UHGV virus genome: UHGV-0027446
DNA from: a virus
Length of the DNA: 44,346 nt
Reading direction: 5' to 3' (one strand)
Part shown: piece by piece, positions 1 through 44,346 of the stretch
Position numbering within the stretch: position 1 is the first letter of the stretch
Layout of the letters: every line of letters starts with the position of its first letter
Made by a program: the position numbers and the translations under genes
Notes under the pieces: generated by a model
Databases searched by the model: none
What the model was told of the DNA's origin: nothing
The model's input: only the letters and a program-made list of their open reading frames with translations

Positions 1-299
1 GCAGGGTGCGCGGTGATGTTGGGCTACCTACGCCAGCTTTCGATGTAACATCACCGACTGCGATAGACGCGGCGTTTGACGCAGGCCACTCCGACCCGAA
101 AGGTCTGGAACGCGCCGCCAGTCCGCAGAATTATGATGCGGTGTTGCTTGGTACTTATCACAGAGGGCGTGTAGTGTGGCACGCTGGCGTGTATTATGAC
201 GGTATGGTGAGCCACTGCGAGTTAGCGTCCAGACAAGTGCGCCTTGACCGCCTGGACGATTTACGCGACACATATCAGGAGATTGAATTTTGGCGATAG
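1..299 (+). CDS. NlpC/P60-like tail assembly protein, C-terminal part (partial at window start; apparently continues from 44280..44346)
   Basis: Frame open from window start; ends ...HAGVYYDGMVSHCE...EIEFWR; sits between minor tail genes and gpJ-like gene; joins in-frame with the truncated ORF at the window end. Confidence 0.4.
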   Translation, partial: RVRGDVGLPTPAFDVTSPTAIDAAFDAGHSDPKGLERAASPQNYDAVLLGTYHRGRVVWHAGVYYDGMVSHCELASRQVRLDRLDDLRDTYQEIEFWR

Positions 300-2839
300 T
301 CATCCACTACACCCGCAACGAAGACGGGACGTTCTCACAAAAACGGCATAACGACTCGCCGCTGAATTTCGTCGTAAACCATATCCCTGACGGTGTGCCG
401 TTTCGCGTTTTTCTCGAAGAGATAGGGGAGGATAACGACGTAACAGAAGATTTTGACGCATTAAAACAGGATGCTGTTTTTCACGTCCTGGAAGGTGCTG
501 GTGGCGGCGCTATAAAGGGTGTGATGAAAGTGTTCAGCATAATCCTTAAACCGCTGGCTAAATTACTCACACCGTCAACAAAGGGTGCGTCTAATAATCT
601 CGCTAACCAGCAAGCGGACTCGCCGAATAACAGTCTGACGGACCGAAATAACAAGGCCCGACCATATGAGCGAACTTATGACATCTGCGGCCGGGTGCAG
701 ACAATACCCAACAACCTTATGACAACTTATAAGGTTTTCGATAACGCGGGCCGCATCATTGAGTACGGCTACTATGATGCCGGGCGCGGGTATCTGGACG
801 TTAAAGCGGAAGACATCACCGACGGAGACACCAAAGTCCAGGAGATAACCGGAACTTCTGTAGCGGTGTACGCCCCGTACACGTCACCCAATAACACAAG
901 CTCTCCGCAACTTCTTGTTGGCGAACCTATCGACCAAAAGTTGTATATCACCATAGCATCTAATGAAGTAGACGGTGCGGTACTGAAAGCTCAAAACGGC
1001 ATAAGAGTAAACCCAAGCGATACCGGTGAGATATCGCTGCAAGGGACAACGGGTATTGTACGTGATGCAACCGGAGATTCCGCGTTTACAGAAATTCTGT
1101 CAGTTGGCGATGTGGCCGTTTTCAATCTCATTCTGGTAAAAGATGTCGCTAACGTAAGCGGTAATTATACGGTCACTTACGTCGATGATTTCGAGGTTAG
1201 AGTCGCTGTAGGTGGTATGCTCACCGAATGGCAGAAGTTGCCATCTGGTTTCACACGGATGACACAGGGTAACGAGGCGTGGATTTCACCCTCAAACACA
1301 TATGATAAATCATTAACCGACTGGACAACGCTTAACCGTCTGCCAGTAGAGCGCATCGTTGCAAATATTGCCGCCGCTAATGGCATGTATAAAGACAATG
1401 GCAGTAAACTAAGGGCCTCTGTCACCGTCGAGTTGCAGTATCAGTTACTCGATACCACCGGAACACCTTACGGGCCTGTATATAGTAAGCAAGGCGCCAT
1501 CTCAGGGCGGTCGTCAGATTACACCGGCGTAACAATCTATGCTGACCTGCCGTCGGCGTCTAACGTTCGTGTAAGGGCGCGCAGGGTGACAAACCTGGAC
1601 CTTGCTTTCGAAGGTACAGTAGTGGACGAGGTTTCTTACATAAACCTGTACGGGCAAATACGCGACACCACACCTAACTACGGAAACAGAACCACCGTAC
1701 ATTCAGCACGTAAACAGACACCCCGGGCCGCAGAGGTTAAACAGCCACAATTGCGAATGGTAGTAACTGAGATGGTGTACAAGTACCTCGGTAACGGTGT
1801 TTTTGACTCCGTAAGAACGCCAAACACGCAAGCGGTACAGTCGCTGATTCGTCTTGCCCGTGACCCTGATGTCGGCGCGTTGAATCTGACAACGGCAAAT
1901 ATGGATAAACTGTTAGCGGTACAGAGCGAAATTGAGGGCTATTTCGGTAGCGCATCCGCAGGAGAGTTTTGCTACACGTTTGATGACTATAAAACTACGA
2001 TGCAGGACATAGTAACTACGATAGCGGAAGCAATTTTCTGCACTCCATATCGTAGAGGCGCGGATGTTCTTCTGGACTTTGAGCGCCCGCGAATTGGTCC
2101 CGAGATGGTATTTACCCACCGCAGCAAAACCACCGCTACGGAGAAGTGGACACGCACGTTTAACGATGCCCAGGTATACGATAGCCTTAAGTTTTCATAC
2201 ATCGACCCGGATACTAACGTCAAAGAGACAATCAGCATCCCGGCCGAGGGCGGGGTTAATACTGAAACGTACGACTCTAAAGGTATCCGTAATTATCGAC
2301 AGGCGTACTGGGCCGCATATCGTCGATATCAGAAAAACCTGTTGAAGAAGGTGACAGTATCGTTCACGGCGACAGAAGAAGGGATTTTTGCAATGCCTGG
2401 GCGGGCGGTAAGTGTGGTGAAAGGTTCACGTATAGCCCCGCAAGACGGTTATGTAATCGCCGTTAATGGTCTTACCCTGACTTTATCACAGCCCGTTACG
2501 TTTACCCCCGGTGATGACCACTCACTGATTCTTAAGAAGCGAGACGGGGGAGTTCAAAGTGTCGCCGTTGTGCCTGGAAGCCACGACCGTGAAGTGGTTA
2601 TGCTATCCGCGCCACAGGAGGCGATATACACGGGGAATAGCGCACTAAAAACTGAGTTTTCATTCGGCAACGAAGCAAGGCATAATGCTCAGATGATTCT
2701 TGTTTCTACAGTTGACCCTGGAGACGACAGAACGGTTAAGATTACCGGGATTAAATATGAAGCAGATTTCTATAAATACGACGGCGTCGCGCCATACGGC
2801 AGCGGTTTCTCCGACGGATTCAGCAACGGTTTTAGTTAA
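290..2839 (+). CDS. tail tip / host-specificity protein (gpJ-like central fibre)
   Basis: 849-codon ORF after minor tail genes and before tailspike; TTG start preceded by AGGAG at about -9; Gly-rich hydrophobic N-terminal segment. Confidence 0.5.
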   Translation: MAIVIHYTRNEDGTFSQKRHNDSPLNFVVNHIPDGVPFRVFLEEIGEDNDVTEDFDALKQDAVFHVLEGAGGGAIKGVMKVFSIILKPLAKLLTPSTKGASNNLANQQADSPNNSLTDRNNKARPYERTYDICGRVQTIPNNLMTTYKVFDNAGRIIEYGYYDAGRGYLDVKAEDITDGDTKVQEITGTSVAVYAPYTSPNNTSSPQLLVGEPIDQKLYITIASNEVDGAVLKAQNGIRVNPSDTGEISLQGTTGIVRDATGDSAFTEILSVGDVAVFNLILVKDVANVSGNYTVTYVDDFEVRVAVGGMLTEWQKLPSGFTRMTQGNEAWISPSNTYDKSLTDWTTLNRLPVERIVANIAAANGMYKDNGSKLRASVTVELQYQLLDTTGTPYGPVYSKQGAISGRSSDYTGVTIYADLPSASNVRVRARRVTNLDLAFEGTVVDEVSYINLYGQIRDTTPNYGNRTTVHSARKQTPRAAEVKQPQLRMVVTEMVYKYLGNGVFDSVRTPNTQAVQSLIRLARDPDVGALNLTTANMDKLLAVQSEIEGYFGSASAGEFCYTFDDYKTTMQDIVTTIAEAIFCTPYRRGADVLLDFERPRIGPEMVFTHRSKTTATEKWTRTFNDAQVYDSLKFSYIDPDTNVKETISIPAEGGVNTETYDSKGIRNYRQAYWAAYRRYQKNLLKKVTVSFTATEEGIFAMPGRAVSVVKGSRIAPQDGYVIAVNGLTLTLSQPVTFTPGDDHSLILKKRDGGVQSVAVVPGSHDREVVMLSAPQEAIYTGNSALKTEFSFGNEARHNAQMILVSTVDPGDDRTVKITGIKYEADFYKYDGVAPYGSGFSDGFSNGFS

Positions 2840-2851
2840 AGAGGACTCTAT

Positions 2852-4870
2852 ATGTCAAGCGGATGCGGTGACGTTTTAAGCCTGGCGGATTTACAGACCG
2901 CCAAGAAACACCAGATTTTCGAAGCCGAGGTTATCACCGGTAAATCCGGCGGGGTTGCTGGTGGTGCTGATATTGATTACGCGACCAATGCTGTTACCTG
3001 GCAGACTCAGAAGACGCTACCCGCCGTGTTGCGTGACGCTGGCTTTTCTCCTGTGTCGTGGGATTTTGCTACAGGCGGAACACTAGCGGTCAACGACCGG
3101 GATAGGGTAGTTTATGACCCGGTTAGCAAAACATGGTACTCATACGCGGGAACGTTGCCTGTTACCGTTCCCGCCGGGTTTAACCCTGTTGGTAACGCTA
3201 ACTGGAAGCCGCAAACTGACCCAAATTTGAGGGACGATTTGTCCGCGCCGGATGGCCTCCGCCGTATAGGGCAAGTAAGTACGATAGCGGTGCTTCGGAC
3301 CATAGAGCCGGTGTCCAACGGCCAAAAAATACTTGTCGAGCAACACACGTCATCGACCGGTTTGGGAGGCGGCACATTCCAGGCGGTTATCCCTGGCACG
3401 TCCTTAACCGATAACAACGGGACGGTGATTAAAACCGCATCTGGAGCCGCGTGGCGGAGAGTTAATTATAAGGTCGCGACCCCCCGCATGTTTGGAGCAC
3501 TGGGGGATGGGATTACTAATGACCTTTCTGCGTTAAACGCAGCATTGGCCTCGGAGAAGGTAGTAGACGGCGAGGGTCTTACGTACCTCGTCCAATCAGG
3601 GGCGATTACAGTACCGTCATCGCGGACGTTTCGCAACGCCACCATTACCGAACCAGCGGTATCTAATACGACAATGCTTAGAGTTACCGGTAGCAACGTA
3701 ACGGTGTCTGATGTGAGTTTCGACGGTTCGACAGGCACTACCAGCCGCGGGATAATCGTCAATGCGGGCCTCTCTGATGTGCATATATTCAAGTGCAAGG
3801 CGAACGACCTTAAAAAACCATTTGTAGGGGTGTCCGGAGACTATGTTAATAATCTCTTCTGTGTTCGCATAACAATTGATAAATGTTTTGCCAATAACTG
3901 TGGCAACGACGGCACAAACTACGACAGAGCTACTGTAATATTTGATGGTGTTTCTGGTTGCACCGTAAAAGATTGCTACTTCAGTTCATGTAACTGGGGC
4001 ATCTCTTTTAGGCAGCCGTATGATTACCCGGCGCTAACAAATCCTTATGCGTTTTATAATAAAGTTGAGGGTTGCTACCTATCCGGGAAGGCCGGGTATC
4101 CCTATAACCAGGGGATTAGTGCGCAAAGCCAAAAGCATTTTTCGGCGTCAGGTAACACCATAGAAGGTTTTCTAGGGAACGCTATTGATAACCAGCGATG
4201 CGATTTCAGTCGCATAGAAAACAACAAATTGACGTCTGGTGACGACGGAGTGTTCTTTGGGGATTTAAACTGCAAGGGGCACGTTGTTACTGGTAACGTA
4301 ATTACTGGATGTGTAAGAGGGATTAGGGTTTATGGTGCTGTAGGAGATTGGGCTAATCAGGCCATGACGGATATAACCATAACCGGTAACATAATAACGG
4401 ATTCCACCGTAGTAGGCATCTATGTGTACCGCACGGAGCCTACTAACTCCTTTGCTGGTTTTAACATCACAGGAAATATCATAGACAACTCAGGCACAAG
4501 GGGTATAGCCAGCAACACGCAAGGCGTTCTCGTAACAGGGTTGTCGGGTGGTGTCGTGTCGAATAACGTTATACGCAATACGCGCATGGAAGGTTTAAGG
4601 TTCGAGAACTCAGTTGGGGTTGTGGCTGTGGGTAATTCTGTAACTGGATTCGATTACTCCGCTACGGCGCAAGCTGGTATTTACTTAGATGTAAACTCAA
4701 GAGGTGTACAGCTAAGGAACTCCACTATTTCAGTTTCAGGCGGCTCAGGTGCAGCAGTTCGCGAGGCAGGAGTTAATAACACAGTAACCGGGACCAGATG
4801 GAACGGAGTCACTACTGGGGTTAACTCCACCGGCACAGGTGCTGTTTTATCCGATAACTCAGCGTATTAA
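2852..4870 (+). CDS. tailspike protein with parallel beta-helix (putative polysaccharide depolymerase)
   Basis: ATG after AAGAGGA; N-terminal W.Y.GTLP..VPAG adaptor-type motif; C-terminal repeats of GN.ITG/ NNVIRN typical of a right-handed beta-helix. Confidence 0.7.
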   Translation: MSSGCGDVLSLADLQTAKKHQIFEAEVITGKSGGVAGGADIDYATNAVTWQTQKTLPAVLRDAGFSPVSWDFATGGTLAVNDRDRVVYDPVSKTWYSYAGTLPVTVPAGFNPVGNANWKPQTDPNLRDDLSAPDGLRRIGQVSTIAVLRTIEPVSNGQKILVEQHTSSTGLGGGTFQAVIPGTSLTDNNGTVIKTASGAAWRRVNYKVATPRMFGALGDGITNDLSALNAALASEKVVDGEGLTYLVQSGAITVPSSRTFRNATITEPAVSNTTMLRVTGSNVTVSDVSFDGSTGTTSRGIIVNAGLSDVHIFKCKANDLKKPFVGVSGDYVNNLFCVRITIDKCFANNCGNDGTNYDRATVIFDGVSGCTVKDCYFSSCNWGISFRQPYDYPALTNPYAFYNKVEGCYLSGKAGYPYNQGISAQSQKHFSASGNTIEGFLGNAIDNQRCDFSRIENNKLTSGDDGVFFGDLNCKGHVVTGNVITGCVRGIRVYGAVGDWANQAMTDITITGNIITDSTVVGIYVYRTEPTNSFAGFNITGNIIDNSGTRGIASNTQGVLVTGLSGGVVSNNVIRNTRMEGLRFENSVGVVAVGNSVTGFDYSATAQAGIYLDVNSRGVQLRNSTISVSGGSGAAVREAGVNNTVTGTRWNGVTTGVNSTGTGAVLSDNSAY

Positions 4871-4887
4871 TTAAAAAAAATAAAACT

Positions 4888-4907
4888 AAGGCCCCAAACG
4901 GGGCCTT
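4888..4907. terminator. bidirectional rho-independent terminator (AAGGCCCC-AAAC-GGGGCCTT)
   Basis: Perfect 8-bp GC-rich stem; T-run on plus side and long A-run (U-run for minus transcripts) on the other; between convergent gene blocks. Confidence 0.6.
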
Positions 4908-4911
4908 TTCT

Positions 4912-5049
4912 CTACTCTTCTGGTAGCTTCTCCAGTACAAACGCCAGTTGCGCATTAGCGGCGTCTCTTTGCTGCCGTAGTCGTAGAACCTCCTCTTCGA
5001 GCTCCTTGATACGTTTTTGCAATGCTGGAATTGGGGCTGTGATGTTCAT
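4912..5049 (-). CDS. small coiled-coil protein (45 aa), hypothetical
   Basis: Hand-translated ORF MNITAPIPALQKRIKELEEEVLRLRQQ...; its ATG overlaps the stop of the upstream gene (ATGA); below ORF-track size cutoff. Confidence 0.25.
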   Translation of the reverse strand: MNITAPIPALQKRIKELEEEVLRLRQQRDAANAQLAFVLEKLPEE

Positions 5050-5561
5050 CTGGTAAATTTCCTCGCAAGATACGTTATTTCTTCTTCACAAAGTTCATCA
5101 AGGTCGTTAGATACAAATCCTCTGGTGAATGTTTTGCTGAACTTTAAGCCCGCTTTATCATTGTCGCCGGCGCACACCCAATCATACGGCAAAAGTGACA
5201 TTTGCTGCCGTAAATCGGCTGGTATATTCGACCCCAGTGCGCTTACGGCATTGAACCCGCGATTCATCAAGGCTACGGCTTTGAATATGCTTTCGGTAAC
5301 AAATACCACCCCGCTATCCGGCAAATACTCAAGCCCCCATAAACACGGCCTTGTTGTTCTGGTAAAGTATCTCGCGTCTTTAGGGTTTTTACAGTTCTTT
5401 TCCGCATGTGGTTTGTAATGCTGGTATCCGCGAAGCCTACCATCAAACCCCCACAGGTAAAACGTAGCTACTCCAGAGCCTAAGACTACACGTAAACGGT
5501 CAGCGTCAAAACCTCGTGACAGCAGATGCGCCTTAAGTAGTAACTCCTCGCAATCCATCAT
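5046..5561 (-). CDS. Toprim-domain protein (DnaG-like primase core fragment)
   Basis: VVFVTESIFKAVAL (conserved Glu) and VCAGDNDKAGL (DxD) motifs; ATGA overlap with helicase gene. Confidence 0.4.
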   Translation of the reverse strand: MMDCEELLLKAHLLSRGFDADRLRVVLGSGVATFYLWGFDGRLRGYQHYKPHAEKNCKNPKDARYFTRTTRPCLWGLEYLPDSGVVFVTESIFKAVALMNRGFNAVSALGSNIPADLRQQMSLLPYDWVCAGDNDKAGLKFSKTFTRGFVSNDLDELCEEEITYLARKFTR

Positions 5562-6982
5562 TTCTTACCTCGTCTCTTCATGTAATTAAGCAACTCTTCC
5601 TGTACCGATTTCTTCTCGTCTGTGCGCGCGGCAACAACCTCATCCAGCGTGTCTTTAGCAACGATGTGGTACAGGAACACAGGGCGCTCGTGGCCTGCCT
5701 GTTTCTGGCGAACTGGGCCTATGCGCTCGACAACCTGCAAATAGTGCTCAAGGTTCCAGCCTTGCGAAATAAACGCCAGATGATGCCCGCCGTCCTGTAA
5801 ATTCAAACCATGACCGGCTGACGCAGGGTGCACGCATAAGATTTCGATTTCGCCACGGTTCCACGCTTCCATCTGTTTATTACCCTTCGCGCCTTTGGCA
5901 AACGCCTGTGCCTGCGGGAACCGCTTAAGGATGCGCTCCAGTTCGTGCTTGAACTGATAGGCCACCAGTAACGGCGCGCCCTGTAACTCCTCAACAATCG
6001 ACTCGAGCGCATCCAGTTTCGTGTCATGCACTTTCTCCCAGTCTTTGGTTGCTTCTCCGTCTGGCCCTGACACGTATACAGCGCCGGATGCAATCTGTAA
6101 ACACTTAGACGTTTTCGCTGCGGCGTTAGCCGCTTCGACTTCTCCGCTTTCAAGTTCCGCAAATAGCTTCTCCTCCATATCGATGTACGCCTGTCGCGCT
6201 TTCTTCGGCAGGTTGATTTCAACCGGTACAATAATCGGCGCTTCACAACCAAACCACTCGGCAGCGTCAATCGTGAGACTGATGTCCTTCATCTTCTGGT
6301 GAATTTCATTATCCGCACCAGGGCGGGCGTGGTATTCGCGCGCCATAGCCGACTTACCTTTCTGCACCGAGTTAAACCAGCGGTCGGTGAATGCCGTGTA
6401 TGAAGACCCGAGGCGCTCGCCGGCGTCGATAAACCAGTTCTGCCCCCACAAGTCCTTGAGGCCGTTCGGTGACGGTGTCCCTGTAAGGTTTATCAGCCGC
6501 TTAACATTTCTAAATGCTACTTTACTAAGCGCCTTTGCCCTCTTGCTCCCGCCAGAACGGCTACGGAATGATTTCAACTTCGTGCTTTCATCATTAACTA
6601 TCACGGTAAAAGGCCAGTCGTCTACGCCGTAATAGTCGATAAGCCACTCTATAACCTCATAGTTAATACAAATTACATTAGCGTCAGACTCCAGCGCCGC
6701 GATGCGGCGCTTCTCTGAACCGGTTGCATCGACGACACGCAGACACGGGAAACCCCACTTAGTTTGTTCTGCTGGCCATGTACCAGACGCAACGCGCAAC
6801 GGGGCGAGAATTAACACGCGGTCGTCGTCCGTAAGCTGCCCGTTGCGGAACAGGCGGTTTAAAGCCCACAGTACGCTGCCAGTCTTCCCGGCGCCCATGC
6901 TCGCCCAAATATTACAGCGATTGTGCCGCAACATGAACGAGGTCATGAGCTTCTGGTACTCGCGCCTTTGAAACTTACTCAT
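5558..6982 (-). CDS. SF2 (SNF2/DEAD-like) DNA helicase
   Basis: Walker A GAGKTG, DExx-like IVNDEST, C-terminal helicase domain motifs; in replication operon. Confidence 0.75.
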   Translation of the reverse strand: MSKFQRREYQKLMTSFMLRHNRCNIWASMGAGKTGSVLWALNRLFRNGQLTDDDRVLILAPLRVASGTWPAEQTKWGFPCLRVVDATGSEKRRIAALESDANVICINYEVIEWLIDYYGVDDWPFTVIVNDESTKLKSFRSRSGGSKRAKALSKVAFRNVKRLINLTGTPSPNGLKDLWGQNWFIDAGERLGSSYTAFTDRWFNSVQKGKSAMAREYHARPGADNEIHQKMKDISLTIDAAEWFGCEAPIIVPVEINLPKKARQAYIDMEEKLFAELESGEVEAANAAAKTSKCLQIASGAVYVSGPDGEATKDWEKVHDTKLDALESIVEELQGAPLLVAYQFKHELERILKRFPQAQAFAKGAKGNKQMEAWNRGEIEILCVHPASAGHGLNLQDGGHHLAFISQGWNLEHYLQVVERIGPVRQKQAGHERPVFLYHIVAKDTLDEVVAARTDEKKSVQEELLNYMKRRGKK

Positions 6983-7170
6983 TTCGCCACCAGAACTAAC
7001 TCTTTACGCCCGAACGCCGTAACGTTACCAGTTACATCTTCGATAACCAGTTTACCGTTCGACTCGACGTACACTGTATCAACGGCAACAGGGCGACGGG
7101 TCTTAACGTTGAAAATCATGTCGCCAGGTACGATGTCGCGGGCTGGTTTGCGGTCATATTCGTGTTTCAT
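6979..7170 (-). CDS. hypothetical protein
   Basis: 63-codon ORF translationally coupled (ATGA) to helicase; preceded by promoter 7204..7232. Confidence 0.4.
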   Translation of the reverse strand: MKHEYDRKPARDIVPGDMIFNVKTRRPVAVDTVYVESNGKLVIEDVTGNVTAFGRKELVLVAK

Positions 7171-7200
7171 TTCTAAATTCCTTATATTGTTGGTGTGTGA

Positions 7201-7485
7201 TTAACTATAATAGTTCGCTATTAGGTCGTCAACCTGTTTAAACGAACCAACGACAAAAACATTTGCACCACGTTTACGCATACGCTCGTGCTCTCGTAGC
7301 TGGTGCGGGTCAGGCTTCGTGTTTTCGTCTTTCTTAACCTCGACGAACCAGATGATGCCGCCGGGGAGGATTACCAACAGGTCGGGGGCGCCTCCTCTAT
7401 TTTCGTACGACAATTTGCGTACGAGGCCCCCCAGGGCCTCAAATCGGTCTTTTGCGTATTTCTGAACACGGCCCTCTTTAGTCAT
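7201..7485 (-). CDS. VRR-NUC domain nuclease
   Basis: PDLLVILPGGIIWFVEVKK PD-(D/E)XK-type core; probable start at internal ATG (MTKEGRV), track ORF starts at TTG 7500. Confidence 0.6.
   Translation of the reverse strand: MTKEGRVQKYAKDRFEALGGLVRKLSYENRGGAPDLLVILPGGIIWFVEVKKDENTKPDPHQLREHERMRKRGANVFVVGSFKQVDDLIANYYS
7204..7232 (-). promoter_or_regulatory. sigma70-type promoter, family A (TTGACG-N17-TATAGT)
   Basis: Minus-strand reading TTGACG acctaatagcgaactat TATAGT; shares spacer motif with promoters at 11734 and 14400. Confidence 0.45.
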
Positions 7486-7634
7486 GAGCGCAGAACCCAA
7501 GTAAGGAAAGCCCCACCGAGAACGGCAACGCCAACAAACTTAAAGAACAGGCCATAACAGAACATCGCGGCTATTCCAGCACCGAGTAACAGTGCAAGCA
7601 TGGTCACTATCGTCCAAAATACAAGCATTGTCAT
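7482..7634 (-). CDS. small hydrophobic membrane peptide (50 aa)
   Basis: Hand-translated MTMLVFWTIVTMLALLLGAGIAAMFCYGLFFKF...; stop overlaps VRR-NUC ATG. Confidence 0.25.
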   Translation of the reverse strand: MTMLVFWTIVTMLALLLGAGIAAMFCYGLFFKFVGVAVLGGAFLTWVLRS

Positions 7635-7720
7635 AATACACACCCCTCTCGTTTTGTATGCTCAATACCGCAGCGTGGACAGATTCGGCAGTCTTCTTCG
7701 TATAACCAGTAAATTTTCAT
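7631..7720 (-). CDS. small Cys-rich peptide (29 aa), zinc-ribbon-like
   Basis: Hand-translated MKIYWLYEEDCRICPRCGIEHTKREGCVL; ATGA overlaps on both sides. Confidence 0.2.
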   Translation of the reverse strand: MKIYWLYEEDCRICPRCGIEHTKREGCVL

Positions 7721-7848
7721 TCCAGTACCCACAAATAAATTGCTACTAGCATACCCAATACGGCGACCATCATGCCGTATTGACCCTCGTGACAGTAGAC
7801 ACCGGCGGCGAAGCCCGCCAGTACCGCGATAATCAGTTTACTTAGCAT
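7717..7848 (-). CDS. small hydrophobic membrane peptide (43 aa)
   Basis: Hand-translated MLSKLIIAVLAGFAAGVYCHEGQYGMMVAVLGMLVAIYLWVLE; start overlaps last codons of polymerase gene. Confidence 0.25.
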   Translation of the reverse strand: MLSKLIIAVLAGFAAGVYCHEGQYGMMVAVLGMLVAIYLWVLE

Positions 7849-10800
7849 AACGCTTCATCTCCGCGCCTTCCGCTACAAGAGGGAAGCCCTCTGCCCATTC
7901 CGGCAATTCGCACATCAACCGCCCAAGCTCTGCGACATTGTATTCTGGTAAATCTGGCGTCTCGCAGATAATCTCATCGTGAACATGAAGCACAATAGGA
8001 TAGCCGTTTGCCTCTACGTTCAGCAGTGCATTAGCCAGCAAATCACGGCACAGCGCCTGAGTGCAGTTTTCCACCAGTTTACCAGAGTAGGTGTACTGGA
8101 AACCCCACTGCCGTGTTAACTGGTTTTCACCCTGGTACTTGATGCGGACGTTAGTAGACACCTTCCCGTCTTCGTCTGTCTCTTTAGACACGCTTAACCC
8201 GACTCCGGGGTAAGACATAACGCGGCCCGACGGCAGCGTCATGCGCAACCACCAACCAGCGACTTTGTTGCCGTTGCTATCTGTCTCTACGTTGCGCGAA
8301 AATTTAACGCCGCGTGGCCCTGCAGTGAACTCTTTGCCAGGATTACGGATAGCCGCCATAGCCGCATCTTCAATATCCCGCCAGAACGCTACTGTTTCCG
8401 GGTGTGACTCACGCCACATGCGCTTGATAGCGTCGCAGGTACGCCACACTTTCTTATCAAGAATATACGATGGTCGGTCATCCTTTTCACCGGGCCGCGG
8501 AGGTCGCTTGGCTTCCTGAATACGCGCCCATTCATATCCGCGTGCAGTAGCGGCCCATATATGGTCGGGGAAAGTACCGTCCATTGTTTTAGCCATATCA
8601 ACAAGATTTAAGCCGAGGTTTTTAGCAAACTGAACGAAAGCGCCGACGCCGCCTGCGTAGCCGAGGCCCAATTCACAGTTATGCGCCACAAGAAAGCCAG
8701 AGTCTGACGCTATAAGAAAACGGTTACCGTCTTCCACATCAATCAGGTCGTAAACCGGCTCGCAGTAGGTTAATTTCCCGTTCAAGCTCAGCAATGCGGG
8801 CAACGGCTGCATCATATTTTCGTTGAAGCTCGGGTATTTGCCGCCTGTTACGGCAGTTTTCAGAACGGCTGACAAACCGAATGTTTCCAGGTTCGTAGTT
8901 ACCGTCTGTGTCGATTCTGTCCATTTCGAGGTTTGGGTCGTCCCAGCCTTCCAGAGTTTGAACATATCTAAGAAACGACCTTTTATCAGTCCTCCACTGG
9001 TTAAATACCGTGATGCCCCTGGCGCCATAGTTTTTATAGCCTTTGTCATTAGGTTTTGTTGTTCGCGATATCGCCGCGGACAGCCGGTTGAGCAATCGCG
9101 CTCTGTGACTGTCATCTGGCATCGCATCCTCGTAACAGAAATACTGTTTACGATATTTTTTTGTTGCTTCAAGTGCGCAGCGGTTACATTGAGTGGTTTT
9201 ACCTCTTCTAACATTGTCGTACCCGACGCGCCCCGGAATCTCTCCGCAATCACATTGAGCAAGTAGTTGTCTATGACCTTGTCGTTTTGGTAACTCGCGC
9301 AGGATAACCAGGCGTCCATACCTCTCTCCAGGGCGAGGCCCATCATATATTTGTTTGAAACGAGTTGCTTTGCCGCCTTCCAGGAATGCGTCAATATTTT
9401 GTGGTCTTCGGTCATTAGAACCCCGTCCACATTTATCACTGGTTTCCACCCCATAAGGTGCGCGCCTTTTGTATTCACCCATTTTTCACCGTTCCATACT
9501 TTATCTGTTGATGTAACCGCCATAATATCCTTAAATCCACCATCGGTCAAAACTTGGGTATGGCGGTGAAGACAGGCCTTGCCAATCTGGCGCAGGTCAC
9601 TACGGCTTTCGAGAATGTAATCGGGGTCCATTCCGAACATCTTACCCGCAGTTACACAGTAAATATCCAGTCCCGCACGGAAAGTATCGAGAGCGGTTTC
9701 TTCTCCCGCCAGCCATGCCAACCCGCGTCCTTCAACGTTAGAGTAATCGGCGACTACAAACTTATGTCCGGCTTCCGGTATGATGCAGCTACGCACCGTC
9801 GATGCCGTTAGTTTGGCCACATCAAAACGGCGATGCGCACGGCCTTTAAACAACAGGTCGATTCCGTAGGACAATGGGTGTGTTACTCGCCACCAGTCCT
9901 TCTCTGACATCCAGTCATAGCGTACTTTCTTCTTTTTATTCTTCGGGTCGTCGTGATAGTACCCGCGCGCCAGGTTCTGCGGCTGAAAGCCTTTGCCCGC
10001 AAATCGTAATGTACGCTTCGCTCCGCCATACTGGATGCAACCACGACGGCGGTCGTCCGACGAGCGGCCCAACAGCAGCGGGTTATATTTCGTTGACGCG
10101 GTAGACGCGGCTCCGAGGCGCATTTCGATAATCATGCGGGCGTCGTCCGGTAAATCATCATCCGCCAACAAGTCATTCAGCGTTGACTTCTGCGCGTTGT
10201 GGATGCGGTGCGCGGGTGCGAGTTCACGCAGAATCGGCAGAAAGTCTTTACCAGTAAGCGAGCCGCCGTATTTTCGTTGGGCTTCTTCCTGTAACTGCGC
10301 TTTGTGTTTCTCCACGGCTTCAATCGCGGCTTCTGCCAGCGCGACGTCTACCTTAAACCCTCGGTCATTGATTAACTGGTCCAGCTCAAGTACACGGTCC
10401 TCGAACTCTGAGTTACCCCACCGCGGCAGCTTATGGAAGACTTCACGCATCGCAGTGATGTCGCTCACGGCGTACTTGATGAACAGCGCCCACTCGTCCG
10501 GGTGTGTTTCGGCGGTGTAGCGGCGGATTTTGTAGTTCTTCGGCGTAGGTTTAGAAAAACGCTGAATCAGCGCCTTGCCGCGTTTGTCTTTTGCGTTGTC
10601 TGCGGACACGCCCAACACTTCGCACAAAGCATCAAGTGAACCCGGCAGCGCGTGACGAAACGCCCAAATCATCGTATCAATGGTGTTGTTTACCGGAATA
10701 TCAAAACCCCAGCAGTGTTTCATGATGAGCCTGTCGAACATTGAACCGTTGTGCCACACCATCTTGATACGGCTGTTCGGTTTAACCAGACGGCGTAGCG

Positions 10801-10987
10801 CGCGGTGCAAATCGCCAGGCATGTCGCTGCCGTCTGTGCAGTCCCATACCTGTACGGGCTCGTCGTCAAAAGCATAAGTACAGATGAGCACTTCGGTTGA
10901 CGGGTGTTCGGCGTAAGCGTAGGAACCGACTTTCTTTAAATCGACTCCGGAGAATGTTTCAAAGTCTAAGTAGAGTAATTCTGGCAT
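7838..10987 (-). CDS. family-A DNA polymerase with 3'-5' exonuclease domain, interrupted by an intein
   Basis: Exo I motif YLDFETFS; motif A VVADYSNVEGR; motif B split by a 299-codon insertion; likely start at ATG (MPELLYLDFE), track ORF extends to TTG at 11017. Confidence 0.85.
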   Translation of the reverse strand: MPELLYLDFETFSGVDLKKVGSYAYAEHPSTEVLICTYAFDDEPVQVWDCTDGSDMPGDLHRALRRLVKPNSRIKMVWHNGSMFDRLIMKHCWGFDIPVNNTIDTMIWAFRHALPGSLDALCEVLGVSADNAKDKRGKALIQRFSKPTPKNYKIRRYTAETHPDEWALFIKYAVSDITAMREVFHKLPRWGNSEFEDRVLELDQLINDRGFKVDVALAEAAIEAVEKHKAQLQEEAQRKYGGSLTGKDFLPILRELAPAHRIHNAQKSTLNDLLADDDLPDDARMIIEMRLGAASTASTKYNPLLLGRSSDDRRRGCIQYGGAKRTLRFAGKGFQPQNLARGYYHDDPKNKKKKVRYDWMSEKDWWRVTHPLSYGIDLLFKGRAHRRFDVAKLTASTVRSCIIPEAGHKFVVADYSNVEGRGLAWLAGEETALDTFRAGLDIYCVTAGKMFGMDPDYILESRSDLRQIGKACLHRHTQVLTDGGFKDIMAVTSTDKVWNGEKWVNTKGAHLMGWKPVINVDGVLMTEDHKILTHSWKAAKQLVSNKYMMGLALERGMDAWLSCASYQNDKVIDNYLLNVIAERFRGASGTTMLEEVKPLNVTAAHLKQQKNIVNSISVTRMRCQMTVTERDCSTGCPRRYREQQNLMTKAIKTMAPGASRYLTSGGLIKGRFLDMFKLWKAGTTQTSKWTESTQTVTTNLETFGLSAVLKTAVTGGKYPSFNENMMQPLPALLSLNGKLTYCEPVYDLIDVEDGNRFLIASDSGFLVAHNCELGLGYAGGVGAFVQFAKNLGLNLVDMAKTMDGTFPDHIWAATARGYEWARIQEAKRPPRPGEKDDRPSYILDKKVWRTCDAIKRMWRESHPETVAFWRDIEDAAMAAIRNPGKEFTAGPRGVKFSRNVETDSNGNKVAGWWLRMTLPSGRVMSYPGVGLSVSKETDEDGKVSTNVRIKYQGENQLTRQWGFQYTYSGKLVENCTQALCRDLLANALLNVEANGYPIVLHVHDEIICETPDLPEYNVAELGRLMCELPEWAEGFPLVAEGAEMKRYAK
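8678..9574 (-). mobile_element. intein inserted in polymerase motif B
   Basis: Starts CLHRHTQVLTDGG (block A), has LMTEDHKILT (block B), ends YDLIDVEDGNRFLIASDSGFLVAHN with Cys at +1; excision restores RQIGKA-CELGLGYAGG. Confidence 0.7.
8739..9482 (-). CDS. HNH homing endonuclease, encoded in an alternative frame within the intein
   Basis: 247-codon ORF, same strand as polymerase but a different frame; YGRLVIL, QCDCGEIPGRVGYDNVRRGKTTQCNRC, KGYKNYGARGITVFNQW, LEMDRIDTDGNYEPGNIRFVSRSENCRNRR. Confidence 0.55.
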   Translation of the reverse strand: MGEYKRRAPYGVETSDKCGRGSNDRRPQNIDAFLEGGKATRFKQIYDGPRPGERYGRLVILRELPKRQGHRQLLAQCDCGEIPGRVGYDNVRRGKTTQCNRCALEATKKYRKQYFCYEDAMPDDSHRARLLNRLSAAISRTTKPNDKGYKNYGARGITVFNQWRTDKRSFLRYVQTLEGWDDPNLEMDRIDTDGNYEPGNIRFVSRSENCRNRRQIPELQRKYDAAVARIAELEREINLLRAGLRPD

Positions 10988-11007
10988 GGTATTTCGACCC
11001 TTAGTAA

Positions 11008-11027
11008 AAAGGCCCAATGAAGGGCCT
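11008..11027 (-). terminator. intercistronic hairpin / attenuator between SSB-like gene and polymerase gene
   Basis: AAGGCCC-loop-GGGCCTT followed on the minus-strand transcript by UUUUUACU; lies in the 30-nt gap just upstream of the polymerase RBS. Confidence 0.45.
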
Positions 11028-11047
11028 TAGTTAAATTGATTCAGATA

Positions 11048-11674
11048 TTAACGGCGGCGACGTTCGCGGCGCGGTGCTTCATCGTCTTCATCGTCTTCCA
11101 GGTCATTGACGCTTGCGACAACTTTAGAACCGCCAAACGCTTTACCTTCACCAACGTATTTAATTCCCAGCAGCTTAACACCGAGGACTTTATATTTCTG
11201 GCTGAACCAGATTTCAACGCTTACGTTAGCGACGCATCCGCTGTAAACCTGTTCGCCTTCAATCTGTTCACCGTCTACATTGAAGTCCTGTTCTACCTGA
11301 GTCTCACCTTTTTTAGAGGTTATAATCAGAGGCTGTTTCTGTGCCTTCGCTTTGAAGTAGAAACCTTCCGGGAAGTCTTCAAACGGATTGTCGCGCTCGG
11401 CAATGTCTTTAATAGCGCATTTATCCATGTGCTTACCTTCGCCGTAGTTGGACCGCATCCACTTCTCGGCAGCGGCGGCACCTAACGCTTCTTCAACTAC
11501 AGCGTAAACAGTATCGTATAGCGCATTAATTTGAGCGTGGTCCGGCGTCAGGATAATCGTTGCGCTGTACTGGCCTTTAGTGATTGAGCCATCATCGTTT
11601 TCACGGTCTTTTTCTCGTTCAAATACGTTAACCCAAGCAGTGTTTACTTTACGCAGATTTAATGTCAGTCCCAT
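11048..11674 (-). CDS. putative single-stranded DNA-binding protein
   Basis: Adjacent to RecB-like exonuclease and polymerase; acidic C-terminal stretch DLEDDEDDE; assignment by context and composition. Confidence 0.4.
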   Translation of the reverse strand: MGLTLNLRKVNTAWVNVFEREKDRENDDGSITKGQYSATIILTPDHAQINALYDTVYAVVEEALGAAAAEKWMRSNYGEGKHMDKCAIKDIAERDNPFEDFPEGFYFKAKAQKQPLIITSKKGETQVEQDFNVDGEQIEGEQVYSGCVANVSVEIWFSQKYKVLGVKLLGIKYVGEGKAFGGSKVVASVNDLEDDEDDEAPRRERRRR

Positions 11675-11733
11675 CTTGATTTCTCGCTTTTAAGTTTCGT
11701 TTACTCCGGGAAGCTGCCCGGCCAGTGATTAGA

Positions 11734-11762
11734 ACTATAATAGCTAACTATTCAGGTGTCAA
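11734..11762 (-). promoter_or_regulatory. sigma70-type promoter, family A (TTGACA-N17-TATAGT)
   Basis: Minus-strand TTGACA cctgaatagttagctat TATAGT; spacer nearly identical to promoter at 14400. Confidence 0.5.
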
Positions 11763-11766
11763 CACT

Positions 11767-13008
11767 TTATTCTAAATCCTCCTCGGTTGCCTGATTCCAC
11801 TCAGGACGTTTGTCGTCCGCCGTTGCGACGCATGGTGCTCCGGGCTTACGGATAATGAAGTCTTTCAGTTCTTCTTCCGGTATTACTTTAACCGCTTCGG
11901 TCGGTGACATGAGCACTTCTTTAGTCAGCTTGTCGCCGTAGAGTTCTGCTACTTTCTCTGCGTCTTTCCACGCACGATTGCCCATCTTACCTTCTACCAG
12001 CTTGTACCCCGGCACTTTCTTACCAGAATGCAAAGCGGCAGCCATAGCTTTCTCAACCTTGTCTATGTGCTGGCGCAATAGCGGCAACTTCTCATACTCA
12101 GCTACGAGTTGCTCTGGCGTAAGTTCCAGCACAAAGTCGTCTTCCAGTTCTTCTGCCAGTACCGCGTTAACGGTTTTTGTACGCGCGGCGCACTGTTCAG
12201 AGAACCGGCACCACTGGCAACCATCGACCGACGGCCTGAAATCCGATGCTTTCAGGTTCTTCTTACCGCGGAAGTACGCATCAAGGGCTAACAGCGCGCG
12301 TTTCTGTGCGAACTTAGCGAACAGTTCCAGACCTTCAACCGAGATATCCCACTCCGACGCACCTCCGGCATACGGCTGGAAGATTACCAGACGAACCGTT
12401 GTTATGTTATAACGTCTCTTGAGTCGGCGATAAACACCGAGAGCGTAAAGCATAAGCTGCTTGTTTTCCTTCGCTTCGACACGATGCCGTCCTGTTTTCA
12501 GGTCACCAATAATAAGCATGTGCTCGTCGGTGTTAGCCAGTTCCTGCACGGCAACGAGGTCAGCGGTTCCGAACGTCTCGACGCCTTCGTAACCCGGATG
12601 CAGCACCTCAGTAAGATTGACGCGCATCTCGAGCTTGACGTAAGTCGCCACGTCAATAATCGCTTTGCAGTAATCGGTGTACTTTGTACACTGGTCAATC
12701 ATGTCCGCCGTAATCAGTACCGCGCCTTTCATCGGACTGATTAGCGCCTTAATCAGGCCTTTACCCTCGTCCAGCACGTAAGCACCGACTTCCCGCACTA
12801 AAGGCAACGCAGTTCCTTTAATGTACTGATTCAGGTGAATCTCAGATATCGTGTGCATAGCCGTGCCTGATACGGCAGCTTTGCCTGACGTGTTAGGAAT
12901 GTCTTTTTCACAGGCCAGTGATGCGGCGCAACTTAGCCACTTTTTAGCGCCGGACGGCGACAGCAGAGCGTGTACATCATTATTGCCGCCGCGTTCTTTT
13001 AGTTTCAT
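11767..13008 (-). CDS. RecB/Cas4-family PD-(D/E)XK exonuclease
   Basis: GTADLV...IIGDLKTG nuclease core and C-terminal Cys cluster CQWCRFSEQC; ATGA coupling to upstream gene. Confidence 0.6.
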   Translation of the reverse strand: MKLKERGGNNDVHALLSPSGAKKWLSCAASLACEKDIPNTSGKAAVSGTAMHTISEIHLNQYIKGTALPLVREVGAYVLDEGKGLIKALISPMKGAVLITADMIDQCTKYTDYCKAIIDVATYVKLEMRVNLTEVLHPGYEGVETFGTADLVAVQELANTDEHMLIIGDLKTGRHRVEAKENKQLMLYALGVYRRLKRRYNITTVRLVIFQPYAGGASEWDISVEGLELFAKFAQKRALLALDAYFRGKKNLKASDFRPSVDGCQWCRFSEQCAARTKTVNAVLAEELEDDFVLELTPEQLVAEYEKLPLLRQHIDKVEKAMAAALHSGKKVPGYKLVEGKMGNRAWKDAEKVAELYGDKLTKEVLMSPTEAVKVIPEEELKDFIIRKPGAPCVATADDKRPEWNQATEEDLE

Positions 13009-13352
13009 CGTACCCCCGCCAGATATAAGTTTAACGCCTGTAATTGTTCTTCTGTTGGTATGAAAGAATCATCACGATGTAAATCGCTCAACTGCTGCAA
13101 CATTCCAGCGAACTGGCGTCTTGCATCAACAGCAGCCATGTGATGCTTTTCACTTTTATATATTAATGTTTTCGGATAATCCTCAAGCCTACCAGACGAT
13201 TTATTTACTCGGAGCGCACGAGCTTCGTGCGCAATGTGGATGTACTTTTTGCCGTTTTGCAACACGGTAGCGACGCCACTGTTTTTTCTTCGGTCCCCGA
13301 CTGTGTACACTTTGTCGCCTTGACGGAGATTAAGCCACCATTTATCGGTCAT
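13005..13352 (-). CDS. hypothetical protein
   Basis: ORF with GGGAGG SD before internal ATG (MTDKWW); ATGA coupling both sides. Confidence 0.4.
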   Translation of the reverse strand: MTDKWWLNLRQGDKVYTVGDRRKNSGVATVLQNGKKYIHIAHEARALRVNKSSGRLEDYPKTLIYKSEKHHMAAVDARRQFAGMLQQLSDLHRDDSFIPTEEQLQALNLYLAGVR

Positions 13353-13621
13353 ACCCGGACCTCCCACTGGTCGATTAAATGCCGTGTCTGGTGATGGCAG
13401 TGCGTAGCCCAGCTATACATCGACTCGAAGACATAAAAGTCAGGCTTGGCGAAAGTCGTGCGCTTAATCTGCGACAAGTGACGGCCTATATCTTTAGGCC
13501 GCGGTACTTTGCCTAAGTAAGCCATCTCTTCCATCGGGTTAGCACCAGATGGCGCACGTAACAGCCATAGCGCCTCTGTGTCATCCCGCCTGTCTACGGC
13601 GCGGTAGAGTTGATAAATCAT
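13349..13621 (-). CDS. hypothetical protein
   Basis: ORF-track ORF 13349..13648; probable start at internal ATG after GAGGGT. Confidence 0.35.
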   Translation of the reverse strand: MIYQLYRAVDRRDDTEALWLLRAPSGANPMEEMAYLGKVPRPKDIGRHLSQIKRTTFAKPDFYVFESMYSWATHCHHQTRHLIDQWEVRV

Positions 13622-13821
13622 TTCTTTACCCTCACAGAATCCATCCACGCGAAAACGTCATCCATAGAAAAATCACCGTCGAAAACTTTTTGTGTTTTAT
13701 CCGACTTTTGCACATACGTAGGGCGTTTATTATCTACCGCGTGGAAGCATACGAAGTTATCCGTTTCTTCTATAACTCGCCCTGAAATAATAAGACCACT
13801 TTTCTTAGCTAAAATAGCCAT
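13618..13821 (-). CDS. hypothetical protein
   Basis: 67-codon ORF with GAGGGTCGG SD; preceded by GCGGCC-TTAG-GGCCGC hairpin. Confidence 0.35.
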   Translation of the reverse strand: MAILAKKSGLIISGRVIEETDNFVCFHAVDNKRPTYVQKSDKTQKVFDGDFSMDDVFAWMDSVRVKK

Positions 13822-13864
13822 AATTCCGACCCTCAGTTAAAGCGGCCCTAAGGCCGCAAGACAG

Positions 13865-14368
13865 TTATTCTTCTTCGAAATACTTGTTCTTGATTGCCGT
13901 CAGGCGTTCCAGGTATTCGGCCAAGTTTTCGTCTTTAATCGCGGCAATCTTCATCTTTTTACCAGTGAACTCTTCCAGCAGTTCATCAGAATCATCGCAC
14001 GCGGCATCGCTAGGACCTTCGTTAATCGCATCGTCGATAGCCTGAATCTGGTCACGCAGAGACTTATAATCGACCCCTTCTTCCGTTTCCGGCGTCGGTT
14101 CCTCTACTTTAGCTTTACGCGGCTTGCGTTTCGGCTTCTCTTCTTCTTCTGCCGGTTTAGTGTCAACGATGTCTTCACCTTCGATAGGGATTTCTTTCCC
14201 GACGCCAGTACCAGGGTCGACTTCAAGTACCTCTCCCGTAACCGATACGTCCACAAGCATTTCACCTACATGCTCAGTTTGGTGCACGGGGCGTTTTGCG
14301 ATATTCGCGGCAATCAGTTCATGTGCAACTACGAAACGTTCCAGTAATTTTAAGAATTGGTCTAACAT
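13865..14368 (-). CDS. acidic hypothetical protein, first gene of leftward early operon
   Basis: GAGGAGAG SD; highly acidic (E/D-rich) product; directly downstream of promoter 14400..14429. Confidence 0.45.
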   Translation of the reverse strand: MLDQFLKLLERFVVAHELIAANIAKRPVHQTEHVGEMLVDVSVTGEVLEVDPGTGVGKEIPIEGEDIVDTKPAEEEEKPKRKPRKAKVEEPTPETEEGVDYKSLRDQIQAIDDAINEGPSDAACDDSDELLEEFTGKKMKIAAIKDENLAEYLERLTAIKNKYFEEE

Positions 14369-14399
14369 TTGTTTCTCTCCTCTCGTTTGGTATGGGTTA

Positions 14400-14429
14400 A
14401 CTATAATAGCTAACTATTCATTATGTCAA
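14400..14429 (-). promoter_or_regulatory. sigma70-type promoter, family A (TTGACA-N18-TATAGT), leftward
   Basis: Minus-strand TTGACA taatgaatagttagctat TATAGT; divergent from Cro-like gene promoter. Confidence 0.5.
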
Positions 14430-14433
14430 TGGG

Positions 14434-14462
14434 CTTTTCTAAAATAATTAATATGGTACTAT
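14434..14462 (+). promoter_or_regulatory. extended -10 promoter (TGgTACTAT) for Cro-like gene
   Basis: TG at -15/-14 plus TACTAT; weak -35; 30 nt upstream of AGGAG SD. Confidence 0.45.
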
Positions 14463-14493
14463 TCACATATCAACTGACTAAGGAGTAATTGAC

Positions 14494-14709
14494 ATGCAAC
14501 CATCTGAACTAGGTATCCGTGTAGAACAACGCCGTAAAGAACTCGGCATCTCCCAGCGCCGTCTGGCTGTCCTGACCGGGGTTTCCCAGGGCGCAATTAA
14601 CCAGCTGGCTCTCGGTGTAACTCAGGACGTCCGTCCGGCGACGCTGTTTAAACTGGCGGAAGTGCTGCAAGTAGACGCCAAGTGGTTGGTGTTAGGTGAA
14701 GGGGCTTAA
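14494..14709 (+). CDS. HTH XRE-family (Cro-like) transcriptional regulator
   Basis: ELGISQRRLAVLTGVSQGAINQL helix-turn-helix; AAGGAG SD; lone plus-strand gene in divergent promoter region. Confidence 0.7.
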   Translation: MQPSELGIRVEQRRKELGISQRRLAVLTGVSQGAINQLALGVTQDVRPATLFKLAEVLQVDAKWLVLGEGA

Positions 14710-14726
14710 CGCCCCTTTCTTTTTAT
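14700..14726. terminator. rho-independent terminator (AGGGGC-TTAAC-GCCCCT + T-run)
   Basis: Hairpin overlaps Cro-like stop codon, followed by TTTCTTTTTAT. Confidence 0.55.
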
Positions 14727-15023
14727 CTATTCCAAATTCTTAATCGTGTGTTGCACATTCAGGTACTGAATCCAGGCGAAAAACCATACGCTCACCGGAA
14801 AACTAACCGCGGCAGCCGTTCTGAAAACCATGTGGGCGGTACACGCTACAATTTCCTTTAACGTCATATCCAGAACATGGCGCAATTCTGCAACTTCCTC
14901 TAACGCTAGCCTGCAAACAGGCCACCATTGGTGGGCTACACAAGAAACACATGTCAGGTATGACGGGCGGTATCCGGCCCTAACTGCTTTAAACGGGTTA
15001 TCTATAAAATCGTAAATATTCAT
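14727..15023 (-). CDS. hypothetical protein
   Basis: 98-codon ORF; ATG overlaps primase stop (ATGA); SD GAGGAGGA lies within primase C-terminal codons. Confidence 0.4.
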   Translation of the reverse strand: MNIYDFIDNPFKAVRAGYRPSYLTCVSCVAHQWWPVCRLALEEVAELRHVLDMTLKEIVACTAHMVFRTAAAVSFPVSVWFFAWIQYLNVQHTIKNLE

Positions 15024-17281
15024 TCCAAATCCTCCTCTGTCACTGTCAGCATTTCATTCGGTTCGTATATCGTCTTCGGAATCTTGTTGTCGTTTATGCC
15101 CCACGGCAACCGGTATTGCTTAGGGATAGGCCTGTTGTTGTTATCCAGGCCTGAGACGATAACCCCGGCCTCGTGCATCTCTTCCAGTTTCTTTCGAAGG
15201 TCGTTATTAGCGTTAATCGGTACGCCGTAACTATCTTCTTTCGCTGCTTTGACGATAGCCGACATAGAAAACCCCCGCTTGTCGTCGCCCTGCTCCTGCA
15301 ATTTACCCAACGCGTAAATAACCGTAGCTTCTTTGGTGTCCAGTTTCTCGAACTGGACTACCTTCTCTTTAACGGCTTCCTTCTGTTCGTCGGTCATACC
15401 TTCTACTTTCTTCACGAAGACAGAGAATGCGTTGAAGTTAACAAAGACATCAATATGCGGATTTCCTGCGTCAAAATCGCGGACATCATCACTACTGTAC
15501 CCTTCCGGAAGACCCATGAAGTTGTGAGTTGGTTCTTTCTTTTCCGGTGGCTCCGCTATCTGAATCTTTTGTATTACGAACCCTCTGGCTTTCTGCCGTT
15601 CTCCGTTTCGGTTCTTTATGTGATACAGATTTATCTCTAAGTTATTGTCGTTGTCCGGCTTATGCAGGAACATCCCGTTATCGATGGAGTTGTGAAAATC
15701 ACTACCACCCTTCGGCATCATGCCGTTCTCGGATGGTACGGTTTCGTCAATGTTTTTAGTTGGGTGCACCATAGCACCTACCGCGGCATTAAGCGTCGAC
15801 GCTATTTCGTTAAGTGCCTGCGCGGCTTCTTTCATCGAGCGGTTGTCATTCTCATCAAAGCCCGGAATACATGTTTGCAGCGTATCAAAAGTGACTTTAA
15901 CAATTTTCTCTTCCCCGGCAACACGGCGCATCATTCTCACCGCCTGGCGTCGCCATGCTTCGTCGAGTAGGTTACACCCATCTGCAACACAGTCGATAAT
16001 GTGTAAGCGGTCCAGGTTATCGCCAAGAGCAATCTGCAAAGATTTTTTATGTCGTTCGAACGACTGTGCACCTTCACCGGCGAAAATGAACGCATGTCCT
16101 TCCGCGACCTCTGCCCCGCCGAACGCATATCTTTTTTCGGCGGCAATAGCGGCGTCAATCGCCATGCTAAACGTTGACTTACCAGTGTGGGACTTTGCGC
16201 AAATGTAGAATGATTCGTTAGTCTGCATAAGGCCGTCTACGACGGAGTAAGCAGGTTCTTTTTCAACTTCCGGCTCGTCTTCGAGGTCTTCCAGCGTGCA
16301 AGTTACTGGCTCTTCGTTCTCTGTGCGGTGCAATTCCTCAATCTCTTCGTCCGGTAAATCCGGCAGAGCCGCGCGAATGCTGTTAATACTAATAGGTTGC
16401 TTGTCTACGTTAAGCTCATCCGGAAGACCGCACATACGCAGGGCCAAATGTTGCCGGCGATTAAGCTCGGTGCAAGCGCCATTGTTCGTGTGCTGGCACA
16501 CGAAGCGCACTTCTTTACCGTCGAGCATGATGCTGGTGGAGCCTTTGCCCGTGTGCAGATGCTCGTTGGGGCATGGCACTTCATACCCGCGCCCGGAAGA
16601 TAAAGCGTCAAGTCCAAGCTCCGCTTCACAGAAATGTGCGATATCAGCGTTAAGCCCATGCTCATCGGCGGCAAGTGTCTTAGCTTCACGCTTACGCAAC
16701 CCCATCTCTTCGGCTTTCTTGATGTACCGCTCGGCACGGATAACACGCCCTTCTGTAACCGTTATCTTCGACTCTCTATGCGGCAGGTAGATAAGGCGGT
16801 TGCCGTCTTCCGTGCAGTGGTCGCGCAATGCTTCGTCTATTTCTAACTCTGCACAAATAGCACGTTGCACCATCCACGCGTCGTTAGAGTTAAACGGTGT
16901 GCGGGCCGGTACAAGAACGCGGAAAGCGTAATCACCGTTTTTACATGCGTGCTGGTGCGACGCCGTTGTATGCAGGATATTGAAGAACGGCGCATTCTTG
17001 AATTTACGTGTCAGGTCGCGATACTGTGTACGGTTGAGATGGTCGAAGTCGAACTTAACTACACTATCTTCCAGAATCGCGTTCTTACGGCGACCACCAA
17101 CAGGCGCAATTGCTTTCTGCTTAATCTTGGCCGCGTCGTACTCTTCCTTAGTCCACGACGGGTCTACCGACAAACGCTTCGATGTATCGCAGACATACTC
17201 TACGAACTGCTCAAGCGGCATTTCACGCGCTACAGGGTTTTTATCGAATGTGTTACGCAGTGTTGCAAAAACAATATTCAT
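15020..17281 (-). CDS. DNA primase/helicase (primase-type N-terminal domain with zinc-binding Cys/His cluster, P-loop NTPase C-terminal domain)
   Basis: VKFDFDHL acidic motif, CPNEHLHTGKG...CQHTNNGAC, Walker A AKSHTGKST. Confidence 0.65.
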   Translation of the reverse strand: MNIVFATLRNTFDKNPVAREMPLEQFVEYVCDTSKRLSVDPSWTKEEYDAAKIKQKAIAPVGGRRKNAILEDSVVKFDFDHLNRTQYRDLTRKFKNAPFFNILHTTASHQHACKNGDYAFRVLVPARTPFNSNDAWMVQRAICAELEIDEALRDHCTEDGNRLIYLPHRESKITVTEGRVIRAERYIKKAEEMGLRKREAKTLAADEHGLNADIAHFCEAELGLDALSSGRGYEVPCPNEHLHTGKGSTSIMLDGKEVRFVCQHTNNGACTELNRRQHLALRMCGLPDELNVDKQPISINSIRAALPDLPDEEIEELHRTENEEPVTCTLEDLEDEPEVEKEPAYSVVDGLMQTNESFYICAKSHTGKSTFSMAIDAAIAAEKRYAFGGAEVAEGHAFIFAGEGAQSFERHKKSLQIALGDNLDRLHIIDCVADGCNLLDEAWRRQAVRMMRRVAGEEKIVKVTFDTLQTCIPGFDENDNRSMKEAAQALNEIASTLNAAVGAMVHPTKNIDETVPSENGMMPKGGSDFHNSIDNGMFLHKPDNDNNLEINLYHIKNRNGERQKARGFVIQKIQIAEPPEKKEPTHNFMGLPEGYSSDDVRDFDAGNPHIDVFVNFNAFSVFVKKVEGMTDEQKEAVKEKVVQFEKLDTKEATVIYALGKLQEQGDDKRGFSMSAIVKAAKEDSYGVPINANNDLRKKLEEMHEAGVIVSGLDNNNRPIPKQYRLPWGINDNKIPKTIYEPNEMLTVTEEDLE

Positions 17282-17406
17282 TTCTTTTTCTCCGCACGTT
17301 CTAAGGCTTCCTGCATACGGCGCATTGCGCGGTTCATCTTTACCGGTGCGAAGAAGTCAGCGCCGTGTTTCTGGCGGCGTAGCTGTGGAACTATTAACTT
17401 CGTCAT
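17278..17406 (-). CDS. small basic protein (42 aa), hypothetical
   Basis: Hand-translated MTKLIVPQLRRQKHGADFFAPVKMNRAMRRMQEALERAEKKK; ATGA coupling to primase. Confidence 0.25.
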   Translation of the reverse strand: MTKLIVPQLRRQKHGADFFAPVKMNRAMRRMQEALERAEKKK

Positions 17407-17474
17407 TGTATAATCCTTGTGCTTACTTTGATGGTTTGTACTTTAGCCCCGACGTTCTAGCGTTGGGGTTTCTT

Positions 17475-17687
17475 TTACTTAACGCCCGCGATCCACGCAC
17501 GCTCAGAAGTGTAGAAACGACACTTACTTAACGACTCGATTGGCATCTTAATAATTCGTGTTGTTCCTGAAAAATAATCAGGTTTGCATATTTCTGCATA
17601 GAAACCGCTGTCCGTAATTTCTGACGCAAACTTAAACCGGTATTTAACTTTACCGTTCTCAAAGTAACAACCCATACGTCCAATCAT
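17475..17687 (-). CDS. hypothetical protein
   Basis: 70-codon ORF, ATGA coupled to AlpA-like gene. Confidence 0.4.
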   Translation of the reverse strand: MIGRMGCYFENGKVKYRFKFASEITDSGFYAEICKPDYFSGTTRIIKMPIESLSKCRFYTSERAWIAGVK

Positions 17688-17866
17688 TTAACGTTCTCCT
17701 TAATCCACGCTTCAACTTTATTACGGTCAAATGTTCCCGGTAAACGGCGGCCCATAACCTTAATACAGCAATCCGGGAATTTACCACTGCGCAACCAGTT
17801 ATTAATTGTCTGACGTGTCACCCCGATACGTTCAGCTACTTCATTCTGTGTCATGTAATTCGGCAT
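17684..17866 (-). CDS. AlpA/excisionase-like HTH DNA-binding protein
   Basis: MPNYMTQNEVAERIGVTRQTINNWLRSGKFP; AGGAGAT SD before internal ATG (track ORF extends to 17938). Confidence 0.55.
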   Translation of the reverse strand: MPNYMTQNEVAERIGVTRQTINNWLRSGKFPDCCIKVMGRRLPGTFDRNKVEAWIKENVK

Positions 17867-17907
17867 TTTTACATCTCCTGTTTGTTTGGTGAAAACGAGT
17901 ATAGGAT

Positions 17908-17936
17908 GGCGGGAATGTAAAAGCAACCAAAACAAC
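17908..17936 (-). promoter_or_regulatory. sigma70-type promoter (TTGCTT-N17-TATACT), leftward
   Basis: Read on minus strand immediately upstream of AlpA-like gene. Confidence 0.4.
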
Positions 17937-17973
17937 ACACAAAGTTACTAAGATACAAAAGATGCTACCGGTA

Positions 17974-18002
17974 TTGACTTTTACTAAGAAATATGGTAAG
18001 CT
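17974..18002 (+). promoter_or_regulatory. extended -10 promoter of conserved element copy R1 (TTGACT-N14-TGgTAAGCT)
   Basis: Near-identical promoter at 31328..31356. Confidence 0.45.
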
Positions 18003-18005
18003 CAG

Positions 18006-18215
18006 CCTGAGCTTGTGAAGTATGAACAAGCGACCGCGGCGCGCGGCAGGCGAAACGAGCACGTGTAGCGTGTGGAGTGAGGCTCGCTAGCGCGTTTGGG
18101 AGGCCCAAAGTCTATTGTAATTCCAGCCTAAATATCTAAGTTACTGATTTGCCGTAGGTTTTATCCGCAAGCTCACTCACTCACTCTTGGTGCCTTCGGC
18201 ACCACGTTCGTTTCG
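18006..18215 (+). ncRNA. candidate conserved leader / small RNA, copy R1
   Basis: Begins at predicted TSS with 38 nt identical to 31360..31397, including hairpin GCTTGT-gaagtatga-ACAAGC; ends near GGTGCC-TTCG-GGCACC hairpin. Confidence 0.3.
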
Positions 18216-18280
18216 TTTCGCTCGCTATCCCCTTAAACAAAAGAATCACAACGGCAACGTAACCATTTTCGATGAATCTC

Positions 18281-18309
18281 TTGCACACCCCAACATAATA
18301 GGCTACTAT
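18281..18309 (+). promoter_or_regulatory. sigma70-type promoter, family B (TTGCAC-N17-TACTAT)
   Basis: TTGCAC accccaacataataggc TACTAT; near-identical copies at 31233 and 40095 (minus) and 19646 (plus). Confidence 0.5.
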
Positions 18310-18343
18310 TCACTTATCGAAACGAGACAGAGGAGTGAGGGCT

Positions 18344-18523
18344 ATGTTTAAACGTGGTCAAATCGCACGAGACAACAACGGTTCTATTTATTCTATCCGC
18401 AGCATGGAGATTTTTAATGGGTTCTACCGTGTGCAGGATGTTGTTTCGGGAAAGGTGCTTGTGCGCCATGCTTCAAATTTAAAACTCATCGGCAACAATT
18501 TTAAATTCAAAGGGGCGAAGTGA
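18344..18523 (+). CDS. hypothetical protein
   Basis: ATG after GAGGAG; first gene after promoter. Confidence 0.4.
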   Translation: MFKRGQIARDNNGSIYSIRSMEIFNGFYRVQDVVSGKVLVRHASNLKLIGNNFKFKGAK

Positions 18524-18708
18524 TGGAAGAATTAATTTACGACGTATACGTCGACGGGGTTATCTCAGAGACGACAAGTAATAGAGATTACGCAATAAAG
18601 CTGTATGTGTATTACGCGGCCATTGTAGGAAAGATGGTAGAAGTGCGGGAGCGAACGGCATCGAATCATGATGCTCGTGCCGACGACTCTGAGGGAGGTT
18701 GCCGTTGA
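18520..18708 (+). CDS. hypothetical protein
   Basis: ORF overlapping previous stop. Confidence 0.35.
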   Translation: MMEELIYDVYVDGVISETTSNRDYAIKLYVYYAAIVGKMVEVRERTASNHDARADDSEGGCR

Positions 18709-18899
18709 TGAGGACTCGAATAATTAATGTCGATTATGTGCTGCCGCCGGGGTATGGCGACCATTCTTTGCGCCACTTTGGTGTTTCGGTCGGCGATGAG
18801 TTCGAGGTTACGTCAAGTAATGATTATGGATGCACAGTCGAACACTGCGGAGAGGAACTGTACGTGCGTAGACGAGAATACGTAATTCTGGAGGACTAA
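18699..18899 (+). CDS. hypothetical protein
   Basis: ORF overlapping previous gene end. Confidence 0.35.
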   Translation: MPLMRTRIINVDYVLPPGYGDHSLRHFGVSVGDEFEVTSSNDYGCTVEHCGEELYVRRREYVILED

Positions 18900-19317
18900 G
18901 TTATGAGAGAAGCATTCGAACGGTGGGCCATCGTCGAGGGTCTGCCGGTTAACAAGGGCTCGAAGAAAGAATACCTGAACGTTAAGACGCGTCTCGCGTG
19001 GCGGGCGTGGAAAGCTGGTGCGCAATCTGTGGTGAATAAGGGGTGATTTAAGGGCGAGTGGATTAAGTGTAGTGAGCGGATGCCTGATAGCAATTGCTTG
19101 TATCTTTGCTGTGGGACGTATTTTGAAGGGGGTGAACCAGGTTACATTCCTGCTTATTTCTATACCCATCAAACCAATGGATGAGCGGAGCGGCAGCCGG
19201 TAGAGGATGACTGCAACCCTCGTGAAGTAAGTGTAACTCACTGGATGCCGTTACCTGAGCCGCCGGAAGTGTGATGTCATATTGTAACAATAGTTTGGGA
19301 TTTTACTGAGTGACTTA

Positions 19318-19356
19318 CGCTGCTGTGTAGCAGCGTATCATTTTTCTCATTTTTGT
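19318..19356 (+). terminator. rho-independent terminator
   Basis: TACGCTGCT-GTGT-AGCAGCGTA stem-loop followed by TCATTTTTCTCATTTTT. Confidence 0.5.
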
Positions 19357-19407
19357 TCTATTTCACTAAACGCAACAATCGAAGCGACTATTGCAGGAGA
19401 TGCAACA

Positions 19408-19638
19408 ATGAAACTAACGAAACGACAGGCAGAGACCTTACGGGAAATCGCAAACGGCAGAACTATGCTCAGGGGCAGGTTCGACCGGTACTGGTGGCAA
19501 GATTCTGATGAGTTATGCACTATGGTCGCCCGACGTCTCCGTAGCAAAGGGCTTATTAGAACTGTGTATCTCAGTGCCACTCGTGATGTGGTTCAGATAA
19601 CCGTGGCAGGTGAAAGCGAGTTACTAAAACACCAATAA
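19408..19638 (+). CDS. hypothetical protein
   Basis: ATG after GCAGGAGA SD. Confidence 0.4.
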   Translation: MKLTKRQAETLREIANGRTMLRGRFDRYWWQDSDELCTMVARRLRSKGLIRTVYLSATRDVVQITVAGESELLKHQ

Positions 19639-19645
19639 AATTTAC

Positions 19646-19674
19646 TTGCACGCTGAGCTAGAATAGGCTACTAT
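19646..19674 (+). promoter_or_regulatory. sigma70-type promoter, family B (TTGCAC-N17-TACTAT)
   Basis: TTGCAC gctgagctagaataggc TACTAT, then conserved leader with GAGAGGAGAG SD. Confidence 0.5.
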
Positions 19675-19705
19675 TCATTTACACAAACGAGAGGAGAGAC
19701 AGAAG

Positions 19706-19843
19706 ATGAAATACGAAAGATACATAATTATGGACGGGGTTAAAAAATTGAGCGGATGGTGCCGGCTAGATTGGGCTCGTGATGCACTCGATTTTTATAT
19801 TTCAAACGGGCTAACAACAGCACGTATCGTACCCATTCATTAG
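19706..19843 (+). CDS. small hypothetical protein (45 aa)
   Basis: Hand-translated MKYERYIIMDGVKKLSGWCRLDWARDALDFYISNGL...; strong SD. Confidence 0.3.
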   Translation: MKYERYIIMDGVKKLSGWCRLDWARDALDFYISNGLTTARIVPIH

Positions 19844-19867
19844 TTCTAGTGGGAGGAGAGACCGAAG

Positions 19868-20287
19868 ATGGGTAACAAAAACGAAGTATTCGAGTACCTG
19901 ATTGACAAACTACGGCAGCAGGTAACTAACAACCAGTGCGAAGACCTGGCGCATGAGGTGCAGTCACTTAAGAACCAGTTACGTGACGCGTCGGCGCAGA
20001 TTAAGGAGTTGCATCTGGCATTGGCCAAGGCTACATGCGATGTAGAGGCTTATAAACTTATCCGCGAATGTGGGTCTATCGATGGCGGTCGGCGATATGT
20101 AGTGGGTGAACATGTGCCCGGGGCAACGGTAAATTGTCGGTGTACCCCGACGCCTGTACCGCCAGAACAATCCGGTTGCCGTAAAGAGGATACCCAGGAA
20201 TGGCCCTACCGTTTCTATTATGTAGTGACAGATGGCTCCGCGCCGTTCGGTACGAAAGTATGTAAAACGTGCGGGGGATACTTCTGA
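19868..20287 (+). CDS. Cys-rich hypothetical protein
   Basis: ATG after GGGAGGAGAG; multiple CxxC pairs in C-terminal half. Confidence 0.45.
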   Translation: MGNKNEVFEYLIDKLRQQVTNNQCEDLAHEVQSLKNQLRDASAQIKELHLALAKATCDVEAYKLIRECGSIDGGRRYVVGEHVPGATVNCRCTPTPVPPEQSGCRKEDTQEWPYRFYYVVTDGSAPFGTKVCKTCGGYF

Positions 20288-20490
20288 TGACCAGCATCTT
20301 ATTTATATGGGTATTGTCGGCGGGCCAGATGCAACTAGCGGCATCAGAAACGTTTTACTCGATGGAGGCGTGCCAGTCAGCGGCACGCGCCGCGGAGAAC
20401 GCGCACTTCCTGTTTCAGGGCGACAAGCCCAACGATTCAGAGGTACGCGCTATATGCTCACCCAAGCGACTTGGTAAACAGGAGAAGTGA
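20287..20490 (+). CDS. small protein with N-terminal hydrophobic signal-like segment
   Basis: MTSILFIWVLSAGQMQLAASE...; ATG overlapping previous stop. Confidence 0.4.
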   Translation: MTSILFIWVLSAGQMQLAASETFYSMEACQSAARAAENAHFLFQGDKPNDSEVRAICSPKRLGKQEK

Positions 20491-20492
20491 TT

Positions 20493-20783
20493 ATGGTGCA
20501 GAGATATGAGTTTAAAGATATGGATGCTAGTCCGTACCACCCGTATTACGAGATGGTGGAGAGCGACAAAGGTGACTGGGTGGGCTATGAAGACTACAAG
20601 GAACTTGAGCGTAAGTTCAATGAACTCAGGGCGAGGCGTGTGCGGATACCCAAAGGCGCTTTCGACACTTTAGCGCGGGCAGAAAAAGCGGAAGCTGAGT
20701 TACAGAAATACAAAGACCAGTTCCCTGATTACGTCGAGTGTGCGAACTGTGGGTCGGTTACACATGTGGACGGGGTGGAGTGA
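20493..20783 (+). CDS. hypothetical protein, paralog 1 (MVQRY...GDWVGYEDY family)
   Basis: AGGAGAAG SD; shares N-terminus and GDWVGYEDY motif with next gene. Confidence 0.45.
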   Translation: MVQRYEFKDMDASPYHPYYEMVESDKGDWVGYEDYKELERKFNELRARRVRIPKGAFDTLARAEKAEAELQKYKDQFPDYVECANCGSVTHVDGVE

Positions 20784-20995
20784 TGGTACAGAGATACTTA
20801 TTACAAGGCGGTTTAATAGGGCCGAACGACGAAGGTGACTGGGTTGGTTATGAAGACTACGCGAAACTCGAAGCGCTGTATGCAGCCGCGATAGAACTTA
20901 TGGTGTCTGTGCATAACCGCTATAACACCGATGCATCTCCTGCACTACAAGAATTGTACGAGAAAGCGAGTGGCGCTAATGAGCCTTGCAACTGA
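20783..20995 (+). CDS. hypothetical protein, paralog 2 (MVQRY...GDWVGYEDY family)
   Basis: ATG overlapping previous stop; tandem paralog. Confidence 0.45.
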   Translation: MVQRYLLQGGLIGPNDEGDWVGYEDYAKLEALYAAAIELMVSVHNRYNTDASPALQELYEKASGANEPCN

Positions 20996-21272
20996 CATCC
21001 TGAAACGAAGCGGCCTTGTGCCGCTGTCACCTAGAGCGAACACCCGGATATACAAGCGCCGCCGTAACGCGCTGTACCCGGAGATTCAGGCCAGACGTAA
21101 GGCTGTCCGCGCCTGTGGGTTCCAGAACGGGAAGGCAGTGAATCTCGGTGAGTTCAAAACAAAGGAACGCGCAGTAATCGCAAACCGGTTATTTAATTAC
21201 TGGAAATCGCTGGGGCATGATGATGTTCCGACGAAACCGCAGAGACGACAATACATCTGGAGACATAAATAA
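20979..21272 (+). CDS. basic hypothetical protein
   Basis: Internal ATG of track ORF 20931..21272; start uncertain. Confidence 0.35.
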   Translation: MSLATDILKRSGLVPLSPRANTRIYKRRRNALYPEIQARRKAVRACGFQNGKAVNLGEFKTKERAVIANRLFNYWKSLGHDDVPTKPQRRQYIWRHK

Positions 21273-21347
21273 ACTGTTATTAGGATAATTCCTACCCGTG
21301 CTATCCTCCAGTTACTGCATACTTAATACGCACCTGGAGGATTCATC

Positions 21348-21656
21348 TTGGATAAATTTACTGAAACAGTGACAGGCTGGCTTCTCGCTGCCGCTCTGGC
21401 TGGCGGGGTAATCGGGCTAAGGCAACATAAGTCCGTTATTTCTGGCCCCATCGACGGCTTCTGCTTTATTGCAACTGGCTTCACTTGCGCCGTGTTTGGT
21501 GCACCTCTTGCCGCTCAATGGTTCGGCATTACCGGCGAACGTGAAATAGCTGGCCTCGGATTTATCATTGCCATTCTCTGGATGCCCATCTATTCCCGCC
21601 TCTCCGGTATCGTCGCCGGAGAATACATCTCACGTCGAGGAGGCACAGATGACTGA
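21348..21656 (+). CDS. holin-like membrane protein (three predicted TM segments)
   Basis: TTG start 6 nt after GGAGGA; three hydrophobic segments; immediately upstream of endolysin. Confidence 0.5.
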   Translation: MDKFTETVTGWLLAAALAGGVIGLRQHKSVISGPIDGFCFIATGFTCAVFGAPLAAQWFGITGEREIAGLGFIIAILWMPIYSRLSGIVAGEYISRRGGTDD

Positions 21657-21921
21657 GTTATTCTGGTTCGGCGGTATGCTGGCAATCGGGGGCGCATCGC
21701 TGTTTAATGTATATCACCCCAGCGTTGACGACGGACTATTCGGTCGGGTGCTCTATATCCTGACTGCTATTGTTTGCGCCGCGGGGTGTATCCACCTGTT
21801 ACAGGGCAGCATGTCACCGACGCTGCCTGAGACATTAATCACATTAGTCGCGCTGCGCCAGATTCGCCAGGCGTGGCTGTCGTACGGAGGACATAAGCGT
21901 GTCTCGAAACATTTCAGATAA
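21649..21921 (+). CDS. second holin/antiholin-like membrane protein (two predicted TM segments)
   Basis: ATG after AGGAGG; MTELFWFGGMLAIGGASLF and YILTAIVCAAGCIHLL hydrophobic segments. Confidence 0.45.
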   Translation: MTELFWFGGMLAIGGASLFNVYHPSVDDGLFGRVLYILTAIVCAAGCIHLLQGSMSPTLPETLITLVALRQIRQAWLSYGGHKRVSKHFR

Positions 21922-22387
21922 TGGATTGCATTTTACCGCCGCGTTTGAAGGATTCCGCGGAACTGCGTACCGTGCTACGCCGAACGAGAAGTACCTGACG
22001 ATAGGCTACGGTCACTACGGTCCGGACGTAACCCCGGGCAAGACCATCACTCCGGGACAAGGACTCCTGTTACTAAACCGAGATATGGCTAAGGCGGTAT
22101 CCGCAGTTGATGCAGCAGCACACCATTCACTGACACAAGCCCAGTTCGATGCGGTGTGTGACCTGGTATTTAACGCGGGTGCTGGTGTAATTGCAGCTAC
22201 TACTGGCACAGGTAAGGCGCTGCGTTCCGGTGATATTGTAACTCTGCGGGCTAAGCTGGCGCTGTTCATCAACCAGAACGGCAAACCGTTACTTGGCCTG
22301 CGTCGTCGTACAGCCGGTCGTCTGGCGCTGTTCGACGGTAAACCGTGGCAGGAGGCTGAGGCTATTGGGCGCGCGGTGAAAGGTTGA
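21899..22387 (+). CDS. endolysin, phage lysozyme-like (T4-lysozyme/GH24-type)
   Basis: FEGFRGTAYRATPNEKYLTIGYGHY catalytic-region motif; GTG start after GGAGGA. Confidence 0.8.
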   Translation: MSRNISDNGLHFTAAFEGFRGTAYRATPNEKYLTIGYGHYGPDVTPGKTITPGQGLLLLNRDMAKAVSAVDAAAHHSLTQAQFDAVCDLVFNAGAGVIAATTGTGKALRSGDIVTLRAKLALFINQNGKPLLGLRRRTAGRLALFDGKPWQEAEAIGRAVKG

Positions 22388-22450
22388 CACCTAAGACTAA
22401 TCCGACGATACTTAAATCACCTCCTGTCCCATCCCTCTGCTCTCCAGTTT

Positions 22451-22483
22451 TATCCCGGCCCTGACCCAGCCGGGATTTTTTTT
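22451..22483 (+). terminator. rho-independent terminator
   Basis: ATCCCGGC-loop-GCCGGGAT followed by TTTTTTTTAT. Confidence 0.6.
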
Positions 22484-22505
22484 ATCTGTTTTCTGCAATG
22501 ACTAG

Positions 22506-22534
22506 TTGACTATTACCTGTGACCCTATTATATT
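22506..22534 (+). promoter_or_regulatory. sigma70-type promoter (TTGACT-N17-TATATT)
   Basis: Near-consensus -35, 17-nt spacer containing ccctattat as in family B. Confidence 0.55.
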
Positions 22535-22567
22535 TACTTCATCGACAACGAGAACGGAGTAGAGAAG

Positions 22568-22645
22568 ATGCGTAATTTTCATAACGAACATGTGATGCAG
22601 TTCTATCGCCATAATCTGAAAACTAAAGGAGTGTTTGGAAAATGA
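22568..22645 (+). CDS. small hypothetical peptide (25 aa)
   Basis: Hand-translated; GAGAAG SD; ATGA coupling to next ORF. Confidence 0.2.
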
Positions 22646-22791
22646 AAATCACAGATATCGAAGCATTCAAAGACGCGCAACTTATGGCGCGCATTGCGGT
22701 TAGTAACCTGAACAACAGCATTCCGGCGGATGCGTTCTTGTTCGCCGCGATGCAGACACTGAAAGCAGCTTATGCGGGAGAGAAGAAATGA
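22642..22791 (+). CDS. small hypothetical protein (49 aa)
   Basis: Hand-translated [26 protein letters not shown]...; AGGAG SD. Confidence 0.3.
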
Positions 22792-22946
22792 GCGAACAAG
22801 GTCAAGTAAGCCAACCATTACGAGTAGGCCGTAAAGTCAGTCACACCCCGTTTCCGACACGTGAAGAACTGATGAAACGTAACAGTTTCCCCGGGCCGGA
22901 CAAGAACAAGTATCTCAATCGCATGTGGGGAGCACGCAAAGTATGA
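22788..22946 (+). CDS. small hypothetical protein (52 aa)
   Basis: Hand-translated [22 protein letters not shown]...; ATGA coupled both sides. Confidence 0.3.
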   Translation: MSEQGQVSQPLRVGRKVSHTPFPTREELMKRNSFPGPDKNKYLNRMWGARKV

Positions 22947-23116
22947 CTAACAACGAATATGAGAAACTTAGCGTCGAATCCGCGACCGGTGAGTCTGAAA
23001 TAGCGTGGATTGATGCCCACATCGAGCACCACTTACGGCAGGTAGATAAACTTATGGAGCGTCGCCGTGAACTGATTAACCGCTTCAACCTGAACAAGGG
23101 TGACACCAATGCCTAA
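22943..23116 (+). CDS. hypothetical protein
   Basis: Internal ATG of track ORF 22925..23116, coupled to upstream ORF. Confidence 0.4.
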   Translation: MTNNEYEKLSVESATGESEIAWIDAHIEHHLRQVDKLMERRRELINRFNLNKGDTNA

Positions 23117-23348
23117 AATTACAATCACATCGCTCGAGCGCAGTATCCTGGTGCTTGAGTCGGAGAAGCAGACGTTAGGCGGGCAACTGTCAATTAACGG
23201 TGAGTTTCAACTGGAGGCGTTTAAGTTGTTACTTGAGCGCATGAAAGCGGACGAAAAGCCTTGCGAGCACGATTACTACATACGTGTTGTTGGTGGGTCC
23301 CGACGTATCACATGCCTGAAATGTGGTGAAGTGTATGGGTGCACCTGA
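23109..23348 (+). CDS. hypothetical protein with C-terminal CxxC...CxxC
   Basis: AGGGTGA SD; CEHDYY...CLKCGEVYGC. Confidence 0.4.
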   Translation: MPKITITSLERSILVLESEKQTLGGQLSINGEFQLEAFKLLLERMKADEKPCEHDYYIRVVGGSRRITCLKCGEVYGCT

Positions 23349-23535
23349 ACCAGTAGTAATTGATGGCGTCCTGTGGAAACCTTACTCGGTTAACCACATC
23401 GACGCCGACGGGAAGAAGTTCAGCTTCTACATTTTTGCAATTAGCCGTGAGCACGCCGCCTGTGTGGTAGACGATATACGAGAAACGGCGTGGCTCGGTG
23501 ATGAGATAGTGGGGTGGGAGTATGGAACAGATTGA
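23335..23535 (+). CDS. hypothetical protein
   Basis: Internal ATG of track ORF 23323..23535. Confidence 0.35.
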   Translation: MGAPEPVVIDGVLWKPYSVNHIDADGKKFSFYIFAISREHAACVVDDIRETAWLGDEIVGWEYGTD

Positions 23536-23782
23536 ACAACTCAAGAAGAACAACAAAGACCTTAAGAAGGCGCTTGATAAGATTAACGGTAAATACTCAA
23601 AAGCAACTCAGGAACTGACCGCTGCGAAACTTGAGATTGAACACTTAACGCGTGTTCGCGATATTCTGGAGAACGCAGAAACTTTGCGTAGCCAGTGGGC
23701 GTTGACAAATACGACAGTATCGATTCTGATTGGAGTAGCGGTCGGGATGTTAGTTATGTGGGGTGTTGGGTATGTTCAATGA
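23522..23782 (+). CDS. coiled-coil protein with C-terminal transmembrane anchor
   Basis: N-terminal heptad-like region, C-terminal VSILIGVAVGMLVMWGVGYV. Confidence 0.45.
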   Translation: MEQIEQLKKNNKDLKKALDKINGKYSKATQELTAAKLEIEHLTRVRDILENAETLRSQWALTNTTVSILIGVAVGMLVMWGVGYVQ

Positions 23783-23942
23783 CATAGACGCAGCAATCGA
23801 AGAAGCAATCTGGCGACGTTACAATGGCGAGCAGCAACGGCACTTCTGCCTCGTGCAACGCGGCAACATGGTGGCTGTGGTGCAGGACCGGGATAACAAA
23901 TACCCGAATGCGATGTGGACAACGAGGAATTTCTTAGGATGA
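23772..23942 (+). CDS. small hypothetical protein (56 aa)
   Basis: Hand-translated MFNDIDAAIEEAIWRRYNGEQQRHF...; ATGA coupled to next gene. Confidence 0.3.
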   Translation: MFNDIDAAIEEAIWRRYNGEQQRHFCLVQRGNMVAVVQDRDNKYPNAMWTTRNFLG

Positions 23943-24175
23943 TTACCAGCATTCCGAACCTGATTAAAGAATTCGGCACGATGGCGGAGACATGCCGACA
24001 AACCGGCATCAATGAAATGACCATCGCCAAGTACAGCAAAGACGTTGATTGCGAGCGTCACGTAATTTATAACAACCGTCTGATGACGCACGTTAAGACA
24101 AGTCCGGTGTTATTCACGCGCCGCGGTATCACTAAAACTGAGCAACGTATCGCACGAGGGGAGAGCAGGGAATGA
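23939..24175 (+). CDS. hypothetical protein (possible DNA-binding)
   Basis: Internal ATG of track ORF 23915..24175. Confidence 0.4.
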   Translation: MITSIPNLIKEFGTMAETCRQTGINEMTIAKYSKDVDCERHVIYNNRLMTHVKTSPVLFTRRGITKTEQRIARGESRE

Positions 24176-24247
24176 TTGACGTCTGAATAGCCCGCTAGTA
24201 TAGTTAAAACGCTTCATACACTAATTTAACGAACAGAGAGAGCAAAC

Positions 24248-24478
24248 ATGGGTACTAAATTTGAAGTAATCGACGAAAACACAGTTACGGTAACGGAAGA
24301 AGGTAGCCACTACATCCTTATTGATAAGGTAAACGGTAGCTGGAGAGCAAAAGCGTACTTTAACGGCGGCGCTACAGTCGTATCAAAAGGAGCGCATGCG
24401 TCTTTTACTTCCGCGTACGACAACCTTAAAGATGCGGTTAAAGCCGCAGCCAGTCATCTGGCATCCGTAGAGCTGTAA
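24248..24478 (+). CDS. hypothetical protein
   Basis: ATG after AGAGAGAG; followed by terminator. Confidence 0.45.
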   Translation: MGTKFEVIDENTVTVTEEGSHYILIDKVNGSWRAKAYFNGGATVVSKGAHASFTSAYDNLKDAVKAAASHLASVEL

Positions 24479-24493
24479 AATAACCAACCCACA

Positions 24494-24518
24494 AGCCCTC
24501 TACGGAGGGCTTTTCTGT
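24494..24518 (+). terminator. rho-independent terminator
   Basis: AGCCCTC-TACG-GAGGGCT followed by TTTTCT. Confidence 0.55.
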
Positions 24519-24610
24519 ACATCCCGCCCAATCACCTTATATAATCCCTTTAGACGCGTAGGGCGCGTCTGGTGCGCTCTGATGGTCAGACGCATACGCA
24601 AGGGGATTCT

Positions 24611-25123
24611 ATGAAGCTGAAACTCAAGCAGCCATCACCAGAGGTGGTGCAAGCTGCACATGAAGAAGCTGTTAGCGCAAACCGTCGCCGTAAACGGCCG
24701 CGCGGAAAACAGAGCCTTTATCAATCGTCCCGTAATTCTGCCGCGTTGTGGGACCCGGACTATTGCGACGAATTGATTCGATTCTTCGACCGCACGTCGT
24801 GGAAGCTTGTGCCTACGTCTAAGGGTGATGAACGCCCGCTGATTCAGGATAAACCGCCGTCTCTCGCCCGCTTCGCCCTGCACATCGGCGTCACTATCCC
24901 AATTATTAAGCTGTGGCTGCGCGAGATTCCTGCATTTGCCGAAGCCTGGGAAACAGCACAGGCGCTGGAAGAGGCGTATTTCACTGAGACAGGGGCCGCG
25001 GGTATCTCTGCTACGTTTGCTGCCGCTAAGCTGGGCCTGAATAAGAAAGAAGAATCGACTGGCGAGGGTTCTGAACCTATCGAGATTCGTTTCGTTAAGG
25101 CTGTTAAACCGGGGGGCGAGTAA
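24611..25123 (+). CDS. terminase small subunit
   Basis: Immediately upstream of and overlapping terminase large subunit; basic N-terminus and HTH-like LARFALHIGVTIPIIKLWL. Confidence 0.55.
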   Translation: MKLKLKQPSPEVVQAAHEEAVSANRRRKRPRGKQSLYQSSRNSAALWDPDYCDELIRFFDRTSWKLVPTSKGDERPLIQDKPPSLARFALHIGVTIPIIKLWLREIPAFAEAWETAQALEEAYFTETGAAGISATFAAAKLGLNKKEESTGEGSEPIEIRFVKAVKPGGE

Positions 25124-26358
25124 TGGATATTCCATTAACAGAACCCCAACAGGACTTTGTATTCAGTACAAAGACACATCCAGCTATTGTCGCTGGACTG
25201 GGGGCAGGTAAGTCCCGCGCGGCAACGATGCGCCTTTTGTATCTTATGTTGCGCGAGCGCGGGATAAACACCCTGTACACCATGCCTACGTATGACCTGT
25301 TGAAGCTGCGCGCCATCCCTGGGGTGGTTGATGACCTGAATATGATGGGGCTTAAGTATGACCTCAACAAATCGGAATACAGTATCCACGTTAAGGGGTA
25401 CGGCACTATGTTTTTCCGGTCATACGACAACCCGAACCGTCTAATCGCTTTTGAAGTGGCGCATTCTGTCGCAGACGAACTTGACGTGCTTACTAAAGAA
25501 CAGGCATCTCTGGTGTGGCGTAAGATTTCAGAGCGTACCCGACAACCATGTAGGGGTGGGAACAGTATTGCCGCCGTGACTACACCTGACCAGGGATTCT
25601 CTGGATTTGTGTACGACTATTGGGTTACTAACGCCGACAGTTCTACGGAACTGATTAAGGCATCTACATTGTCGAACCCATATTTACCTGAAGGCTACGT
25701 CGAGCAGATACGAAGGAACTACGACGCGGCTTTGGCCGATATGTATATCCACGGTGAATTTGTCAGTTTGACGGCCAATAAGGTGTATCACTATTTCAAG
25801 CGAAGCACACATGACTCCGCCCGCACCTTGCAGAACGGAGACGCTCTGCATATAGGGCTGGACTTTAACATCGGCGGCTGTTGCGCCACCGTGAGCGTTA
25901 TCGAAGACGGCAACCCGACGGTTGTTGATGAGTTTGTCAGTCATAATACCGACGATTTCGTCAATAACGTCAGGATACGGTACCCGGGCCATACGGTTAC
26001 GGTTTACCCCGACGCCTCAGGCCGCTCAGGCCACACTAACGCATCATTATCCGACATAGGTATCATCGAAAAGGCCGGCTTACGTGTTAACGCTCCAAGT
26101 AAGAACCCATTCGTTAAAGACAGAATAAACGCGGTTAACGCGCTTTTGTCACATAGCCGTTTGAGGGTTAACACTTCAAAATGCCCTAAATTAACGCAGT
26201 CACTGGAAACGCAGGGGTATAACGATAATGGCGAACCGGAGAAGTTTAAAACTCACCCGGCTATTGACGACTGGAACGACAGTTTAGGTTATTGTATGCA
26301 CAGGTTGTTCCCTGTTGTCCGCCCTGTTATCAACACTCCTGTCAGATTCGCACTTTAA
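25123..26358 (+). CDS. terminase large subunit
   Basis: Walker A GLGAGKS, Walker B VADELD, C-terminal nuclease-type acidic motifs (GLDFN...). Confidence 0.8.
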   Translation: MDIPLTEPQQDFVFSTKTHPAIVAGLGAGKSRAATMRLLYLMLRERGINTLYTMPTYDLLKLRAIPGVVDDLNMMGLKYDLNKSEYSIHVKGYGTMFFRSYDNPNRLIAFEVAHSVADELDVLTKEQASLVWRKISERTRQPCRGGNSIAAVTTPDQGFSGFVYDYWVTNADSSTELIKASTLSNPYLPEGYVEQIRRNYDAALADMYIHGEFVSLTANKVYHYFKRSTHDSARTLQNGDALHIGLDFNIGGCCATVSVIEDGNPTVVDEFVSHNTDDFVNNVRIRYPGHTVTVYPDASGRSGHTNASLSDIGIIEKAGLRVNAPSKNPFVKDRINAVNALLSHSRLRVNTSKCPKLTQSLETQGYNDNGEPEKFKTHPAIDDWNDSLGYCMHRLFPVVRPVINTPVRFAL

Positions 26359-26370
26359 GAGGATTATTCA

Positions 26371-27840
26371 ATGTTAACTATGAACGGTCAGAATCAGGGT
26401 GTTAAGATAAAACACCGGGAATGGCTGCACCACTTCGATAAATGGCAGAAGGTACGCCACGCACTGGAAGGTGACCTTATTCGCTATCTTCGCAATGTGG
26501 GGAAGAATGAGCCTGACCCGACCTACGCGGCACAGCGCCAGGAAGAATACGAGAACGGCGCTATCTGCTACAACTTCACTAAACGTACCCTGGCGGGGAT
26601 GGTTGGGTCGGTAATGCGTAAAGACCCTGAGCAGATTATCCCGCCTGAACTGGAGTACCTGTTACGTAACGCCGACGGTTCCGGTGTCGGCCTGTGGCAG
26701 CACGCGCAGGACACTCTTATGGAGATTGACTCGGTAGGCCGTGGTGGGTTGCTGGTGGACGCCCCGGAGACAGCCGCGGCAACGGCAGCCGAACAGAACG
26801 CAGGGTTATTAAACCCGGTCATCGCATTCTATACCGCAGAGAACATCATCAACTGGCGACTGACTCGCGTCGGTTCTGTTAACCGCGTGACAATGGTTGT
26901 ACTACGTGAGGTATGGGAGTACTCAGAACCTGGTGCAGAGTTCGAAACAAAATTCGGCGAGCAATACCGCGTTCTCGATTTGATTGACGGGCGCTATCGC
27001 CAGCGCATTTACCGCTTCGATGCCGAAGGTGGCGCACATGGCGACGTAAAAGAAATCTTCCCGGAACTTGGCGGACAGTTGCGCGGCAAAATCCCGTTCA
27101 CGTTCATTGGGGCAAGCAACAACGACGCAACCATTGACGACGCGCCTTTGCTGCCGTTGGCTGAACTTAATATCGGGCATTTCCGCAACAGCGCGGACAA
27201 TGAGGAATCCAGCTTCGTTGTGGGCCAGCCCACTCTGTTCATCGCCCCTGGTGAGAACATGAACACGGAACAGTGGAAAGAAGCCAACCCCCACGGCGTG
27301 CGCATGGGGTCGCGTTCAGGTCACAACATCGGCTACGGCGGCAATGCGTTTCTTGTCCAGGCGGGTGAGAACAACCTCGCCAAACAGAACATGCTGGATA
27401 AAGAGAACCAGGCCATTCAGATTGGCGCGCAGCTTATCACCCCGACGCAGCAAATCACCGCGGAGTCAGCCCGCCTGCAACGTGGTGCTGATACTTCAGT
27501 TATGGCGACAATCGCGCGTAACGTAAGCATGGCGTATACCGATGCGTTGCGTTGGGTTGCGGGTATGCTCGGACTTAGTGACGGTACTGAAATTGAGTTC
27601 AAACTGAACATGGAGTTCTTCCTGCAACCGATGACCGCTCAGGACCGTGCTCAGTGGATGGCAGACATTAACGCAGGTTTGCTACCCGCCACTGCTTACT
27701 ATGCCGCGTTGCGTAAGGCTGGTGTAACCGACTGGACAGACGAGGATATTCAGAACGCTATCGAGGACGCGCCGCTGCCGTTAGGTGCAAATACTCAGGT
27801 AGCGGGGGAGATTCCGCAGTCGGCGCAGCAACAGGAGTAA
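26371..27840 (+). CDS. portal protein
   Basis: 489-codon ORF directly after terminase large subunit; assignment by size and position. Confidence 0.6.
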   Translation: MLTMNGQNQGVKIKHREWLHHFDKWQKVRHALEGDLIRYLRNVGKNEPDPTYAAQRQEEYENGAICYNFTKRTLAGMVGSVMRKDPEQIIPPELEYLLRNADGSGVGLWQHAQDTLMEIDSVGRGGLLVDAPETAAATAAEQNAGLLNPVIAFYTAENIINWRLTRVGSVNRVTMVVLREVWEYSEPGAEFETKFGEQYRVLDLIDGRYRQRIYRFDAEGGAHGDVKEIFPELGGQLRGKIPFTFIGASNNDATIDDAPLLPLAELNIGHFRNSADNEESSFVVGQPTLFIAPGENMNTEQWKEANPHGVRMGSRSGHNIGYGGNAFLVQAGENNLAKQNMLDKENQAIQIGAQLITPTQQITAESARLQRGADTSVMATIARNVSMAYTDALRWVAGMLGLSDGTEIEFKLNMEFFLQPMTAQDRAQWMADINAGLLPATAYYAALRKAGVTDWTDEDIQNAIEDAPLPLGANTQVAGEIPQSAQQQE

Positions 27841-27843
27841 ATA

Positions 27844-27867
27844 TTAAGGCCCCGATAGGGGCCTTAA
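27844..27867. terminator. bidirectional terminator (TTAAGGCCCC-GATA-GGGGCCTTAA)
   Basis: Perfect 10-bp stem between convergent portal and nuclease genes. Confidence 0.6.
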
Positions 27868-27869
27868 TC

Positions 27870-29285
27870 TCACTTATTCCACACCAATTTCTCTTGTCCG
27901 CTATCCCATATGCGGGATACACCTTCCTCGGCGTACCATTCCGACTGAGTGAGACCCTCTGGCGCTTTGTTCCATTTTTGCCGTGATTCTGTTTTAGTCG
28001 CATTGTTTACGACGATACGGAAGCCGCATCTCACAGAAGCCTTTTTAAACCCCGCTGATAAGTATGCTTCTCCGGTAAATAAATCCCGGTCAGTGTAGGT
28101 AAAACCGTCGGTGATGCTATAACGGCGTACTGCGTAAGTCCATAGCTTTGACAGCCCTCCGACCACCGAACATGACGTAGCGTACCGCACAAGTTCCCAT
28201 TCGCCTTTTCTACACGTCAGCGTCATTACCGCGACAATCTTCTCTTCATACACAAGGCTGATATACTTCGTCGAGTTACGGAATCCTTGTATGTGGTTCT
28301 CCTCCAGAAAATATTCTGCGCGCAGTTTGTTAATCTCTTTTACATGGCATTTGCGGGCGAAAACGCGCAAAGAAGAGACGCCAACGGAATGGCTGATTAT
28401 TTTCTTTATTATTTCTTTTTTATGCAGCCATAGCTCGTCCCTTATTGACAGGAGTCGGAACCCTCTTGCCTCAACGGCAACTCTTTTCTCCATGTGATAC
28501 TTTCTCCCCTTCCCGGCAGCTTCGCTGTGCCAGTACAGGCCGTTTATTTCTATAGCCAGATTATGTTGTGGTATTAAAATATCTATCTCTCTTGGGTGGA
28601 TAAGACTTCTATCATTCCGACGATATTCCACCCCCATGCTGTCGAGAAATTCACAGACTTCATCCTCCACTTTACTACGCCCAAACGACGCACACCGCGG
28701 GCACCCTCTACCCTGAAAGATGTTACCAAGCGTAGCGGCCCATTCATGGCCTTTTTGACACCTCAGTGCCGACGGCATACGGCAGATATCCCCTGAATAA
28801 GACACCAGTTCAAAACCAGTGCCGCGTAACCTTTCCTCTATTTCGCCGATCTCAAGCCTTTTTCTGTTAGTGCTGCAATTCGGGCAATGACTTTTACCCC
28901 TTAAAACGTCGCTGCCGGTAGCGGACCAGACGAACCCGCATTTACATCTGAACGTTGATTTCCCACTGACAGCACCCGCGTAGCGAACACATTCAACCCC
29001 ATTAGGCCACTCTGCTACTTTCGCCCGTTTTTCCTCCGCATAGCATTGCGGGCAACCATGACCGTTCAGGACGGTATTAGCCTTTGTATCCCACACATGC
29101 CCCCTACGGCAGCGGAATTTAGACTTAAGTTTAGAGTGACCCGCATACTCAATTACGACTATCCCCCGTGATTCTAGTCTCAGGTTTATATCTTCTTCGG
29201 TTAAACGTCTGGACCCCATTAAAATATCCTCCACTTCTTCTTCTAGTATAAAGATTGCGCATATACATGTATCACAGCAAGACAT
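27870..29285 (-). CDS. multi-domain nuclease-like protein: three zinc-ribbon repeats + Vsr/PD-(D/E)XK-like core + C-terminal domain (homing-endonuclease-like)
   Basis: Three repeats of F(R/K)C..GH.W......(L/F).G.GCP.C; REIDILIPQHNLAIEINGLYWHS...ARGFRLLSIRD; alternative start at internal ATG 29219 after GGAGGA. Confidence 0.55.
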   Translation of the reverse strand: MSCCDTCICAIFILEEEVEDILMGSRRLTEEDINLRLESRGIVVIEYAGHSKLKSKFRCRRGHVWDTKANTVLNGHGCPQCYAEEKRAKVAEWPNGVECVRYAGAVSGKSTFRCKCGFVWSATGSDVLRGKSHCPNCSTNRKRLEIGEIEERLRGTGFELVSYSGDICRMPSALRCQKGHEWAATLGNIFQGRGCPRCASFGRSKVEDEVCEFLDSMGVEYRRNDRSLIHPREIDILIPQHNLAIEINGLYWHSEAAGKGRKYHMEKRVAVEARGFRLLSIRDELWLHKKEIIKKIISHSVGVSSLRVFARKCHVKEINKLRAEYFLEENHIQGFRNSTKYISLVYEEKIVAVMTLTCRKGEWELVRYATSCSVVGGLSKLWTYAVRRYSITDGFTYTDRDLFTGEAYLSAGFKKASVRCGFRIVVNNATKTESRQKWNKAPEGLTQSEWYAEEGVSRIWDSGQEKLVWNK

Positions 29286-29356
29286 CGCACCGCAATAAAA
29301 AAAATCCCTGAAATATTATTTCTATGCGTTACACTGTCGATACTACAGGAGGGCTT

Positions 29357-30400
29357 ATGAGCTTACTTACATCCCTAATCAGCCACCAGATATGGCTGCA
29401 ACGCACCGCATCCGGCGAAGTGAAAGACCTCGCACCGTTCATTAAGGAAATGCGGGACGAAATCAAACGGCAGGTGCTGCTATTCGGTGACGACGGTCGC
29501 AGCACTGCGCGGCTGAATAAACTGTTACACGACCTTGAAGAAGCACTAACCGGACTTACAGGTGACTGGCAAACAAAGCTAACAGAAGACCTTAAGGAAC
29601 TGGCGGCATATGAGGCTGAGTGGAACGTAAAGACACTGACGGCTAACGTTAACGCTGAATTTGTTACGCCTACCGCCGAACAGGTGTGGGCCGCTGCCGA
29701 GTTTCAGCCCTTATCGTTAAGCGACAAGCCCGTCGATTTCACTAAGCTGATGGATGGCTGGGGTGAAACAGAAGTATCGCGCCTGGTAACCGGCGTTAAG
29801 ATGGGTTTTGTGCAAGGCCAGACAACACGGCAGATTGTTAAGAATGTCGTAGGCGCTGGCGGACTGGCAGACATCTCTGAGCGCAACGCCGCTGCGGTAA
29901 TCCGCACCGCGCTGTCCCATGTATCCAACGAAGCTCGTAACGAGACGTACCGCCAGAACGACGACATCATCGAGAAATACGAATGGGTGTCAACTCTGGA
30001 CAGCCGTACCAGCACGATTTGCAGGGCCAGAGACGGAATGACGTGGGAAATTGGTAAAGGGCCGATGCCCCCCGCCCATCCGAATTGCCGGTCGTGCACG
30101 GCTCCGGTAATTAGTTCCGAGTTCGACTTCCTTGATAAAGGCGCAAAACGCGCGGCTAAGGGTGCAGATGGCGGTACTCAGGTAAGCGCAGACACAACCT
30201 ATTACGAGTTCCTTAAACAACAGCCAGCGTGGTTTCAGGACCAGGCGCTCGGCCCAGTTCGCGGTAAGATTTTCCGTAACAGCGGTATATCGCTGGAAGA
30301 GTTTCGCGTAATATCTGTAGATGGTTTCGGGAATCCGCTCACGCTTAAGCAGATGGCGGAACTCGATAAACGTGTTGCTGATTATCTGAAAGGGGAATAA
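29357..30400 (+). CDS. head morphogenesis protein (SPP1 gp7 / Mu F-like minor head protein)
   Basis: LDSRTSTICRARDGMTW...HPNCRSC signature; AGGAGGG SD before internal ATG of track ORF. Confidence 0.75.
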   Translation: MSLLTSLISHQIWLQRTASGEVKDLAPFIKEMRDEIKRQVLLFGDDGRSTARLNKLLHDLEEALTGLTGDWQTKLTEDLKELAAYEAEWNVKTLTANVNAEFVTPTAEQVWAAAEFQPLSLSDKPVDFTKLMDGWGETEVSRLVTGVKMGFVQGQTTRQIVKNVVGAGGLADISERNAAAVIRTALSHVSNEARNETYRQNDDIIEKYEWVSTLDSRTSTICRARDGMTWEIGKGPMPPAHPNCRSCTAPVISSEFDFLDKGAKRAAKGADGGTQVSADTTYYEFLKQQPAWFQDQALGPVRGKIFRNSGISLEEFRVISVDGFGNPLTLKQMAELDKRVADYLKGE

Positions 30401-30861
30401 TGATGGGCTTTTTCAAAGTAACTGACGTACCGTCGCGTCGCGTAGTCCAGTACGCCCGTGTGTCTGGCTCCGGTGAGAACGTGGTGTTTATTGAAGATGA
30501 AAGTGTGCTAGGTACACCGGTAGACGACATGCCGTTTGCTGACAAGACTGGTATTGCGCTCCCCGCGGCGGGTATGCTTTATGAGATTCCGTATCTGGCT
30601 GACGCTGGTGATGTGTATTTCTCTGTGCAACCGAAAGACACGGAACTGACAGACGGCAGCGCAACTATCGCTGTCGAGGTTAAGGCAGGCAAAGCGCCGT
30701 ATGTGCTGACCTGGTACAAAGACGGGAAGGAAGTGGTAAACGCGCCGGAAGAGGCTTTGTCTCTGACGGTTAACGCTGCAGGTGAATACTTCGTTAAAGT
30801 CACCGATGCCGATGGGGTAGAGGCAGTAAGCAAAGCGGCGAAGGTTACCAAGCCAGAATGA
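30400..30861 (+). CDS. hypothetical structural protein with Ig-like C-terminal segment
   Basis: YVLTWYKDGKEV...GEYFVKVTDADG resembles Ig-like fold motif. Confidence 0.4.
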   Translation: MMGFFKVTDVPSRRVVQYARVSGSGENVVFIEDESVLGTPVDDMPFADKTGIALPAAGMLYEIPYLADAGDVYFSVQPKDTELTDGSATIAVEVKAGKAPYVLTWYKDGKEVVNAPEEALSLTVNAAGEYFVKVTDADGVEAVSKAAKVTKPE

Positions 30862-30865
30862 TAAA

Positions 30866-30892
30866 AGGCCCCTTACGGGGCCTTAGTTTTAT
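30866..30892. terminator. bidirectional terminator (AAGGCCCC-TTAC-GGGGCCTT + T-run)
   Basis: Between convergent genes 30400..30861 and 30889..31203. Confidence 0.55.
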
Positions 30893-31203
30893 TTCTTTCC
30901 TAATGCTTTCTTGATTGCTCTGTCGGCCAGACTTAACGGATGGTCTTTATGGCAATTGTCAGAAGATACTACACAAACATCCTCAACGTAATCGCGAAGC
31001 TGGCGAAGAGCTTCAAGTAACTCTGGTGCCGAGGCGATAAGTTCGGCGTCGTGTTTATCATTAATTTCTTCTGCAACTGGAGTTCGGATAGTACAGCCGT
31101 ACATTTTCTTTAATGAGCCTTTCTGAAACACAAACCACTCCTGCTCGCCTTTTTCTTTCTTGAACTCCCACGGACCTTTCGTGCCTTTAAATTCATCTTT
31201 CAC
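30889..31203 (-). CDS. hypothetical protein (opposite-strand insertion)
   Basis: GTG start after GAGGAGGG SD, driven by family-B promoter; GPWEF...LIASAPELLEAL motif. Confidence 0.45.
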   Translation of the reverse strand: MKDEFKGTKGPWEFKKEKGEQEWFVFQKGSLKKMYGCTIRTPVAEEINDKHDAELIASAPELLEALRQLRDYVEDVCVVSSDNCHKDHPLSLADRAIKKALGKK

Positions 31204-31232
31204 TTTATACCCTCCTCGTTTCGATGTAATGA

Positions 31233-31261
31233 ATAGTACCCTATTATGCTGGGGTGTGCAA
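31233..31261 (-). promoter_or_regulatory. sigma70-type promoter, family B (TTGCAC-N17-TACTAT)
   Basis: Minus-strand TTGCAC accccagcataataggg TACTAT. Confidence 0.5.
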
Positions 31262-31327
31262 ACTATTTATTAGCCTATTCCAGTTATTCCGCTCAATTGT
31301 AAATGTTGGAATAAACTATTCGAATAG

Positions 31328-31356
31328 TTGACTTTTCACTGAAAATATGCTAAGCT
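31328..31356 (+). promoter_or_regulatory. extended -10 promoter of conserved element copy R2 (TTGACT-N14-TGcTAAGCT)
   Basis: Same architecture as 17974..18002; -35 overlaps 16-bp palindrome AACTATTCGAATAGTT. Confidence 0.45.
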
Positions 31357-31359
31357 CCA

Positions 31360-31563
31360 CCTGAGCTTGTGAAGTATGAACAAGCGACCGCGGCGCGGGC
31401 AGGTAACGGAGCGGGACGTAAGTCCTGAGTGTAGTTACGCTGACGCGTTCGGAAGGGCCATACTCTATTGCTTGTGTAAAAAGTAACTGGTTTACTGAAA
31501 TTGCGCCGTTTCTATGTTTAAATGATAAGTACTAGCGCCCCGCTTTAAGGCGGGGCTTTACTT
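31360..31563 (+). ncRNA. candidate conserved leader / small RNA, copy R2 (upstream of spanin genes)
   Basis: 38 nt identical to R1 at predicted TSS, ~70% identity beyond; ends in GCCCCGC-TTTAAG-GCGGGGC hairpin + TTTACTT. Confidence 0.3.
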
Positions 31564-31580
31564 ATCGAGAAAGGAGAAAC

Positions 31581-31967
31581 ATGAATCTTAAAGCAGCAAT
31601 CATAACCACGGCATGTTCCGCGTTTCTCGTTTTCGCTTACGGGAAATACAACTATCTTCAAGGATGGAACGAAGGCCGGGAGAATCTCGTTTCGCAGCAA
31701 CAGCAGAAAGCACAAGCCGAGCTAGCGAAGAAAACACAACGGCAGCAGCAGGACGAATCAAAGGCCGCAGCCGCTGACATCGAAGGCAAGACGAAATCAG
31801 AGGTTATCACCCGTGAAGTCGTTAAGTACATTAAAACGCCTGGTCGCAGCGTATGCACTTTCGATGATGCTCGCGTCCTGCTCAAGTCCCGCGCCGTCGC
31901 AAACGCCAATTACATCCCCGGATACGACGATGATGCAGCCGCCGTGCAAACTGGCCGCACCAAGTAG
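31581..31967 (+). CDS. i-spanin (Rz-like)
   Basis: N-terminal TM segment, Q/K/A-rich coiled-coil region; AAGGAG SD; overlapping embedded lipoprotein gene. Confidence 0.6.
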   Translation: MNLKAAIITTACSAFLVFAYGKYNYLQGWNEGRENLVSQQQQKAQAELAKKTQRQQQDESKAAAADIEGKTKSEVITREVVKYIKTPGRSVCTFDDARVLLKSRAVANANYIPGYDDDAAAVQTGRTK

Positions 31968-32076
31968 CGACGCTGACGAGGATTTAGCTATTGACGTTCG
32001 GAACGCCGAATGCGTACGGCAACTGAGACTGAAAGTGTTCATGTTGCAGGATTACGTGAGGAATATTCTGGAATAG
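31813..32076 (+). CDS. o-spanin (Rz1-like outer-membrane lipoprotein), overlapping Rz in another frame
   Basis: Signal peptide with lipobox LASC, Pro-rich mature region; starts inside Rz gene and extends past its stop. Confidence 0.55.
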   Translation: MKSLSTLKRLVAAYALSMMLASCSSPAPSQTPITSPDTTMMQPPCKLAAPSSDADEDLAIDVRNAECVRQLRLKVFMLQDYVRNILE

Positions 32077-32158
32077 TTGCCTTGCATGTTGGAATAATTT
32101 ATTCTTGACATGTAAATCCGGGTGGCCCGGATTCCAACGTCCAGGGGACATACTGACT

Positions 32159-32863
32159 ATGAATCGTTTTTTACGCTATCCGTTCCAGGAAGAAGCTGGG
32201 GCAGAAGATAAATCCGGCGGCGGTGACGCTCCGAAAATGTTCACCGCTGAAGAAGTTCAGGCACTGATTGAGAAAGAAGTTGCCGGGCTTAAGGCTAATC
32301 AGGAAGCATTGCTGGCGGAGAAGAAAGAAGCCGCCCGTAAAGCAAAAGAGGCCGAAGAAGAACGGCAGCGCGCGCACCAGGAGGCGTTAAAAGCCGCTGG
32401 TAAGATGGACGAGTTCGAAAAGACGATCCGTAGCCAGTATGACCCGGTGTTGGCCGAGAAAGATGGACGCATCTCCAGAATGGCAGAGCGCATCCTTGGC
32501 AGCGAACGTAAAGCGGTGTTAGGCTCTTTCGCGGGCGACTTTATCACCCCGGAGGCAGTAGACATTCTCGCACCGTTCGTTAAGACTGAGTTCGAAGGCG
32601 ATGACGTGGTTACTAAATTTGTTGGCGCAGATGGCAACGTAATCACGACTGACCCGGAACAGTTCCGCAAATACCTGCGTGAACACAAAGCGTTTTCGCA
32701 TTTGATTAAAGCAAATGCAGCTTCCGGCGGCGGGGCTCCCGGTAGCAAAGGCGGCGGGGCCGCACCAGCGTTTAAAGACATGAGTGAAGCGGAGCGTATT
32801 GCTCTGTACGAATCGAACCCTGCCGAATTTGAACGGCAACTTAAAGCCCTGAGGAAAAAATAA
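32159..32863 (+). CDS. putative scaffolding protein
   Basis: Directly upstream of major capsid gene; Ala/Glu/Lys-rich predicted coiled coil. Confidence 0.5.
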   Translation: MNRFLRYPFQEEAGAEDKSGGGDAPKMFTAEEVQALIEKEVAGLKANQEALLAEKKEAARKAKEAEEERQRAHQEALKAAGKMDEFEKTIRSQYDPVLAEKDGRISRMAERILGSERKAVLGSFAGDFITPEAVDILAPFVKTEFEGDDVVTKFVGADGNVITTDPEQFRKYLREHKAFSHLIKANAASGGGAPGSKGGGAAPAFKDMSEAERIALYESNPAEFERQLKALRKK

Positions 32864-33912
32864 TGGCAATTACTACTATTGGCGATATCGTAACTGGTAA
32901 AGAATCGGTAATCCTGTCTTACATGACAGAGGATCCGGTAGAAAAAACCGCGTTTTTCCAGTCCGGTATTCTGACCCCAACTCCGTACGCCGCCGCTATC
33001 GCAAACGGCCCGTCCAACAAAGCTGTTCTGCCGTACTGGAAAGCGATTGATACCTCTATCGAGCCGAACTACTCGAACGACGTATATCAGGACGTCGCCA
33101 CCCCGCGTAACGTGCAGACCGGTGAGATGGATGTTCGCGTAGCTTACCTGAACGAAGGTTTTGGTCAGGCGGATTTGACTGTCGAACTGACCAGCCAGAA
33201 TCCGCTGCAATCCGTAGCGTCCCGTCTGGATAACTTCTGGCAACGTCAGGCACAACGCCGTCTGATTGCTACCGCGCTCGGTCTGTACAACGACAACGTA
33301 GCCGCTACCGATGCTTACCACGAGCAGAACGACATGGTTGTAGACGTGTCCGCCACTCTAGGCTTCGACTCCGGCGCGTTCATCGATGCTACTCAGACTA
33401 TGGGTGATGCGCTGATGGGCAACGGCGGTGAAGTTCTCGGTGCTATCGCGATGCACAGCTTCGTTTATGCGCAGGCTCGTAAGCAGCAGCTTATTGACTT
33501 CATCCGTGACGCTGACAACAACACCATGTTCGCCACCTACCAGGGCTACCGTGTGATTGTTGACGACAGCATGACCGTAGTTGGCTCCGGCTCGAGCCGC
33601 AAGTTCATTTCCATCATCTTCGGCAACGGCGCTATCGGTTACGGTGAAGGCAACCCAACCAATCCGCTGGCATACGAGCGCGAAGAGTCCCGCGGCAACG
33701 GCGGCGGTGCAGAAACACTGTGGACCCGTAAGACCTGGCTGCTGCATCCGTTGGGCTACAGCTTCACCAGCGCAGTAATCACCGGCAACGGCACCGAGAC
33801 TGTCGCCCGCTCTGCTTCCTGGCAGGACCTGGCGAATGCCTCAAACTGGAACCGTGTTGTTGAGCGTAAGCATGTACCGATTGCCTTCCTGGTAACTGGT
33901 GTCGGGGCTTAA
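32863..33912 (+). CDS. major capsid protein
   Basis: 349-codon ORF after scaffold gene, ATG overlapping previous stop, followed by strong terminator. Confidence 0.75.
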   Translation: MAITTIGDIVTGKESVILSYMTEDPVEKTAFFQSGILTPTPYAAAIANGPSNKAVLPYWKAIDTSIEPNYSNDVYQDVATPRNVQTGEMDVRVAYLNEGFGQADLTVELTSQNPLQSVASRLDNFWQRQAQRRLIATALGLYNDNVAATDAYHEQNDMVVDVSATLGFDSGAFIDATQTMGDALMGNGGEVLGAIAMHSFVYAQARKQQLIDFIRDADNNTMFATYQGYRVIVDDSMTVVGSGSSRKFISIIFGNGAIGYGEGNPTNPLAYEREESRGNGGGAETLWTRKTWLLHPLGYSFTSAVITGNGTETVARSASWQDLANASNWNRVVERKHVPIAFLVTGVGA

Positions 33913-33928
33913 GGTTAAGCTATAATCG

Positions 33929-33956
33929 AGAGGGACTTCGGTCCCTCTTTTCATTT
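33929..33956 (+). terminator. rho-independent terminator
   Basis: AGAGGGAC-TTCG-GTCCCTCT followed by TTTCATTT. Confidence 0.5.
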
Positions 33957-33971
33957 ACTAAGAGGTAAATT

Positions 33972-34271
33972 ATGGCCAAGACCGGAAAAGGCTTGCCGCG
34001 CAGCCTTCAGAATGTCGATTTCGGCGACTTTGATATCCCAGTCACGCCTGCTACTACCAGCGTAGTTGGTGGGGTTAAAAAGTCAGCTACTGTGGCTGCA
34101 CCTGCGGCCATTACCGCCGCCGCCGGAGTTCAGGCCGCCGCAGACCCGACTAAGGCGGAGTTTGATGCGCTTGTAGCAGAGTACAATAAACTCCGAACCG
34201 ATGTTACCGCGCTGCGAACTACCGTAGCAAATCTGCTGACTGCGCTTAAAAACGCAGGAACTGTAAGCTAA
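33972..34271 (+). CDS. hypothetical head protein (Ala-rich)
   Basis: ORF after capsid gene with AGAGG SD. Confidence 0.4.
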   Translation: MAKTGKGLPRSLQNVDFGDFDIPVTPATTSVVGGVKKSATVAAPAAITAAAGVQAAADPTKAEFDALVAEYNKLRTDVTALRTTVANLLTALKNAGTVS

Positions 34272-34283
34272 AGGAGCTTAAAA

Positions 34284-34634
34284 ATGGTTGATGTAATTAA
34301 ACGTCGCATTACTGGTGTCTCCGACGACTCCCCGGCCGATGGTCAGGTAGAAATTGACATGGAGAATATTTCTCCGGCGTCTTTCTCTACCGCACTTGCG
34401 GCTACCACCGCAGTTACGGCAGGACAGACCATGACGCTGACCGTAGCAGTAACCGGAGGGGCCGAACCGTATTCATACCAGTGGTTCAAGAACAATAACG
34501 CCATCCCAGGCGCTACTGCCGCTACCTATGCTAAAGCGTCAACCACTACCGCCGATTCTGGCACGTATAAAGTGGTTGTGCAGGATGATTATGGTAATAT
34601 TATCTCCAGTAGCACCGTAGCAACTGTGTCTTAA
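34284..34634 (+). CDS. Ig-like domain protein (possible head decoration)
   Basis: YSYQWFKNNNAIPGATAATYAKA...SGTYKVVVQD Ig-like motif. Confidence 0.45.
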   Translation: MVDVIKRRITGVSDDSPADGQVEIDMENISPASFSTALAATTAVTAGQTMTLTVAVTGGAEPYSYQWFKNNNAIPGATAATYAKASTTTADSGTYKVVVQDDYGNIISSSTVATVS

Positions 34635-34670
34635 TACAACGGCCCTTCGGGGCCGTAATAAGGAAAGGTC

Positions 34671-34850
34671 ATGGCCGATAATTATGTAATCCGCGAAAAG
34701 TACACCCACGTTGATATTGTTGACGGTCAGGTGATGCCAGTTCGCGGTGTGGTAGGGGCTGATGAACTGGTTGCGACTCAACCGGACAACGAAGAAGCGC
34801 ACAACAACGGCGGTGGTGCTAAGCGTCGTCGCCGTAAATCAGAGGAATAA
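34671..34850 (+). CDS. small hypothetical protein (59 aa)
   Basis: Hand-translated MADNYVIREKYTHVDIVDGQ...; AGGAAAGG SD; just below track cutoff. Confidence 0.3.
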   Translation: MADNYVIREKYTHVDIVDGQVMPVRGVVGADELVATQPDNEEAHNNGGGAKRRRRKSEE

Positions 34851-34853
34851 TTT

Positions 34854-35366
34854 ATGCCGCTAATCGTGGAAGATGGGTCGATAGTACCCAACGCCGACAG
34901 TTACATTAGTCTGGCTGACGCCCGCGCGTTAGCGGCTAATTATGGCCTTGAGCTACCGGAAGACGATATCGCTGCCGAAGTTGCCTTACGTAACGGTGCC
35001 ACTTATGTCGGGCTGGCAGAACCGCAGATGTGTGGTCGTCGCGTATCCGCTGAACAGTCTCTCGCTTACCCACGCGCTGGCGTAACGTTGAATGGCTTCC
35101 CTGTAGCTAACAATGCCATTCCGAAACAGGTAATTCTTGCGCAGGTAATCGCGTCCGCCACGTACGGGGCGGGCACAGAAGTGCGTGCTAACTCGGACGG
35201 TCGCTCCGTGCAGACTGAGCGCGTGGAAGGTGCAGTTACCGTGACATACTTCAACAACGGCAACAGTGGGGCTACAACTGCGATTACCGCCGCTGACGAC
35301 GCCTTACGCCCGTTACTGTGTGGCGGTCTCAACAATGGCTTCTCGTTTAACGTGTACCGGGGTTAA
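34854..35366 (+). CDS. putative head-tail connector/adaptor protein
   Basis: Position between head and tail genes; assignment by synteny only. Confidence 0.35.
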   Translation: MPLIVEDGSIVPNADSYISLADARALAANYGLELPEDDIAAEVALRNGATYVGLAEPQMCGRRVSAEQSLAYPRAGVTLNGFPVANNAIPKQVILAQVIASATYGAGTEVRANSDGRSVQTERVEGAVTVTYFNNGNSGATTAITAADDALRPLLCGGLNNGFSFNVYRG

Positions 35367-35368
35367 AA

Positions 35369-35983
35369 ATGGCGAAGACTAAGTCAGAGATGTTTACTCT
35401 TATCGGCACGAACCTCCCCGATAACACCACCGGACTTATTACCCCGGCCGCATTGCGCGAGGTAATGACGCAGATGGCTGACTCGCCTATTTACGCCACT
35501 CCTGGCGTTAAAGAGGTTGAAGTTCTCCGTGCTGCGTCTACTGTAACCCAAGCGCCTACCGCAGTAGATACAGCGTTGCAGCTAACTTTCGGTGCTGCGC
35601 AGGGTAGCGCATCCGACCCGGTAATGGTTAATGCCGCAGGGCTGGTTACGTTCAATACCGCGGGTAACTACGCCGTTCGCATCAAGTTACAGGCGGGGCG
35701 CACCGGAGCGAGCGGAACGTCTATCCTGTTGTCCCGCATTCTTCTTAACGGCGCTCAGTACGGCTCGCCCGCCGCTACGAAACTGGTAAGCGCCGATACT
35801 ACAATCCCGATTGAGTCTCGCGTCGTTATCAACCCCACCGCAGGCCAGACGTTTGCCGTTCAGATTATGCGAGATAGTGCCGGAACTAACTTCGGCGGCG
35901 TATACCCGCAAGCGGCTACCGTAACCACATGGGGTACAGCGCCCTCCGCGCTACTGGTTATTTCGAGACTGGAGGCCGCGTAA
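35369..35983 (+). CDS. hypothetical structural protein
   Basis: ORF with ATG overlapping previous stop in neck region. Confidence 0.4.
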   Translation: MAKTKSEMFTLIGTNLPDNTTGLITPAALREVMTQMADSPIYATPGVKEVEVLRAASTVTQAPTAVDTALQLTFGAAQGSASDPVMVNAAGLVTFNTAGNYAVRIKLQAGRTGASGTSILLSRILLNGAQYGSPAATKLVSADTTIPIESRVVINPTAGQTFAVQIMRDSAGTNFGGVYPQAATVTTWGTAPSALLVISRLEAA

Positions 35984-36114
35984 TGCGTAAGATAATTAAT
36001 ATGTGGATTAACTCTGATTTTTTGTGGAAGTACGAATTTTTGGTATCAGTGTTTGCGCTGGTATCAACAACAGCTCTAATTATATTTTTAGCGGTTTGCG
36101 GGGAGTCAGCATGA
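35983..36114 (+). CDS. small membrane peptide (43 aa)
   Basis: Internal ATG of track ORF 35929..36114; FLVSVFALVSTTALIIFLAV hydrophobic segment. Confidence 0.25.
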   Translation: MRKIINMWINSDFLWKYEFLVSVFALVSTTALIIFLAVCGESA

Positions 36115-36470
36115 GCACCGCTTTCAGTAAACGTATGCAAGGCGTGGGTACGCGCCTGCTAACCAAATTCGGTAGTACGGTATCTCTTGTTCGCGCTGGA
36201 TCGAAAGTGTGGGATGAAGTTCTCGGCGAGTACGTCTGGTCCGCGAATGAAGTGTTGCCGTTGAGGGCCGTTCCGGTTCCGGTAAACGTGGGACTGGTAA
36301 ACGGTACGTCGATTCAGGCCGGTGACGTGATCGTTAAAACTGATTGCAGCGTCGTTCCGAAGATGGAAGACAAGGTGCAATTCGACGGCGGGCAATGGTC
36401 TGTCGTAGCCATCGAGAAGAAGATGGTTAATGGTGATGTCGTAGCCTACTTTATTCAGGTGAGAAAATGA
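36111..36470 (+). CDS. putative neck/head-closure protein
   Basis: GGGGAG SD before internal ATG of track ORF 36024..36470; synteny only. Confidence 0.4.
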   Translation: MSTAFSKRMQGVGTRLLTKFGSTVSLVRAGSKVWDEVLGEYVWSANEVLPLRAVPVPVNVGLVNGTSIQAGDVIVKTDCSVVPKMEDKVQFDGGQWSVVAIEKKMVNGDVVAYFIQVRK

Positions 36471-36862
36471 GTTTCGCGCTTGATGTCTCTAAGTTCGTGG
36501 AAAAGGCGAAGAAGAACCCTGAGAAGGTGATGCGTCAGGTGTCTATCAAGCTGTTTTCCGCTATCATAAAGGCGAGTCCGGTAGACACTGGTCGGTTTCG
36601 TATGAACTGGATGGCATCTGGTGGTGCTCCCGCGACCAGAACCACAGACGCTACGGATAAATCAGGAAACACAGCAGTCGGAAACGCTACGAGTTTCGTT
36701 CTGAAAGCTACAGACTGGCACGAGTTCACGCTGACAAATAATCTGCCGTATGCGCAACGACTGGAGTATGGCTGGTCGCAACAGGCCCCACAAGGCATGG
36801 TCAGGACTAATATATCGCGTTTCCAGCAACTCATTAACGAAGAAGCCAACAAGGTGAAATGA
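36467..36862 (+). CDS. tail completion protein (HK97 gp10-like)
   Basis: PVDTGRFRMNW ... LPYAQRLEYG matches gp10-family signature. Confidence 0.55.
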   Translation: MSFALDVSKFVEKAKKNPEKVMRQVSIKLFSAIIKASPVDTGRFRMNWMASGGAPATRTTDATDKSGNTAVGNATSFVLKATDWHEFTLTNNLPYAQRLEYGWSQQAPQGMVRTNISRFQQLINEEANKVK

Positions 36863-37275
36863 TGGGCTACTTTGAGGACTTAACAAAAGCGTTTGACGTG
36901 CCGCTGGTAGCCTTCGGAACCACCAACGGCATCAAGGTTGCGCTTGAAAACATCGACGCGCCGACGTCAACCGATACGCCGTATCTGGCGAGTTACATGT
37001 TACTGGCGGATACGGAACAGGCTGACTTATTCTTCACCGAGCAACGCTCTGGTATTTATCAGGTCGACATTAACTACGCATCGGTGAAAGGTAGCGCGCC
37101 AATCAATAAAATGGCAGACTTACTTAACACGGCGTTTAAAGCAGGTAAGTCATTTTCGCGTAACGACATCTGCGCCGAGGTTCAATCGGTTAGCCTGGGG
37201 CCGCTGATTGTAGAAAACGGATGGGCCAAACGGCCATTGTCAATTAACTTTATTGCATTCACCAAGAGGCTGTGA
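36859..37275 (+). CDS. putative tail terminator protein
   Basis: Immediately upstream of major tail protein gene; synteny only. Confidence 0.4.
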   Translation: MMGYFEDLTKAFDVPLVAFGTTNGIKVALENIDAPTSTDTPYLASYMLLADTEQADLFFTEQRSGIYQVDINYASVKGSAPINKMADLLNTAFKAGKSFSRNDICAEVQSVSLGPLIVENGWAKRPLSINFIAFTKRL

Positions 37276-37277
37276 AT

Positions 37278-38447
37278 ATGGCTACAACTCCTTTTAAGGG
37301 CGCGAATACCGCGCAATTCTATGTGGCGGAAGTGACCCCGGGCGTAACACCAAGTAACCCGGTATGGTCGCCGCTGCGCAATACTGGCGGCGTTCCCGCG
37401 GTAACCCGCGACGCGCTGACTTCCAACGAACTCGACGGCAGCCGAGAAACTACATCCATCCGCACTGGTAACAAACAGGTCAGCGGCGAGTATGCCATTG
37501 AGCTTAGCTCCCGTAGTCAGGATGATTTCCTTGCTGGTGCGATGACATCTACTTGGCAGGATGGTGTAACCTTATCCGCTGTTGGCATTACGGTAGACCC
37601 TGTAGCTAAAACCTTTACCCGCGCCACCGGCAGCTTCATTACTGACGGCGTAGAGGTCGGGGACCTTCTGTATTTTGACGCTTTAACCGGAGATAACTCT
37701 AAGCCGTTCATCGTTACTGCCGTAACAGCTACTGTGGTTACTGGTGCAGGCATTCAGCACACCCTTACCGCCGAAGGCCCTATTGAGACCGATGGAAAAA
37801 CTGGCGATAAACTGGAAACCGGTAACGCATGTAAGACGTTCTCCATCCTGACATGGTTCAAAGGACAGTGCGGGAACCCTGACGCGTACATGTTGACCAA
37901 AGGCGTGGAAATCTCCGGTTTTACTATCGAGCAGGCCGTAAACGCGATGGTGACAGGCAGCTTCCCGTTCATCGGTCTGAGTCAGGAAATTCTTACCGCG
38001 CCGCCAGCAGGTTCTGACTTCTCCCAGGTTACGTTCACCGATGAGCCGTTCTCGTCTGTAGATGTATCTGTGTTCGACGGTTCCACGCCGTTGCGTTGTG
38101 ATACTCTGACCATCACCAACGACAACGGCGCATCTGCTCAGTTCGAACTCGGCAACAGTAGCGTTGCGTTCGTGGAACGTGGTCGCGCGGCTAACACCTT
38201 CTCTATCTCCGGCAAGCTGTACGACATGGCGATGATTCAGAAGTTTATCAACGAACAGCAGGTGGAGATTAACTCTATTCTGGCCGGGGTAAACGGGGCT
38301 ATGTCTTTCAGCCTGAAACGCGCAGAACTTACGGCGGTTACACCAGAGATTGGTGGGCCAGAGTCAATCACTCAGTCCATCGAAGGCCAGGCAACCGGCA
38401 ATCAGTATCAGTCATCTATTGTTATCCAGCGTATCACCTACGCATAA
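37278..38447 (+). CDS. major tail (tube) protein
   Basis: 389-codon ORF upstream of chaperone and tape-measure genes; AAGAGG SD. Confidence 0.6.
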   Translation: MATTPFKGANTAQFYVAEVTPGVTPSNPVWSPLRNTGGVPAVTRDALTSNELDGSRETTSIRTGNKQVSGEYAIELSSRSQDDFLAGAMTSTWQDGVTLSAVGITVDPVAKTFTRATGSFITDGVEVGDLLYFDALTGDNSKPFIVTAVTATVVTGAGIQHTLTAEGPIETDGKTGDKLETGNACKTFSILTWFKGQCGNPDAYMLTKGVEISGFTIEQAVNAMVTGSFPFIGLSQEILTAPPAGSDFSQVTFTDEPFSSVDVSVFDGSTPLRCDTLTITNDNGASAQFELGNSSVAFVERGRAANTFSISGKLYDMAMIQKFINEQQVEINSILAGVNGAMSFSLKRAELTAVTPEIGGPESITQSIEGQATGNQYQSSIVIQRITYA

Positions 38448-38450
38448 AAC

Positions 38451-38476
38451 TAAGGCCCCGACAGGGGCCTTTTTCT
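38451..38476. terminator. bidirectional terminator (TAAGGCCCC-GACA-GGGGCCTT + T-run)
   Basis: Between major tail gene and convergent minus-strand cassette. Confidence 0.6.
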
Positions 38477-38706
38477 CACTCATCTATATTACTCCTGTAT
38501 TCCCGTAACTTCTCCAGACTTTCAATTGCCTCCGCTAAGTCTGTTACAGTGTCCTTGTGACCACGCAAGCCCATGCACAATAGCTTCTTTAACGCATGCT
38601 GTAGCGCCGGGTCGCGGATATCGAAGGCCCGTAGCACATCGTAAACGTCTACGGTCATAGTGGTGCCGTGAGTATTTGTCATTGTGCGGTTGTATTTTGA
38701 AGTCAT
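38476..38706 (-). CDS. hypothetical protein (cassette gene 3)
   Basis: VYDVLRAF...ALQHALKKLLCMGLRGHKD motif; ATGA coupled to phosphoesterase gene. Confidence 0.45.
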   Translation of the reverse strand: MTSKYNRTMTNTHGTTMTVDVYDVLRAFDIRDPALQHALKKLLCMGLRGHKDTVTDLAEAIESLEKLREYRSNIDE

Positions 38707-39833
38707 CCCAGCATCTCCGGTGAAATAGTTAAACGTGCGACCTCACCATATTCGGCGCTATAAGTAATTACATTTGCACTACGGCCTGACATCCACCCAC
38801 CGCGTGAGGCGTAGGCGTCTTTAGCCGCTAAGGTGCGGTGTTGCTCAACAATCATGTTACGGCTTTCTACAATCTTTTGGTGGTGCAGGTGGCCTACGTG
38901 GGCGTAGCTGTAAACGCTCCCGCCGAACGCTTTGCGGAACTTGGCAATCATAACTGGCTCTATAGCGTCGAATCGTGCTTTATGTCCGTGTGTAAAGAAT
39001 AGCGTTGTTTTGCCGTGTTGCACCATCTTGTAAACATCCGGCGACGTATCGACGAACACACGCGGCTCGTTGTCGTACAGCGTACTGAACATCTCAGCCA
39101 ACCAAATCATCCCCGATTCGTCGTGATTCCCTTGCACGATAAGCAAGCGAACATTTTTATGTTTAACGAGGGCCATATCGACAACACGGCGGACCATGCG
39201 AATCATGTAGCGGACCAGTTTCTGATAGCGCGTGTCAGCGTCAAGAACGTGGCCACTCGCTGGCGTAACGGCATCCAGACTATCGAAGTGCGCAAGGTCG
39301 CCCAGCAGATTAATAACTCCTGTTCCGGCATCCGGGGCTTTCTGGAATGCCGCGTCGAACCAGCGAGAGAACAGGTCTTCCGCAATCTTCATGTCCCAGT
39401 CGTCGCCGCTCTCGTCGGCCCATGCCAGCATACCGAGATGGAAATCGGATACAGTGTAAAGATTGAGTAGCTTGTCATCACGTTTGGCGCGTGCCGCTTT
39501 AACAGGCGCAACGGGGGTAATCTCCGACTTCATGCCTTCGATTACGGCTTTCATCAACTCTACCTGACGTTCGACATCGGTATCAGTCTTAACCCATTGC
39601 AGTTTAGTGTTGCCGAACTCGTCAACAAGTGACGACGTGCCTTTAATCTTGTAGCCGTCTGGCACGAGGTGGCTAACGTCACGCCCGTGGCCTACACCTT
39701 TCTTAGCCAGCTTCGCTTTACGGATACGAATAACGCGGTCCGAGATGCCGTATTTACGGGCGATGTCTACGTTCTTCATCCCGGCGTTCAATTCTTCCTG
39801 TAACTGTTCGTCGGTTATTTTCTTATGGGCCAT
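38703..39833 (-). CDS. HTH-fused calcineurin-like metallophosphoesterase (SbcD/Mre11-like)
   Basis: N-terminal NVDIARKYGISDRVIRIRKAKL HTH; motifs VSDFHLG, GDLAHFD, QGNHDE, HGH, GHLHH. Confidence 0.65.
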   Translation of the reverse strand: MAHKKITDEQLQEELNAGMKNVDIARKYGISDRVIRIRKAKLAKKGVGHGRDVSHLVPDGYKIKGTSSLVDEFGNTKLQWVKTDTDVERQVELMKAVIEGMKSEITPVAPVKAARAKRDDKLLNLYTVSDFHLGMLAWADESGDDWDMKIAEDLFSRWFDAAFQKAPDAGTGVINLLGDLAHFDSLDAVTPASGHVLDADTRYQKLVRYMIRMVRRVVDMALVKHKNVRLLIVQGNHDESGMIWLAEMFSTLYDNEPRVFVDTSPDVYKMVQHGKTTLFFTHGHKARFDAIEPVMIAKFRKAFGGSVYSYAHVGHLHHQKIVESRNMIVEQHRTLAAKDAYASRGGWMSGRSANVITYSAEYGEVARLTISPEMLG

Positions 39834-39872
39834 GCTTTACTTCCTCGTGTTTAGGATTTGTCTTATAGTAGC

Positions 39873-40064
39873 CTACTTCTCTTTCACGTTCGAGTTGCAA
39901 GCCCATATTAAAATAAATAACCACGGCAGCAGAACCCAACCAAGAAACAGGTTAGCCATGAATATAGCTAACTTCGCTTTATGGTTACGGAAGTACGCAA
40001 CCAGGAAAGGCGCGAAATAAGCGAGCAGTGCAAACAGAATTAAGGAAACTGGTAAACTGGACAT
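39873..40064 (-). CDS. superinfection-immunity (Imm)-like small membrane protein
   Basis: Two TM segments, LLAYFAPFLVAYFRNHKAKLAIFMANLFLGWVLLPWLFILIWA; internal ATG after AAGGGG. Confidence 0.5.
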   Translation of the reverse strand: MSSLPVSLILFALLAYFAPFLVAYFRNHKAKLAIFMANLFLGWVLLPWLFILIWACNSNVKEK

Positions 40065-40094
40065 TTTAAACCCCTTCATTGTTGGTGTAAGTGA

Positions 40095-40123
40095 ATAGTA
40101 CCCTATTATATTGGGGTACGCAA
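40095..40123 (-). promoter_or_regulatory. sigma70-type promoter, family B (TTGCGT-N17-TACTAT)
   Basis: Minus-strand TTGCGT accccaatataataggg TACTAT driving the cassette. Confidence 0.5.
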
Positions 40124-40231
40124 GTAATGTGATAGAATAATTTTGCGCCTAGTGTCGCACACGAAAAGCGGGTGGTTCCCGTCTGGCGCATTTATCGTTA
40201 ACCTGTAACCTCTTAACCAAAGGATTAAAGA

Positions 40232-40651
40232 ATGAAACTTTCTGATTTCTATTTCGAAGAGAAAGCGCTGGTAGGCAAGAAGATGCCGATTCTGCTACCA
40301 AACGGTGAAGACTCCGGTGAGTGGCTTAATGTGGTAAGCCCTGACGCGGATGTCGCCGTTAAAGCGGGGCGTGCTTTCATTATCGCGTACCGCCGCGGGC
40401 TGGCGCGTTTTGAAGAACTGGAAAAAGCTGCCAAAGAATCCGGCGACTATACTGAATATAACCTGGCGATTAATGAACTAGCGGAAGACCTCAACCGGCA
40501 ACTCGCGGCAGAAGTCGTAAACGGCTGGAGCTTTGACGACGAGCCTTTCTCTAAGGAAGCGTTTAACAAATTGCTCGACCAGTTCAAAGGTCTTGGAACC
40601 CAGGTTGCAGCGTTCCATAACGCCGAGCGCAAAACATTACAGGAAAAGTAG
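40232..40651 (+). CDS. tail assembly chaperone (gpG-like)
   Basis: AAAGGA SD; position immediately before -1-frame ORF and tape measure gene. Confidence 0.55.
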   Translation: MKLSDFYFEEKALVGKKMPILLPNGEDSGEWLNVVSPDADVAVKAGRAFIIAYRRGLARFEELEKAAKESGDYTEYNLAINELAEDLNRQLAAEVVNGWSFDDEPFSKEAFNKLLDQFKGLGTQVAAFHNAERKTLQEK

Positions 40652-41016
40652 ACGCGCTGTACAGGTTCGCCACCTACGAGTTTGTGGATAAGCATAAAAT
40701 CAGAGAGTTTGATTCTATAGCTGACGGTCACGAACAGGCGCTTATCGCGATGGGTGTAATCGATAAGAAAAAACGTGCAGCGCGACGGGGTGGGCCAGAA
40801 TGCCCGCCCCTTTTTATATCCACCTTTGAGACGTACTGTGACATTAAGTTTACGCGACACGTGCGCGAGGACGCTGTAGTATTGTTCGCAAGAGAATCCG
40901 TTACGTGGCAAGACCTGAAAGCCTATCTCGATGTTACGCAAAAACAGCTTAGCCTGTTCGAGATAGACATTATCATGGGCTTAGAAGCAATCTTTGAAGG
41001 TAGAAATCATGGCTGA
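40621..41016 (+). CDS. tail assembly chaperone frameshift extension (gpT-like, -1 frame)
   Basis: -1 frame open from 40621 overlapping last 10 codons of G; no SD before first in-frame start codon (GTG 40684); ends overlapping tape-measure ATG. Confidence 0.4.
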   Translation, partial: RRAQNITGKVDALYRFATYEFVDKHKIREFDSIADGHEQALIAMGVIDKKKRAARRGGPECPPLFISTFETYCDIKFTRHVREDAVVLFARESVTWQDLKAYLDVTQKQLSLFEIDIIMGLEAIFEGRNHG

Positions 41017-43273
41017 TACCGCTAGCTTGATAGTACGAGTATCCTCGACCGGCGTCGATAAAACCACATCACAACTGAACGGACTTACCAAGGCGGCTGG
41101 CGCTGCCGCTGCTGCCGTTGTCAGTCTGGAAACCGCTAAGCAGGTGTTCAGTGCGCTGGTGGACTCTCAGCGCAACTTCGATAAGCTGAACTCCGGCCTC
41201 ATCACAATGACTGGAAGCGCAGAGAACGCGGCTAAGGCTTTCAGCGTCCTGCAACAGTTCGCAAAAGAGACCCCGTACGGTCTCAATCAGGCGGTCGAGG
41301 GCTTCACTAAACTTGTAGCCCTCGGTCTTAACCCCAGCAAAGAGGCGTTAATCTCCTACGGCAACACCGCGGCGGCTATGGGTAAAGACCTTAATCAGAT
41401 GATTGAGGCAGTCGCCGACGCCAGTACATTCGAATTTGAGCGCTTAAAAGAGTTCGGCATCAAGTCGTCGCAACAGGCGGATACAGTTTCTTTCACGTTC
41501 CGTGGTGTTACTACCACGGTTAAAAAGAACTCCGAAGAGATTCAGAAATACCTGTTAAACATCGGTAACACTGATTTCGCCGGGGCGATGGAGACGCGCT
41601 CGAAGACATTAGACGGCCAGTTATCGAGCCTCGCGGACTCTTTCGATGGCCTTGTACTTGCGGTGGCGCAATCAGGTTTCGGCGACGCCGTAGGTGAGCA
41701 AGCCGCGAGAGCGGAAGATGCTATCACAGCACTCACCGACGCTATCGCGTCTAATGAGATCACCGCCACGCTCCAGGATTGGGTGACACTGTTCAATGAA
41801 TCGTTCAAGTTTATTTCTGATGCCTTAAACGACCTGGCATACGATACTGAGGACAAATCCGCTGATATGTCCGATTCGCTGGGTACTATACCAGACGCTA
41901 TCCGTGAGTGGTTGCCCGACATCCAGCAGACGTTCCACGAGGTTATTGCGTGGTTCCAGCGCATTGACGATTACGCCGTAGCGCTTGGCCAGACCCTCGC
42001 CGACGTGTTTGACCCGAGCAAAACGGCAGCGCTCACATTTAAAAAACTGACTGCAGAGGCTGATGCTGCATACGACGCCAGCATAAAACGCGCAGAGGCA
42101 GAATCACAGGCCATTACCAACAGGTCTAAGCAGCGTAAGAAAGAAATTGAGGAACAGCGCAAGCAGTACAATGAGCGCAAGAAGCAAGAGATTGACTTAG
42201 CCAGCCTTGTTAATGGGAAGGGCGGAAAGGGCGGAACTGGCGGAACCGGAAATACCAACGACAAAGACGCGAAAGCCGCCGCTAAGAAAGCAGAACAATT
42301 GCGTAAACAGGCCCAGGATTATCTGGACACTTTGGCCCGTCAGAATAACGACGAGTTAAAGGCAATTGACGCGCAGGAACAGCAGAAACTGGCTAAAGCA
42401 AAAGAGTTTTACAGTCAGGGCGCGTTGTCTCTGAAAGAATACGAGCAAGCTAAAACGGCTATTGTCCTCGAAGCAGGGCAAAAACGACAAGATGAACTGG
42501 ATAAACGCCAGAAAGAAGCCCAGGAAAAGCAGCAGAGCGCCGATGCATATGTGGCCCAACTGCAAGCCAGCTTCGAAGGTGAATCCGCAGAGCTTGACCG
42601 CCAGTATCAGATAAAGCAGGATAAGCTGGACAAGTTCCACGAAGAAGGATTGATTAGTGAGGAAACGTACCAGAACGCTCTTGCTGACCTGCGTAAACAA
42701 AAATCAGATGCACTAATCGAAGATGACCTGTCGACCTGGGGTACTATTGCCGCTAATGTTAAAAATGCCTCACGCGAGAACACCGCTTTGTATAAAGCCG
42801 CGGCTATCACGGAGGCCACCATTTCCACATACCTGGCGGCGAACAAAGCACTGGCAACTGGCGGCCCAATCCTCGGCCCAATCCTCGCGGCGTCGGCGGT
42901 TGCGCTCGGTCTGGCTAACGTGGCTAAAATAAGTTCCGCCCGTGAGCAGGGTGGTCAGTTATCCGCAGGCCAGATGTCTACCGTCGCGGAACGCGGCAAA
43001 CCCGAGGTTATCATGCCCGCGGGTGCATCGCGTGTGCGCACCGCGCAGCAGATGAAAGAGATTATGGGGCAAAACGGCGGCGGCCCGTCCGGCGGCGATA
43101 ACGTCACCATCGTCAACAACACCACCGGACGTGTAGATTCCGCGGTAACAGAACGTGATGACGAAGGGCGTTTACGTATTATAATCAGTGAAACAGTAGC
43201 GTCGCAGTTACAGGATAACAACTCACCGATTTCTAAAGCTCGCCGCTCTACTCGCGGTCAGCCGGGGTATTGA
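41009..43273 (+). CDS. tail tape measure protein
   Basis: ~755-codon ORF, Ala/Gln/Lys-rich coiled-coil, Gly-rich GKGGKGGTGGTG segment, after G/T chaperone pair. Confidence 0.8.
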   Translation: MADTASLIVRVSSTGVDKTTSQLNGLTKAAGAAAAAVVSLETAKQVFSALVDSQRNFDKLNSGLITMTGSAENAAKAFSVLQQFAKETPYGLNQAVEGFTKLVALGLNPSKEALISYGNTAAAMGKDLNQMIEAVADASTFEFERLKEFGIKSSQQADTVSFTFRGVTTTVKKNSEEIQKYLLNIGNTDFAGAMETRSKTLDGQLSSLADSFDGLVLAVAQSGFGDAVGEQAARAEDAITALTDAIASNEITATLQDWVTLFNESFKFISDALNDLAYDTEDKSADMSDSLGTIPDAIREWLPDIQQTFHEVIAWFQRIDDYAVALGQTLADVFDPSKTAALTFKKLTAEADAAYDASIKRAEAESQAITNRSKQRKKEIEEQRKQYNERKKQEIDLASLVNGKGGKGGTGGTGNTNDKDAKAAAKKAEQLRKQAQDYLDTLARQNNDELKAIDAQEQQKLAKAKEFYSQGALSLKEYEQAKTAIVLEAGQKRQDELDKRQKEAQEKQQSADAYVAQLQASFEGESAELDRQYQIKQDKLDKFHEEGLISEETYQNALADLRKQKSDALIEDDLSTWGTIAANVKNASRENTALYKAAAITEATISTYLAANKALATGGPILGPILAASAVALGLANVAKISSAREQGGQLSAGQMSTVAERGKPEVIMPAGASRVRTAQQMKEIMGQNGGGPSGGDNVTIVNNTTGRVDSAVTERDDEGRLRIIISETVASQLQDNNSPISKARRSTRGQPGY

Positions 43274-43276
43274 TTA

Positions 43277-43771
43277 ATGGGCGATTTGAGATTCCCTATG
43301 TCCCTTCGCCCGATAGTGTCGAAGGGGTACTCCCAAACGCGAGGGAGTAATATCTGGCGTACAGAAGTTCAGGGCGGCTTACCCCGCCAGGGGCGAGACA
43401 CGTACTTCGAGCCGGTTCCTATTAGCGTAACGCTTGTCGTGTCTTCTCTCGGGCGCCAGGCGTTTTATAGCTTCCTGAACAACATCGACGGCGGGGCGTC
43501 CTCGTTTATCATGCCGCATGATACGGGTATGGGCATCGAGGACCACCTGGTACTCATCACCTCAACGATTAGTGACAGCACCGACGACGGCAAGAACTGG
43601 GTAATCTCGTTCACTGCTACAGCGGAGCGAACAGCGATTCAGGAAGATACCTGCCTTACTAAGAATCTACCGGATTTGTTCGGTTGTTATGGCGATTGCT
43701 TAGGTGGGTTCCTTAAAGCCTATGGAGCCGCGCAATCAACGTTTCCACGAATTTGGGACCCGATGCAATGA
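43277..43771 (+). CDS. minor tail protein (distal tail, gpM-like position)
   Basis: First gene after tape measure; synteny. Confidence 0.45.
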   Translation: MGDLRFPMSLRPIVSKGYSQTRGSNIWRTEVQGGLPRQGRDTYFEPVPISVTLVVSSLGRQAFYSFLNNIDGGASSFIMPHDTGMGIEDHLVLITSTISDSTDDGKNWVISFTATAERTAIQEDTCLTKNLPDLFGCYGDCLGGFLKAYGAAQSTFPRIWDPMQ

Positions 43772-44283
43772 GTCAGGAATCAGTAGAAGCAGCCTATCGC
43801 CGTAAACTGGCATCTAACCCCGACGGCGAACTGGACTACATTACGCTTGAAATAACGCACCCGCTTCTCTCGAAGCGGTGGTTGCTTGTGCGCGGTACGT
43901 CTGACCTTACCGCTACTCTTGAAACCGGGGAAACTGTTACGTTCGAGGCCACGCCTATGGACGCCAAGAACGCCGCGAACAATAATGACATGGACCAGAC
44001 AGCATCATTCTCGCTGCCGGATGTTCTTAACATTCTTGATGAAGAAATGGACCGCATCCCGTATAGCAATACAGAGCTACCTAAATTCATATTCCGCCGT
44101 TATGTAAGCACCGACCTGTCGTACCCGTGCGATGGCCCGGTGGTATACGAGTTGCAGACTTTGACGCAAGAAAAAGGCGTGTTCACCGCAGAGACCGGAA
44201 CACCTATGCTAAACCAAAGGCAGACCGGAATCCTTATGACGCCGGAAGAAATACCGCTGTTGCGTGGGGTTCTTTTGTCATGA
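43768..44283 (+). CDS. minor tail protein (gpL-like position)
   Basis: ATGA coupling to previous gene; synteny. Confidence 0.45.
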   Translation: MSQESVEAAYRRKLASNPDGELDYITLEITHPLLSKRWLLVRGTSDLTATLETGETVTFEATPMDAKNAANNNDMDQTASFSLPDVLNILDEEMDRIPYSNTELPKFIFRRYVSTDLSYPCDGPVVYELQTLTQEKGVFTAETGTPMLNQRQTGILMTPEEIPLLRGVLLS

Positions 44284-44346
44284 GTATCATCGACTATACG
44301 GGAATCCCTTATGACTTCCGTCGTTACAATTGTTGGCATCACGTGC
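44280..44346 (+). CDS. NlpC/P60-like tail assembly protein, N-terminal part (truncated by window end)
   Basis: MSIIDYTGIPYDFRRYNCWHHV...; ATGA coupled to previous gene; frame continues into positions 1..299. Confidence 0.4.
   Translation, partial: MSIIDYTGIPYDFRRYNCWHHV

Follow-up and report, generated by a model that had tools for sequence, protein, structure and literature searches.

The 44,346-nucleotide stretch analyzed here, referred to throughout as the window, is that of a virulent, E. coli-type, Kagunavirus-like siphophage (Guernseyvirinae). Four look-alike promoter units, family B, had been described in the initial annotation, and all four were found where they had been placed, in position and in strand. 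The first, B1, occupies 18281-18343 of the plus strand with its leader and has a -35 hexamer TTGCAC (18281-18286), a -10 hexamer TACTAT (18304-18309) and, at 18297-18310, the palindrome AATAGGCTACTATT; the ribosome-binding site (RBS) lies in the leader and the ATG at 18344 opens a gene for a 59-aa protein of unknown function (phrog_12538). B2 (19646-19705, plus strand; -35 TTGCAC at 19646-19651, palindrome at 19662-19675, -10 at 19669-19674, ATG at 19706) heads an operon that extends through the holin and endolysin genes. The other two units are on the minus strand. B3 (31204-31261; -35 at 31261-31256, palindrome at 31245-31232, -10 at 31238-31233) leads to a GTG start at 31203, the first codon of a gene for a 104-aa protein of unknown function (phrog_1273, 30889-31203, minus strand). 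B4 (40065-40123; -35 TTGCGT at 40123-40118, palindrome at 40107-40094, -10 at 40100-40095) precedes the ATG at 40064 of a minus-strand gene for a superinfection-immunity protein (PF14373, 1e-12).

In all four units the -35 hexamer begins with TTG, the spacer is 17 bp long and the -10 hexamer retains A2 and T6. Each unit is intergenic, and between it and the same-orientation gene downstream is a short unstructured leader with a Shine-Dalgarno sequence ahead of the start codon. We infer promoter activity from this arrangement, and an assignment to sigma70-type promoters is plausible on sequence grounds. A generic promoter scanner skipped family B because the -35 hexamer matches TTGACA at only three of six positions. 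The pattern TTGCRY-N17-TACTAT had four exact matches in the window (0.02 expected from dinucleotide shuffles), as did the core ATAGGSTACTATTCA, for which a fifth, one-mismatch copy was found at 14451 on the plus strand, upstream of a gene for an XRE-type protein; TACTATTCA occurred five times in the window (0.21 expected). Assignment of the hexamers by match counting is not unique, with a YAKAAT hexamer 10 bp 5' of TACTAT and, at the 40095 site, an alternative pair (ATCACA-17-TATAAT) that scores 10/12. Only TTGCAC and TACTAT are kept across all family B paralogs and orthologs; the upstream YAKAAT, conserved in neither, was rejected as the -10 hexamer and is kept as a caveat. A structured RNA or attenuator was also rejected, as the four leaders fold no better than shuffles (z from -0.9 to +2.2), and Rfam covariance models run over the whole window at gathering thresholds gave no match. 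The palindrome lies upstream of the predicted start and would therefore not be transcribed. The core loosely resembles a T7/SP6-type promoter (...TAGG..ACTAT...), but this candidate was set aside for a lineage without a polymerase gene.

The spacers of three units are near-identical, as had been claimed (accccaacataatagg(c), accccagcataatagg(g), and accccaatataatagg(g)), and the spacer of the 19646 unit has only its 3' half (agaataggc) in common with the other family B units. The leader said to be shared by the four was found in part. Its tca(c/t)tta element is present at 18281, 19646, and 40095 and missing at 31233 (tcattaca), and its aaacgag(a/g)gag element is present at 19646 and 31233 and missing at 18281 (aaacgagacagaggag) and 40095 (caccaacaatgaagggg). 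The family of four stood in that all of its members are real, but it is only a subset of a set of about 11 promoters.

The conserved "spacer" of family B is a 14-bp inverted repeat, AATAG-N4-CTATT, whose half-site centers are 9 bp apart, or about one helical turn. The repeat, its positions and its statistics were computed directly. The window contains seven exact and five one-mismatch copies (1.0 expected at up to one mismatch), and AATAG is its commonest 5-N4-5 palindrome, outranking the terminator stems. Promoter-like sites with a gene downstream underlie 11 of the 12 copies, the exception being a one-mismatch match at 1930, and all four promoter-associated one-mismatch copies retain the 5-4-5 geometry. 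The three best sigma70 matches of the window carry the palindrome, as do two of the 10/12 matches. Its position relative to the hexamers falls into three registers: over the -35 hexamer (center at about -33.5), inside the spacer (center at -18.5; family A, TTGACA-17/18-TATAGT) and over the -10 hexamer (center at -12.5; the four family B sites and the XRE-gene promoter). A further register, with its center at -15.5, was found in one Jersey ortholog. The initial annotation had noticed neither the palindrome nor its sharing by family B and TTGACA-type promoters.

Three family A promoters are on the minus strand. A1 (7204-7232, TTGACG-17-TATAGT, palindrome at 7209-7222) precedes a 63-aa gene and the helicase operon, A2 (11734-11762, TTGACA-17-TATAGT, palindrome at 11739-11752) precedes the genes for the ssDNA-binding protein and DNA polymerase, and A3 (14400-14429, TTGACA-18-TATAGT) diverges from the XRE gene with the palindrome AATAGTTAGCTATT in its spacer at 14405-14418. 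On the other side of this divergent pair, upstream of the XRE gene, is a fifth B-type site (14450-14463, plus strand) with the imperfect palindrome AATATGGTACTATT, TACTAT at 14457-14462 as the -10 hexamer and a poor -35; it is nearly invariant in relatives, as seen in the A3 alignment. Three plus-strand sites complete the set. A family A-type promoter at 24176-24204 (TTGACG-17-TATAGT, one-mismatch palindrome AATAGCCCGCTAGT at 24186-24199) lies upstream of a 76-aa ORF (24248-24478) and the terminase genes, and a promoter at 22501-22534 (TTGACT-17-TATATT) has the one-mismatch palindrome ACTAGTTGACTATT over its -35 hexamer at 22501-22514, where the Jersey ortholog reads AATAGTTGACTAGT. The weakest member, at 31323-31356, has the one-mismatch palindrome AATAGTTGACTTTT over TTGACT and a possible -10 hexamer, TAAGCT, after 17 bp.

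The repeat itself is already in the literature on Guernseyvirinae, where PHIRE scans gave it as a "phage-specific regulatory element" in fBC-Eco01 (PMC9825357), SGP-C (PMC8790156) and Golestan (PMC7203180), with about seven copies per genome. Seven "phage promoters" were listed for fBC-Eco01, with the consensus tgAATAGTa-ccTATTat-T (PMC9825357), and seven PHIRE promoters for Golestan (PMC7203180). Read on the opposite strand, this consensus and the published element TAATAGTACCCTATTATGTT match the family B core and are thus the same sequence. These papers list the repeat only and credit it to a phage RNA polymerase; its dyad symmetry, its registers, the conservation of arms relative to center, candidate binders and the gene-swap slots described below do not appear in them. 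Prior publication of the repeat for relatives had gone unmentioned in the initial annotation.

Related genomes carry the same sites at orthologous positions, in RP180, K1ind3, and 37 IMG/VR contigs, and some of them are in Jerseyvirus. The evolutionary footprint was computed directly from alignments of five orthologous sites from 31-41 related phages (28-36 unique sequences per site), which were located by flank homology, independently of the palindrome. Per alignment column, deviating sequences averaged, across the five sites, 0.0-0.4 in the arms, 2.0-5.5 in the 4-bp center and 1.2-3.5 in the flanks, and the arms were more conserved than center and flanks at all five sites. Sigma70 makes no base-specific contacts in the promoter spacer. 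In family A the arms, between -25 and -12, are as invariant as the hexamers, while the center and the 3-5 bp beside the -35 hexamer vary freely. Jerseyvirus retains the arms with different centers and, at one ortholog, in a different register; three Cornellvirus-type genomes contained no copy of the palindrome. A scan of IMG/VR with AATAGNNNNCTATTATAGT gave multi-copy matches only on 40-45-kb Kagunavirus-like contigs, and the scattered single matches elsewhere look like chance for a pattern of 15 specified bases. The arms are A+T-rich and -10-like (TATAAT-AG, CTAT-TAT), so the -10 hexamer may account for some of the conservation seen in the family B arms. The initial annotation had offered recent duplication or recognition by a phage regulator as explanations of the conserved spacer. 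Recognition gains support from the arms of the inverted repeat being the most constrained columns among orthologs with a free center, and recent duplication loses it, as paralog homology ends at the promoter and leader edges and relatives have orthologous sites. This pattern suggests that the palindrome is the footprint of a dimeric DNA-binding protein rather than of sigma70 contacts or a recent duplication.

Two small genes encode candidate binders, and they give conflicting signals. One (17684-17866, minus strand) encodes a 60-aa HTH_17 protein, a MerR-like winged helix (PF12728, 1.7e-8; phrog_66). Kagunavirus and Jerseyvirus both have it, at 80-98% identity and with almost the same recognition helix. 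Its gene is absent from the three Cornellvirus-type genomes, which also lack the palindrome but have the XRE gene, a co-occurrence that rests on a single clade split (Kagunavirus and Jerseyvirus vs. Cornellvirus) and so counts as one evolutionary event. The nearest folds to the predicted one are RacA, BldC, and Xis, with weak matches to RacA and BldC (E about 7e-3, TM about 0.6, 20-27% identity), and the model is similar to the DNA-bound form of the RacA domain, which recognizes an inverted repeat of 14 bp by placing one subunit on each half-site. The other candidate (14494-14709, plus strand) is a 71-aa XRE/HTH_3 protein (PF01381, 1e-12) whose closest solved relatives are the N-terminal domain of 434 repressor and 434 Cro, the operators of which are also 14 bp. 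It is present in all three genera, yet at only 48 and 40% identity, and its recognition helix differs between Kagunavirus and Jerseyvirus despite their identical arms. Its gene adjoins the divergent promoter pair with two palindrome copies. Of the two, the HTH_17 protein is the better fit to the phyletic pattern, and the XRE protein to the operator geometry and the divergent-promoter layout. Each Cornellvirus-type genome has three copies of TATTA-N6-TAATA, and in SP-031 two of the three are at accessory-gene promoter positions; this could be a diverged operator, which would favor the XRE protein, but the motif is A+T-rich and too rare to call.

The genes behind the promoters turn over, as computed directly from the related loci. 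Across 26 loci the B2 promoter and leader hardly vary, yet the gene immediately downstream shows 18 different N-terminal 12-mers, and about 16 of these are unrelated. The promoter side of B3 is 93-97% conserved among the Kagunavirus matches listed, and its swappable cargo gene was matched in only about two of them; K1ind3 lacks the palindrome copy at the B3 position. Two of the units had been said to drive opposite-strand insertions within the structural block, and both insertions are borne out (31261-30865 and 40123-38452), each ending at a terminator of one family. The B3 unit closes with a bidirectional hairpin at 30865-30884 (AAGGCCCC-N4-GGGGCCTT) and the B4 unit with a minus-strand hairpin of the same family at 38452-38471; further copies are at 4888 and 27846 besides that at 38452. 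The makeup of B3, with promoter (31261-31233), gene (31203-30889) and terminator (30884-30865) lying antisense between head genes, is that of a moron. B4 has this makeup in part, as its block is kept in Kagunavirus and Jerseyvirus and its first gene differs between the genera. B1 and B3 have 56 bp in common at 84% identity, a 145-bp segment beside each is likewise duplicated at 75% identity, and an RBS linker is duplicated around a 45-aa ORF; these shared segments indicate that cassettes move within this genome. Accessory-gene slots are bounded upstream by a conserved family B promoter with a purine-rich, unstructured leader and an RBS, and two of them are bounded downstream by the shared terminator family; the first gene of each slot is swapped between related phages.

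We think it probable that the four units are sigma70-type promoters of the host RNA polymerase with a built-in operator, AATAG-N4-CTATT, through which a small phage protein represses or throttles them. The operator recurs at at least seven further promoter-like sites, and a small phage regulator most likely docks at it. We infer that a protein binds, which one it may be and in which direction it regulates: two subunits of a small phage-encoded DNA-binding protein, one of the two candidates above, would bind the two arms, and their binding would occlude polymerase because every site, whatever its register, overlaps the RNA polymerase footprint. As the regulator accumulated, early and middle transcription would be repressed or throttled. 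Simple repression alone gives no temporal program if essentially all promoters, that of the terminase genes included, carry the site. In the one RNA-seq study of a Kagunavirus, which is of low resolution, genes behind different palindromic promoters fall in different temporal classes, a correspondence mapped by gene order only (PMC12645636). We regard as possible, with distinctly low confidence, the broader proposal that one small protein controls nearly every promoter through one operator in three registers and that the slots are sockets for swapped accessory genes. Its controller would most likely be the 60-aa HTH_17 protein, of a type usually annotated as "excisionase." The promoter and leader, with the shared terminator opposite, would act as standard sockets, and swaps would occur by recombination at short conserved linkers.

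The same palindrome might instead be a loading or activation site at which a small phage protein, perhaps the early-expressed HTH_17 protein, activates the promoters or rides on RNA polymerase as an antiterminator, which we consider unlikely. AlpA and Q proteins are loaded in this way, at DNA elements within promoters, and the HTH_17 fold is MerR/excisionase-like, in the same broad HTH group as AlpA; the region upstream of the HTH_17 gene itself has no palindrome. The Kagunavirus RNA-seq found only four early genes, among them one labeled "helix-turn-helix domain," probably the HTH_17 homolog by gene order; genes behind palindromic promoters peak later (PMC12645636). Three or four registers relative to -35 and -10 are nevertheless hard to square with a fixed polymerase geometry, and family A matches the sigma70 consensus at 10-11 of 12 positions with 17-18-bp spacers, so that an activator should be unneeded. 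MerR-type activation needs spacers of 19-20 bp, and none of the palindromic promoters, with their 17-18 bp, has one; moreover, the HTH is N-terminal in the HTH_17 protein but C-terminal in AlpA. Improbable, too, is an account without any dedicated protein, in which paired -10-like hexamers 10 bp apart (YAKAAT and TACTAT), bidirectional initiation from symmetric -10 sequences, or spacer or discriminator effects maintain the sequence. A TATAAT-like hexamer does flank every copy (cATAATAG and tATAATAG; cTATAATAG on the reverse strand of family A), the 40095 site can be read as the 10/12 match noted above, and the right arm of family B overlaps the -10 hexamer. The arms of family A, however, have hexamer-like invariance where sigma70 makes no base contacts, the alternative -35 hexamers are not conserved in paralogs, and the B1 alternative is lost from most orthologs through an indel; to our knowledge, polymerase has no requirement for a 5-4-5 dyad with a free center.

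Binding of the dyad by a host protein such as the E. coli Trp repressor, whose operator ACTAG-TTAA-CTAGT is likewise a 5-4-5 dyad and departs from the phage repeat at a single base in each arm, is quite unlikely. The geometry is kept in the four promoter-associated one-mismatch copies, one arm reads ACTAG instead of AATAG in the window copies at 22501 and 24186 and in a Jersey copy at 42338, and the closely related enterobacterial hosts of Kagunavirus and Jerseyvirus would also explain arm conservation. Against this, the seven exact copies all have AATAG and none ACTAG, and the palindrome is missing from Cornellvirus-type phages although they share Salmonella as a host with Jerseyvirus, which speaks against a factor common to these hosts. 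The marbox and other host-factor motifs, compared by eye, did not fit except for the Trp-operator geometry. We give very little weight to the similarity being a neutral remnant of a recent promoter-cassette duplication with a functionless spacer. The homologous segments of B1 and B3 and the RBS linker copied around the 45-aa ORF favor duplication, but orthologs occur in all Kagunavirus genomes examined and several of the sites in Jerseyvirus, and the duplications are therefore old; the arms, moreover, stayed invariant while neighboring bases diverged, and paralog homology stops at functional boundaries. Hardly any credence is left for the sites as promoters of a phage-encoded RNA polymerase, although two genome papers list seven such promoters each (PMC9825357, PMC7203180). 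The annotations of three complete relatives (RP180, K1ind3, and Jersey) contain no RNA polymerase gene, every window ORF longer than 300 aa was assigned to another function, and the repeat occurs in both orientations relative to downstream genes, always within sigma70-type hexamers. The description of the repeat as phage-RNA-polymerase promoters is almost certainly wrong.

The repression proposed here has a close parallel in the operators of 434 Cro and cI, which overlap PR and PRM, and in lambdoid switches generally. The likeness lies in a 14-bp dyad with conserved outer bases, a variable center and overlap with the core promoter, and in a 434-like 71-aa HTH_3 protein encoded beside a divergent pair with two copies. 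The sites here differ in half-site sequence and are spread over about eleven promoters of a virulent phage, whereas those of 434 are clustered in one switch; this phage has no cI-type repressor or integrase, and the XRE recognition helix is not conserved across the genera that share the dyad. Of small MerR-like winged-helix proteins, RacA and BldC are nearest to the HTH_17 model, but BldC binds direct rather than inverted repeats. The slots recall morons, which in the work of Juhala and Hendrix on lambdoid and HK97-like phages are said to be made up of a gene with a promoter and a terminator of its own, set between conserved genes. B3 is alike in that a single gene lies between a predicted promoter and a hairpin terminator, the whole being antisense between head genes and its cargo differing from phage to phage; here, however, promoter and terminator belong to genome-wide repeat families, and the "socket" stays while the gene is exchanged. 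In T4-type phages, PeSL cassettes, reportedly described by Arbiol et al. in 2010, flank hyperplastic regions with an early promoter and a stem-loop. The likeness is that a repeated early-type promoter cassette borders shuffled, unrelated small ORFs and that short repeated linkers flank an inserted ORF; the differences are that no stem-loop follows the family B promoters, whose leaders are unstructured, that the cassette includes a dyad operator and that the phage lineage is another.

Operators within promoters, morons and conserved linkers are all established, and the results point to no new principle; the repeat, its sequence known from the genome papers of relatives, is a well-defined feature and not a new kind. 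Guernseyvirinae of the genera Kagunavirus and Jerseyvirus are often isolated and have been proposed for therapy and food safety, and their transcriptional program is essentially uncharacterized. Viewing the repeat as a dyad operator supplies a testable regulon of about eleven sites and two candidate regulators, with Cornellvirus, which lacks the site and one candidate regulator, as a clean negative-control lineage. If the slots do act as sockets, a newly captured gene would be under phage control immediately on arrival. The promoter, leader and terminator sockets mark where foreign genes are naturally tolerated and expressed, which may be of use in phage engineering.

Megablast against phage records assigned the window to Kagunavirus (Guernseyvirinae), a genus of virulent siphophages that infect E. 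coli and related bacteria, with Raoultella phage RP180, Escherichia phage 26 and K1ind3 as top matches (approximately 87-91% identity). No RNA polymerase gene was found in the annotated complete relatives RP180, K1ind3 and Salmonella phage Jersey, and every large open reading frame of the window had another orthologue or domain, so transcription must use the host enzyme. The DNA polymerase reading frame (7838-11017, minus) encodes 1059 aa, whereas the polymerases of RP180, K1ind3 and Jersey have about 730 aa; this excess length, a single best tblastn HSP to RP180 that spans only 468 aa, and a Pfam DNA_pol_A match that ends by residue 481 suggest a large in-frame insertion (perhaps an intein or endonuclease-like) or a fused upstream reading frame.

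The four family B promoter units (B1, 18281 plus; B2, 19646 plus; B3, 31233 minus; B4, 40095 minus) were found exactly as the initial annotation described them. TTGCRY-N17-TACTAT had four matches in the window (0.02 expected) and the core ATAGGSTACTATTCA matched the same four, with a fifth copy at one mismatch at 14451 (plus). The claimed spacer conservation held for three near-identical spacers, that at 19646 being common in its 3' half only, and the quoted leader motif was common to the units only in part, with 'aaacgag' missing at 40095.

The shared family B core contains an inverted repeat, AATAG-N4-CTATT (the dyad), which is the commonest 5-N4-5 palindrome in the window (seven exact copies and 12 at one mismatch or fewer, versus 1.0 expected). 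Beyond the four family B units, exact dyads were detected at 7209, 11739 and 14405, in the spacers of the minus-strand family A promoters A1 to A3 (TTGACR-N4/5-AATAGnnnnCTATT-ATAGT); the three best sigma70 consensus matches of the whole window are among the family A sites with an exact dyad. One-mismatch dyads occur in a family A-type site upstream of the terminase genes (24186), in a B-type site upstream of an XRE gene (14450), and over a TTGACT -35 hexamer (22501 and 31323). The dyad occupies at least three registers in the window (centers near -33.5, -18.5, and -12.5), and a fourth, -15.5, in one Jersey orthologue. The predicted start is downstream of the dyad, which excludes an RNA role; the window had no Rfam match and the family B leaders are unstructured.

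The repeat is not new to the Guernseyvirinae lineage. In fBC-Eco01 a PHIRE scan gave seven copies labeled 'phage promoters' (consensus tgAATAGTa-ccTATTat-T), which were assigned to a phage RNA polymerase (PMC9825357), PHIRE identified TAATAGTACCCTATTATGTT in Salmonella phage SGP-C as a 'conserved phage-specific regulatory element' (PMC8790156), and seven promoters were reported by PHIRE in Golestan (PMC7203180). Within the literature open to search, no published analysis of the dyad symmetry, registers, binder or cargo turnover was found.

The dyad was detected at orthologous positions in RP180 (eight exact), K1ind3 (six), Jersey (four exact and three with one mismatch), and 37 IMG/VR Kagunavirus contigs. 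For footprinting, B1, B2, A1, A2, and A3 were located by flank homology, so the dyad was not selected for, and only unique sequences were aligned (28-36 per site). On average, a column in the arms had 0.0-0.4 deviating sequences, compared with 2.0-5.5 in the 4-bp center and 1.2-3.5 in the flanking 20 columns, and the arms deviated less than center and flanks at all five sites. Invariant arms around a free center, in two genera and several registers, are the signature expected of a dimeric sequence-specific DNA-binding protein. Polymerase contacts would not be expected to leave this pattern; in family A, sigma70 reads none of the bases in the -25 to -12 interval that holds both arms. The initial annotation had proposed recent duplication or recognition by a phage regulator; the footprint supports the latter and speaks against recent neutral duplication, and homology between paralogous units stops at the promoter and leader edges.

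At every site the dyad overlaps the core promoter, but in variable register, and the family A promoters come close to consensus and have optimal spacers; on these grounds occlusion is inferred to be the simplest mechanism. Occupancy of the dyad would lower early and middle transcription by repression or negative feedback. A register-dependent activator, a Q/AlpA-like loading site, and a MerR-type spacer-twisting activator, which requires a 19-20 bp spacer, fit less well than occlusion. In low-resolution RNA-seq of a Kagunavirus, only four genes were reported as early, one of them with an HTH domain (PMC12645636).

Two small HTH proteins are encoded in the window. The 71-aa XRE/HTH_3 protein (14494-14709, plus) has the 434 repressor N-terminal domain and 434 Cro as its closest solved relatives (E 3e-6 to 9e-6), and phage 434 operators are 14 bp long, like the dyad. 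Its gene lies in a divergent promoter region with two dyads, one exact and the other imperfect, spaced 45 bp apart. Geometry and gene layout thus favor this protein, but it shares only 48% identity with its Jersey counterpart and has a different recognition helix, although the dyad arms are identical, and it is present (38-40% identity) in three Cornellvirus-type genomes, none of which contains the AATAG dyad. The phyletic pattern favors the 60-aa HTH_17 protein (17684-17866, minus), which keeps 80-98% identity and a near-identical recognition helix (VTRQTINNWLR vs. VTRRTLNNWLR) throughout Kagunavirus and Jerseyvirus, and whose gene none of the three Cornellvirus-type genomes carries. The nearest structural matches to its AlphaFold model (pLDDT 79.5), though weak (E ~7e-3), were the DNA-bound RacA DNA-binding domain, BldC, a mycobacteriophage Xis, and MerR-type domains. 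Since the phyletic evidence is a single clade split, no binder was chosen; by rough estimate the HTH_17 protein is the binder at somewhat under even chances, and the XRE protein and something else are each somewhat less likely than that. A 63-aa phrog_4879 protein (6979-7170, minus) directly behind A1 has diverged little between Kagunavirus and Jerseyvirus (95-97% identity, far above its neighbors) and is not in Cornellvirus, a phyletic pattern shared with the dyad and HTH_17.

Other repeats were also detected. TATTA-N6-TAATA occurs three times per Cornellvirus-type genome (14066, 26544, and 33280 in SP-031, two of these at accessory-gene promoter positions) and may be a diverged operator or merely a symmetric -10-like sequence. 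A second dyad, GAATAAnTTATTC, is kept in all three genera, Cornellvirus among them, unlike the AATAG dyad (window 32092-32104 and 31309-31321; Jersey 7256 and 8012; SP-031 25438 and 26596). At 32092, ahead of the scaffold and capsid genes, GGAATA repeats precede this second dyad and a TTGACA -35 hexamer directly adjoins it (TTGTTA at Jersey 8012); it is a possible target of a late-promoter regulator. Two copies of a 145-bp segment, in the same orientation, share 75% identity; one (17974-18117) lies within 400 bp of non-coding DNA that precedes the HTH_17 gene, and the other (31328-31470) is immediately upstream of B3. The segment has a core of >90% identity (CCTGCCGCGCGCCGCGGTCGCTTGTTCATACTTCACAAGCTCAGG..GAGCTTA.CATATTT), a minus-strand promoter-like site (TTCACA-18-CATATT) and a hairpin (AAGCTCAG/CTGAGCTT), and could be an early promoter, small RNA or origin-related element.

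Family B promoters and leaders are constant and the downstream genes variable. B2 was almost invariant to the ATG across 26 loci, but the first genes at these loci had 18 different N-terminal 12-mers, of which about 16 are unrelated; B1 has two alternative first genes. The B3 promoter side is 93-97% identical among the listed Kagunavirus records, only about two of which matched its 104-aa cargo; elsewhere the cargo is, e.g., a sliding-clamp gene, with the break at the RBS or start codon. B4 precedes a superinfection-immunity gene, replaced by a different gene in Jersey. The downstream edges of B3 and B4 belong to one family of bidirectional terminators, hairpins of near-identical sequence, AAGGCCCC-N4-GGGGCCTT (4888-4907, 27846-27865, 30865-30884, and 38452-38471; near copy 11009-11028), with four exact copies versus 0.01 expected at two mismatches or fewer; the hairpins lie at junctions of minus-strand gene blocks with plus-strand structural genes. 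Behind B2, a 45-aa reading frame (19706-19843) is flanked by 16-nt direct repeats (19693-19708 and 19855-19870) of an RBS linker, GGAGAGAC(A/C)GAAGATG, which look like the scar of an insertion; in two related loci the next gene directly follows the leader. Given the fixed promoter and leader, the swapped cargo, and this repeat, the 'conserved leader' of the initial annotation is, on sequence evidence, a linker where accessory genes come and go. A second linker, ATAAGGAATTTAGAAATG, is common to unrelated genes at 7209 (minus) and in the B1 and B2 slots of other phages. The slots are similar to morons and to conserved boundary sequences in mosaic phages; in spirit they also recall PeSL cassettes from T4-type phages, whose stem-loop they lack. 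The structural block contains a third insertion on the opposite strand, a 471-aa gene (27870-29285, minus) between the portal and head-morphogenesis genes, which encodes treble-clef zinc-finger and Vsr/REase-like domains (42% identity to a Jersey 'homing endonuclease'; none in RP180), and its promoter-like site (TCGACA-16-TAATAT, 29340-29313) differs from family B.

Family B sites are predicted host-type promoters with an embedded putative operator that also serve as moron sockets. This reading corrects the published attribution of the repeat and offers a ready-made, testable regulon.

Follow-up and report, generated by a model that had tools for sequence, protein, structure and literature searches.

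Two adjacent small open reading frames, here called genes A and B, lie in a 44,346-nt stretch of viral DNA (UHGV virus genome UHGV-0027446; this whole stretch is referred to as the window). The initial annotation described them as tandemly duplicated small early genes, a pattern that often points to a host-interaction function under diversifying pressure. The locus raises the questions of whether the likeness is real, how it arose, and what such a pair of proteins might do.

Extent of the similarity between genes A and B

The two genes and their parts are as follows.

20493..20783, + strand: gene A (slot 1), 96 aa from ATG, pI ~5.0 (open reading frame and translation)
20493..20615, + strand: N-domain of gene A, aa 1-41, with cap MVQRY, variable stretch EFKDMDASPYHPYYEMVESDK, and anchor GDWVGYEDYKELE (alignment, HMM E=1.9e-17, and profile-profile comparison with B)
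20694..20780, + strand: CxxC module of gene A, aa 68-96, AELQKYKDQFPDYVECANCGSVTHVDGVE, with one Cys-x2-Cys knuckle and a His (nearly invariant columns, relatives, and pN/pS of 0.10)
20783..20995, + strand: gene B (slot 2), 70 aa, pI ~4.25 (open reading frame and translation)
20783..20881, + strand: N-domain of gene B, aa 1-33, with cap MVQRY, variable stretch LLQGGLIGPNDE, and anchor GDWVGYEDYAKLE (alignment, HMM, and relatives)
20873..20992, + strand: helical tail of gene B, aa 31-70 (family alignment and sequence)

As annotated, both adjoining genes start with MVQRY and contain a common motif, G-D-W-V-G-Y-E-D-Y-x-x-L-E, which reads KGDWVGYEDYKELE in A and EGDWVGYEDYAKLE in B; the alternative residues ahead of it had been given as K/D and are K/E. 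The size of about 70 codons for the second gene also held, whereas the 98 codons assigned to the first are reached only with an upstream GTG at 20487, a start to which the relatives give no support. The gene A stop codon, TGA (20781-20783), and the gene B ATG (20783-20785) share one base in the sequence TGATG, in agreement with the overlap noted earlier. In gene A, the N-domain is followed by a coiled-coil insert (RKFNELRARRVRIPKGAFDTLARAEKAE) and then by a CxxC/His tail, with a single C-A-N-C and one His. Gene B, which has one Cys in total, pairs the N-domain with an "SVH"-type helix-loop-helix tail.

The formal pairwise alignment proposed as a check in the initial annotation was significant. 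BLASTP aligned A and B with 18/42 identities (E=2e-9), and profile-profile comparison of the two families with hhalign gave a probability of 98.8% and E=4.3e-17, with only residues 1 to 41 of A and 1 to 35 of B aligned. A local N-domain HMM, whose seed alignment included both sequences, detected A at E=1.9e-17 and B at E=2.1e-14. At the DNA level, two repeats were found: one of 48 nt with 83% identity (20561-20608 and 20824-20871) and one of 14 nt with 93% identity (20493-20506 and 20783-20796). Past the motif, neither BLASTP nor the profile-profile comparison produced an alignment, and the C-terminal halves are unrelated; therefore, paralogy is confined to the N-terminal domain. By these alignments, A and B are confirmed as true paralogues in their N-terminal 35 to 41 residues, that is, in the N-terminal third to half only.

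Chance similarity, or nonfunctional reading frames whose common motif is a DNA-level recombination scar, is an extremely improbable explanation. Module exchange does happen at the conserved cap and anchor, both of which also act as recombination anchors. Against this reading stand the E-values of 2e-9 and 4e-17, purifying selection, the hundreds of intact homologues, and the many synonymous codons with which the conserved residues are written. Over 50 genes, the conserved G, V, Y, D, Y, and L of the anchor and the V, R, and Y of the cap each used two to five synonymous codons (four for Gly, Val, cap Val, and cap Arg, five for Leu, and two each for Tyr and Asp); the constraint therefore acts on the protein and not on a DNA or RNA signal, and a DNA-level cause of the conserved cap and anchor was ruled out by this codon usage. 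An Rfam search of positions 18000 to 23000 returned only one subthreshold match, located outside genes A and B, so the repeats are not explained by an RNA element.

The N-domain is predicted, with moderate to low model confidence, to form two or three short strands that lead into long helices. In the AF2 model of A (pLDDT 72.6), residues 5-9 and 19-23 form strands, 32-51 and 54-76 form helices, and 80-91 form a hairpin; in that of B (pLDDT 66.5), strands span 5-8 and 11-14, whereas helices span 23-47 and 53-64. A Foldseek search of these models against PDB and BFVD found nothing at E<=0.001. The nearest fold match, in BFVD (E=0.012), was a 48%-identical uncharacterised viral protein that is probably a member of the same family.

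Module shuffling between two slots

Searches of 5.8 billion proteins recovered 408 homologues of A and 71 of B, lying on contigs of ~40-45 kb where these were long; none carried a Pfam domain or an informative name. The family plan comprises the MVQRY cap, a variable stretch of 10 to 27 residues, the anchor dG-x-[W/Y/F/L]-V-x-Y-E-D-Y-[A/K]-x-L-E, which runs into a long alpha-helix, an optional coiled-coil insert of at least three kinds, and a tail. The variable stretches fall into discrete types (N-types) that cannot be aligned to one another. Tails are of two sorts. The "CxxC" tail, AELQKYKDQFPDYVECANCGSVTHVEGVE, is that of gene A, and it is lengthened in relatives such as P0001, P0004, and P0162 by a full zinc ribbon (EC.H.W...C..CG) or a "GENPVP...IIAYRVV" domain. 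The helix-loop-helix tails include the SVH (gene B), RRYPG, LVKLD, ILGI, GILL, and MGLL types; in hhalign comparisons of these classes, the tail of B aligned past the anchor with RRYPG, LVKLD, MGLL, and GILL, and it gave no alignment with ILGI beyond the anchor. At least 8 different tails are found with the N-type of B (LLQGGLIGP.D.GDWVG), and at least 7 N-types are found with the tail of B.

A census was made with the N-domain HMM in 63 IMG/VR loci collected via the conserved downstream gene, together with three isolates and the window, which contains exactly two N-domain genes. Among 42 Kagunavirus-type loci, 15 had two MVQRY genes, 17 had one, and 10 had none, and the cassette is therefore dispensable. 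The 47 MVQRY genes represented 16 N-types in 31 combinations of N-type and C-terminal module. In the 15 two-gene loci, the CxxC tail was found upstream in 14 and downstream in none. Phage XY1 and loci L015 and L035 have the N-type of B in their slot 1. Several loci carry fusion products: in L034, the CxxC module is joined to an ILGI tail at "...PDYV|KLELKL..."; in L018, the upstream gene is joined to a CxxC tail; in L035, an RRYPG tail ends in ...HVEGVE; and in L028, as in P0001, the tail is the zinc ribbon found in the upstream gene family. The products at L034, L018, L035, and L028 show that recombination has taken place within the locus.

The dN/dS check proposed in the initial annotation was run as pooled Nei-Gojobori estimates. 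Within N-types, pN/pS ranged from 0.04 to 0.6 at pS of 0.1 to 0.4, with no value above 1; for the variable stretch within N-types, it ranged from 0.00 to 0.59 (3 to 8 sequences per type), and the CxxC and ILGI modules had values of 0.10 and 0.21, respectively. Selection within each N-type is so far purifying and not positive, which makes every "hypervariable" type an old allele that has been conserved. The pooled values, which come from small samples per type, gave no sign of positive selection acting through point substitutions. The diversity is one of discrete old alleles reshuffled by recombination.

These data bear directly on the earlier model of a recent tandem duplication under positive (diversifying) selection. 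The adjacency of the genes, their common N-terminus, and the 48- and 14-nt DNA repeats are in its favor. However, the alignable part is not the whole length and the tails are unrelated, slot identity is conserved over phages, the nearest relative of the N-domain of B is found in slot 1 of other phages and not in gene A, and pN/pS lies far below 1 within allele classes. The model is largely refuted and is now improbable as an account of the pair; neither a simple tandem duplication nor the diversifying pressure was borne out. Because the tails are unrelated and slot identity is kept over the loci, A and B are better described, as far as the loci compared allow, as occupants of two long-established slots supplied from one shared pool of N-domains, with no recent duplication.

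Genomic setting and relation to known families

A 1.1-kb query around the pair matched 317 phage records, the majority being Kagunavirus and Jerseyvirus phages of Escherichia and Salmonella, and by these matches the window is that of a Kagunavirus-like (Guernseyvirinae) E. coli siphophage. The genes flanking the pair are as follows.

19868..20287, + strand: upstream mosaic gene, 139 aa, phrog_6094, with a coiled coil and a C..CG tail (open reading frame, PHROG match, and relatives)
20287..20490, + strand: conserved gene of 67 aa, phrog_3766, hydrophobic at its N-terminus; borders the MVQRY cassette on the left
20979..21272, + strand: conserved basic 97-aa gene (MSLATDILK...), phrog_9632; right border of the cassette

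The phrog_6094-type family and the extended MVQRY proteins have in common the "SGCRKED..EC.H.W...C..CG" zinc-ribbon tail and a GENPVP-like tail. From 19868 to 21272, the five genes form a chain: the stop codon of the 139-aa gene overlaps the following ATG (TGATG), a 2-nt gap precedes gene A, genes A and B are joined by the second TGATG, and the final 17 nt of gene B (20979-20995) are also the first 17 nt of the gene after it, an overlap that accounts for the conserved ...NEPxN ending of B. Two holin genes and an endolysin gene (21348-22387) follow the 97-aa gene, and then packaging genes (terminase), all on the same strand. The sole strong terminator-like hairpin lies upstream, at 19316-19337; the site scan found no terminator-like site and no convincing promoter between A/B and the lysis genes, a promoter-like site at 21260-21289 being weak (9/12) and other nearby promoter-like matches being weak as well. 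With the only strong terminator-like hairpin upstream and only weak promoter-like matches, "early" expression is therefore unproven, and the designation of the pair as early genes was not established for genes tightly coupled to their neighbors directly upstream of, and on the same strand as, the holin/endolysin/terminase block.

The N-domain extends well beyond these phages. A 35-position profile, searched against 1.84 billion proteins, matched 389 clusters at E<=1e-3 (representatives at 50% identity), nearly all at residue 1. Of the relatives retrieved in the profile search, 142 that were not already in hand were examined further; their median length was 81 aa, and 92% had a pI below 5.5. 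Most consist of the N-domain and a coiled coil, eight have the "ETPATDAFLAEVRAQ...QLRKG" body of phrog_492/614/368 (HK97 gp37 / HK620 HkaH / "EaE"), others have zinc ribbons or the IIAYRVV domain, and six have two N-domains in one chain. In the Swiduovirus swi2, two adjoining genes each encode an N-domain. Cluster names and contig context of the distant relatives were uninformative. A scan of genome contigs with a degenerate DNA pattern gave 11 matches, about the chance number as estimated by hand, of which 2 were in frame and real.

No match to the N-domain was found in Pfam, NCBIfam, PADLOC, or PDB sequences, and for A and B as a whole, searches of Pfam, NCBIfam, PADLOC, and PHROGs returned only phrog_29624 and a subthreshold match to Lar. 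A likeness to pyocin L lectin ("DGNLVLY" strands; E=0.27 in a PDB sequence profile search) was at chance level and was not taken as evidence. In the Kagunavirus papers, nothing was found on the A and B genes; a genome-reduction paper concerns a Skatevirus and is irrelevant. The 60-residue profile of phrog_29624 corresponds to an N-domain with a CxxC tail: residues 65 to 96 of gene A matched its positions 29 to 60 (the AELQKYKDQFPDYVECANCGSVTHVEGVE module; E=5e-22), whereas residues 1 to 31 of gene B matched positions 1 to 32 only (E=2e-4), with the C-terminal module unmatched. That entry, to which no function is attached, makes a family of one module combination and misses the slot-2 (helical-tail) proteins, the modular build, and how widely the N-domain is spread.

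The pair resembles the lambdoid and P22-like "ea-region" proteins (Ead/Ea22-like and DUF551/EaA-like) in being dispensable, mosaic small genes with interchangeable N- and C-terminal modules. N-domain genes are also seen next to ea-type genes, and in a Robbsia prophage the N-domain is followed by coiled coils and a DUF551-like end (subthreshold, 18.1 bits versus a cutoff of 22). Unlike those proteins, however, the Kagunavirus pair is found in virulent Guernseyvirinae, beside lysis genes and not recombination genes, and A and B gave no sequence match to PF13935 or PF04448.

The HK97 gp37/HkaH/EaE family is of particular relevance, since it includes HK446 gp27 (Oad2). In a 2026 preprint, Oad2, described as "related to P22 EaE," is reported to inhibit the P2 OLD nuclease by binding it directly and with narrow specificity, and a 54%-identical homologue of Oad2 is inactive (bioRxiv 10.64898/2026.07.10.737580). 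Oad1, from vibriophage ICP1, inhibits an OLD-family nuclease of Vibrio cholerae. Like A and B, the members of the EaE family are small, acidic, coiled-coil accessory proteins of hypermodular phage regions, and some of them (P0270, swi2 gp27, P0193, and P0229) have an MVQRY-type N-domain where MKQM(S/T)LIEMDGF is the usual N-terminus. P0270 aligned with Oad2 at E=6e-31 from residue 29/36 on, with the N-termini unaligned; therefore, the MVQRY domain substitutes for the usual N-terminus on Oad2-type bodies. Among the 120 closest Oad2 homologues, none had an MVQRY N-terminus, all having the other one. A and B, in contrast, are without the defining C-terminal body (ETPATDAFLAEVRAQ...QLRKG) and gave no match to phrog_492, 614, or 368. 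BLASTP of gene A against Oad2 was not significant, and hhalign of two MVQRY alignments (A3 and A1) against the Oad2-family alignment (A4) gave probabilities of 0.2% and 0.7%; with hhalign below 1% and BLASTP not significant, A and B were rejected as Oad2 homologues. On these comparisons, the relation to Oad2 is a resemblance in kind and a shared module, and not membership.

Candidate functions

Three specific functions were weighed. The slot-1 proteins, and hence gene A, could be zinc-ribbon modulators of type I restriction-modification (RM), like Lar of the Rac prophage. The Lar family (PF14354, Lar_restr_allev) likewise consists of small phage proteins with CxxC knuckles, and weak matches in the CxxC region were obtained for gene A (13.5 bits, E=0.086) and for P0001, with its zinc-ribbon extension (19.6 bits, E=0.0011); P0192, a distant two-domain relative, also weakly matched phrog_3592 ("Lar-like"). 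Every score, however, was under the curated gathering threshold of 28.6 bits. Gene A has one CxxC knuckle and not two, the second occurring only in extended relatives such as P0001, and gene B did not match PF14354 at all. Furthermore, a slot-1 CxxC gene is present in all 7 Kagunaviruses of the BASEL collection, yet all are restricted: by EcoKI, for which values cover Bas70-73 only, from ~1e-3 to 1e-5, and by the other RM systems tested, across all seven phages, with efficiencies of plating (EOPs) of ~0.1 down to 1e-7. The genus is described as highly RM sensitive and variably Old sensitive (BASEL paper, PMC11990801). These published data on related phages argue only indirectly against a Lar-like role, which nevertheless appears very improbable.

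A late or lysis-associated role, in which the proteins would be expressed together with the holins and the endolysin, adjusting the timing of lysis or a different late step, is somewhat less improbable, though still unlikely. The pair lies on the same strand one gene upstream of the holin-holin-endolysin block, in the chain of overlapping or abutting stops and starts from 19868 to 21272, with no terminator-like site and only the 9/12 promoter-like site before the lysis genes. On the other hand, a quarter of the related phages are without MVQRY genes and keep the same lysis cassette, dozens of discrete alleles are not expected of lysis regulators, and the same N-domain occurs in lambdoid ea-type regions, unrelated to lysis.

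The third candidate is that slot-2 MVQRY proteins, and by extension gene B, are anti-OLD factors, binding OLD-family ATPase-nucleases (P2 Old, for example) and blocking them in the manner of Oad2. The cassette was typed in the seven BASEL Kagunavirus genomes and compared with the EOPs on Old given in S1 Data of PMC11990801, as follows.

Bas70: slot 2 present; EOP on Old 0.2-1.4, ~0.7
Bas71: slot 2 present; EOP on Old 0.04-0.29, ~0.17
Bas72: slot 2 present; EOP on Old 0.29-1.2, ~0.8
Bas73: slot 2 absent; no plaques on Old
Bas74: slot 2 absent; EOP on Old 0.003-0.06, ~0.03
Bas75: slot 2 absent; EOP on Old 0.008-0.06, ~0.03
Bas76: slot 2 absent; EOP on Old 0.003-0.01, ~0.006

Thus, the phages with a slot-2 gene plate on Old (mean EOP of ~0.2-0.8), and those without plate at <=0.03 or not at all, a perfect split between Old-tolerant and Old-sensitive phages (exact one-sided p=1/35, n=7) that is confounded by the use of a different strain for Bas74-76 and by differences in the rest of these mosaic genomes. 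Bas72 and Bas73 are identical in their slot-1 gene and left flank and differ in slot 2, and the flanking genes of the BASEL phages are mosaic, with no Bas70-72 clade at the locus. The replacement of the N-terminus of Oad2-type proteins by the N-domain in other phages is also in favor of this reading, and the narrow specificity of Oad2 is consistent with an arms race (bioRxiv 10.64898/2026.07.10.737580). Against it are the small number of phages, the differing assay hosts, the many other genomic differences, and the lack of homology of A and B to Oad2. In addition, the Old-correlated slot-2 genes are all ILGI tailed, whereas gene B has the SVH tail, which does not align with ILGI beyond the anchor. 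OLD sensitivity can also hinge on a phage-encoded trigger, such as a RecBCD inhibitor. An effect of slot-2 genes on Old sensitivity is a weak lead, and the anti-OLD role is unlikely, on a par with the lysis-associated one.

The best explanation, held with about as much confidence as doubt, is that A and B are nonessential host-interaction or counterdefense proteins with modular specificity. Judged by their sequences, they belong to a modular family of phage accessory proteins that are acidic and small (median, ~80 aa). They occupy two old slots in a dispensable cassette between the conserved 67-aa and 97-aa genes, just upstream of the lysis genes, where recombination at the conserved cap and anchor swaps N-domain alleles between slots and between phages, each allele itself being under purifying selection. 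The proteins may oligomerize via their helices, with the variable stretch and the swappable tail each contributing one binding specificity, and may act as nonessential host-interaction factors, most plausibly by binding and neutralizing host (defense) proteins; such activity would explain the persistence of many discrete alleles and combinations. The host-interaction role proposed initially fits the dispensable, hyperplastic accessory cassette; the diversifying pressure that had been put behind it was not found.

Small genes without annotation abound in the plastic regions of phage genomes, and counterdefense proteins have come to light in several of these regions. The present family is an undescribed yet ordinary kind of phage accessory family, and the pair is real. 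A broader possibility, which we consider rather unlikely, is that the MVQRY domain marks a large uncurated superfamily of modular counterdefense proteins, in which a small beta-domain with a variable stretch would be displayed on a coiled coil and combined freely with effector tails, and whose slot-2 helical-tail members in Kagunaviruses, possibly including gene B, would neutralize OLD-family nucleases. If this is true, the allele content of the cassette would predict which defense systems a phage overcomes; if the Old lead fails, an ordinary mosaic accessory gene pair remains. The analysis provides evidence against a recent, positively selected duplication, a model that found no support when tested, and, indirectly, against Lar-like antirestriction; it also provides a recombination mechanism and a testable lead, that of slot-2 genes and Old sensitivity. 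It further yields a definable domain that is present in hundreds of protein clusters and in no curated library, and the cassette offers a clean natural example of domain shuffling, with one N-domain, many tails, two slots, and presence/absence polymorphism.

Genes leading to the MVQRY cassette

Among the terminator-like hairpins of the region, the strongest is at window 19316-19337 (plus strand); its 9-bp stem contains 5 G-C pairs, and a T-run comes after it. It sits directly ahead of a series of small plus-strand genes extending to the two-slot MVQRY cassette, and it may mark a transcription-unit boundary. The two genes nearest the cassette on this side are the following.

Window 19868-20287: upstream gene, 139 aa, phrog_6094
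Window 20287-20490: 67-aa protein, phrog_3766, with a hydrophobic, signal-like N-terminus (MTSILFIWVLSAGQMQLAAS...)

The phrog_6094 relatives (115 to 221 aa) form a mosaic family, as the MVQRY proteins do. Their N-terminus is a conserved coiled coil, after which come zinc ribbons of the form EC.H.W...C..CG, in varying number, a GENPVP-like domain, or the tail ...YRFYYVVTDGSAPFGTKVCKTCGGYF, the last being the version carried by the 139-aa gene of the window. The linker QSGCRKED..EC and the tails are common to the phrog_6094 family and the extended MVQRY proteins. The 67-aa phrog_3766 protein is 93-100% conserved across the BASEL phages, and the genes on either side of it are hypervariable; at one compared locus (L009), a deletion has joined its gene to the upstream gene.

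Slot 2 and the right border of the cassette

The end of gene B, the slot-2 gene, overlaps the start of the downstream 97-aa MSLATD gene by 17 nt (window 20979-20995). The conserved ...NEPxN ending of several slot-2 tails is found because the MSLATD start, in the other reading frame, dictates it. In the BASEL Kagunavirus Bas76 (L077 2093-2403), the slot-2 position holds an unrelated 74-aa ORF and a 29-aa ORF (MIIQLNDSMKADTIQLEDYGIQLAEILAL), and the end of the latter looks like the leftover of a slot-2 gene of the type ...EDY..L...AREILGI. In some Kagunaviruses (Bas73, BUCT825, SZH-1, and UTEC10), a further gene is inserted after the MSLATD gene and ahead of the holins.

L074 2616-3056 (Bas73): HslV-like peptidase gene

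The “protease” annotations in phage records matching this region of the window trace to that gene, of which the window itself has none. Adjoining the endolysin on its downstream side was a sub-threshold match to Rfam RF02278, a Betaproteobacteria toxic sRNA (window 22425-22483, plus strand; E = 0.041; 25.9 bits, where the gathering score is 50), which is probably due to chance.

The N-domain in other phages and hosts

The N-domain shared by the two MVQRY genes was also found at the following loci.

L068 2492-3222: Swiduovirus swi2 gp27 and gp28, N-domain in both
L080 2599-3057, minus strand: 153-aa protein on a Robbsia andropogonis contig, with N-domain, coiled coil, and DUF551-like end

In swi2, an unrelated siphophage, the N-domain is N-terminal in gp27 (“Eae protein”) and lies at residues 53-95 of the adjoining gp28, and six distant relatives have two copies within one polypeptide; the tandem arrangement therefore recurs. 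Residues 89-104 of Oad2, a P2 OLD nuclease inhibitor (L070 7509-8036, minus strand), located in its variable middle, read YEKFNATISSDSGDFIDGQTLHEF; they faintly resemble ...SDKGDWVGYEDYKEL of the N-domain, but neither hhalign (probability 0.2%) nor BLASTP (E = 0.027) made the likeness significant.

The protein from Robbsia andropogonis (Burkholderiaceae), probably of prophage origin, has an N-domain reading MVDRY...SVSYEDYAAME, next to which is the coiled coil, and its DUF551-like end is sub-threshold (18.1 bits versus a cut-off of 22). The presence of the N-domain in this genome shows that the domain is not confined to enterobacterial phages.

Follow-up and report, generated by a model that had tools for sequence, protein, structure and literature searches.

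The Hef family of phage proteins is said to have been shown experimentally, by Sandegren in 2005, to act as homing endonucleases. The hef gene of phage U5 is annotated as a homing endonuclease in its GenBank record, and further free-standing homing endonucleases described as "Hef-like" are F-LimIII, VII, VIII, and X of the Dickeya phage LIMEstone1. Hef-type enzymes have been assigned to the Vsr-like EDxHD family of nucleases, and the roles of the active-site residues have been described for I-Bth0305I (PMC3239194). A different kind of phage enzyme, Mom of phage Mu, is a tRNA-dependent, adenine-modifying GNAT enzyme whose modification of DNA using glycyl-tRNA was recently shown; momylation needs the residues H58, R111, S124, D149, R151, and Y159, and mutation of H58, R111, D149, or Y159 abolishes or severely reduces activity. 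In jumbo phages, Mom domains are joined to nucleases of the restriction-endonuclease fold, with five such enzymes in PA5oct, and these Mom-REase fusions were read as a combination of restriction and protective modification (Iyer, Anantharaman, Krishnan, Burroughs and Aravind, 2021; PMC7824862).

The window analyzed here is the whole 44,346-nucleotide stretch of virus genome UHGV-0027446, the 44-kb genome of a Kagunavirus (Guernseyvirinae) coliphage. Among its plus-strand terminase, portal, Mu-F, Hoc-like, and capsid genes, a single gene is encoded on the minus strand, in an open reading frame at 27870..29285 (471 codons counted from the first in-frame ATG); the first-pass annotation had likewise described a lone minus-strand gene inside a plus-strand packaging and head block. 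With a probability of roughly 0.75, this gene is an intact, free-standing homing endonuclease of the Hef family that occupies the portal/Mu-F slot as a cassette of ca. 1.44 kb (27868..29306). What the analysis shows of this is the domain architecture, the retained nuclease residues, the presence or absence of the gene at a fixed site, purifying selection, and a dS lower than that of its flanks. No second copy of the gene was found within the window.

The coding sequence probably starts at the ATG at 29219 and would yield a product of 449 amino acids, since a GGAGGA Shine-Dalgarno sequence lies 7 nt ahead of this ATG, the called gene of the closest homologue (P0001) is likewise 449 amino acids long and aligns with 100% coverage, and the PHROG profile alignments start at residue 23 of the long open reading frame. 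The size of 450-470 codons given previously therefore holds only at its lower end, and 471 codons only as the mechanical reading frame. The features of the locus are compiled in Table 1.

Table 1. Features of the endonuclease locus and its flanks, in window coordinates; functional names are predictions.
Feature	Coordinates	Strand	Basis or remark
Portal gene, left flank	26371..27840	+	C-terminal variant ending ...QQQE-stop, accompanying occupied sites
GC-rich hairpin on which the portal and endonuclease genes converge	27844..27867	.	
Candidate Hef-like homing endonuclease CDS (449 aa + stop)	27870..29219	-	Mechanical ORF reaches 29285
Mom-like GNAT-fold domain (residues 276-449)	27873..28394	-	
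Vsr-like / EDxHD-type nuclease core (residues 183-275)	28395..28673	-	PDB 3r3p, Pfam, Foldseek, invariant columns
Three tandem treble-clef zinc-ribbon units (residues 1-182), putative N-terminal DNA-binding region	28674..29219	-	Pfam DUF4379, self-alignment, family alignment
Zinc-ribbon units individually	29016-29219, 28854-29015, 28674-28853	-	
Endonuclease-specific 5' leader with Shine-Dalgarno	29220..29306	-	
Block of ~50 nt common to relatives with a different cargo gene; holds the Mu-F Shine-Dalgarno	29307..29356	.	
Promoter-like site TCGACA, 16 nt, TAATAT	29340..29313	-	Conservation across cargo types
Mu-F-like head-morphogenesis gene, right flank	29357..30400	+	True start ATG 29357, not 29324

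The predicted protein combines three regions, of which the N-terminal one is recognized by the Pfam treble-clef model DUF4379 in three stretches (E 6.8e-15). Self-alignment of the three units yields the conserved pattern G..V.Y.G...S..RC..G..W......L.G..CP.C, with the zinc ligands C37/H41/C56/C59, C92/C94/C112/C115, and C154/H158/C173/C176; the ligand histidine is replaced in the second copy, and the Cys/His ligands are nearly invariant in the family alignment. The three zinc-ribbon copies noticed at first pass are thus real, whereas the unit of ~35 residues reported for them represents the conserved core only, and the full structural unit spans about 55-62 residues.

In a comparison with PDB sequences, the only match of the nuclease core was I-Bth0305I (3r3p, E 1.4e-3, ~80 residues aligned), whose residues E170, D196, N208, and H213 align with E185, D213, N226, and H231 of this protein; these four residues are invariant or nearly so in the family, and every column that is invariant across 42 homologues is present here as well. 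The fifth EDxHD position, D222 in I-Bth0305I, is occupied by H242, a nearly invariant histidine. Foldseek matched the Vsr-DNA complex 1cw0 (E 2.5e-4), and the Pfam models Vsr (PF03852) and MTES_1575 both matched below threshold; together with the I-Bth0305I match, these results bear out the Vsr/PD-(D/E)XK-like core that had been suspected from the sequence. By homology, the nuclease would be grouped with the Hef-like enzymes within the Vsr-like (EDxHD) family. An assignment as Vsr mismatch-repair endonuclease was rejected, with TIGR00632 scoring 22.9 against a threshold of 97.85, and PF03852 scoring 23.5-26.9 against 27. The "HNH" label of the homing-endonuclease family phrog_559 was discarded as well: Pfam and NCBIfam scans returned no HNH family, the protein has no HNH motif, and, since its nuclease is Vsr-like, the HNH name is a misnomer.

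The C-terminal domain, which the first-pass annotation could not place, has a GNAT fold and is homologous to phage Mu Mom. This homology is detectable only by profile-profile comparison with a Mom alignment (hhalign, 93.5%, E 2.3e-7), and the best Foldseek match of the domain in the PDB is phage Mu Mom (8BV8); matched against one Mom sequence alone, the domain scored poorly (Prob 25%). A Pfam search with the C-terminal 170 amino acids alone returned nothing even at E 10, the Mom model PF25680 did not match this protein at E 10 and matched 2 of 42 homologues (best E 7.5e-8), and a profile of the domain gave only marginal GNAT matches among PDB sequences (E 0.5-1.1). As in Mom, an insertion with short helices precedes the last strands. 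The Mom residues H58, R111, D149, and Y159 align with H309, R345, D377, and Y386, and these are strictly or strongly conserved among 265 family members (H309 and R345 in 265/265, Y386 in 263/265, D377 in 244/265). The counterpart of the catalytic serine of Mom is Ser in 60%, Thr in 17%, and Gly in 12% of the family (S/T 77%), and Mom R151, Y59, and the dimerization residue W48 have no conserved counterparts. Short matches of about 180-215 amino acids were considered as stand-alone Mom-like proteins, but each of the three that were read proved to be a fragment, starting within the nuclease domain in two cases and, in the third, in the linker that immediately precedes the Mom-like domain.

The whole protein falls into PHROG families labeled homing endonuclease (phrog_559, E 5e-97; phrog_3339, E 9e-78), and the PADLOC model "HEase" matches it. 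In BLASTP, U5 Hef shares 39% identity over 168 amino acids of the nuclease and Mom-like domains (E 2e-27), and U5 Hef itself matches phrog_3339 at 4e-151. The domain searches thus support the zinc ribbons, the Vsr-like nuclease, and the homing-endonuclease families, and the earlier proposal of an acquired nuclease, possibly a homing endonuclease of the free-standing type, is supported by the domains, the Hef identity, and the patchy distribution outlined below. Paralogues with 43% identity sit in the neighboring terminase/portal intergenic site of other Guernseyvirinae. Genomes of Campylobacter phages contain family members at 10-12 places each, and that of a Wroclawvirus at 5; in a relative of PA5oct, this protein finds 5 matches, which carry the annotation "homing endonuclease." Since this PA5oct-like phage carries five matches, the Mom-REase fusions of jumbo phages and the present protein probably belong to the same family.

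The distribution of the gene is consistent with mobility. Of 28 Escherichia Kagunavirus sampled, about 19 have an empty site, with a portal-Mu-F gap of about 82 nt; K1G, hz69, and fEg-Eco19 are examples of Kagunavirus with such a site. In most of the Kagunavirus relatives sampled, portal and head-morphogenesis genes directly follow one another, about 70-80 nt apart. The gene lies between conserved genes, outside of any intron or intein, and is patchy among close relatives; it does not count among the conserved core genes, as no phage in a collection of 50,697 records carries it at ≥60% identity, although about 240 records there match this region. One other carrier, Logan SRR27151669, has the same gene (96% at the amino acid level) at the same site. 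Between the two carriers, the endonuclease gene has a dS of 0.18, whereas dS reaches 0.67 in the portal gene, 0.48 in Mu-F, and 0.51 in the Hoc-like gene. Omega is 0.11 for the endonuclease as a whole and ranges over 0.08-0.17 among its domains. The gene is intact and under purifying selection, and it has recently been exchanged between phages. Within 400 nt on each flank, no base was shared by the two carriers and absent from all nine gene-lacking loci, and in their flanks the carriers resemble one another no more than they resemble phages lacking the gene; for lack of a carrier-specific base, neither a co-conversion tract nor a target-immunity signature is visible. Searches of the site for flanking direct or inverted repeats and target-site duplications, and for introns or other RNA families (Rfam), were negative; a transposon or insertion sequence was rejected as a candidate on account of the missing terminal repeats, target-site duplication, and transposase domain.

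The same site holds unrelated, minus-strand and apparently non-nuclease cargo in other relatives, and their occupied sites contain no remnants of the endonuclease gene. In the Guernseyvirinae, different kinds of mobile cargo appear to share the portal/Mu-F junction as their slot, bounded by the same hairpin. The hairpin following the portal gene (dG -21.7 kcal/mol, z -6.1; 0/200 shuffles fold as well) has a homolog in every relative, those with empty sites included, and is therefore the ancestral portal terminator, not an import that arrived with the endonuclease gene. It likely serves as terminator for both genes; what had been called a bidirectional terminator stands as a strong hairpin that is ancestral to the intergenic region, but both strands lack a canonical U-tract, and the hairpin was not among the calls of the terminator scan. 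The short divergent region noted on the other side of the gene is real and measures 137 nt (29220..29356). Its gene-proximal leader is about 96% identical in the other carrier phage, a 3-nt indel aside, and is absent from relatives with other cargo; the ~50-nt right block is also carried by the haplotypes with a 173-amino-acid cargo or a remnant. A sigma-70 promoter scan found 3 sites versus 2.2 expected from shuffles, a count not above chance; only the promoter-like site inside the conserved block was used, and the argument for it is its conservation across cargo types.

Combined into a working model of homing, these elements would operate as follows. Transcription would run leftward, beginning at a promoter within the conserved block that immediately precedes the Mu-F gene and stopping at the hairpin behind the portal gene. 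The zinc ribbons, all three, would join the Mom-like domain in binding a long DNA target, which the Vsr-like domain would cut. During co-infection with a relative lacking the gene, a break would be introduced near the portal/Mu-F junction and repaired from the gene-carrying genome, copying the cassette across. As the slot also holds unrelated cargo, the cassette could also spread without the endonuclease, by ordinary recombination through the conserved flanks. The Mom-like domain would most likely contribute to DNA recognition, and its conserved pocket could hold a flipped-out adenine; a purely DNA-binding role leaves the strict conservation of the Mom-type residues unexplained.

In a further reading, which we regard as rather unlikely, the Mom-like domain of Hef-type enzymes would be catalytic on DNA, making them single-chain "mark-or-cut" homing endonucleases. 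A group would be transferred to adenine, as Mom does from glycyl-tRNA; either the enzyme's own target would be modified, or covalent or base-flipping chemistry would be used for recognition, and the competitor's unmodified allele would be cut. If true, this would merge the logic of restriction-modification with that of homing.

An alternative that dispenses with homing altogether is a single-chain module resembling restriction-modification, in which the Mom-like domain would covalently modify adenines of the phage's own DNA, the Vsr-like nuclease would cut unmodified host or competitor DNA, and the gene would serve in conflict with the host or with other phages. Exactly such a role was predicted for Mom-nuclease fusions (Iyer et al., 2021; PMC7824862); the five matches in the PA5oct relative, the four invariant or nearly invariant Mom-type residues, and the purifying selection on the Mom-like domain (omega 0.09) are in its favor. 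We consider it unlikely nevertheless, since the counterpart of the catalytic serine is Ser in only 60% of the family and R151 has no conserved counterpart, while the many diverged copies per genome, the patchy intergenic occurrence, and an exchange faster than that of the flanks are typical for homing endonucleases; moreover, the three tandem zinc ribbons suggest a long and specific target, and U5 Hef, which gave the family its name, carries the annotation homing endonuclease. Very unlikely is the reading as a passive cargo gene (moron) in a recombination hot spot, exchanged via the conserved terminator and promoter flanks, with a nuclease of other use (host DNA degradation, phage exclusion) or of none: the at least three unrelated cargo types and one remnant in the same hairpin-bounded slot, the presence of the 173-amino-acid cargo, in other phages, at a second slot that lies downstream of the Hoc-like gene, and the lack of a co-conversion signature fit it, but the low overall omega and the fully kept catalytic residues argue against decay, the homology is to a family annotated as, and reportedly shown by experiment to act as, homing endonucleases, and nearly all close relatives would hardly be expected to lack a function that benefits the phage.

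On the homing-endonuclease reading, the gene is of an ordinary kind, a selfish phage gene whose family is already labeled by annotation pipelines, with the exception of its Mom-related tail. The locus provides a clean natural example of mobility: relatives have an empty site or other cargo there, and the gene recurs in two backbones that have diverged, with a dS about 3-fold below that of the flanks. The Mom-like domain joins "Hef-like homing endonucleases" and "Mom-nuclease fusions," two subjects that are unconnected in the papers searched. Given the His, Arg, and Tyr residues of Mom type that are invariant in this family and the glycyl-tRNA chemistry of Mom, it poses a testable question, namely whether an active site for modifying adenine in DNA is used, or has been repurposed, by a homing endonuclease family.

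Among the known systems, E. coli Vsr resembles the present protein in its nuclease fold and in the arrangement of metal-binding Asp and His residues; its domain context is different, and the present protein shows no sign of a mismatch-repair role. The nuclease core is shared with I-Bth0305I, with four of the EDxHD-region residues (E, D, N, H) matched; yet I-Bth0305I is intron-encoded and has N-terminal NUMOD/helix-turn-helix DNA-binding motifs followed by a C-terminal nuclease (PMC3239194), whereas the present protein is free-standing, has DUF4379 zinc ribbons instead of these motifs, and continues after the nuclease with the Mom-like domain. In contrast to phage Mu Mom, which stands alone, the Mom-like domain is fused here to a nuclease. 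The jumbo-phage Mom-REase fusions follow the same two-domain logic, a restriction-endonuclease-fold nuclease with a Mom-family GNAT domain; as distinct from the reading given to them, the population-genetic pattern here, in a small 44-kb phage, fits a homing element. Finally, U5 Hef (544 amino acids) has an unrelated N-terminal region without significant match to the three DUF4379 zinc ribbons, and it occupies the nrdA/nrdB site of a T-even phage, whereas the present gene occupies the portal/Mu-F site of a Kagunavirus siphovirus, on the strand opposite to its neighbors; yet both are free-standing genes located between conserved genes, both join a Vsr-like core directly to the same Mom-like domain, and both fall into the same PHROG families.

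The lone minus-strand gene inside the plus-strand head block, which the first-pass annotation had proposed to be an acquired nuclease, is best read as a Hef-type free-standing homing endonuclease, with a probability of about 0.75. The surrounding genes (terminase small and large subunits, portal, Mu-F-like head-morphogenesis, Hoc-like decoration and capsid genes) form a packaging and head block typical for a siphovirus, and Kagunavirus (Guernseyvirinae) coliphages match this region at ~88-91 % identity (megablast). The endonuclease probably starts at ATG 29219 (449 aa) and not at the first in-frame ATG at 29285, since the former stands 7 nt past a GGAGGA Shine-Dalgarno sequence, the closest homologue is called at 449 aa (100 % coverage), and the profile alignments begin at this position. 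Mu-F starts at ATG 29357, the start shared by all relatives, so that the two genes diverge across 137 nt; both mechanical ORF starts bordering this intergenic region (29324 for Mu-F, 29285 for the endonuclease) lie upstream of the real ones.

The three tandem zinc ribbons seen in the first-pass annotation were recovered in residues 1-182 as three stretches matching the Pfam family DUF4379, 'probable treble clef zinc finger' (E 6.8e-15), and the units align with each other in a self-alignment; units 1 and 3 carry the ligands C-x3-H...C-x2-C, and unit 2 has four cysteines. An AlphaFold2 model with 42 homologues as input (mean pLDDT 86.9) renders each unit as three short strands and one helix. 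Residues 183-275 are predicted to be a Vsr-like nuclease, in agreement with the Vsr/PD-(D/E)XK-like core suggested earlier: Pfam Vsr, MTES_1575 and TIGR00632 match this domain, all sub-threshold; the sole sequence match among solved structures is 3R3P, the catalytic domain of I-Bth0305I, a homing endonuclease (E 1.4e-3), and Foldseek matched the Vsr-DNA complex 1CW0 (E 2.5e-4). E170, D196, N208 and H213 of I-Bth0305I, which together with D222 define the 'EDxHD' family (PMC3239194), align with E185, D213, N226 and H231 of the endonuclease, all invariant or nearly so in the 42 homologues. The fifth position differs; in place of D222, the branch of the endonuclease has a nearly invariant histidine (H242) within a conserved Y-H-x-x-K motif common to this protein and U5 Hef.

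The C-terminal domain (residues 276-449), previously left unplaced and also devoid of Pfam coverage, was modelled very confidently (pLDDT 90-98) and can now be placed as Mom-like, after the DNA-modifying GNAT enzyme of phage Mu. Its best Foldseek match across the entire PDB is Mom (E 2.3e-6). Profile-profile alignment of 20 such C-terminal domains with 18 Mom proteins spanned 130 columns (Prob 93.5 %, E 2.3e-7), and the Pfam Mom model PF25680 directly matches 2/42 endonuclease homologues. H309, R345, S357, D377 and Y386 align with Mom H58, R111, S124, D149 and Y159 (Mom numbering follows PMC13219725). Mutation of R111, S124 or D149 abolishes or greatly reduces Mom activity, the changes H58A and Y159A reduce it drastically, and R151A abolishes it (PMC13219725). 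Among 265 near-full-length Mom-like domains from divergent clusters, H309 and R345 are conserved in all 265, Y386 in 263 and D377 in 244; the position of S357, equivalent to the catalytic S124, holds Ser (60 %), Thr (17 %) or Gly (12 %), and that of D379, equivalent to R151, holds Arg in only 30 %. R289 is likewise invariant (265/265), without a conserved Mom counterpart in the alignment. The Mom-like domain is common: it occurs at E <= 1e-3 in 11,642 cluster representatives (1.84 billion searched), almost always as the C-terminal part of proteins of 450-650 aa. Three short matches inspected as possible stand-alone domains were all fragments, two starting inside the nuclease and one in the linker before the Mom-like domain. 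The standard homing model accounts for every feature but one, the invariant or nearly invariant His, Arg and Tyr of Mom type; because of their conservation, the family could possibly bind a flipped adenine or modify DNA. A rival reading of the gene as a single-chain restriction-modification-like module, of the kind that Iyer et al. predict, we consider unlikely.

The homing endonuclease reading agrees with a patchy distribution; far from being a conserved core gene in all relatives, the endonuclease occupies a portal/Mu-F slot that is empty in about 19 of the 28 Escherichia Kagunavirus in a spread sample (233 matching phage records), where portal and head-morphogenesis genes are adjacent across a gap of ~82 nt. 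In the others the gap amounts to +300 to +900 nt, with Mu-F inteins in some. Alignment of the junction in ten related loci yielded two intergenic haplotypes. The empty haplotype (hz69, fEg-Eco19, LM02P1, vB_VIPECOMC04) has the portal end ...QQQD(T/V/A)TQ(Q/P)*, then the hairpin AGCCCCGAAAGGGGCT and ~45 nt to the Mu-F ATG; the occupied haplotype has the portal end ...QQQE* (Salmonella locus: ...QQPES*), a related hairpin (GGCCCC) and then a minus-strand cargo gene. The portal C-terminus itself exists in two forms by slot state, ...QQQE* (occupied) and ...QQQDTTQQ* (empty). A conserved ~50-nt block AAATATTATTTnTATGCGTTACACTGnCGATAC.ACAGGAGGGC precedes the Mu-F ATG in the endonuclease, 173-aa-cargo and remnant haplotypes, and the 217-aa-cargo haplotypes have just its last ~15 nt in common. 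Since a promoter-like site in this block is kept in the 173-aa-cargo haplotype, promoter and terminator appear to be resident in the slot as a pair, and the cargo to be exchangeable. The endonuclease-specific DNA lacks flanking repeats, direct or inverted, and the endonuclease locus matches neither an intron nor any other family in Rfam.

Features of the portal/Mu-F slot and its surroundings, in the window and in related phage loci (L002-L009)
Feature	Locus	Position	Strand	Remarks
Terminase large subunit	window	25123..26358	+	
Portal	window	26371..27840	+	DUF4055, phrog_145
Endonuclease ORF, mechanical call	window	27870..29285	-	sole minus-strand ORF between portal and Mu-F
Endonuclease-specific DNA	window	~27868..29306		
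Promoter-like site	window	29340..29313	-	TCGACA-16-TAATAT, in conserved right block
Second lone minus-strand gene	window	30889..31203	-	104 aa, phrog_1273, just downstream of Hoc-like gene
Slot cargo: endonuclease	window and L004 (Logan contig)			
Slot cargo: 173-aa phrog_3007 protein	L003	2875-3396		sub-threshold clamp-domain match
Slot cargo: 173-aa phrog_3007 protein	L008	1849-2370		sub-threshold clamp-domain match
Slot cargo: 217-aa KilA-N-like phrog_6095 protein	L009, L005			annotated 'amidase'
Slot content: ~890 nt with just a 64-aa ORF (phrog_16707)	L007 (phiWAO78-1)	1819-2707		
Endonuclease paralogue, 43 % identity	L002 (Escherichia Kagunavirus)	4022-5401	opposite	terminase large subunit/portal junction
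Endonuclease paralogue, 43 % identity	L005/L006 (Salmonella Guernseyvirinae phage)	4001-5380	opposite	terminase large subunit/portal junction

The annotations of the 173-aa cargo ('DNA polymerase III', 'sliding clamp' or 'RusA-like resolvase') look like mis-annotations with unreliable labels; its clamp-domain match is weak (E 0.005), and PADLOC gave no match for it. The slot content of phiWAO78-1 has no similarity to the endonuclease despite 'occupied' flanks, and may be decayed or different cargo. The Salmonella phage combines the paralogue, the 217-aa cargo and a Mu-F intein, three selfish or accessory elements within ~5 kb. The stretch of the second lone minus-strand gene is missing from L004; vB_VIPECOMC04 and fEg-Eco19 have at the equivalent position a 173-aa phrog_3007 gene, found elsewhere in the portal/Mu-F slot, and this position appears to be another slot for exchangeable cargo.

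Between the window and L004, the second endonuclease carrier, dS is 0.18 for the endonuclease (94.9 % nucleotide identity, dN 0.020, ω 0.11), versus 0.67 for portal (87.9 %, dN 0.027, ω 0.04), 0.48 for Mu-F (90.3 %, dN 0.019, ω 0.04) and 0.51 for the Hoc-like gene (89.2 %, dN 0.024, ω 0.05), so that exchange of the cassette between the two backbones postdates the divergence of its neighbours. Purifying selection acts on each of the three endonuclease domains (ω 0.17, 0.08 and 0.09, the last for the Mom-like domain). The two carriers have no private substitutions in common within 400 nt of flank, and their flanks are no closer mutually than to those of non-carriers, which argues against simple homing and for a gene carried passively in a recombination hot spot. 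Because the slot also takes unrelated cargo, recombination through the flanks could by itself move the cassette. To the passive-cargo explanation we give even less credence than to a restriction-modification role. A sharp mosaic boundary lies at the terminase/portal junction; the terminase large-subunit genes of window and L004 are essentially different alleles (~50 % DNA identity, portal 88 %), and L004 carries an additional 74-aa gene at this junction. Between the two carriers, the last 270 nt of portal (27571..27840) are much more diverged (dS 1.03, dN 0.077) than the remainder of portal (dS 0.61, dN 0.016). In a Hef-type homing endonuclease, the zinc ribbons and, probably, the Mom-like domain would serve to recognise an extended target close to the portal/Mu-F junction; the Vsr-like domain would cut there, and during co-infection recombinational repair from the carrier genome would copy the cassette. 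Of this reading, the architecture, the intact residues, the site polymorphism and the dS contrast are observed, and transcription signals, target, cleavage and homing are inferred.

The whole endonuclease matches phrog_559 (5e-97, labelled 'HNH endonuclease') and phrog_3339 (9e-78, 'homing endonuclease'). The former label is a misnomer, since PHROG 559 members, among them the endonuclease and U5 Hef, are Vsr-like without an HNH motif, and annotations derived from it are therefore wrong. Relatives occur in 573 of 50,697 phage records, all below 60 % identity (tblastn) and the nearest at 43 %, under the names 'Hef-like homing endonuclease', 'homing endonuclease' and 'nuclease/acetyltransferase'; Campylobacter phages hold up to 10-12 family copies per genome, and one 96 % relative is in a raw-read assembly. 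Iyer et al. (2021) described 'Mom domains fused to REase-fold endoDNases' in jumbo phages, five of them in PA5oct, and predicted a restriction-plus-protective-modification role (PMC7824862). A PA5oct-like phage yielded five matches to the endonuclease, annotated as homing endonucleases; these fusions and the Hef-like endonucleases are very probably one family, and our literature search found no paper linking them. The gene class is ordinary; conservation of a Mom-like active site in a homing endonuclease family poses a specific, testable question. Sandegren et al. reportedly found in 2005 that Hef cuts near its own locus, whether or not the DNA contains Hef, and that homing is most likely. Taylor et al. 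place Hef-type enzymes within the Vsr-like EDxHD family (PMC3239194). U5 Hef, the founding member, located between nrdA and nrdB, resembles the endonuclease from the nuclease through the first half of the Mom-like domain (39 % identity, E 2e-27) and differs from it in the N-terminus; the window carries a Hef-like enzyme whose N-terminus consists of three zinc ribbons, at a Kagunavirus site not recorded before.

Follow-up and report, generated by a model that had tools for sequence, protein, structure and literature searches.

What is the function of the conserved non-coding block that stands immediately before the spanin genes in phages of the subfamily Guernseyvirinae, and what does a related block do at the head of a second set of rightward genes in the same genome? 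Phages of the Guernseyvirinae (Kagunavirus, Jerseyvirus) rank with those that are most frequently isolated and put forward as therapy against E. coli and Salmonella, and to our knowledge their transcription programme is essentially uncharacterised. The window analysed here, that is, the whole 44,346-nt stretch of DNA (virus genome UHGV-0027446), is, judged by its sequence, derived from a Kagunavirus-like virulent siphophage of this subfamily. It carries two copies of the element, R1 and R2, and the region of R2, the copy preceding the spanin genes, is matched at 80-99% identity by 182 phage records from Escherichia, Salmonella, Raoultella and Shigella phages. We read R2 as a unit composed of a promoter, a non-coding leader and a terminator, and propose that it works as a leader/attenuator in which an RNA domain governs read-through of the terminator; we give this proposal a probability of roughly 0.45.

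Genomic setting of the two copies

Based on synteny with phage fFiEco02, the rightward block led by R1 comprises small early genes and those for holins, endolysin, terminase and portal. R2 follows a short leftward gene and stands before the genes for spanins, scaffold, capsid and tail. The first gene after R2 is that of the i-spanin (Rz-like; 31571..31967 on the + strand, including its Shine-Dalgarno sequence), homologues of which are annotated as spanins. Its Shine-Dalgarno sequence AAGGAG occupies 31571-31576, and the 128-aa ORF begins with an ATG at 31581, both on the + strand; the embedded reading frame of the o-spanin (Rz1) comes next. R1 as a whole spans 17974..18204 (+) and consists of a promoter (17974-18002), the RNA domain (18003-18117) and a linker and 3' hairpin (18188-18204), the latter two being different from those of R2. 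The 3' part of R1 includes a (CACT)n microsatellite (18166-18184; also in L009), the copy number of which differs among phages.

At the position of R1, Jerseyvirus FSL SP-101 (L003) has a different non-coding unit of about 270 nt (35090-35400), extending from promoter to terminator (TTGACA-N17-TAAGTT ... GGGCAGG/CCTGCCC TTT). It has only a short 3' module in common with R1 of Kagunaviruses and may represent a second, unrelated leader RNA. Elsewhere in the window, a 68-aa ORF on the - strand (39873-40079) has a superinfection-immunity (Imm) domain (E = 1.3e-12) and belongs to a leftward cassette that has been inserted between tail genes.

The promoter P_R2

The promoter of R2, P_R2, lies at 31328..31356 on the + strand and is composed of the -35 hexamer TTGACT (31328-31333), a 17-bp spacer with TG at -15/-14 (31348-31349) and the -10 hexamer TAAGCT (31351-31356). 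The architecture TTGACT-N14-TGcTAAGCT, which the first-pass annotation had ascribed to both copies, is indeed present at the corresponding positions of R1 and R2. Moreover, the composite pattern TTGACW-N16-18-TAAGYT is found in the window only in these two places, with 0.05 occurrences expected. TTGACT, the 17-bp spacer with its TG and TAAGCT are kept in 94 of the 97 instances of the RNA domain, in which the -10 is separated from GAGCUUG by 5-6 nt while the sequence of the spacer varies; the three exceptions are a chance match, a mis-assembled record and one -35 variant. P_R2 was not listed by a generic sigma-70 scan because its -10, TAAGCT, is weak, agreeing with the consensus at three of six positions. 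It nevertheless has all the features of a sigma-70 extended -10 promoter (a TTGACA-like -35, a 17-bp spacer, TGn and TAnnnT), and its conservation pattern is the one that would be expected of a working promoter of this type. Transcription likely starts at about G31363. An inverted repeat, AAGCTC-N3-5-GAGCTT, extends across the -10 and the first transcribed bases in both copies (31351-31368 and 17997-18014); it is present in all types of the element, with conserved arms and a variable centre.

A conserved fold in the leader RNA

According to the first-pass annotation, R1 and R2 share an identical 38-nt transcript start. The identity is there (the 38-mer CCTGAGC...GCGCG occupies 31360-31397 and 18006-18043, whereas chance alone would give 0 such matches), but the homology extends well beyond it, over about 115 nt that correspond to a structured RNA domain. 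In R2 this domain is located at 31363..31470 on the + strand and scores 136 bits with the covariance model. It begins with a short hairpin, P1, in which 31365-31370 pair with 31380-31385 (GCUUGU/ACAAGC). Three further helices follow: P2, formed by 31388-31390 and 31392-31397 with 31444-31452 (CCG, a bulged C and GGXGCG versus CGCYUU-CGG), P3, formed by 31400-31407 with 31434-31442 (CAGGUAAC versus GUUAC(G)CUG), and P4, a variable hairpin (31412-31417 with 31422-31427). Together, P2, P3 and P4 make up one long irregular hairpin with conserved internal loops, among them GGAG opposite AGUGUA. The domain ends with a conserved 18-nt 3' tail, AAGGGCCAnAnUCUAUUG (31453-31470).

The alignment of the domain was assembled from 46 IMG/VR loci, 40 metagenome loci and several GenBank genomes, and yielded 37 distinct cores of at least five types, all having one and the same architecture. 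The X-Y pair of P2 is C-G, U-A or A-U, pairs of P3 alternate between U-A, A-U and G-C, and P4 is represented by at least six unrelated sequences, each of which can form a hairpin. Pairing holds in 95.9% of the cells of the model-based alignment. Seven pairs (45 cells) have changed on both sides, a number reached by 0 of 500 shuffles and falling to at most 5 cells when the partner is slid by 1-3 columns, although these counts are biased, as the alignment was fitted to the structure. Independently, RNAalifold arrived at a fold comprising P1-P3 and a portion of P4 and at seven compensatory pairs, and compensation can also be seen directly in the raw sequences. The fold belongs to the + strand, as two invariant G-U pairs show, and this strand is the one read from the adjacent promoter. 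We also considered a pseudoknot between the loop of P1 (AGUAUG) and the tail (CAUACU) and rejected it, since variants of the tail (C/G/A/U) are uncompensated and the type present at the R1 locus of phage fFiEco02 is unable to form it.

Searches with the covariance model found exactly two copies of the domain in the window (136 and 88 bits) and two in Kagunavirus fFiEco02. Jerseyvirus FSL SP-101 has one copy and none at its R1 locus. Types of the core have been swapped between the R1 and R2 loci.

A long hairpin at the 5' end of a transcript might also serve in RNA processing or stability, either as an RNase III site or as a protective 5' structure similar to the R-sites of T7, and so affect the half-life of mRNA and not transcription. 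The P2-P4 hairpin, with about 23 bp and internal loops at the transcripts' 5' end, would suit such a role. Yet sequence conservation in the loops and the 18-nt tail goes far beyond what RNase III needs for recognition, and the terminator that follows would be left unexplained. We thus regard a processing element as quite improbable.

The domain overlaps an ORF (MNKRPRR..., 31376-31486), which is listed in public records as a hypothetical protein of 36-38 aa. It is annotated as a CDS in fBC-Eco01 and ST521_1PISJ; GenBank entries with the annotation are OM272052 (fBCEco01_09) and PV057342 (CDS0062). If these records were right, the region would encode a 36-aa protein. However, frame-shifting indels cut the ORF to 9-22 aa in several variants, one type has no ATG, the ORF lacks a Shine-Dalgarno sequence, and substitutions within it preserve base pairs rather than codons. 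The ORF is therefore not conserved and its annotation as a CDS is probably spurious; we consider it barely credible that the region codes for a protein.

Distribution and conservation

No Rfam 15 family matched any part of the window at gathering thresholds, and at a relaxed E-value the best score for 31250-31620 was 16 bits, compared with a gathering threshold of 92. The window has no tRNA or tmRNA genes. A blastn search of 5,426 complete E. coli genomes did not detect the domain sequence, and among 185,579 prokaryotic species, each represented by one genome, there were seven chance pattern matches, none of which passed the covariance model. All copies found in IMG/VR and metagenomes reside in Guernseyvirinae genomes of about 41-45 kb and are joined to the same promoter. 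As these scans returned only Guernseyvirinae-type contigs of that size, they revealed neither distant relatives nor new contexts. Searches of the literature for the sequence and for RNA elements of Kagunavirus returned nothing on this element, and at keyword level the K1B4 transcriptome paper gave no match on promoters, intergenic or non-coding elements. The main feature of R2, overlooked in the first-pass annotation, is this structured RNA domain, which is without an Rfam match, absent from the papers searched and confined to Guernseyvirinae.

R2 and its surroundings are also unusually well conserved. Comparison of 31276-31575 with Jerseyvirus SP-101 in 50-nt windows gave 92-100% identity, versus 60-90% for the adjacent spanin, scaffold and capsid genes, and the block is the most conserved non-coding sequence compared between Kagunavirus and Jerseyvirus. 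Constraint is therefore stronger on every part of the block (upstream DNA, promoter, RNA domain, linker and terminator) than on the proteins.

DNA sites over and upstream of P_R2

The -35 of P_R2 is overlapped by a perfect 16-bp palindrome, AACTATTCGAATAGTT (31314..31329, no strand assigned), already pointed out in the first-pass annotation. It is the sole 16-bp palindrome in the window and is near-invariant in 50 unique R2 blocks. Since about 0.7 perfect 16-bp palindromes are expected in 44 kb by simple arithmetic (and 13 of 100 shuffles match within three mismatches), its presence is not significant by itself. Furthermore, it is conserved no more than the surrounding bases, its rare variants are asymmetric, and symmetric compensatory changes were not seen among the R2 variants. 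If transcription starts at G31363, the centre of the palindrome falls at about -41.5. This is the typical position of class II activators, so that activation would be as plausible as repression.

It had further been proposed that the half-site AATAGT/ACTATT recurs in most promoters of the genome. The recurrence holds (GAATAGT occurs 11 times in the window, with about five expected by our own estimate from the base composition of the window), but the half-site belongs to a separate box, AATAG-N4-CTATT, of another promoter class. Allowing for at most one mismatch, the box occurs 12 times in the window versus 1.0 expected; its 14-bp sites include those at 7209, 11739, 14405, 14450, 18297, 19662, 31232 and 40094. 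In TTGCAC-N17-TACTAT promoters of either strand the box covers the -10 (repeat families D3, D6 and D7), and it looks like a candidate operator of a global phage regulator. Two copies flank the gene of a Cro-like protein (14494-14709). The box is already known as a PHIRE motif: the 'phage promoter' motif tgAATAGTa-ccTATTat-T has been reported for Kagunavirus fBC-Eco01 and accounts for the recurrence of the half-site here (PMC9825357). Unlike the promoters that have this motif over the -10, P_R2 is of a different class and has the box over its -35, in the form of a one-mismatch copy, AATAGTTGACTTTT (31323..31336, no strand assigned). This copy has the geometry of the AATAG-N4-CTATT box, and its left arm is also part of the 16-bp palindrome, in which the arms are arranged in reverse (CTATT-CG-AATAG). 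R1 has neither the box nor the palindrome, and hence the two copies are probably regulated differently.

Farther upstream, a conserved region at 31276..31313 (+), 98% identical to that of Jerseyvirus SP-101, has GGAATA/TTATTCC repeats at 31276, 31285 and 31308. GGAATA also occurs at 32060, 32070 and 32091. The total number of GGAATA occurrences in the genome equals the chance expectation, and we therefore rejected it as a genome-wide motif; its local clustering alone is notable. In addition, the 12-mer ATGTTGGAATAA at 31303-31314 has an exact copy at 32086-32097, in the latter case upstream of the scaffold-gene promoter. The fact that both the 12-mer and GGAATA clusters precede P_R2 as well as the scaffold promoter suggests co-regulation of the two. 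These promoters also have a common -35 context, GAATAGTTG(A/C)CT. As far as can be judged from the sequence, the palindrome and the box over the -35, along with the GGAATA repeats, are probably protein-binding sites that would time P_R2.

Linker, terminator and read-through

Between the domain and the end of R2 there is an A/U-rich linker (31471..31536, +), specific to the R2 locus, which starts with a second copy of GCUUGUG (31471-31477). It is 92-96% identical to that of SP-101 and has few variants among 50 unique sequences. The linker leads to an intrinsic-terminator-like hairpin (31537..31563, +) made of GCCCCGC/UUUAAG/GCGGGGC (31537-31556) and UUUACUU (31557-31563). The first-pass annotation had placed such a hairpin just before the ribosome-binding site of the Rz-like gene; it ends 14 nt before the Shine-Dalgarno sequence and was flagged by a terminator scan. 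With an 8-pair stem, seven GC pairs and the tail TTTACTTATC, it has the characteristics of intrinsic terminators, and one sequence (E06) displays a compensatory variant of the stem, GCCCTGC...GCAGGGC. The U-tract UUUACUU is invariant but interrupted. R1 variants finish in two different, unrelated modules of a hairpin followed by a U-rich sequence. Further strong terminators on the + strand are found downstream among the rightward late genes, at 33928, 38452 and 40787. The last of these (40787-40810), a terminator-like hairpin with nine pairs, eight of them GC, and TTTTT, directly precedes the tape-measure gene and lies within the tail-assembly-chaperone region. Convergent transcription units end at bidirectional terminators of one family, AAGGCCCC-N4-GGGGCCTT (4880-4921, 30857-30898 and 38444-38485).

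No promoter was seen between the terminator at 31537 and the ribosome-binding site of the spanin gene. Consequently, expression of Rz/Rz1 appears to need read-through, which makes the role of an attenuator reasonable. As regards this role, which the first-pass annotation had also assigned to R2, a second promoter-leader copy with a terminator before the spanin ribosome-binding site is borne out, but an attenuator of the classical switch type is not. Minimum-free-energy folding of prefixes of all lengths indicates that the terminator folds independently of the leader, and neither prefix folding nor duplex searches detected a strong duplex with the upstream sequence. With no alternative pairing found between leader and terminator, a classical switch attenuator or riboswitch is thus not supported, and control by a modified RNA polymerase or a bound factor fits better.

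The same observations bear on the possibility that the domain is a riboswitch-like aptamer for a metabolite or ion, attached to locus-specific expression platforms, that is, to differing linkers and terminators. A core in which unpaired nucleotides are conserved and helices vary would be in line with an aptamer, and so would the three unrelated 3' platforms, each ending in a hairpin. However, apart from the failure to find mutually exclusive pairing of domain and terminator, the linker is as long as about 66 nt, and the domain is bound to one particular promoter and confined to one phage subfamily. An aptamer is therefore, in our opinion, highly doubtful.

A stronger challenge comes from the simple fact that a promoter, a structured RNA and a terminator are exactly the layout of a small-RNA gene. 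R1 and R2 might be stand-alone genes for abundant trans-acting small RNAs of about 200 nt, with spanins expressed only by leaky termination; such an RNA might sequester an RNA-binding protein of the host or phage, as a decoy or sponge, or have an anti-defence function. Each copy has its own promoter and a terminator-like 3' end, and the linker is conserved as much as the core. A separate promoter for the next genes stands downstream of R1, and the scaffold and capsid genes have an apparent conserved promoter of their own (TTGCCT-N17-TATTCT, 32077-32105). It follows that neither copy is strictly required for most of the downstream genes, which makes stand-alone small RNAs a serious rival. Since the U-tract UUUACUU is imperfect, simple leakiness could suffice for expression of the spanins. 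The phage also encodes a borderline ProQ-C-like protein, a 120-aa ORF on the - strand (13005-13367) that matches Pfam Phage_ProQ_C_like at threshold (27.3 versus 27 bits) and is a possible RNA-binding partner of the structured RNAs. On the other hand, complementarity of at least 14 nt is absent from the rest of the phage, where only 11-13-mers at the level of chance were found, and E. coli genomes, searched as those of the host, yielded no match. In contrast to typical Hfq-type small RNAs, the U-tail is interrupted as well as short, and the terminator stands 14 nt before a ribosome-binding site for which there is no other promoter. On balance, stand-alone small RNAs seem to us somewhat unlikely.

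We thus return to the leader/attenuator as the preferred reading, which may be outlined as follows. A host sigma-70 extended -10 promoter would drive synthesis of a non-coding leader of about 200 nt, the first 110 nt or so of which would fold during transcription into the two-hairpin domain followed by the conserved single-stranded tail. The terminator would then gate transcription into Rz/Rz1 and possibly on into the capsid and tail genes, with the RNA domain as the cis-acting element that decides on read-through. This could be achieved in two ways: the domain might act on the very RNA polymerase that made it, as put of phage HK022 does, or it might recruit a phage or host factor, as in the case of nut and conAn. 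In Kagunaviruses, the same promoter-plus-domain cassette, as part of R1, also heads the rightward early, lysis and packaging region. Scans of 30 proteins against PHROGs and Pfam identified no homologue of Q or N, only two HTH regulators. A more far-reaching version is that the domain of about 110 nt represents a new class of nascent RNA, unrelated to put, which makes host RNA polymerase terminator-resistant either by itself or together with a small phage protein that has escaped recognition and is carried by virulent Guernseyvirinae as a portable cassette. We regard this version as unlikely.

If the domain does control read-through, it would be a second, unrelated example on a very short list of RNA elements acting on polymerase, and would offer synthetic biology a compact, portable part consisting of a promoter and an RNA. 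If it is a small RNA instead, it would still be a regulator candidate that is clear and open to testing, in phages of clinical relevance.

Comparison with known antitermination systems

In phage lambda, the PR'-6S RNA-tR' region consists of a promoter, a leader of about 200 nt and an intrinsic terminator just upstream of the lysis genes, with structural genes beyond. R2 resembles it in having a promoter, a leader of about 200 nt and a terminator immediately before lysis genes. Accordingly, one might suppose that a DNA-binding protein similar to Q is loaded onto polymerase at the promoter and that the RNA structure is incidental, all the more so as the promoter is conserved together with the initially transcribed region. 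Control in lambda, however, relies on DNA signals (the Q-binding element and a sigma-dependent pause) together with the Q protein, whereas here compensatory changes point to selection on the RNA fold itself and Q was not found among the 30 proteins scanned. Control of the PR' type is therefore very improbable.

Lambda also has nut, a leader RNA element located downstream of the main promoter, which together with a factor enables polymerase to resist terminators. The bipartite conAn system, made up of a protein and a leader RNA, is reported to render polymerase terminator-resistant (PMC8191782). Similarly to nut and conAn, the domain is a leader RNA element downstream of a promoter; unlike them, it is larger than boxA/boxB, and its host range and sequence are unrelated.

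A further parallel is provided by put of HK022, which is present in two promoter-proximal copies, each with two irregular bulged stem-loops and followed by terminators (PMC9378689). The put RNA attaches to the zinc-binding domain of RNA polymerase beta' and suppresses termination in cis without protein factors. The domain differs from put, which is about 70 nt long and belongs to a lambdoid phage, in being about 110 nt long and residing in a virulent siphophage; a similar action of the domain on polymerase is proposed here by analogy. When the covariance model of the domain was run with filters off on HK022 22000-40751, it had no match in the early region and one weak hit (14.9 bits) on PR' promoter DNA. 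Given this lack of similarity, homology with put was rejected. The likeness is one of layout and, in the proposed reading, of function. As with putL and putR, there are two related copies per genome, one of them starting a few nucleotides from the transcription start, and each is promoter-proximal and placed upstream of a terminator. Also as in put, the domain consists of two adjacent irregular stem-loops with bulges, terminators stand downstream, and no dedicated antiterminator protein is recognised.

Follow-up and report, generated by a model that had tools for sequence, protein, structure and literature searches.

Two-component spanins of the kind considered here have been described before. 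Phages Jersey, SETP3, K1G, K1H and K1ind1-3 make up the overlapped 'Jersey' family of Kongari et al (2018; PMC6139136), in which the o-spanin residues Cys45 and Cys67 are constant and the two genes of Jersey itself overlap by 155 bp. In the papers on Golestan and SeF1, ORF7/8 or Gp_009/010 are listed as the spanins, whereas ORF66-68 or Gp_063-065 are the holins and endolysin.

The DNA analysed here (the window) is a 44,346-nt stretch of the virus genome UHGV-0027446. It comes from a Kagunavirus (Guernseyvirinae), and its DNA shows about 93% identity to known phages. A first-pass annotation, made from the letters alone, had read two ORFs in it as an overlapping spanin pair, and every detail that it gave of the ORFs, their overlap and their coordinates agreed with the ORF list and the sequence. 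We consider it highly likely, with a probability of about 0.9, that these ORFs (31581..31967 and 31813..32076) encode the two-component Kagunavirus spanin, a member of the overlapped 'Jersey' spanin family. The predicted function is based on architecture, on homology and on one canonical genomic context, that of a Klebsiella prophage. Identical gene models for the pair are present in the GenBank records of K1ind1 and Shelanagig, and homology to the named members by tblastn amounts to 82% for K1ind1 and 61-64% for SETP3, Ent3 and Shelanagig. The pair is already catalogued and ordinary for Jersey/K1G-type phages, and there is nothing new in it.

The spanin genes and their products

The i-spanin (Rz-like) gene lies on the + strand at 31581..31967, starts with ATG and encodes a protein of 128 aa that matches phrog_2536 ('Rz-like spanin'; 4.6e-52). 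Its sequence identifies the product as a predicted inner-membrane protein of type II, in which a single N-terminal helix precedes a helical domain in the periplasm. The transmembrane helix is placed at about residues 4-21; 17-aa windows with a hydropathy above 1.5 start only at residues 1-5, such that residues 1-21 form the sole peak. The long helical periplasmic domain that follows carries a single periplasmic Cys (C92). A single-sequence AF2 model contained a helix from residue 3 to residue 81, with pLDDT values of 74-90 up to residue 60; confidence was low in the C-terminal half, and the model is confident only for the N-terminal helix. Amino acid identity is 82-84% with Kagunavirus spanins and 62-64% with Jerseyvirus spanins.

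The o-spanin (Rz1-like) gene occupies 31813..32076 of the same strand, in the +1 frame relative to the i-spanin, and would be translated from a GTG codon into an 87-aa lipoprotein precursor. It matches phrog_1267 over aa 8-86 (5e-18) and phrog_5672 over aa 41-87 (8.8e-30); the phrog_2536 and phrog_1267 matches support the original reading of the two ORFs as Rz and Rz1 of a spanin pair. The N-terminus of the precursor is MKSLSTLKRLVAAYALSMMLAS-C23, with the lipobox L-A-S-C at codons 20-23 (31870..31881, + strand). It satisfied a lipoprotein rule of the PROSITE PS51257 type, coded here as K/R among the first 7 residues, an h-region without charges and L-A-S-C; Cys23 is predicted to be lipidated, and position +2 is occupied by Ser. 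Since the +2 residue is not Asp, sorting of the o-spanin to the outer membrane is expected. Cleavage at Cys23 would leave a mature protein of 65 aa, made up of a Pro-rich N-terminal part and a conserved C-terminal segment of 35 aa; most of the seven prolines of the o-spanin fall in the mature N-terminal part. Both the LASC lipobox and the Pro-rich character had been claimed at the outset, and the lipobox prediction and the proline count agree with this. The protein has cysteines at positions 23, 45 and 67, the latter two matching the conserved pair of Kongari et al (2018).

For comparison we used 42 distinct, full-length relatives, i.e. those with a 128-aa Rz. The lipoprotein rule was passed by 37 of the 42, and the remaining five have LNGC. 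At the corresponding N-terminal place, the lipobox of relatives reads LASC, LSAC, LSGC, LNGC, LTAC or ITGC; the Cys is kept in every one of them, and the signal peptide is variable. In the whole 44-kb window, 31813..32076 is the sole credible lipobox ORF, the other ORFs with a lipobox pattern lying out of frame or antisense inside larger genes and having no hydrophobic core.

Coding of the overlapping frames

The o-spanin gene starts at offset +232 of the Rz gene and ends 109 nt past the Rz stop. This bears out the earlier description of a lipoprotein gene that begins inside the Rz gene, in another frame, and runs about 110 nt beyond its stop, an arrangement that is 'overlapped' and not 'embedded'. 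The dual-coding overlap itself (31813..31967, + strand) is 155 nt long, equal to the 155 bp reported for phage Jersey, and specifies the last 51 codons of the i-spanin together with the signal peptide and Pro-rich linker of the o-spanin.

We considered whether the +1 ORF might be a chance open frame that yields no product; by our estimate, roughly 0.09 is the rate at which about 51 codons would stay open by chance within another gene. However, the 87-codon +1 ORF is unbroken in all 42 distinct full-length relatives, and the most variable position in the 109-nt extension is the third of the +1 frame (entropy 0.592, compared with 0.198 and 0.085). Moreover, residues 53-87 of the o-spanin are strongly conserved (amino acid entropy 0.18), the lipobox Cys is conserved, and there are homologues both in PHROG and in a prophage. 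The likelihood that the frame has no product is thus close to nil. Variation in the Rz-only part peaks at the third position of the Rz frame (0.618, compared with 0.291 and 0.229), and within the overlap the Rz-frame wobble position is still the most variable (0.497, compared with 0.303 and 0.277). The segments encoded by the overlap have similar amino acid entropies (0.48 for Rz residues 78-128 and also for o-spanin residues 24-52), and the highest value is that of the o-spanin signal peptide (0.86).

A different reading accepts a product from this frame but limits the o-spanin to 48 aa, made from an internal ATG at 31930 (MMQPPCK...), with the upstream part of the +1 ORF left untranslated. 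This is how the o-spanin of Schulenburg is annotated (6882..7028, 48 aa); the phrog_5672 match likewise covers only aa 41-87, and the codon at 31813 is GTG, not ATG. Such a product would have neither signal peptide nor lipobox, and so could not reach the outer membrane. Furthermore, the 39 upstream codons are open in 42 of 42 relatives and, variable as their sequence is, always specify an N-terminus that is basic, a core that is hydrophobic and a Cys in a lipobox context. The internal GTG is preceded at a distance of 9 nt by a conserved Shine-Dalgarno sequence, GAGG (31800..31803, + strand), the core of which is present in all six of the commonest upstream 16-mers (34 of the 42 distinct relatives). 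At +232 the start codon is GTG in 40 relatives and ATG in the other two, the ATG at this same position being found in some Jerseyviruses. Finally, the phrog_1267 alignment spans aa 8-86, and the 87-aa form is the one annotated in Shelanagig by the laboratory behind Schulenburg. We give hardly any credence to the 48-aa product and take the 87-aa, GTG-initiated model to be the right one for what is a standard Jersey-type pair. The significance of the pair goes little beyond this correct annotation, the truncated 48-aa model without a lipobox being present in some database entries (Schulenburg, PHROG 5672).

Genomic position of the lysis genes

According to the first-pass annotation, the lysis functions of this genome are split between two places. 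Indeed, the segment 21348..22387 contains two holin genes and a gene for a lysozyme-type endolysin, and is located 9.2 kb upstream of the spanins. The first gene of this cassette (21348..21656, + strand; phrog_2359, 3.8e-29) encodes a holin/antiholin with three hydrophobic segments, and its Schulenburg homologue is annotated as an antiholin/holin of class II. The second holin/antiholin gene (21649..21921, + strand) probably starts at ATG 21649 within the longer ORF 21568..21921; the match to phrog_2508 (1.5e-32) covers aa 28-117 of the long ORF, and the gene overlaps the preceding one by 8 nt, as in Schulenburg. The endolysin (21899..22387, + strand; 162 aa; phrog_7, 2.2e-39; phrog_33703, 6.3e-47) is of the soluble lysozyme type, without a visible N-terminal hydrophobic segment, and its Schulenburg homologue is annotated as a P22-like endolysin. 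From the endolysin stop to the Rz start is 9194 nt, so that the spanins are not adjacent to the endolysin as they are in a canonical cassette. There is no spanin-like ORF after the endolysin (22387..23100), and a search for a second or a unimolecular spanin, beside the endolysin and across the whole window, found none.

The spanin genes sit inside the head region, as had been noted, between a Hoc-like decoration gene (30400..30861) and the genes for the scaffold (32159..32863, + strand; phrog_206, 5.5e-54) and the major capsid protein (32863..33912, + strand; phrog_247, 2.7e-117). An accessory gene on the reverse strand (30889..31203) also lies upstream of them. Of 52 loci that were compared, 48 had the whole order head morphogenesis, Hoc, Rz, Rz1, scaffold; the remaining four were cut short or had no detectable flanking match, and kept the order where the genes fell within the locus. 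No terminator-like site was found on the + strand between 31581 and 33912, and the first strong + strand terminator follows the capsid gene, at 33928..33949. The stretch 32159..33949 is predicted to be the remainder of a transcription unit led by the spanin genes, and the spanins are predicted to be made together with the late head proteins.

A location among head genes, 9 kb from the holins and endolysin, might be taken to mean that the pair serves some other function of the envelope, for example that of a lipoprotein which, together with a partner in the membrane, excludes superinfecting phages; Llp of T5 and Cor are phage lipoproteins with a role in exclusion. However, homologues of both proteins stand directly after the holin and lysozyme genes of a lambdoid prophage, and the combination of a single-helix membrane protein with an overlapping small lipoprotein is a diagnostic signature of spanins. 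Distance from the cassette is not peculiar to this genome, the T4 spanins also being unlinked from holin and endolysin (PMC6139136). Furthermore, the window has no other spanin candidate, and one is generally required by phages that infect Gram-negative hosts. A function other than lysis is very unlikely, and we retain the interpretation of the pair as spanins.

A model for the action of such a pair can be drawn from the paradigm of lambda Rz/Rz1. The C-terminal parts of the i- and o-spanin would bind each other across the periplasm, forming complexes that would be held inactive by the intact peptidoglycan mesh. Once the distant holins had triggered and the endolysin had degraded the wall, the complexes would fuse the inner and outer membranes and thereby complete lysis. 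Since spanins should be harmless until the wall is gone, they would need neither co-location nor precise co-timing with the holin and endolysin. The window provides another instance, comparable to T4, of spanin genes outside the lysis cassette, which fits with spanins being inert until peptidoglycan is removed.

A structured leader RNA upstream of the spanin genes

The first-pass annotation had placed the pair directly behind an R2 leader/attenuator. The first genes behind the promoter, leader and hairpin of R2 are indeed those of the pair, but 'attenuator' is an unproven label. The unit of spanin, scaffold and capsid genes is headed by a promoter-like site at 31328..31356 on the + strand (TTGACT-N17 followed by an extended -10, TGcTAAGCT), which is conserved in Kagunavirus relatives and has a second copy starting at 17974. 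This site is absent from the list of a simple scanner because its -10 hexamer ends in CT and not AT. Roughly 200 nt of leader separate it from a GC hairpin. Within this leader, the core of the structured RNA R2 (31361..31483, + strand) matched a covariance model with 142.6 bits. It comprises a 5' hairpin, an apical hairpin and, enclosing the latter, a long-range helix (CCG.GGYGC with GCRUU.CGG); the helix is followed by an invariant AAGGGCC...CUAUUG stretch. A second copy, R1 (18007..18130), scored 103.9 bits with the same model, and the rest of the window scored 10.6 bits or less. In the R pairing, 96.1% of cells were paired compared with 84.8% in shuffles, none of 500 shuffles being as high, and the covariation score was 0.352 compared with 0.151. 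The existence of R as a conserved structured RNA is well supported.

In Rfam there was no match in the window at gathering scores, and around the leader only noise at E values of up to 10. The covariance model found no R in the spanin-region loci of Tsm2, St162 and HK578 (about 3.1-3.4 kb each), and a gapped motif scan of IMG/VR matched almost only contigs of 40-46 kb of the Guernseyvirinae type. Kagunaviruses have two copies, R2 before the spanins and R1 before the block that runs rightward to the holins and endolysin, and each copy lies downstream of a TTGACT-N17-TGnTAAGCT promoter. R could be envisaged as a previously undescribed structured leader RNA that controls the spanin-scaffold-capsid unit, timing the late genes and coupling the two halves of lysis in Kagunaviruses, though we think this unlikely. 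Co-regulation of both lysis halves, in particular, is weakened by the Jerseyvirus Shelanagig, which has R only before the spanins, and by the further promoters and strong terminator that lie between R1 and the holins. As to how R might act, one can only speculate on an action in cis on RNA polymerase like that of HK022 put, as a processive antiterminator, or on an attenuator controlled by a factor.

A 36-aa ORF within the leader (31376..31486) is unlikely to be a leader peptide: a 1-nt indel and an early stop are found in the R1 copy, the nucleotides of which are nonetheless conserved, and the conservation is explained instead by the covarying base pairs. In Schulenburg this ORF is annotated as hypothetical, and in Shelanagig it is a different ORF that is so annotated.

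Ahead of the Rz ribosome-binding site lies a bipartite hairpin (31524..31566, + strand), with a lower stem formed by 31524-31531 and 31559-31566 and an upper GC stem at 31537-31556. The GC hairpin by itself (8 pairs, with the tail TTTACTTATC) passes a simple terminator scan and ends 24 nt before the Rz ATG. Its U-run is interrupted, and the tail pairs with the A-rich upstream segment 31524-31531 to give the long bipartite form, which folds with -24 kcal/mol (z -4.8). The equivalent in Jerseyviruses has other stem sequences and the same shape, i.e. compensatory change, with -20.9 kcal/mol (z -3.8). By inspection, we saw no convincing alternative pairing that would act as an antiterminator. The bipartite hairpin may be a weak intrinsic terminator or an element of processing or stability, and located as it is between leader and Rz, it may terminate part of the transcripts. 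The discovery potential of the locus is confined to the conserved structured leader directly upstream of the spanins, for which Rfam has no family and no function has been described.

Two short repeats were recorded separately. The 12-mer ATGTTGGAATAA has two occurrences, which is not above chance. The palindrome GGAATAnnnTATTC within it gives 7 strand-hits where 0.59 are expected, at only 3-4 places.

Comparison with known systems

Compared with the spanins of the Jersey family, the differences are only allelic. The proteins share 62-84% amino acid identity, and the 155-bp overlap, the 128-aa and 87-aa models, Cys45/Cys67 and the place between the Hoc-like and scaffold genes are the same. The membrane-helix allele of the i-spanin in the window (MNLKAAIITTACSAFLVFAYG...) is a rarer variant in relation to this family, the best matches being 93% in IMG/VR and 83.6% in GenBank phages. 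The FSL_SP-031/St162-type spanins of the Guernseyvirinae are homologous proteins at the same locus; however, their genes overlap by 8-14 nt (the 'separated' class), the i-spanin has 118-119 aa, and the o-spanin has another signal peptide.

Lambda Rz/Rz1 is alike in plan: one stretch of DNA encodes a type-II inner-membrane protein and, in the +1 frame, a small outer-membrane lipoprotein that is rich in Pro. In contrast to the o-spanin gene of the window, which extends 109 nt past the Rz stop, lambda Rz1 is wholly embedded in Rz, and the lambda pair directly follows S and R whereas 9.2 kb separate the pair in the window from holin and endolysin. At 65 aa, the mature o-spanin of the window is also longer than lambda Rz1 and has a conserved C-terminal segment, and there is no similarity detectable at the level of Pfam, the lambda-type Rz/Rz1 models giving no match to either protein at E values of up to 0.1. 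The NCBIfam model for P2 LysC (NF038368, P2_Rz1) scored below its cutoff of 27 bits, with 17.6 (E 0.0032). Beyond its signal region the o-spanin has no hydrophobic window above 1.5, which sets it apart from unimolecular spanins of the T1 gp11 type, where a lipobox at the N-terminus and a transmembrane helix at the C-terminus are combined in one protein. The T4 spanins, pseT.3/pseT.2, are of the 'separated' architecture, and their sequence family is unrelated.

The pair of the Klebsiella prophage ST13-OXA48phi12.5 shares 37% amino acid identity with the i-spanin (E 1e-23) and 48% with the o-spanin (E 4e-21). It too is overlapped, with a 125-nt overlap and a 118-nt extension, but unlike the pair in the window it stands in the canonical position, in the order Q, holin, lysozyme, spanins. 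The o-spanin is not annotated in the record of this prophage.

With regard to the leader, antiterminator RNAs of the put type are promoter-proximal, have two stem-loops and act in cis to make RNA polymerase resistant to terminators. In HK022 they are present as two related copies per genome that head long operons with internal terminators (PMC9378689). R resembles them, as they are described, in its position behind a promoter, in its stem-loops, in having two related copies and in heading long operons of this kind. It differs from put in that its core is longer, at about 120 nt, and in that Jerseyviruses have only one R copy.

Architecture and position of the spanin pair

The i-spanin (Rz) gene lies at 31581..31967 on the plus strand and encodes 128 amino acids from an ATG. 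The o-spanin (Rz1) ORF (31813..32076, plus strand; GTG start, 87 amino acids) opens at offset +232 of the Rz ORF in the +1 frame, such that 155 nt are common to both genes, and it runs on for 109 nt beyond the Rz stop. The first-pass annotation had described an overlapped rather than embedded pair, with a proline-rich lipoprotein extending about 110 nt past Rz, and this description holds in all of its parts. Rz has one hydrophobic stretch, which is N-terminal (17-residue hydropathy windows above 1.5 start only at residues 1-5), and its single-sequence AlphaFold model is a single long helix over residues 3-81, with a pLDDT of 74-90 up to residue 60 and low confidence in the C-terminal half. The o-spanin begins MKSLSTLKRLVAAYALSMMLAS-C23-SSPAPSQTPITSPD, with a basic N-terminus, an uncharged core, the lipobox L-A-S-C and Ser at +2; it contains 7 prolines in 87 residues and, besides Cys23, has cysteines at 45 and 67. 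A GAGG motif lies 9 nt upstream of its GTG. A scan of all ORFs of the window, from each possible start codon, gave no second credible lipoprotein.

These features are those of the overlapped 'Jersey' family, which includes Jersey, SETP3, K1G, K1H, K1ind1-3, HK578 and others (Kongari et al, 2018; PMC6139136). In Jersey the overlap is 155 bp long, exactly as here, and o-spanin Cys45 and Cys67, the positions occupied in our protein, are constant in the family (PMC6139136). A variant in FSL_SP-031 with an 8-bp overlap was classed as 'separated' (PMC6139136), and we found a near-separated form in St162 and one IMG/VR contig. The GenBank records of K1ind1 (as 'overlapping gene') and Shelanagig carry the same 128- and 87-residue models.

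The claim that the lysis functions are split was also borne out. PHROG profiles place a holin at 21348..21656 (phrog_2359), a second holin in the ORF 21568..21921 (phrog_2508; likely ATG at 21649) and the endolysin at 21899..22387 (phrog_7 and phrog_33703), a layout shared with the well-annotated relative Schulenburg. A distance of 9194 nt separates the endolysin stop from the Rz start, and a search 3' of the endolysin gave no spanin-like ORF. The pair lies instead in the head region: a Hoc-like decoration gene (30400..30861) precedes it, and the genes for the scaffold (32159..32863) and the major capsid protein (32863..33912) follow. At the DNA level this region shares 92-93% identity with the Kagunavirus (Guernseyvirinae) genomes LM08P2, RP180, Schulenburg and Golestan, and 48 of 52 related loci drawn from GenBank phages and IMG/VR show the order head-morphogenesis, Hoc, Rz, Rz1, scaffold, the other four being cut short or having no detectable flanking match. 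Similarly, the Golestan paper has spanins at ORF7/8 and holins and endolysin at ORF66-68, and the SeF1 paper has Gp_009/010 versus Gp_063-065; in T4, too, the spanins are not near the holin and endolysin (PMC6139136). Overlapped architecture and physical split are thus both on record for this phage group, and neither the family of the pair nor its genomic position is new.

Between Hoc and the spanins lies a reverse-strand accessory insertion (30889..31203; 104 amino acids, phrog_1273, unknown function), present in only 3 of the 52 loci. Schulenburg has a different reverse gene at this place, annotated as a sliding clamp. Module boundaries at 4882, 11003, 27840, 30857 and 38446 are marked by one family of almost identical bidirectional terminator hairpins, AAGGCCCC-NNNN-GGGGCCTT.

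Conservation and the o-spanin gene model

Among the 52 loci are 42 distinct sequences with a 128-residue Rz, and in all 42 the 87-codon +1 frame is intact, starting at +232 with GTG (40) or ATG (2). Two coding frames are apparent when nucleotide variability is split by codon phase. Variability peaks at the Rz third position where Rz alone is encoded (0.618 versus 0.291 and 0.229) and at the +1-frame third position within the 109-nt extension (0.592 versus 0.198 and 0.085); across the overlap, the Rz frame is the dominant one (0.497). The parts of Rz and o-spanin encoded by the overlap have about equal amino-acid entropy (0.48 each). The most variable segment is the o-spanin signal peptide (entropy 0.86), with LASC, LSAC, LSGC, LNGC, LTAC and ITGC among the relatives and the lipobox cysteine in all.

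Spanin alleles were seen to be mosaic when the window was compared with loci L009, L022, L050 and L055. The membrane-helix allele of our i-spanin recurs in contigs with a Jerseyvirus-type o-spanin, namely L022 and L055, and L050 has an i-spanin N-terminus of Kagunavirus type fused to a near-separated 3' half of St162 type.

In Schulenburg, the o-spanin is annotated as 48 amino acids from an internal ATG (6882..7028 of locus L001, corresponding to 31930..32076), which leaves it with neither signal peptide nor lipobox. PHROG 5672 (47 positions) fits this truncated model, as it matches only the C-terminal part of the protein. Conservation of the open frame nevertheless argues for the 87-residue, GTG-initiated model, as do its Shine-Dalgarno sequence and lipobox.

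Support for a lysis function

Profile matches to PHROG 'Rz-like spanin' families were obtained for Rz (phrog_2536, 4.6e-52) and for Rz1 (phrog_1267, 5e-18, residues 8-86; phrog_5672, 8.8e-30, residues 41-87). The most useful independent support comes from the Klebsiella prophage ST13-OXA48phi12.5 (MK714353.1), in which an i-spanin homologue (37% identity, E 1e-23) lies directly behind holin and lysozyme, downstream of antiterminator Q. There, an unannotated 80-residue ORF (1709..1951 of locus L007) with lipobox LCSC overlaps it in another frame, reaches past its stop and is 48% identical to our o-spanin (E 4e-21). The same overlapped pair thus appears in a canonical lysis cassette elsewhere. 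The prophage record places an 'Rz1 lytic protein' at a different site. A more distant overlapped pair, with lipobox LSAC, lies directly behind the head-morphogenesis gene in Dhillonvirus HK578. The PHROG matches and the prophage context support a lysis function for the pair at 31581..32076.

A predicted spanin-scaffold-capsid unit

Downstream of a promoter-like site on the plus strand (31328..31356; TTGACT, 17 nt, TGcTAAGCT) come about 200 nt of leader and a GC-rich hairpin (31537..31556) with the tail TTTACTTATC; 24 nt separate the end of the hairpin from the Rz ATG. The earlier placement of the pair directly behind a leader was therefore correct, but the term 'attenuator' is not established: the hairpin is bipartite, its U-rich tail pairing with 31524..31531 (fold -24 kcal/mol, z -4.8). 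Because of this pairing, and because its shape is kept in Jerseyviruses with different stem sequences, it may function in weak termination, in RNase III processing or in stabilisation. As no plus-strand terminator-like site was found between the spanins and the strong terminator behind the capsid gene (33928..33949), we predict a unit of leader, Rz/Rz1, scaffold and capsid; the spanins would then be expressed late, together with the head proteins.

A perfect hairpin without a U-run, AATCCGGG-TGG-CCCGGATT (32116..32134), lies within the 82 nt that separate the o-spanin stop from the scaffold ATG; the GenBank record of K1ind1 has the scaffold gene begin at a TTG upstream of it. A palindrome, GGAATAnnnTATTC, lies just upstream of the R2 -35 hexamer (31308..31321), again between spanins and scaffold (32091..32104) and, in a form with one mismatch, where ORF 34854 begins (34844..34857). 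It has 7 strand-hits versus 0.59 expected, and a phage regulator may use it as an operator. A second promoter-like repeat, TTGCAC-N17-TACTAT(TCA), occurs at 18281 and 19646 (plus), 31261 and 40123 (minus), and also at 7203, 11733 and 14399, within repeat families D5, D10 and D16; one copy faces the reverse gene 30889..31203. These are probably the other sigma-70 promoters of the phage.

A duplicated leader RNA

The promoter and first ~120 nt of leader of element R2 (31328..31566) have a second copy at 17974..18130, in element R1 (17974..18230). With a covariance model derived from 22 relatives, exactly these two copies were found in the window, R2 at 142.6 bits and R1 at 103.9 bits; no other hit exceeded 10.6 bits. 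The consensus has a long-range helix, in which a C-G to U-A swap is split 11:11 among the sequences, and an apical hairpin whose pairing is kept despite sequence change. Overall, 96.1% of cells were paired versus 84.8% in shuffles (0 of 500 as high), and the covariation score was 0.352 versus 0.151, with every slid control lower. Covariation spans Kagunavirus and Jerseyvirus; Jerseyvirus Shelanagig has the element only before the spanins, and a search of the spanin-region loci fetched for Tsm2, St162 and HK578 gave none. A gapped motif scan of IMG/VR matched almost only 40-46 kb contigs of the phage group, and Rfam gave no match.

A 36-residue ORF entirely within the R2 leader (31376..31486) is annotated as a hypothetical protein in Schulenburg, and a different ORF with another start is annotated in the Shelanagig leader. 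The R2 ORF is probably not a gene, since at R1 a 1-nt indel and an early stop interrupt it even though the nucleotide sequence is conserved. A CTCA tetranucleotide run, CTCACTCACTCACTC (18172..18186), just precedes the R1 hairpin and differs in copy number among related phages, including locus L060.

The spanin pair itself is of low interest, and it is the leader RNA upstream that merits separate study. R2 stands at the head of the spanin-scaffold-capsid unit and R1 at the head of the rightward block of small genes leading to the holins and endolysin. The put RNAs of HK022 are likewise two related promoter-proximal copies, each of two stem-loops, and confer antitermination that persists over 10 kb (PMC9378689). 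By this functional analogy the R leader might act as put does, an idea that we regard as only a lead.
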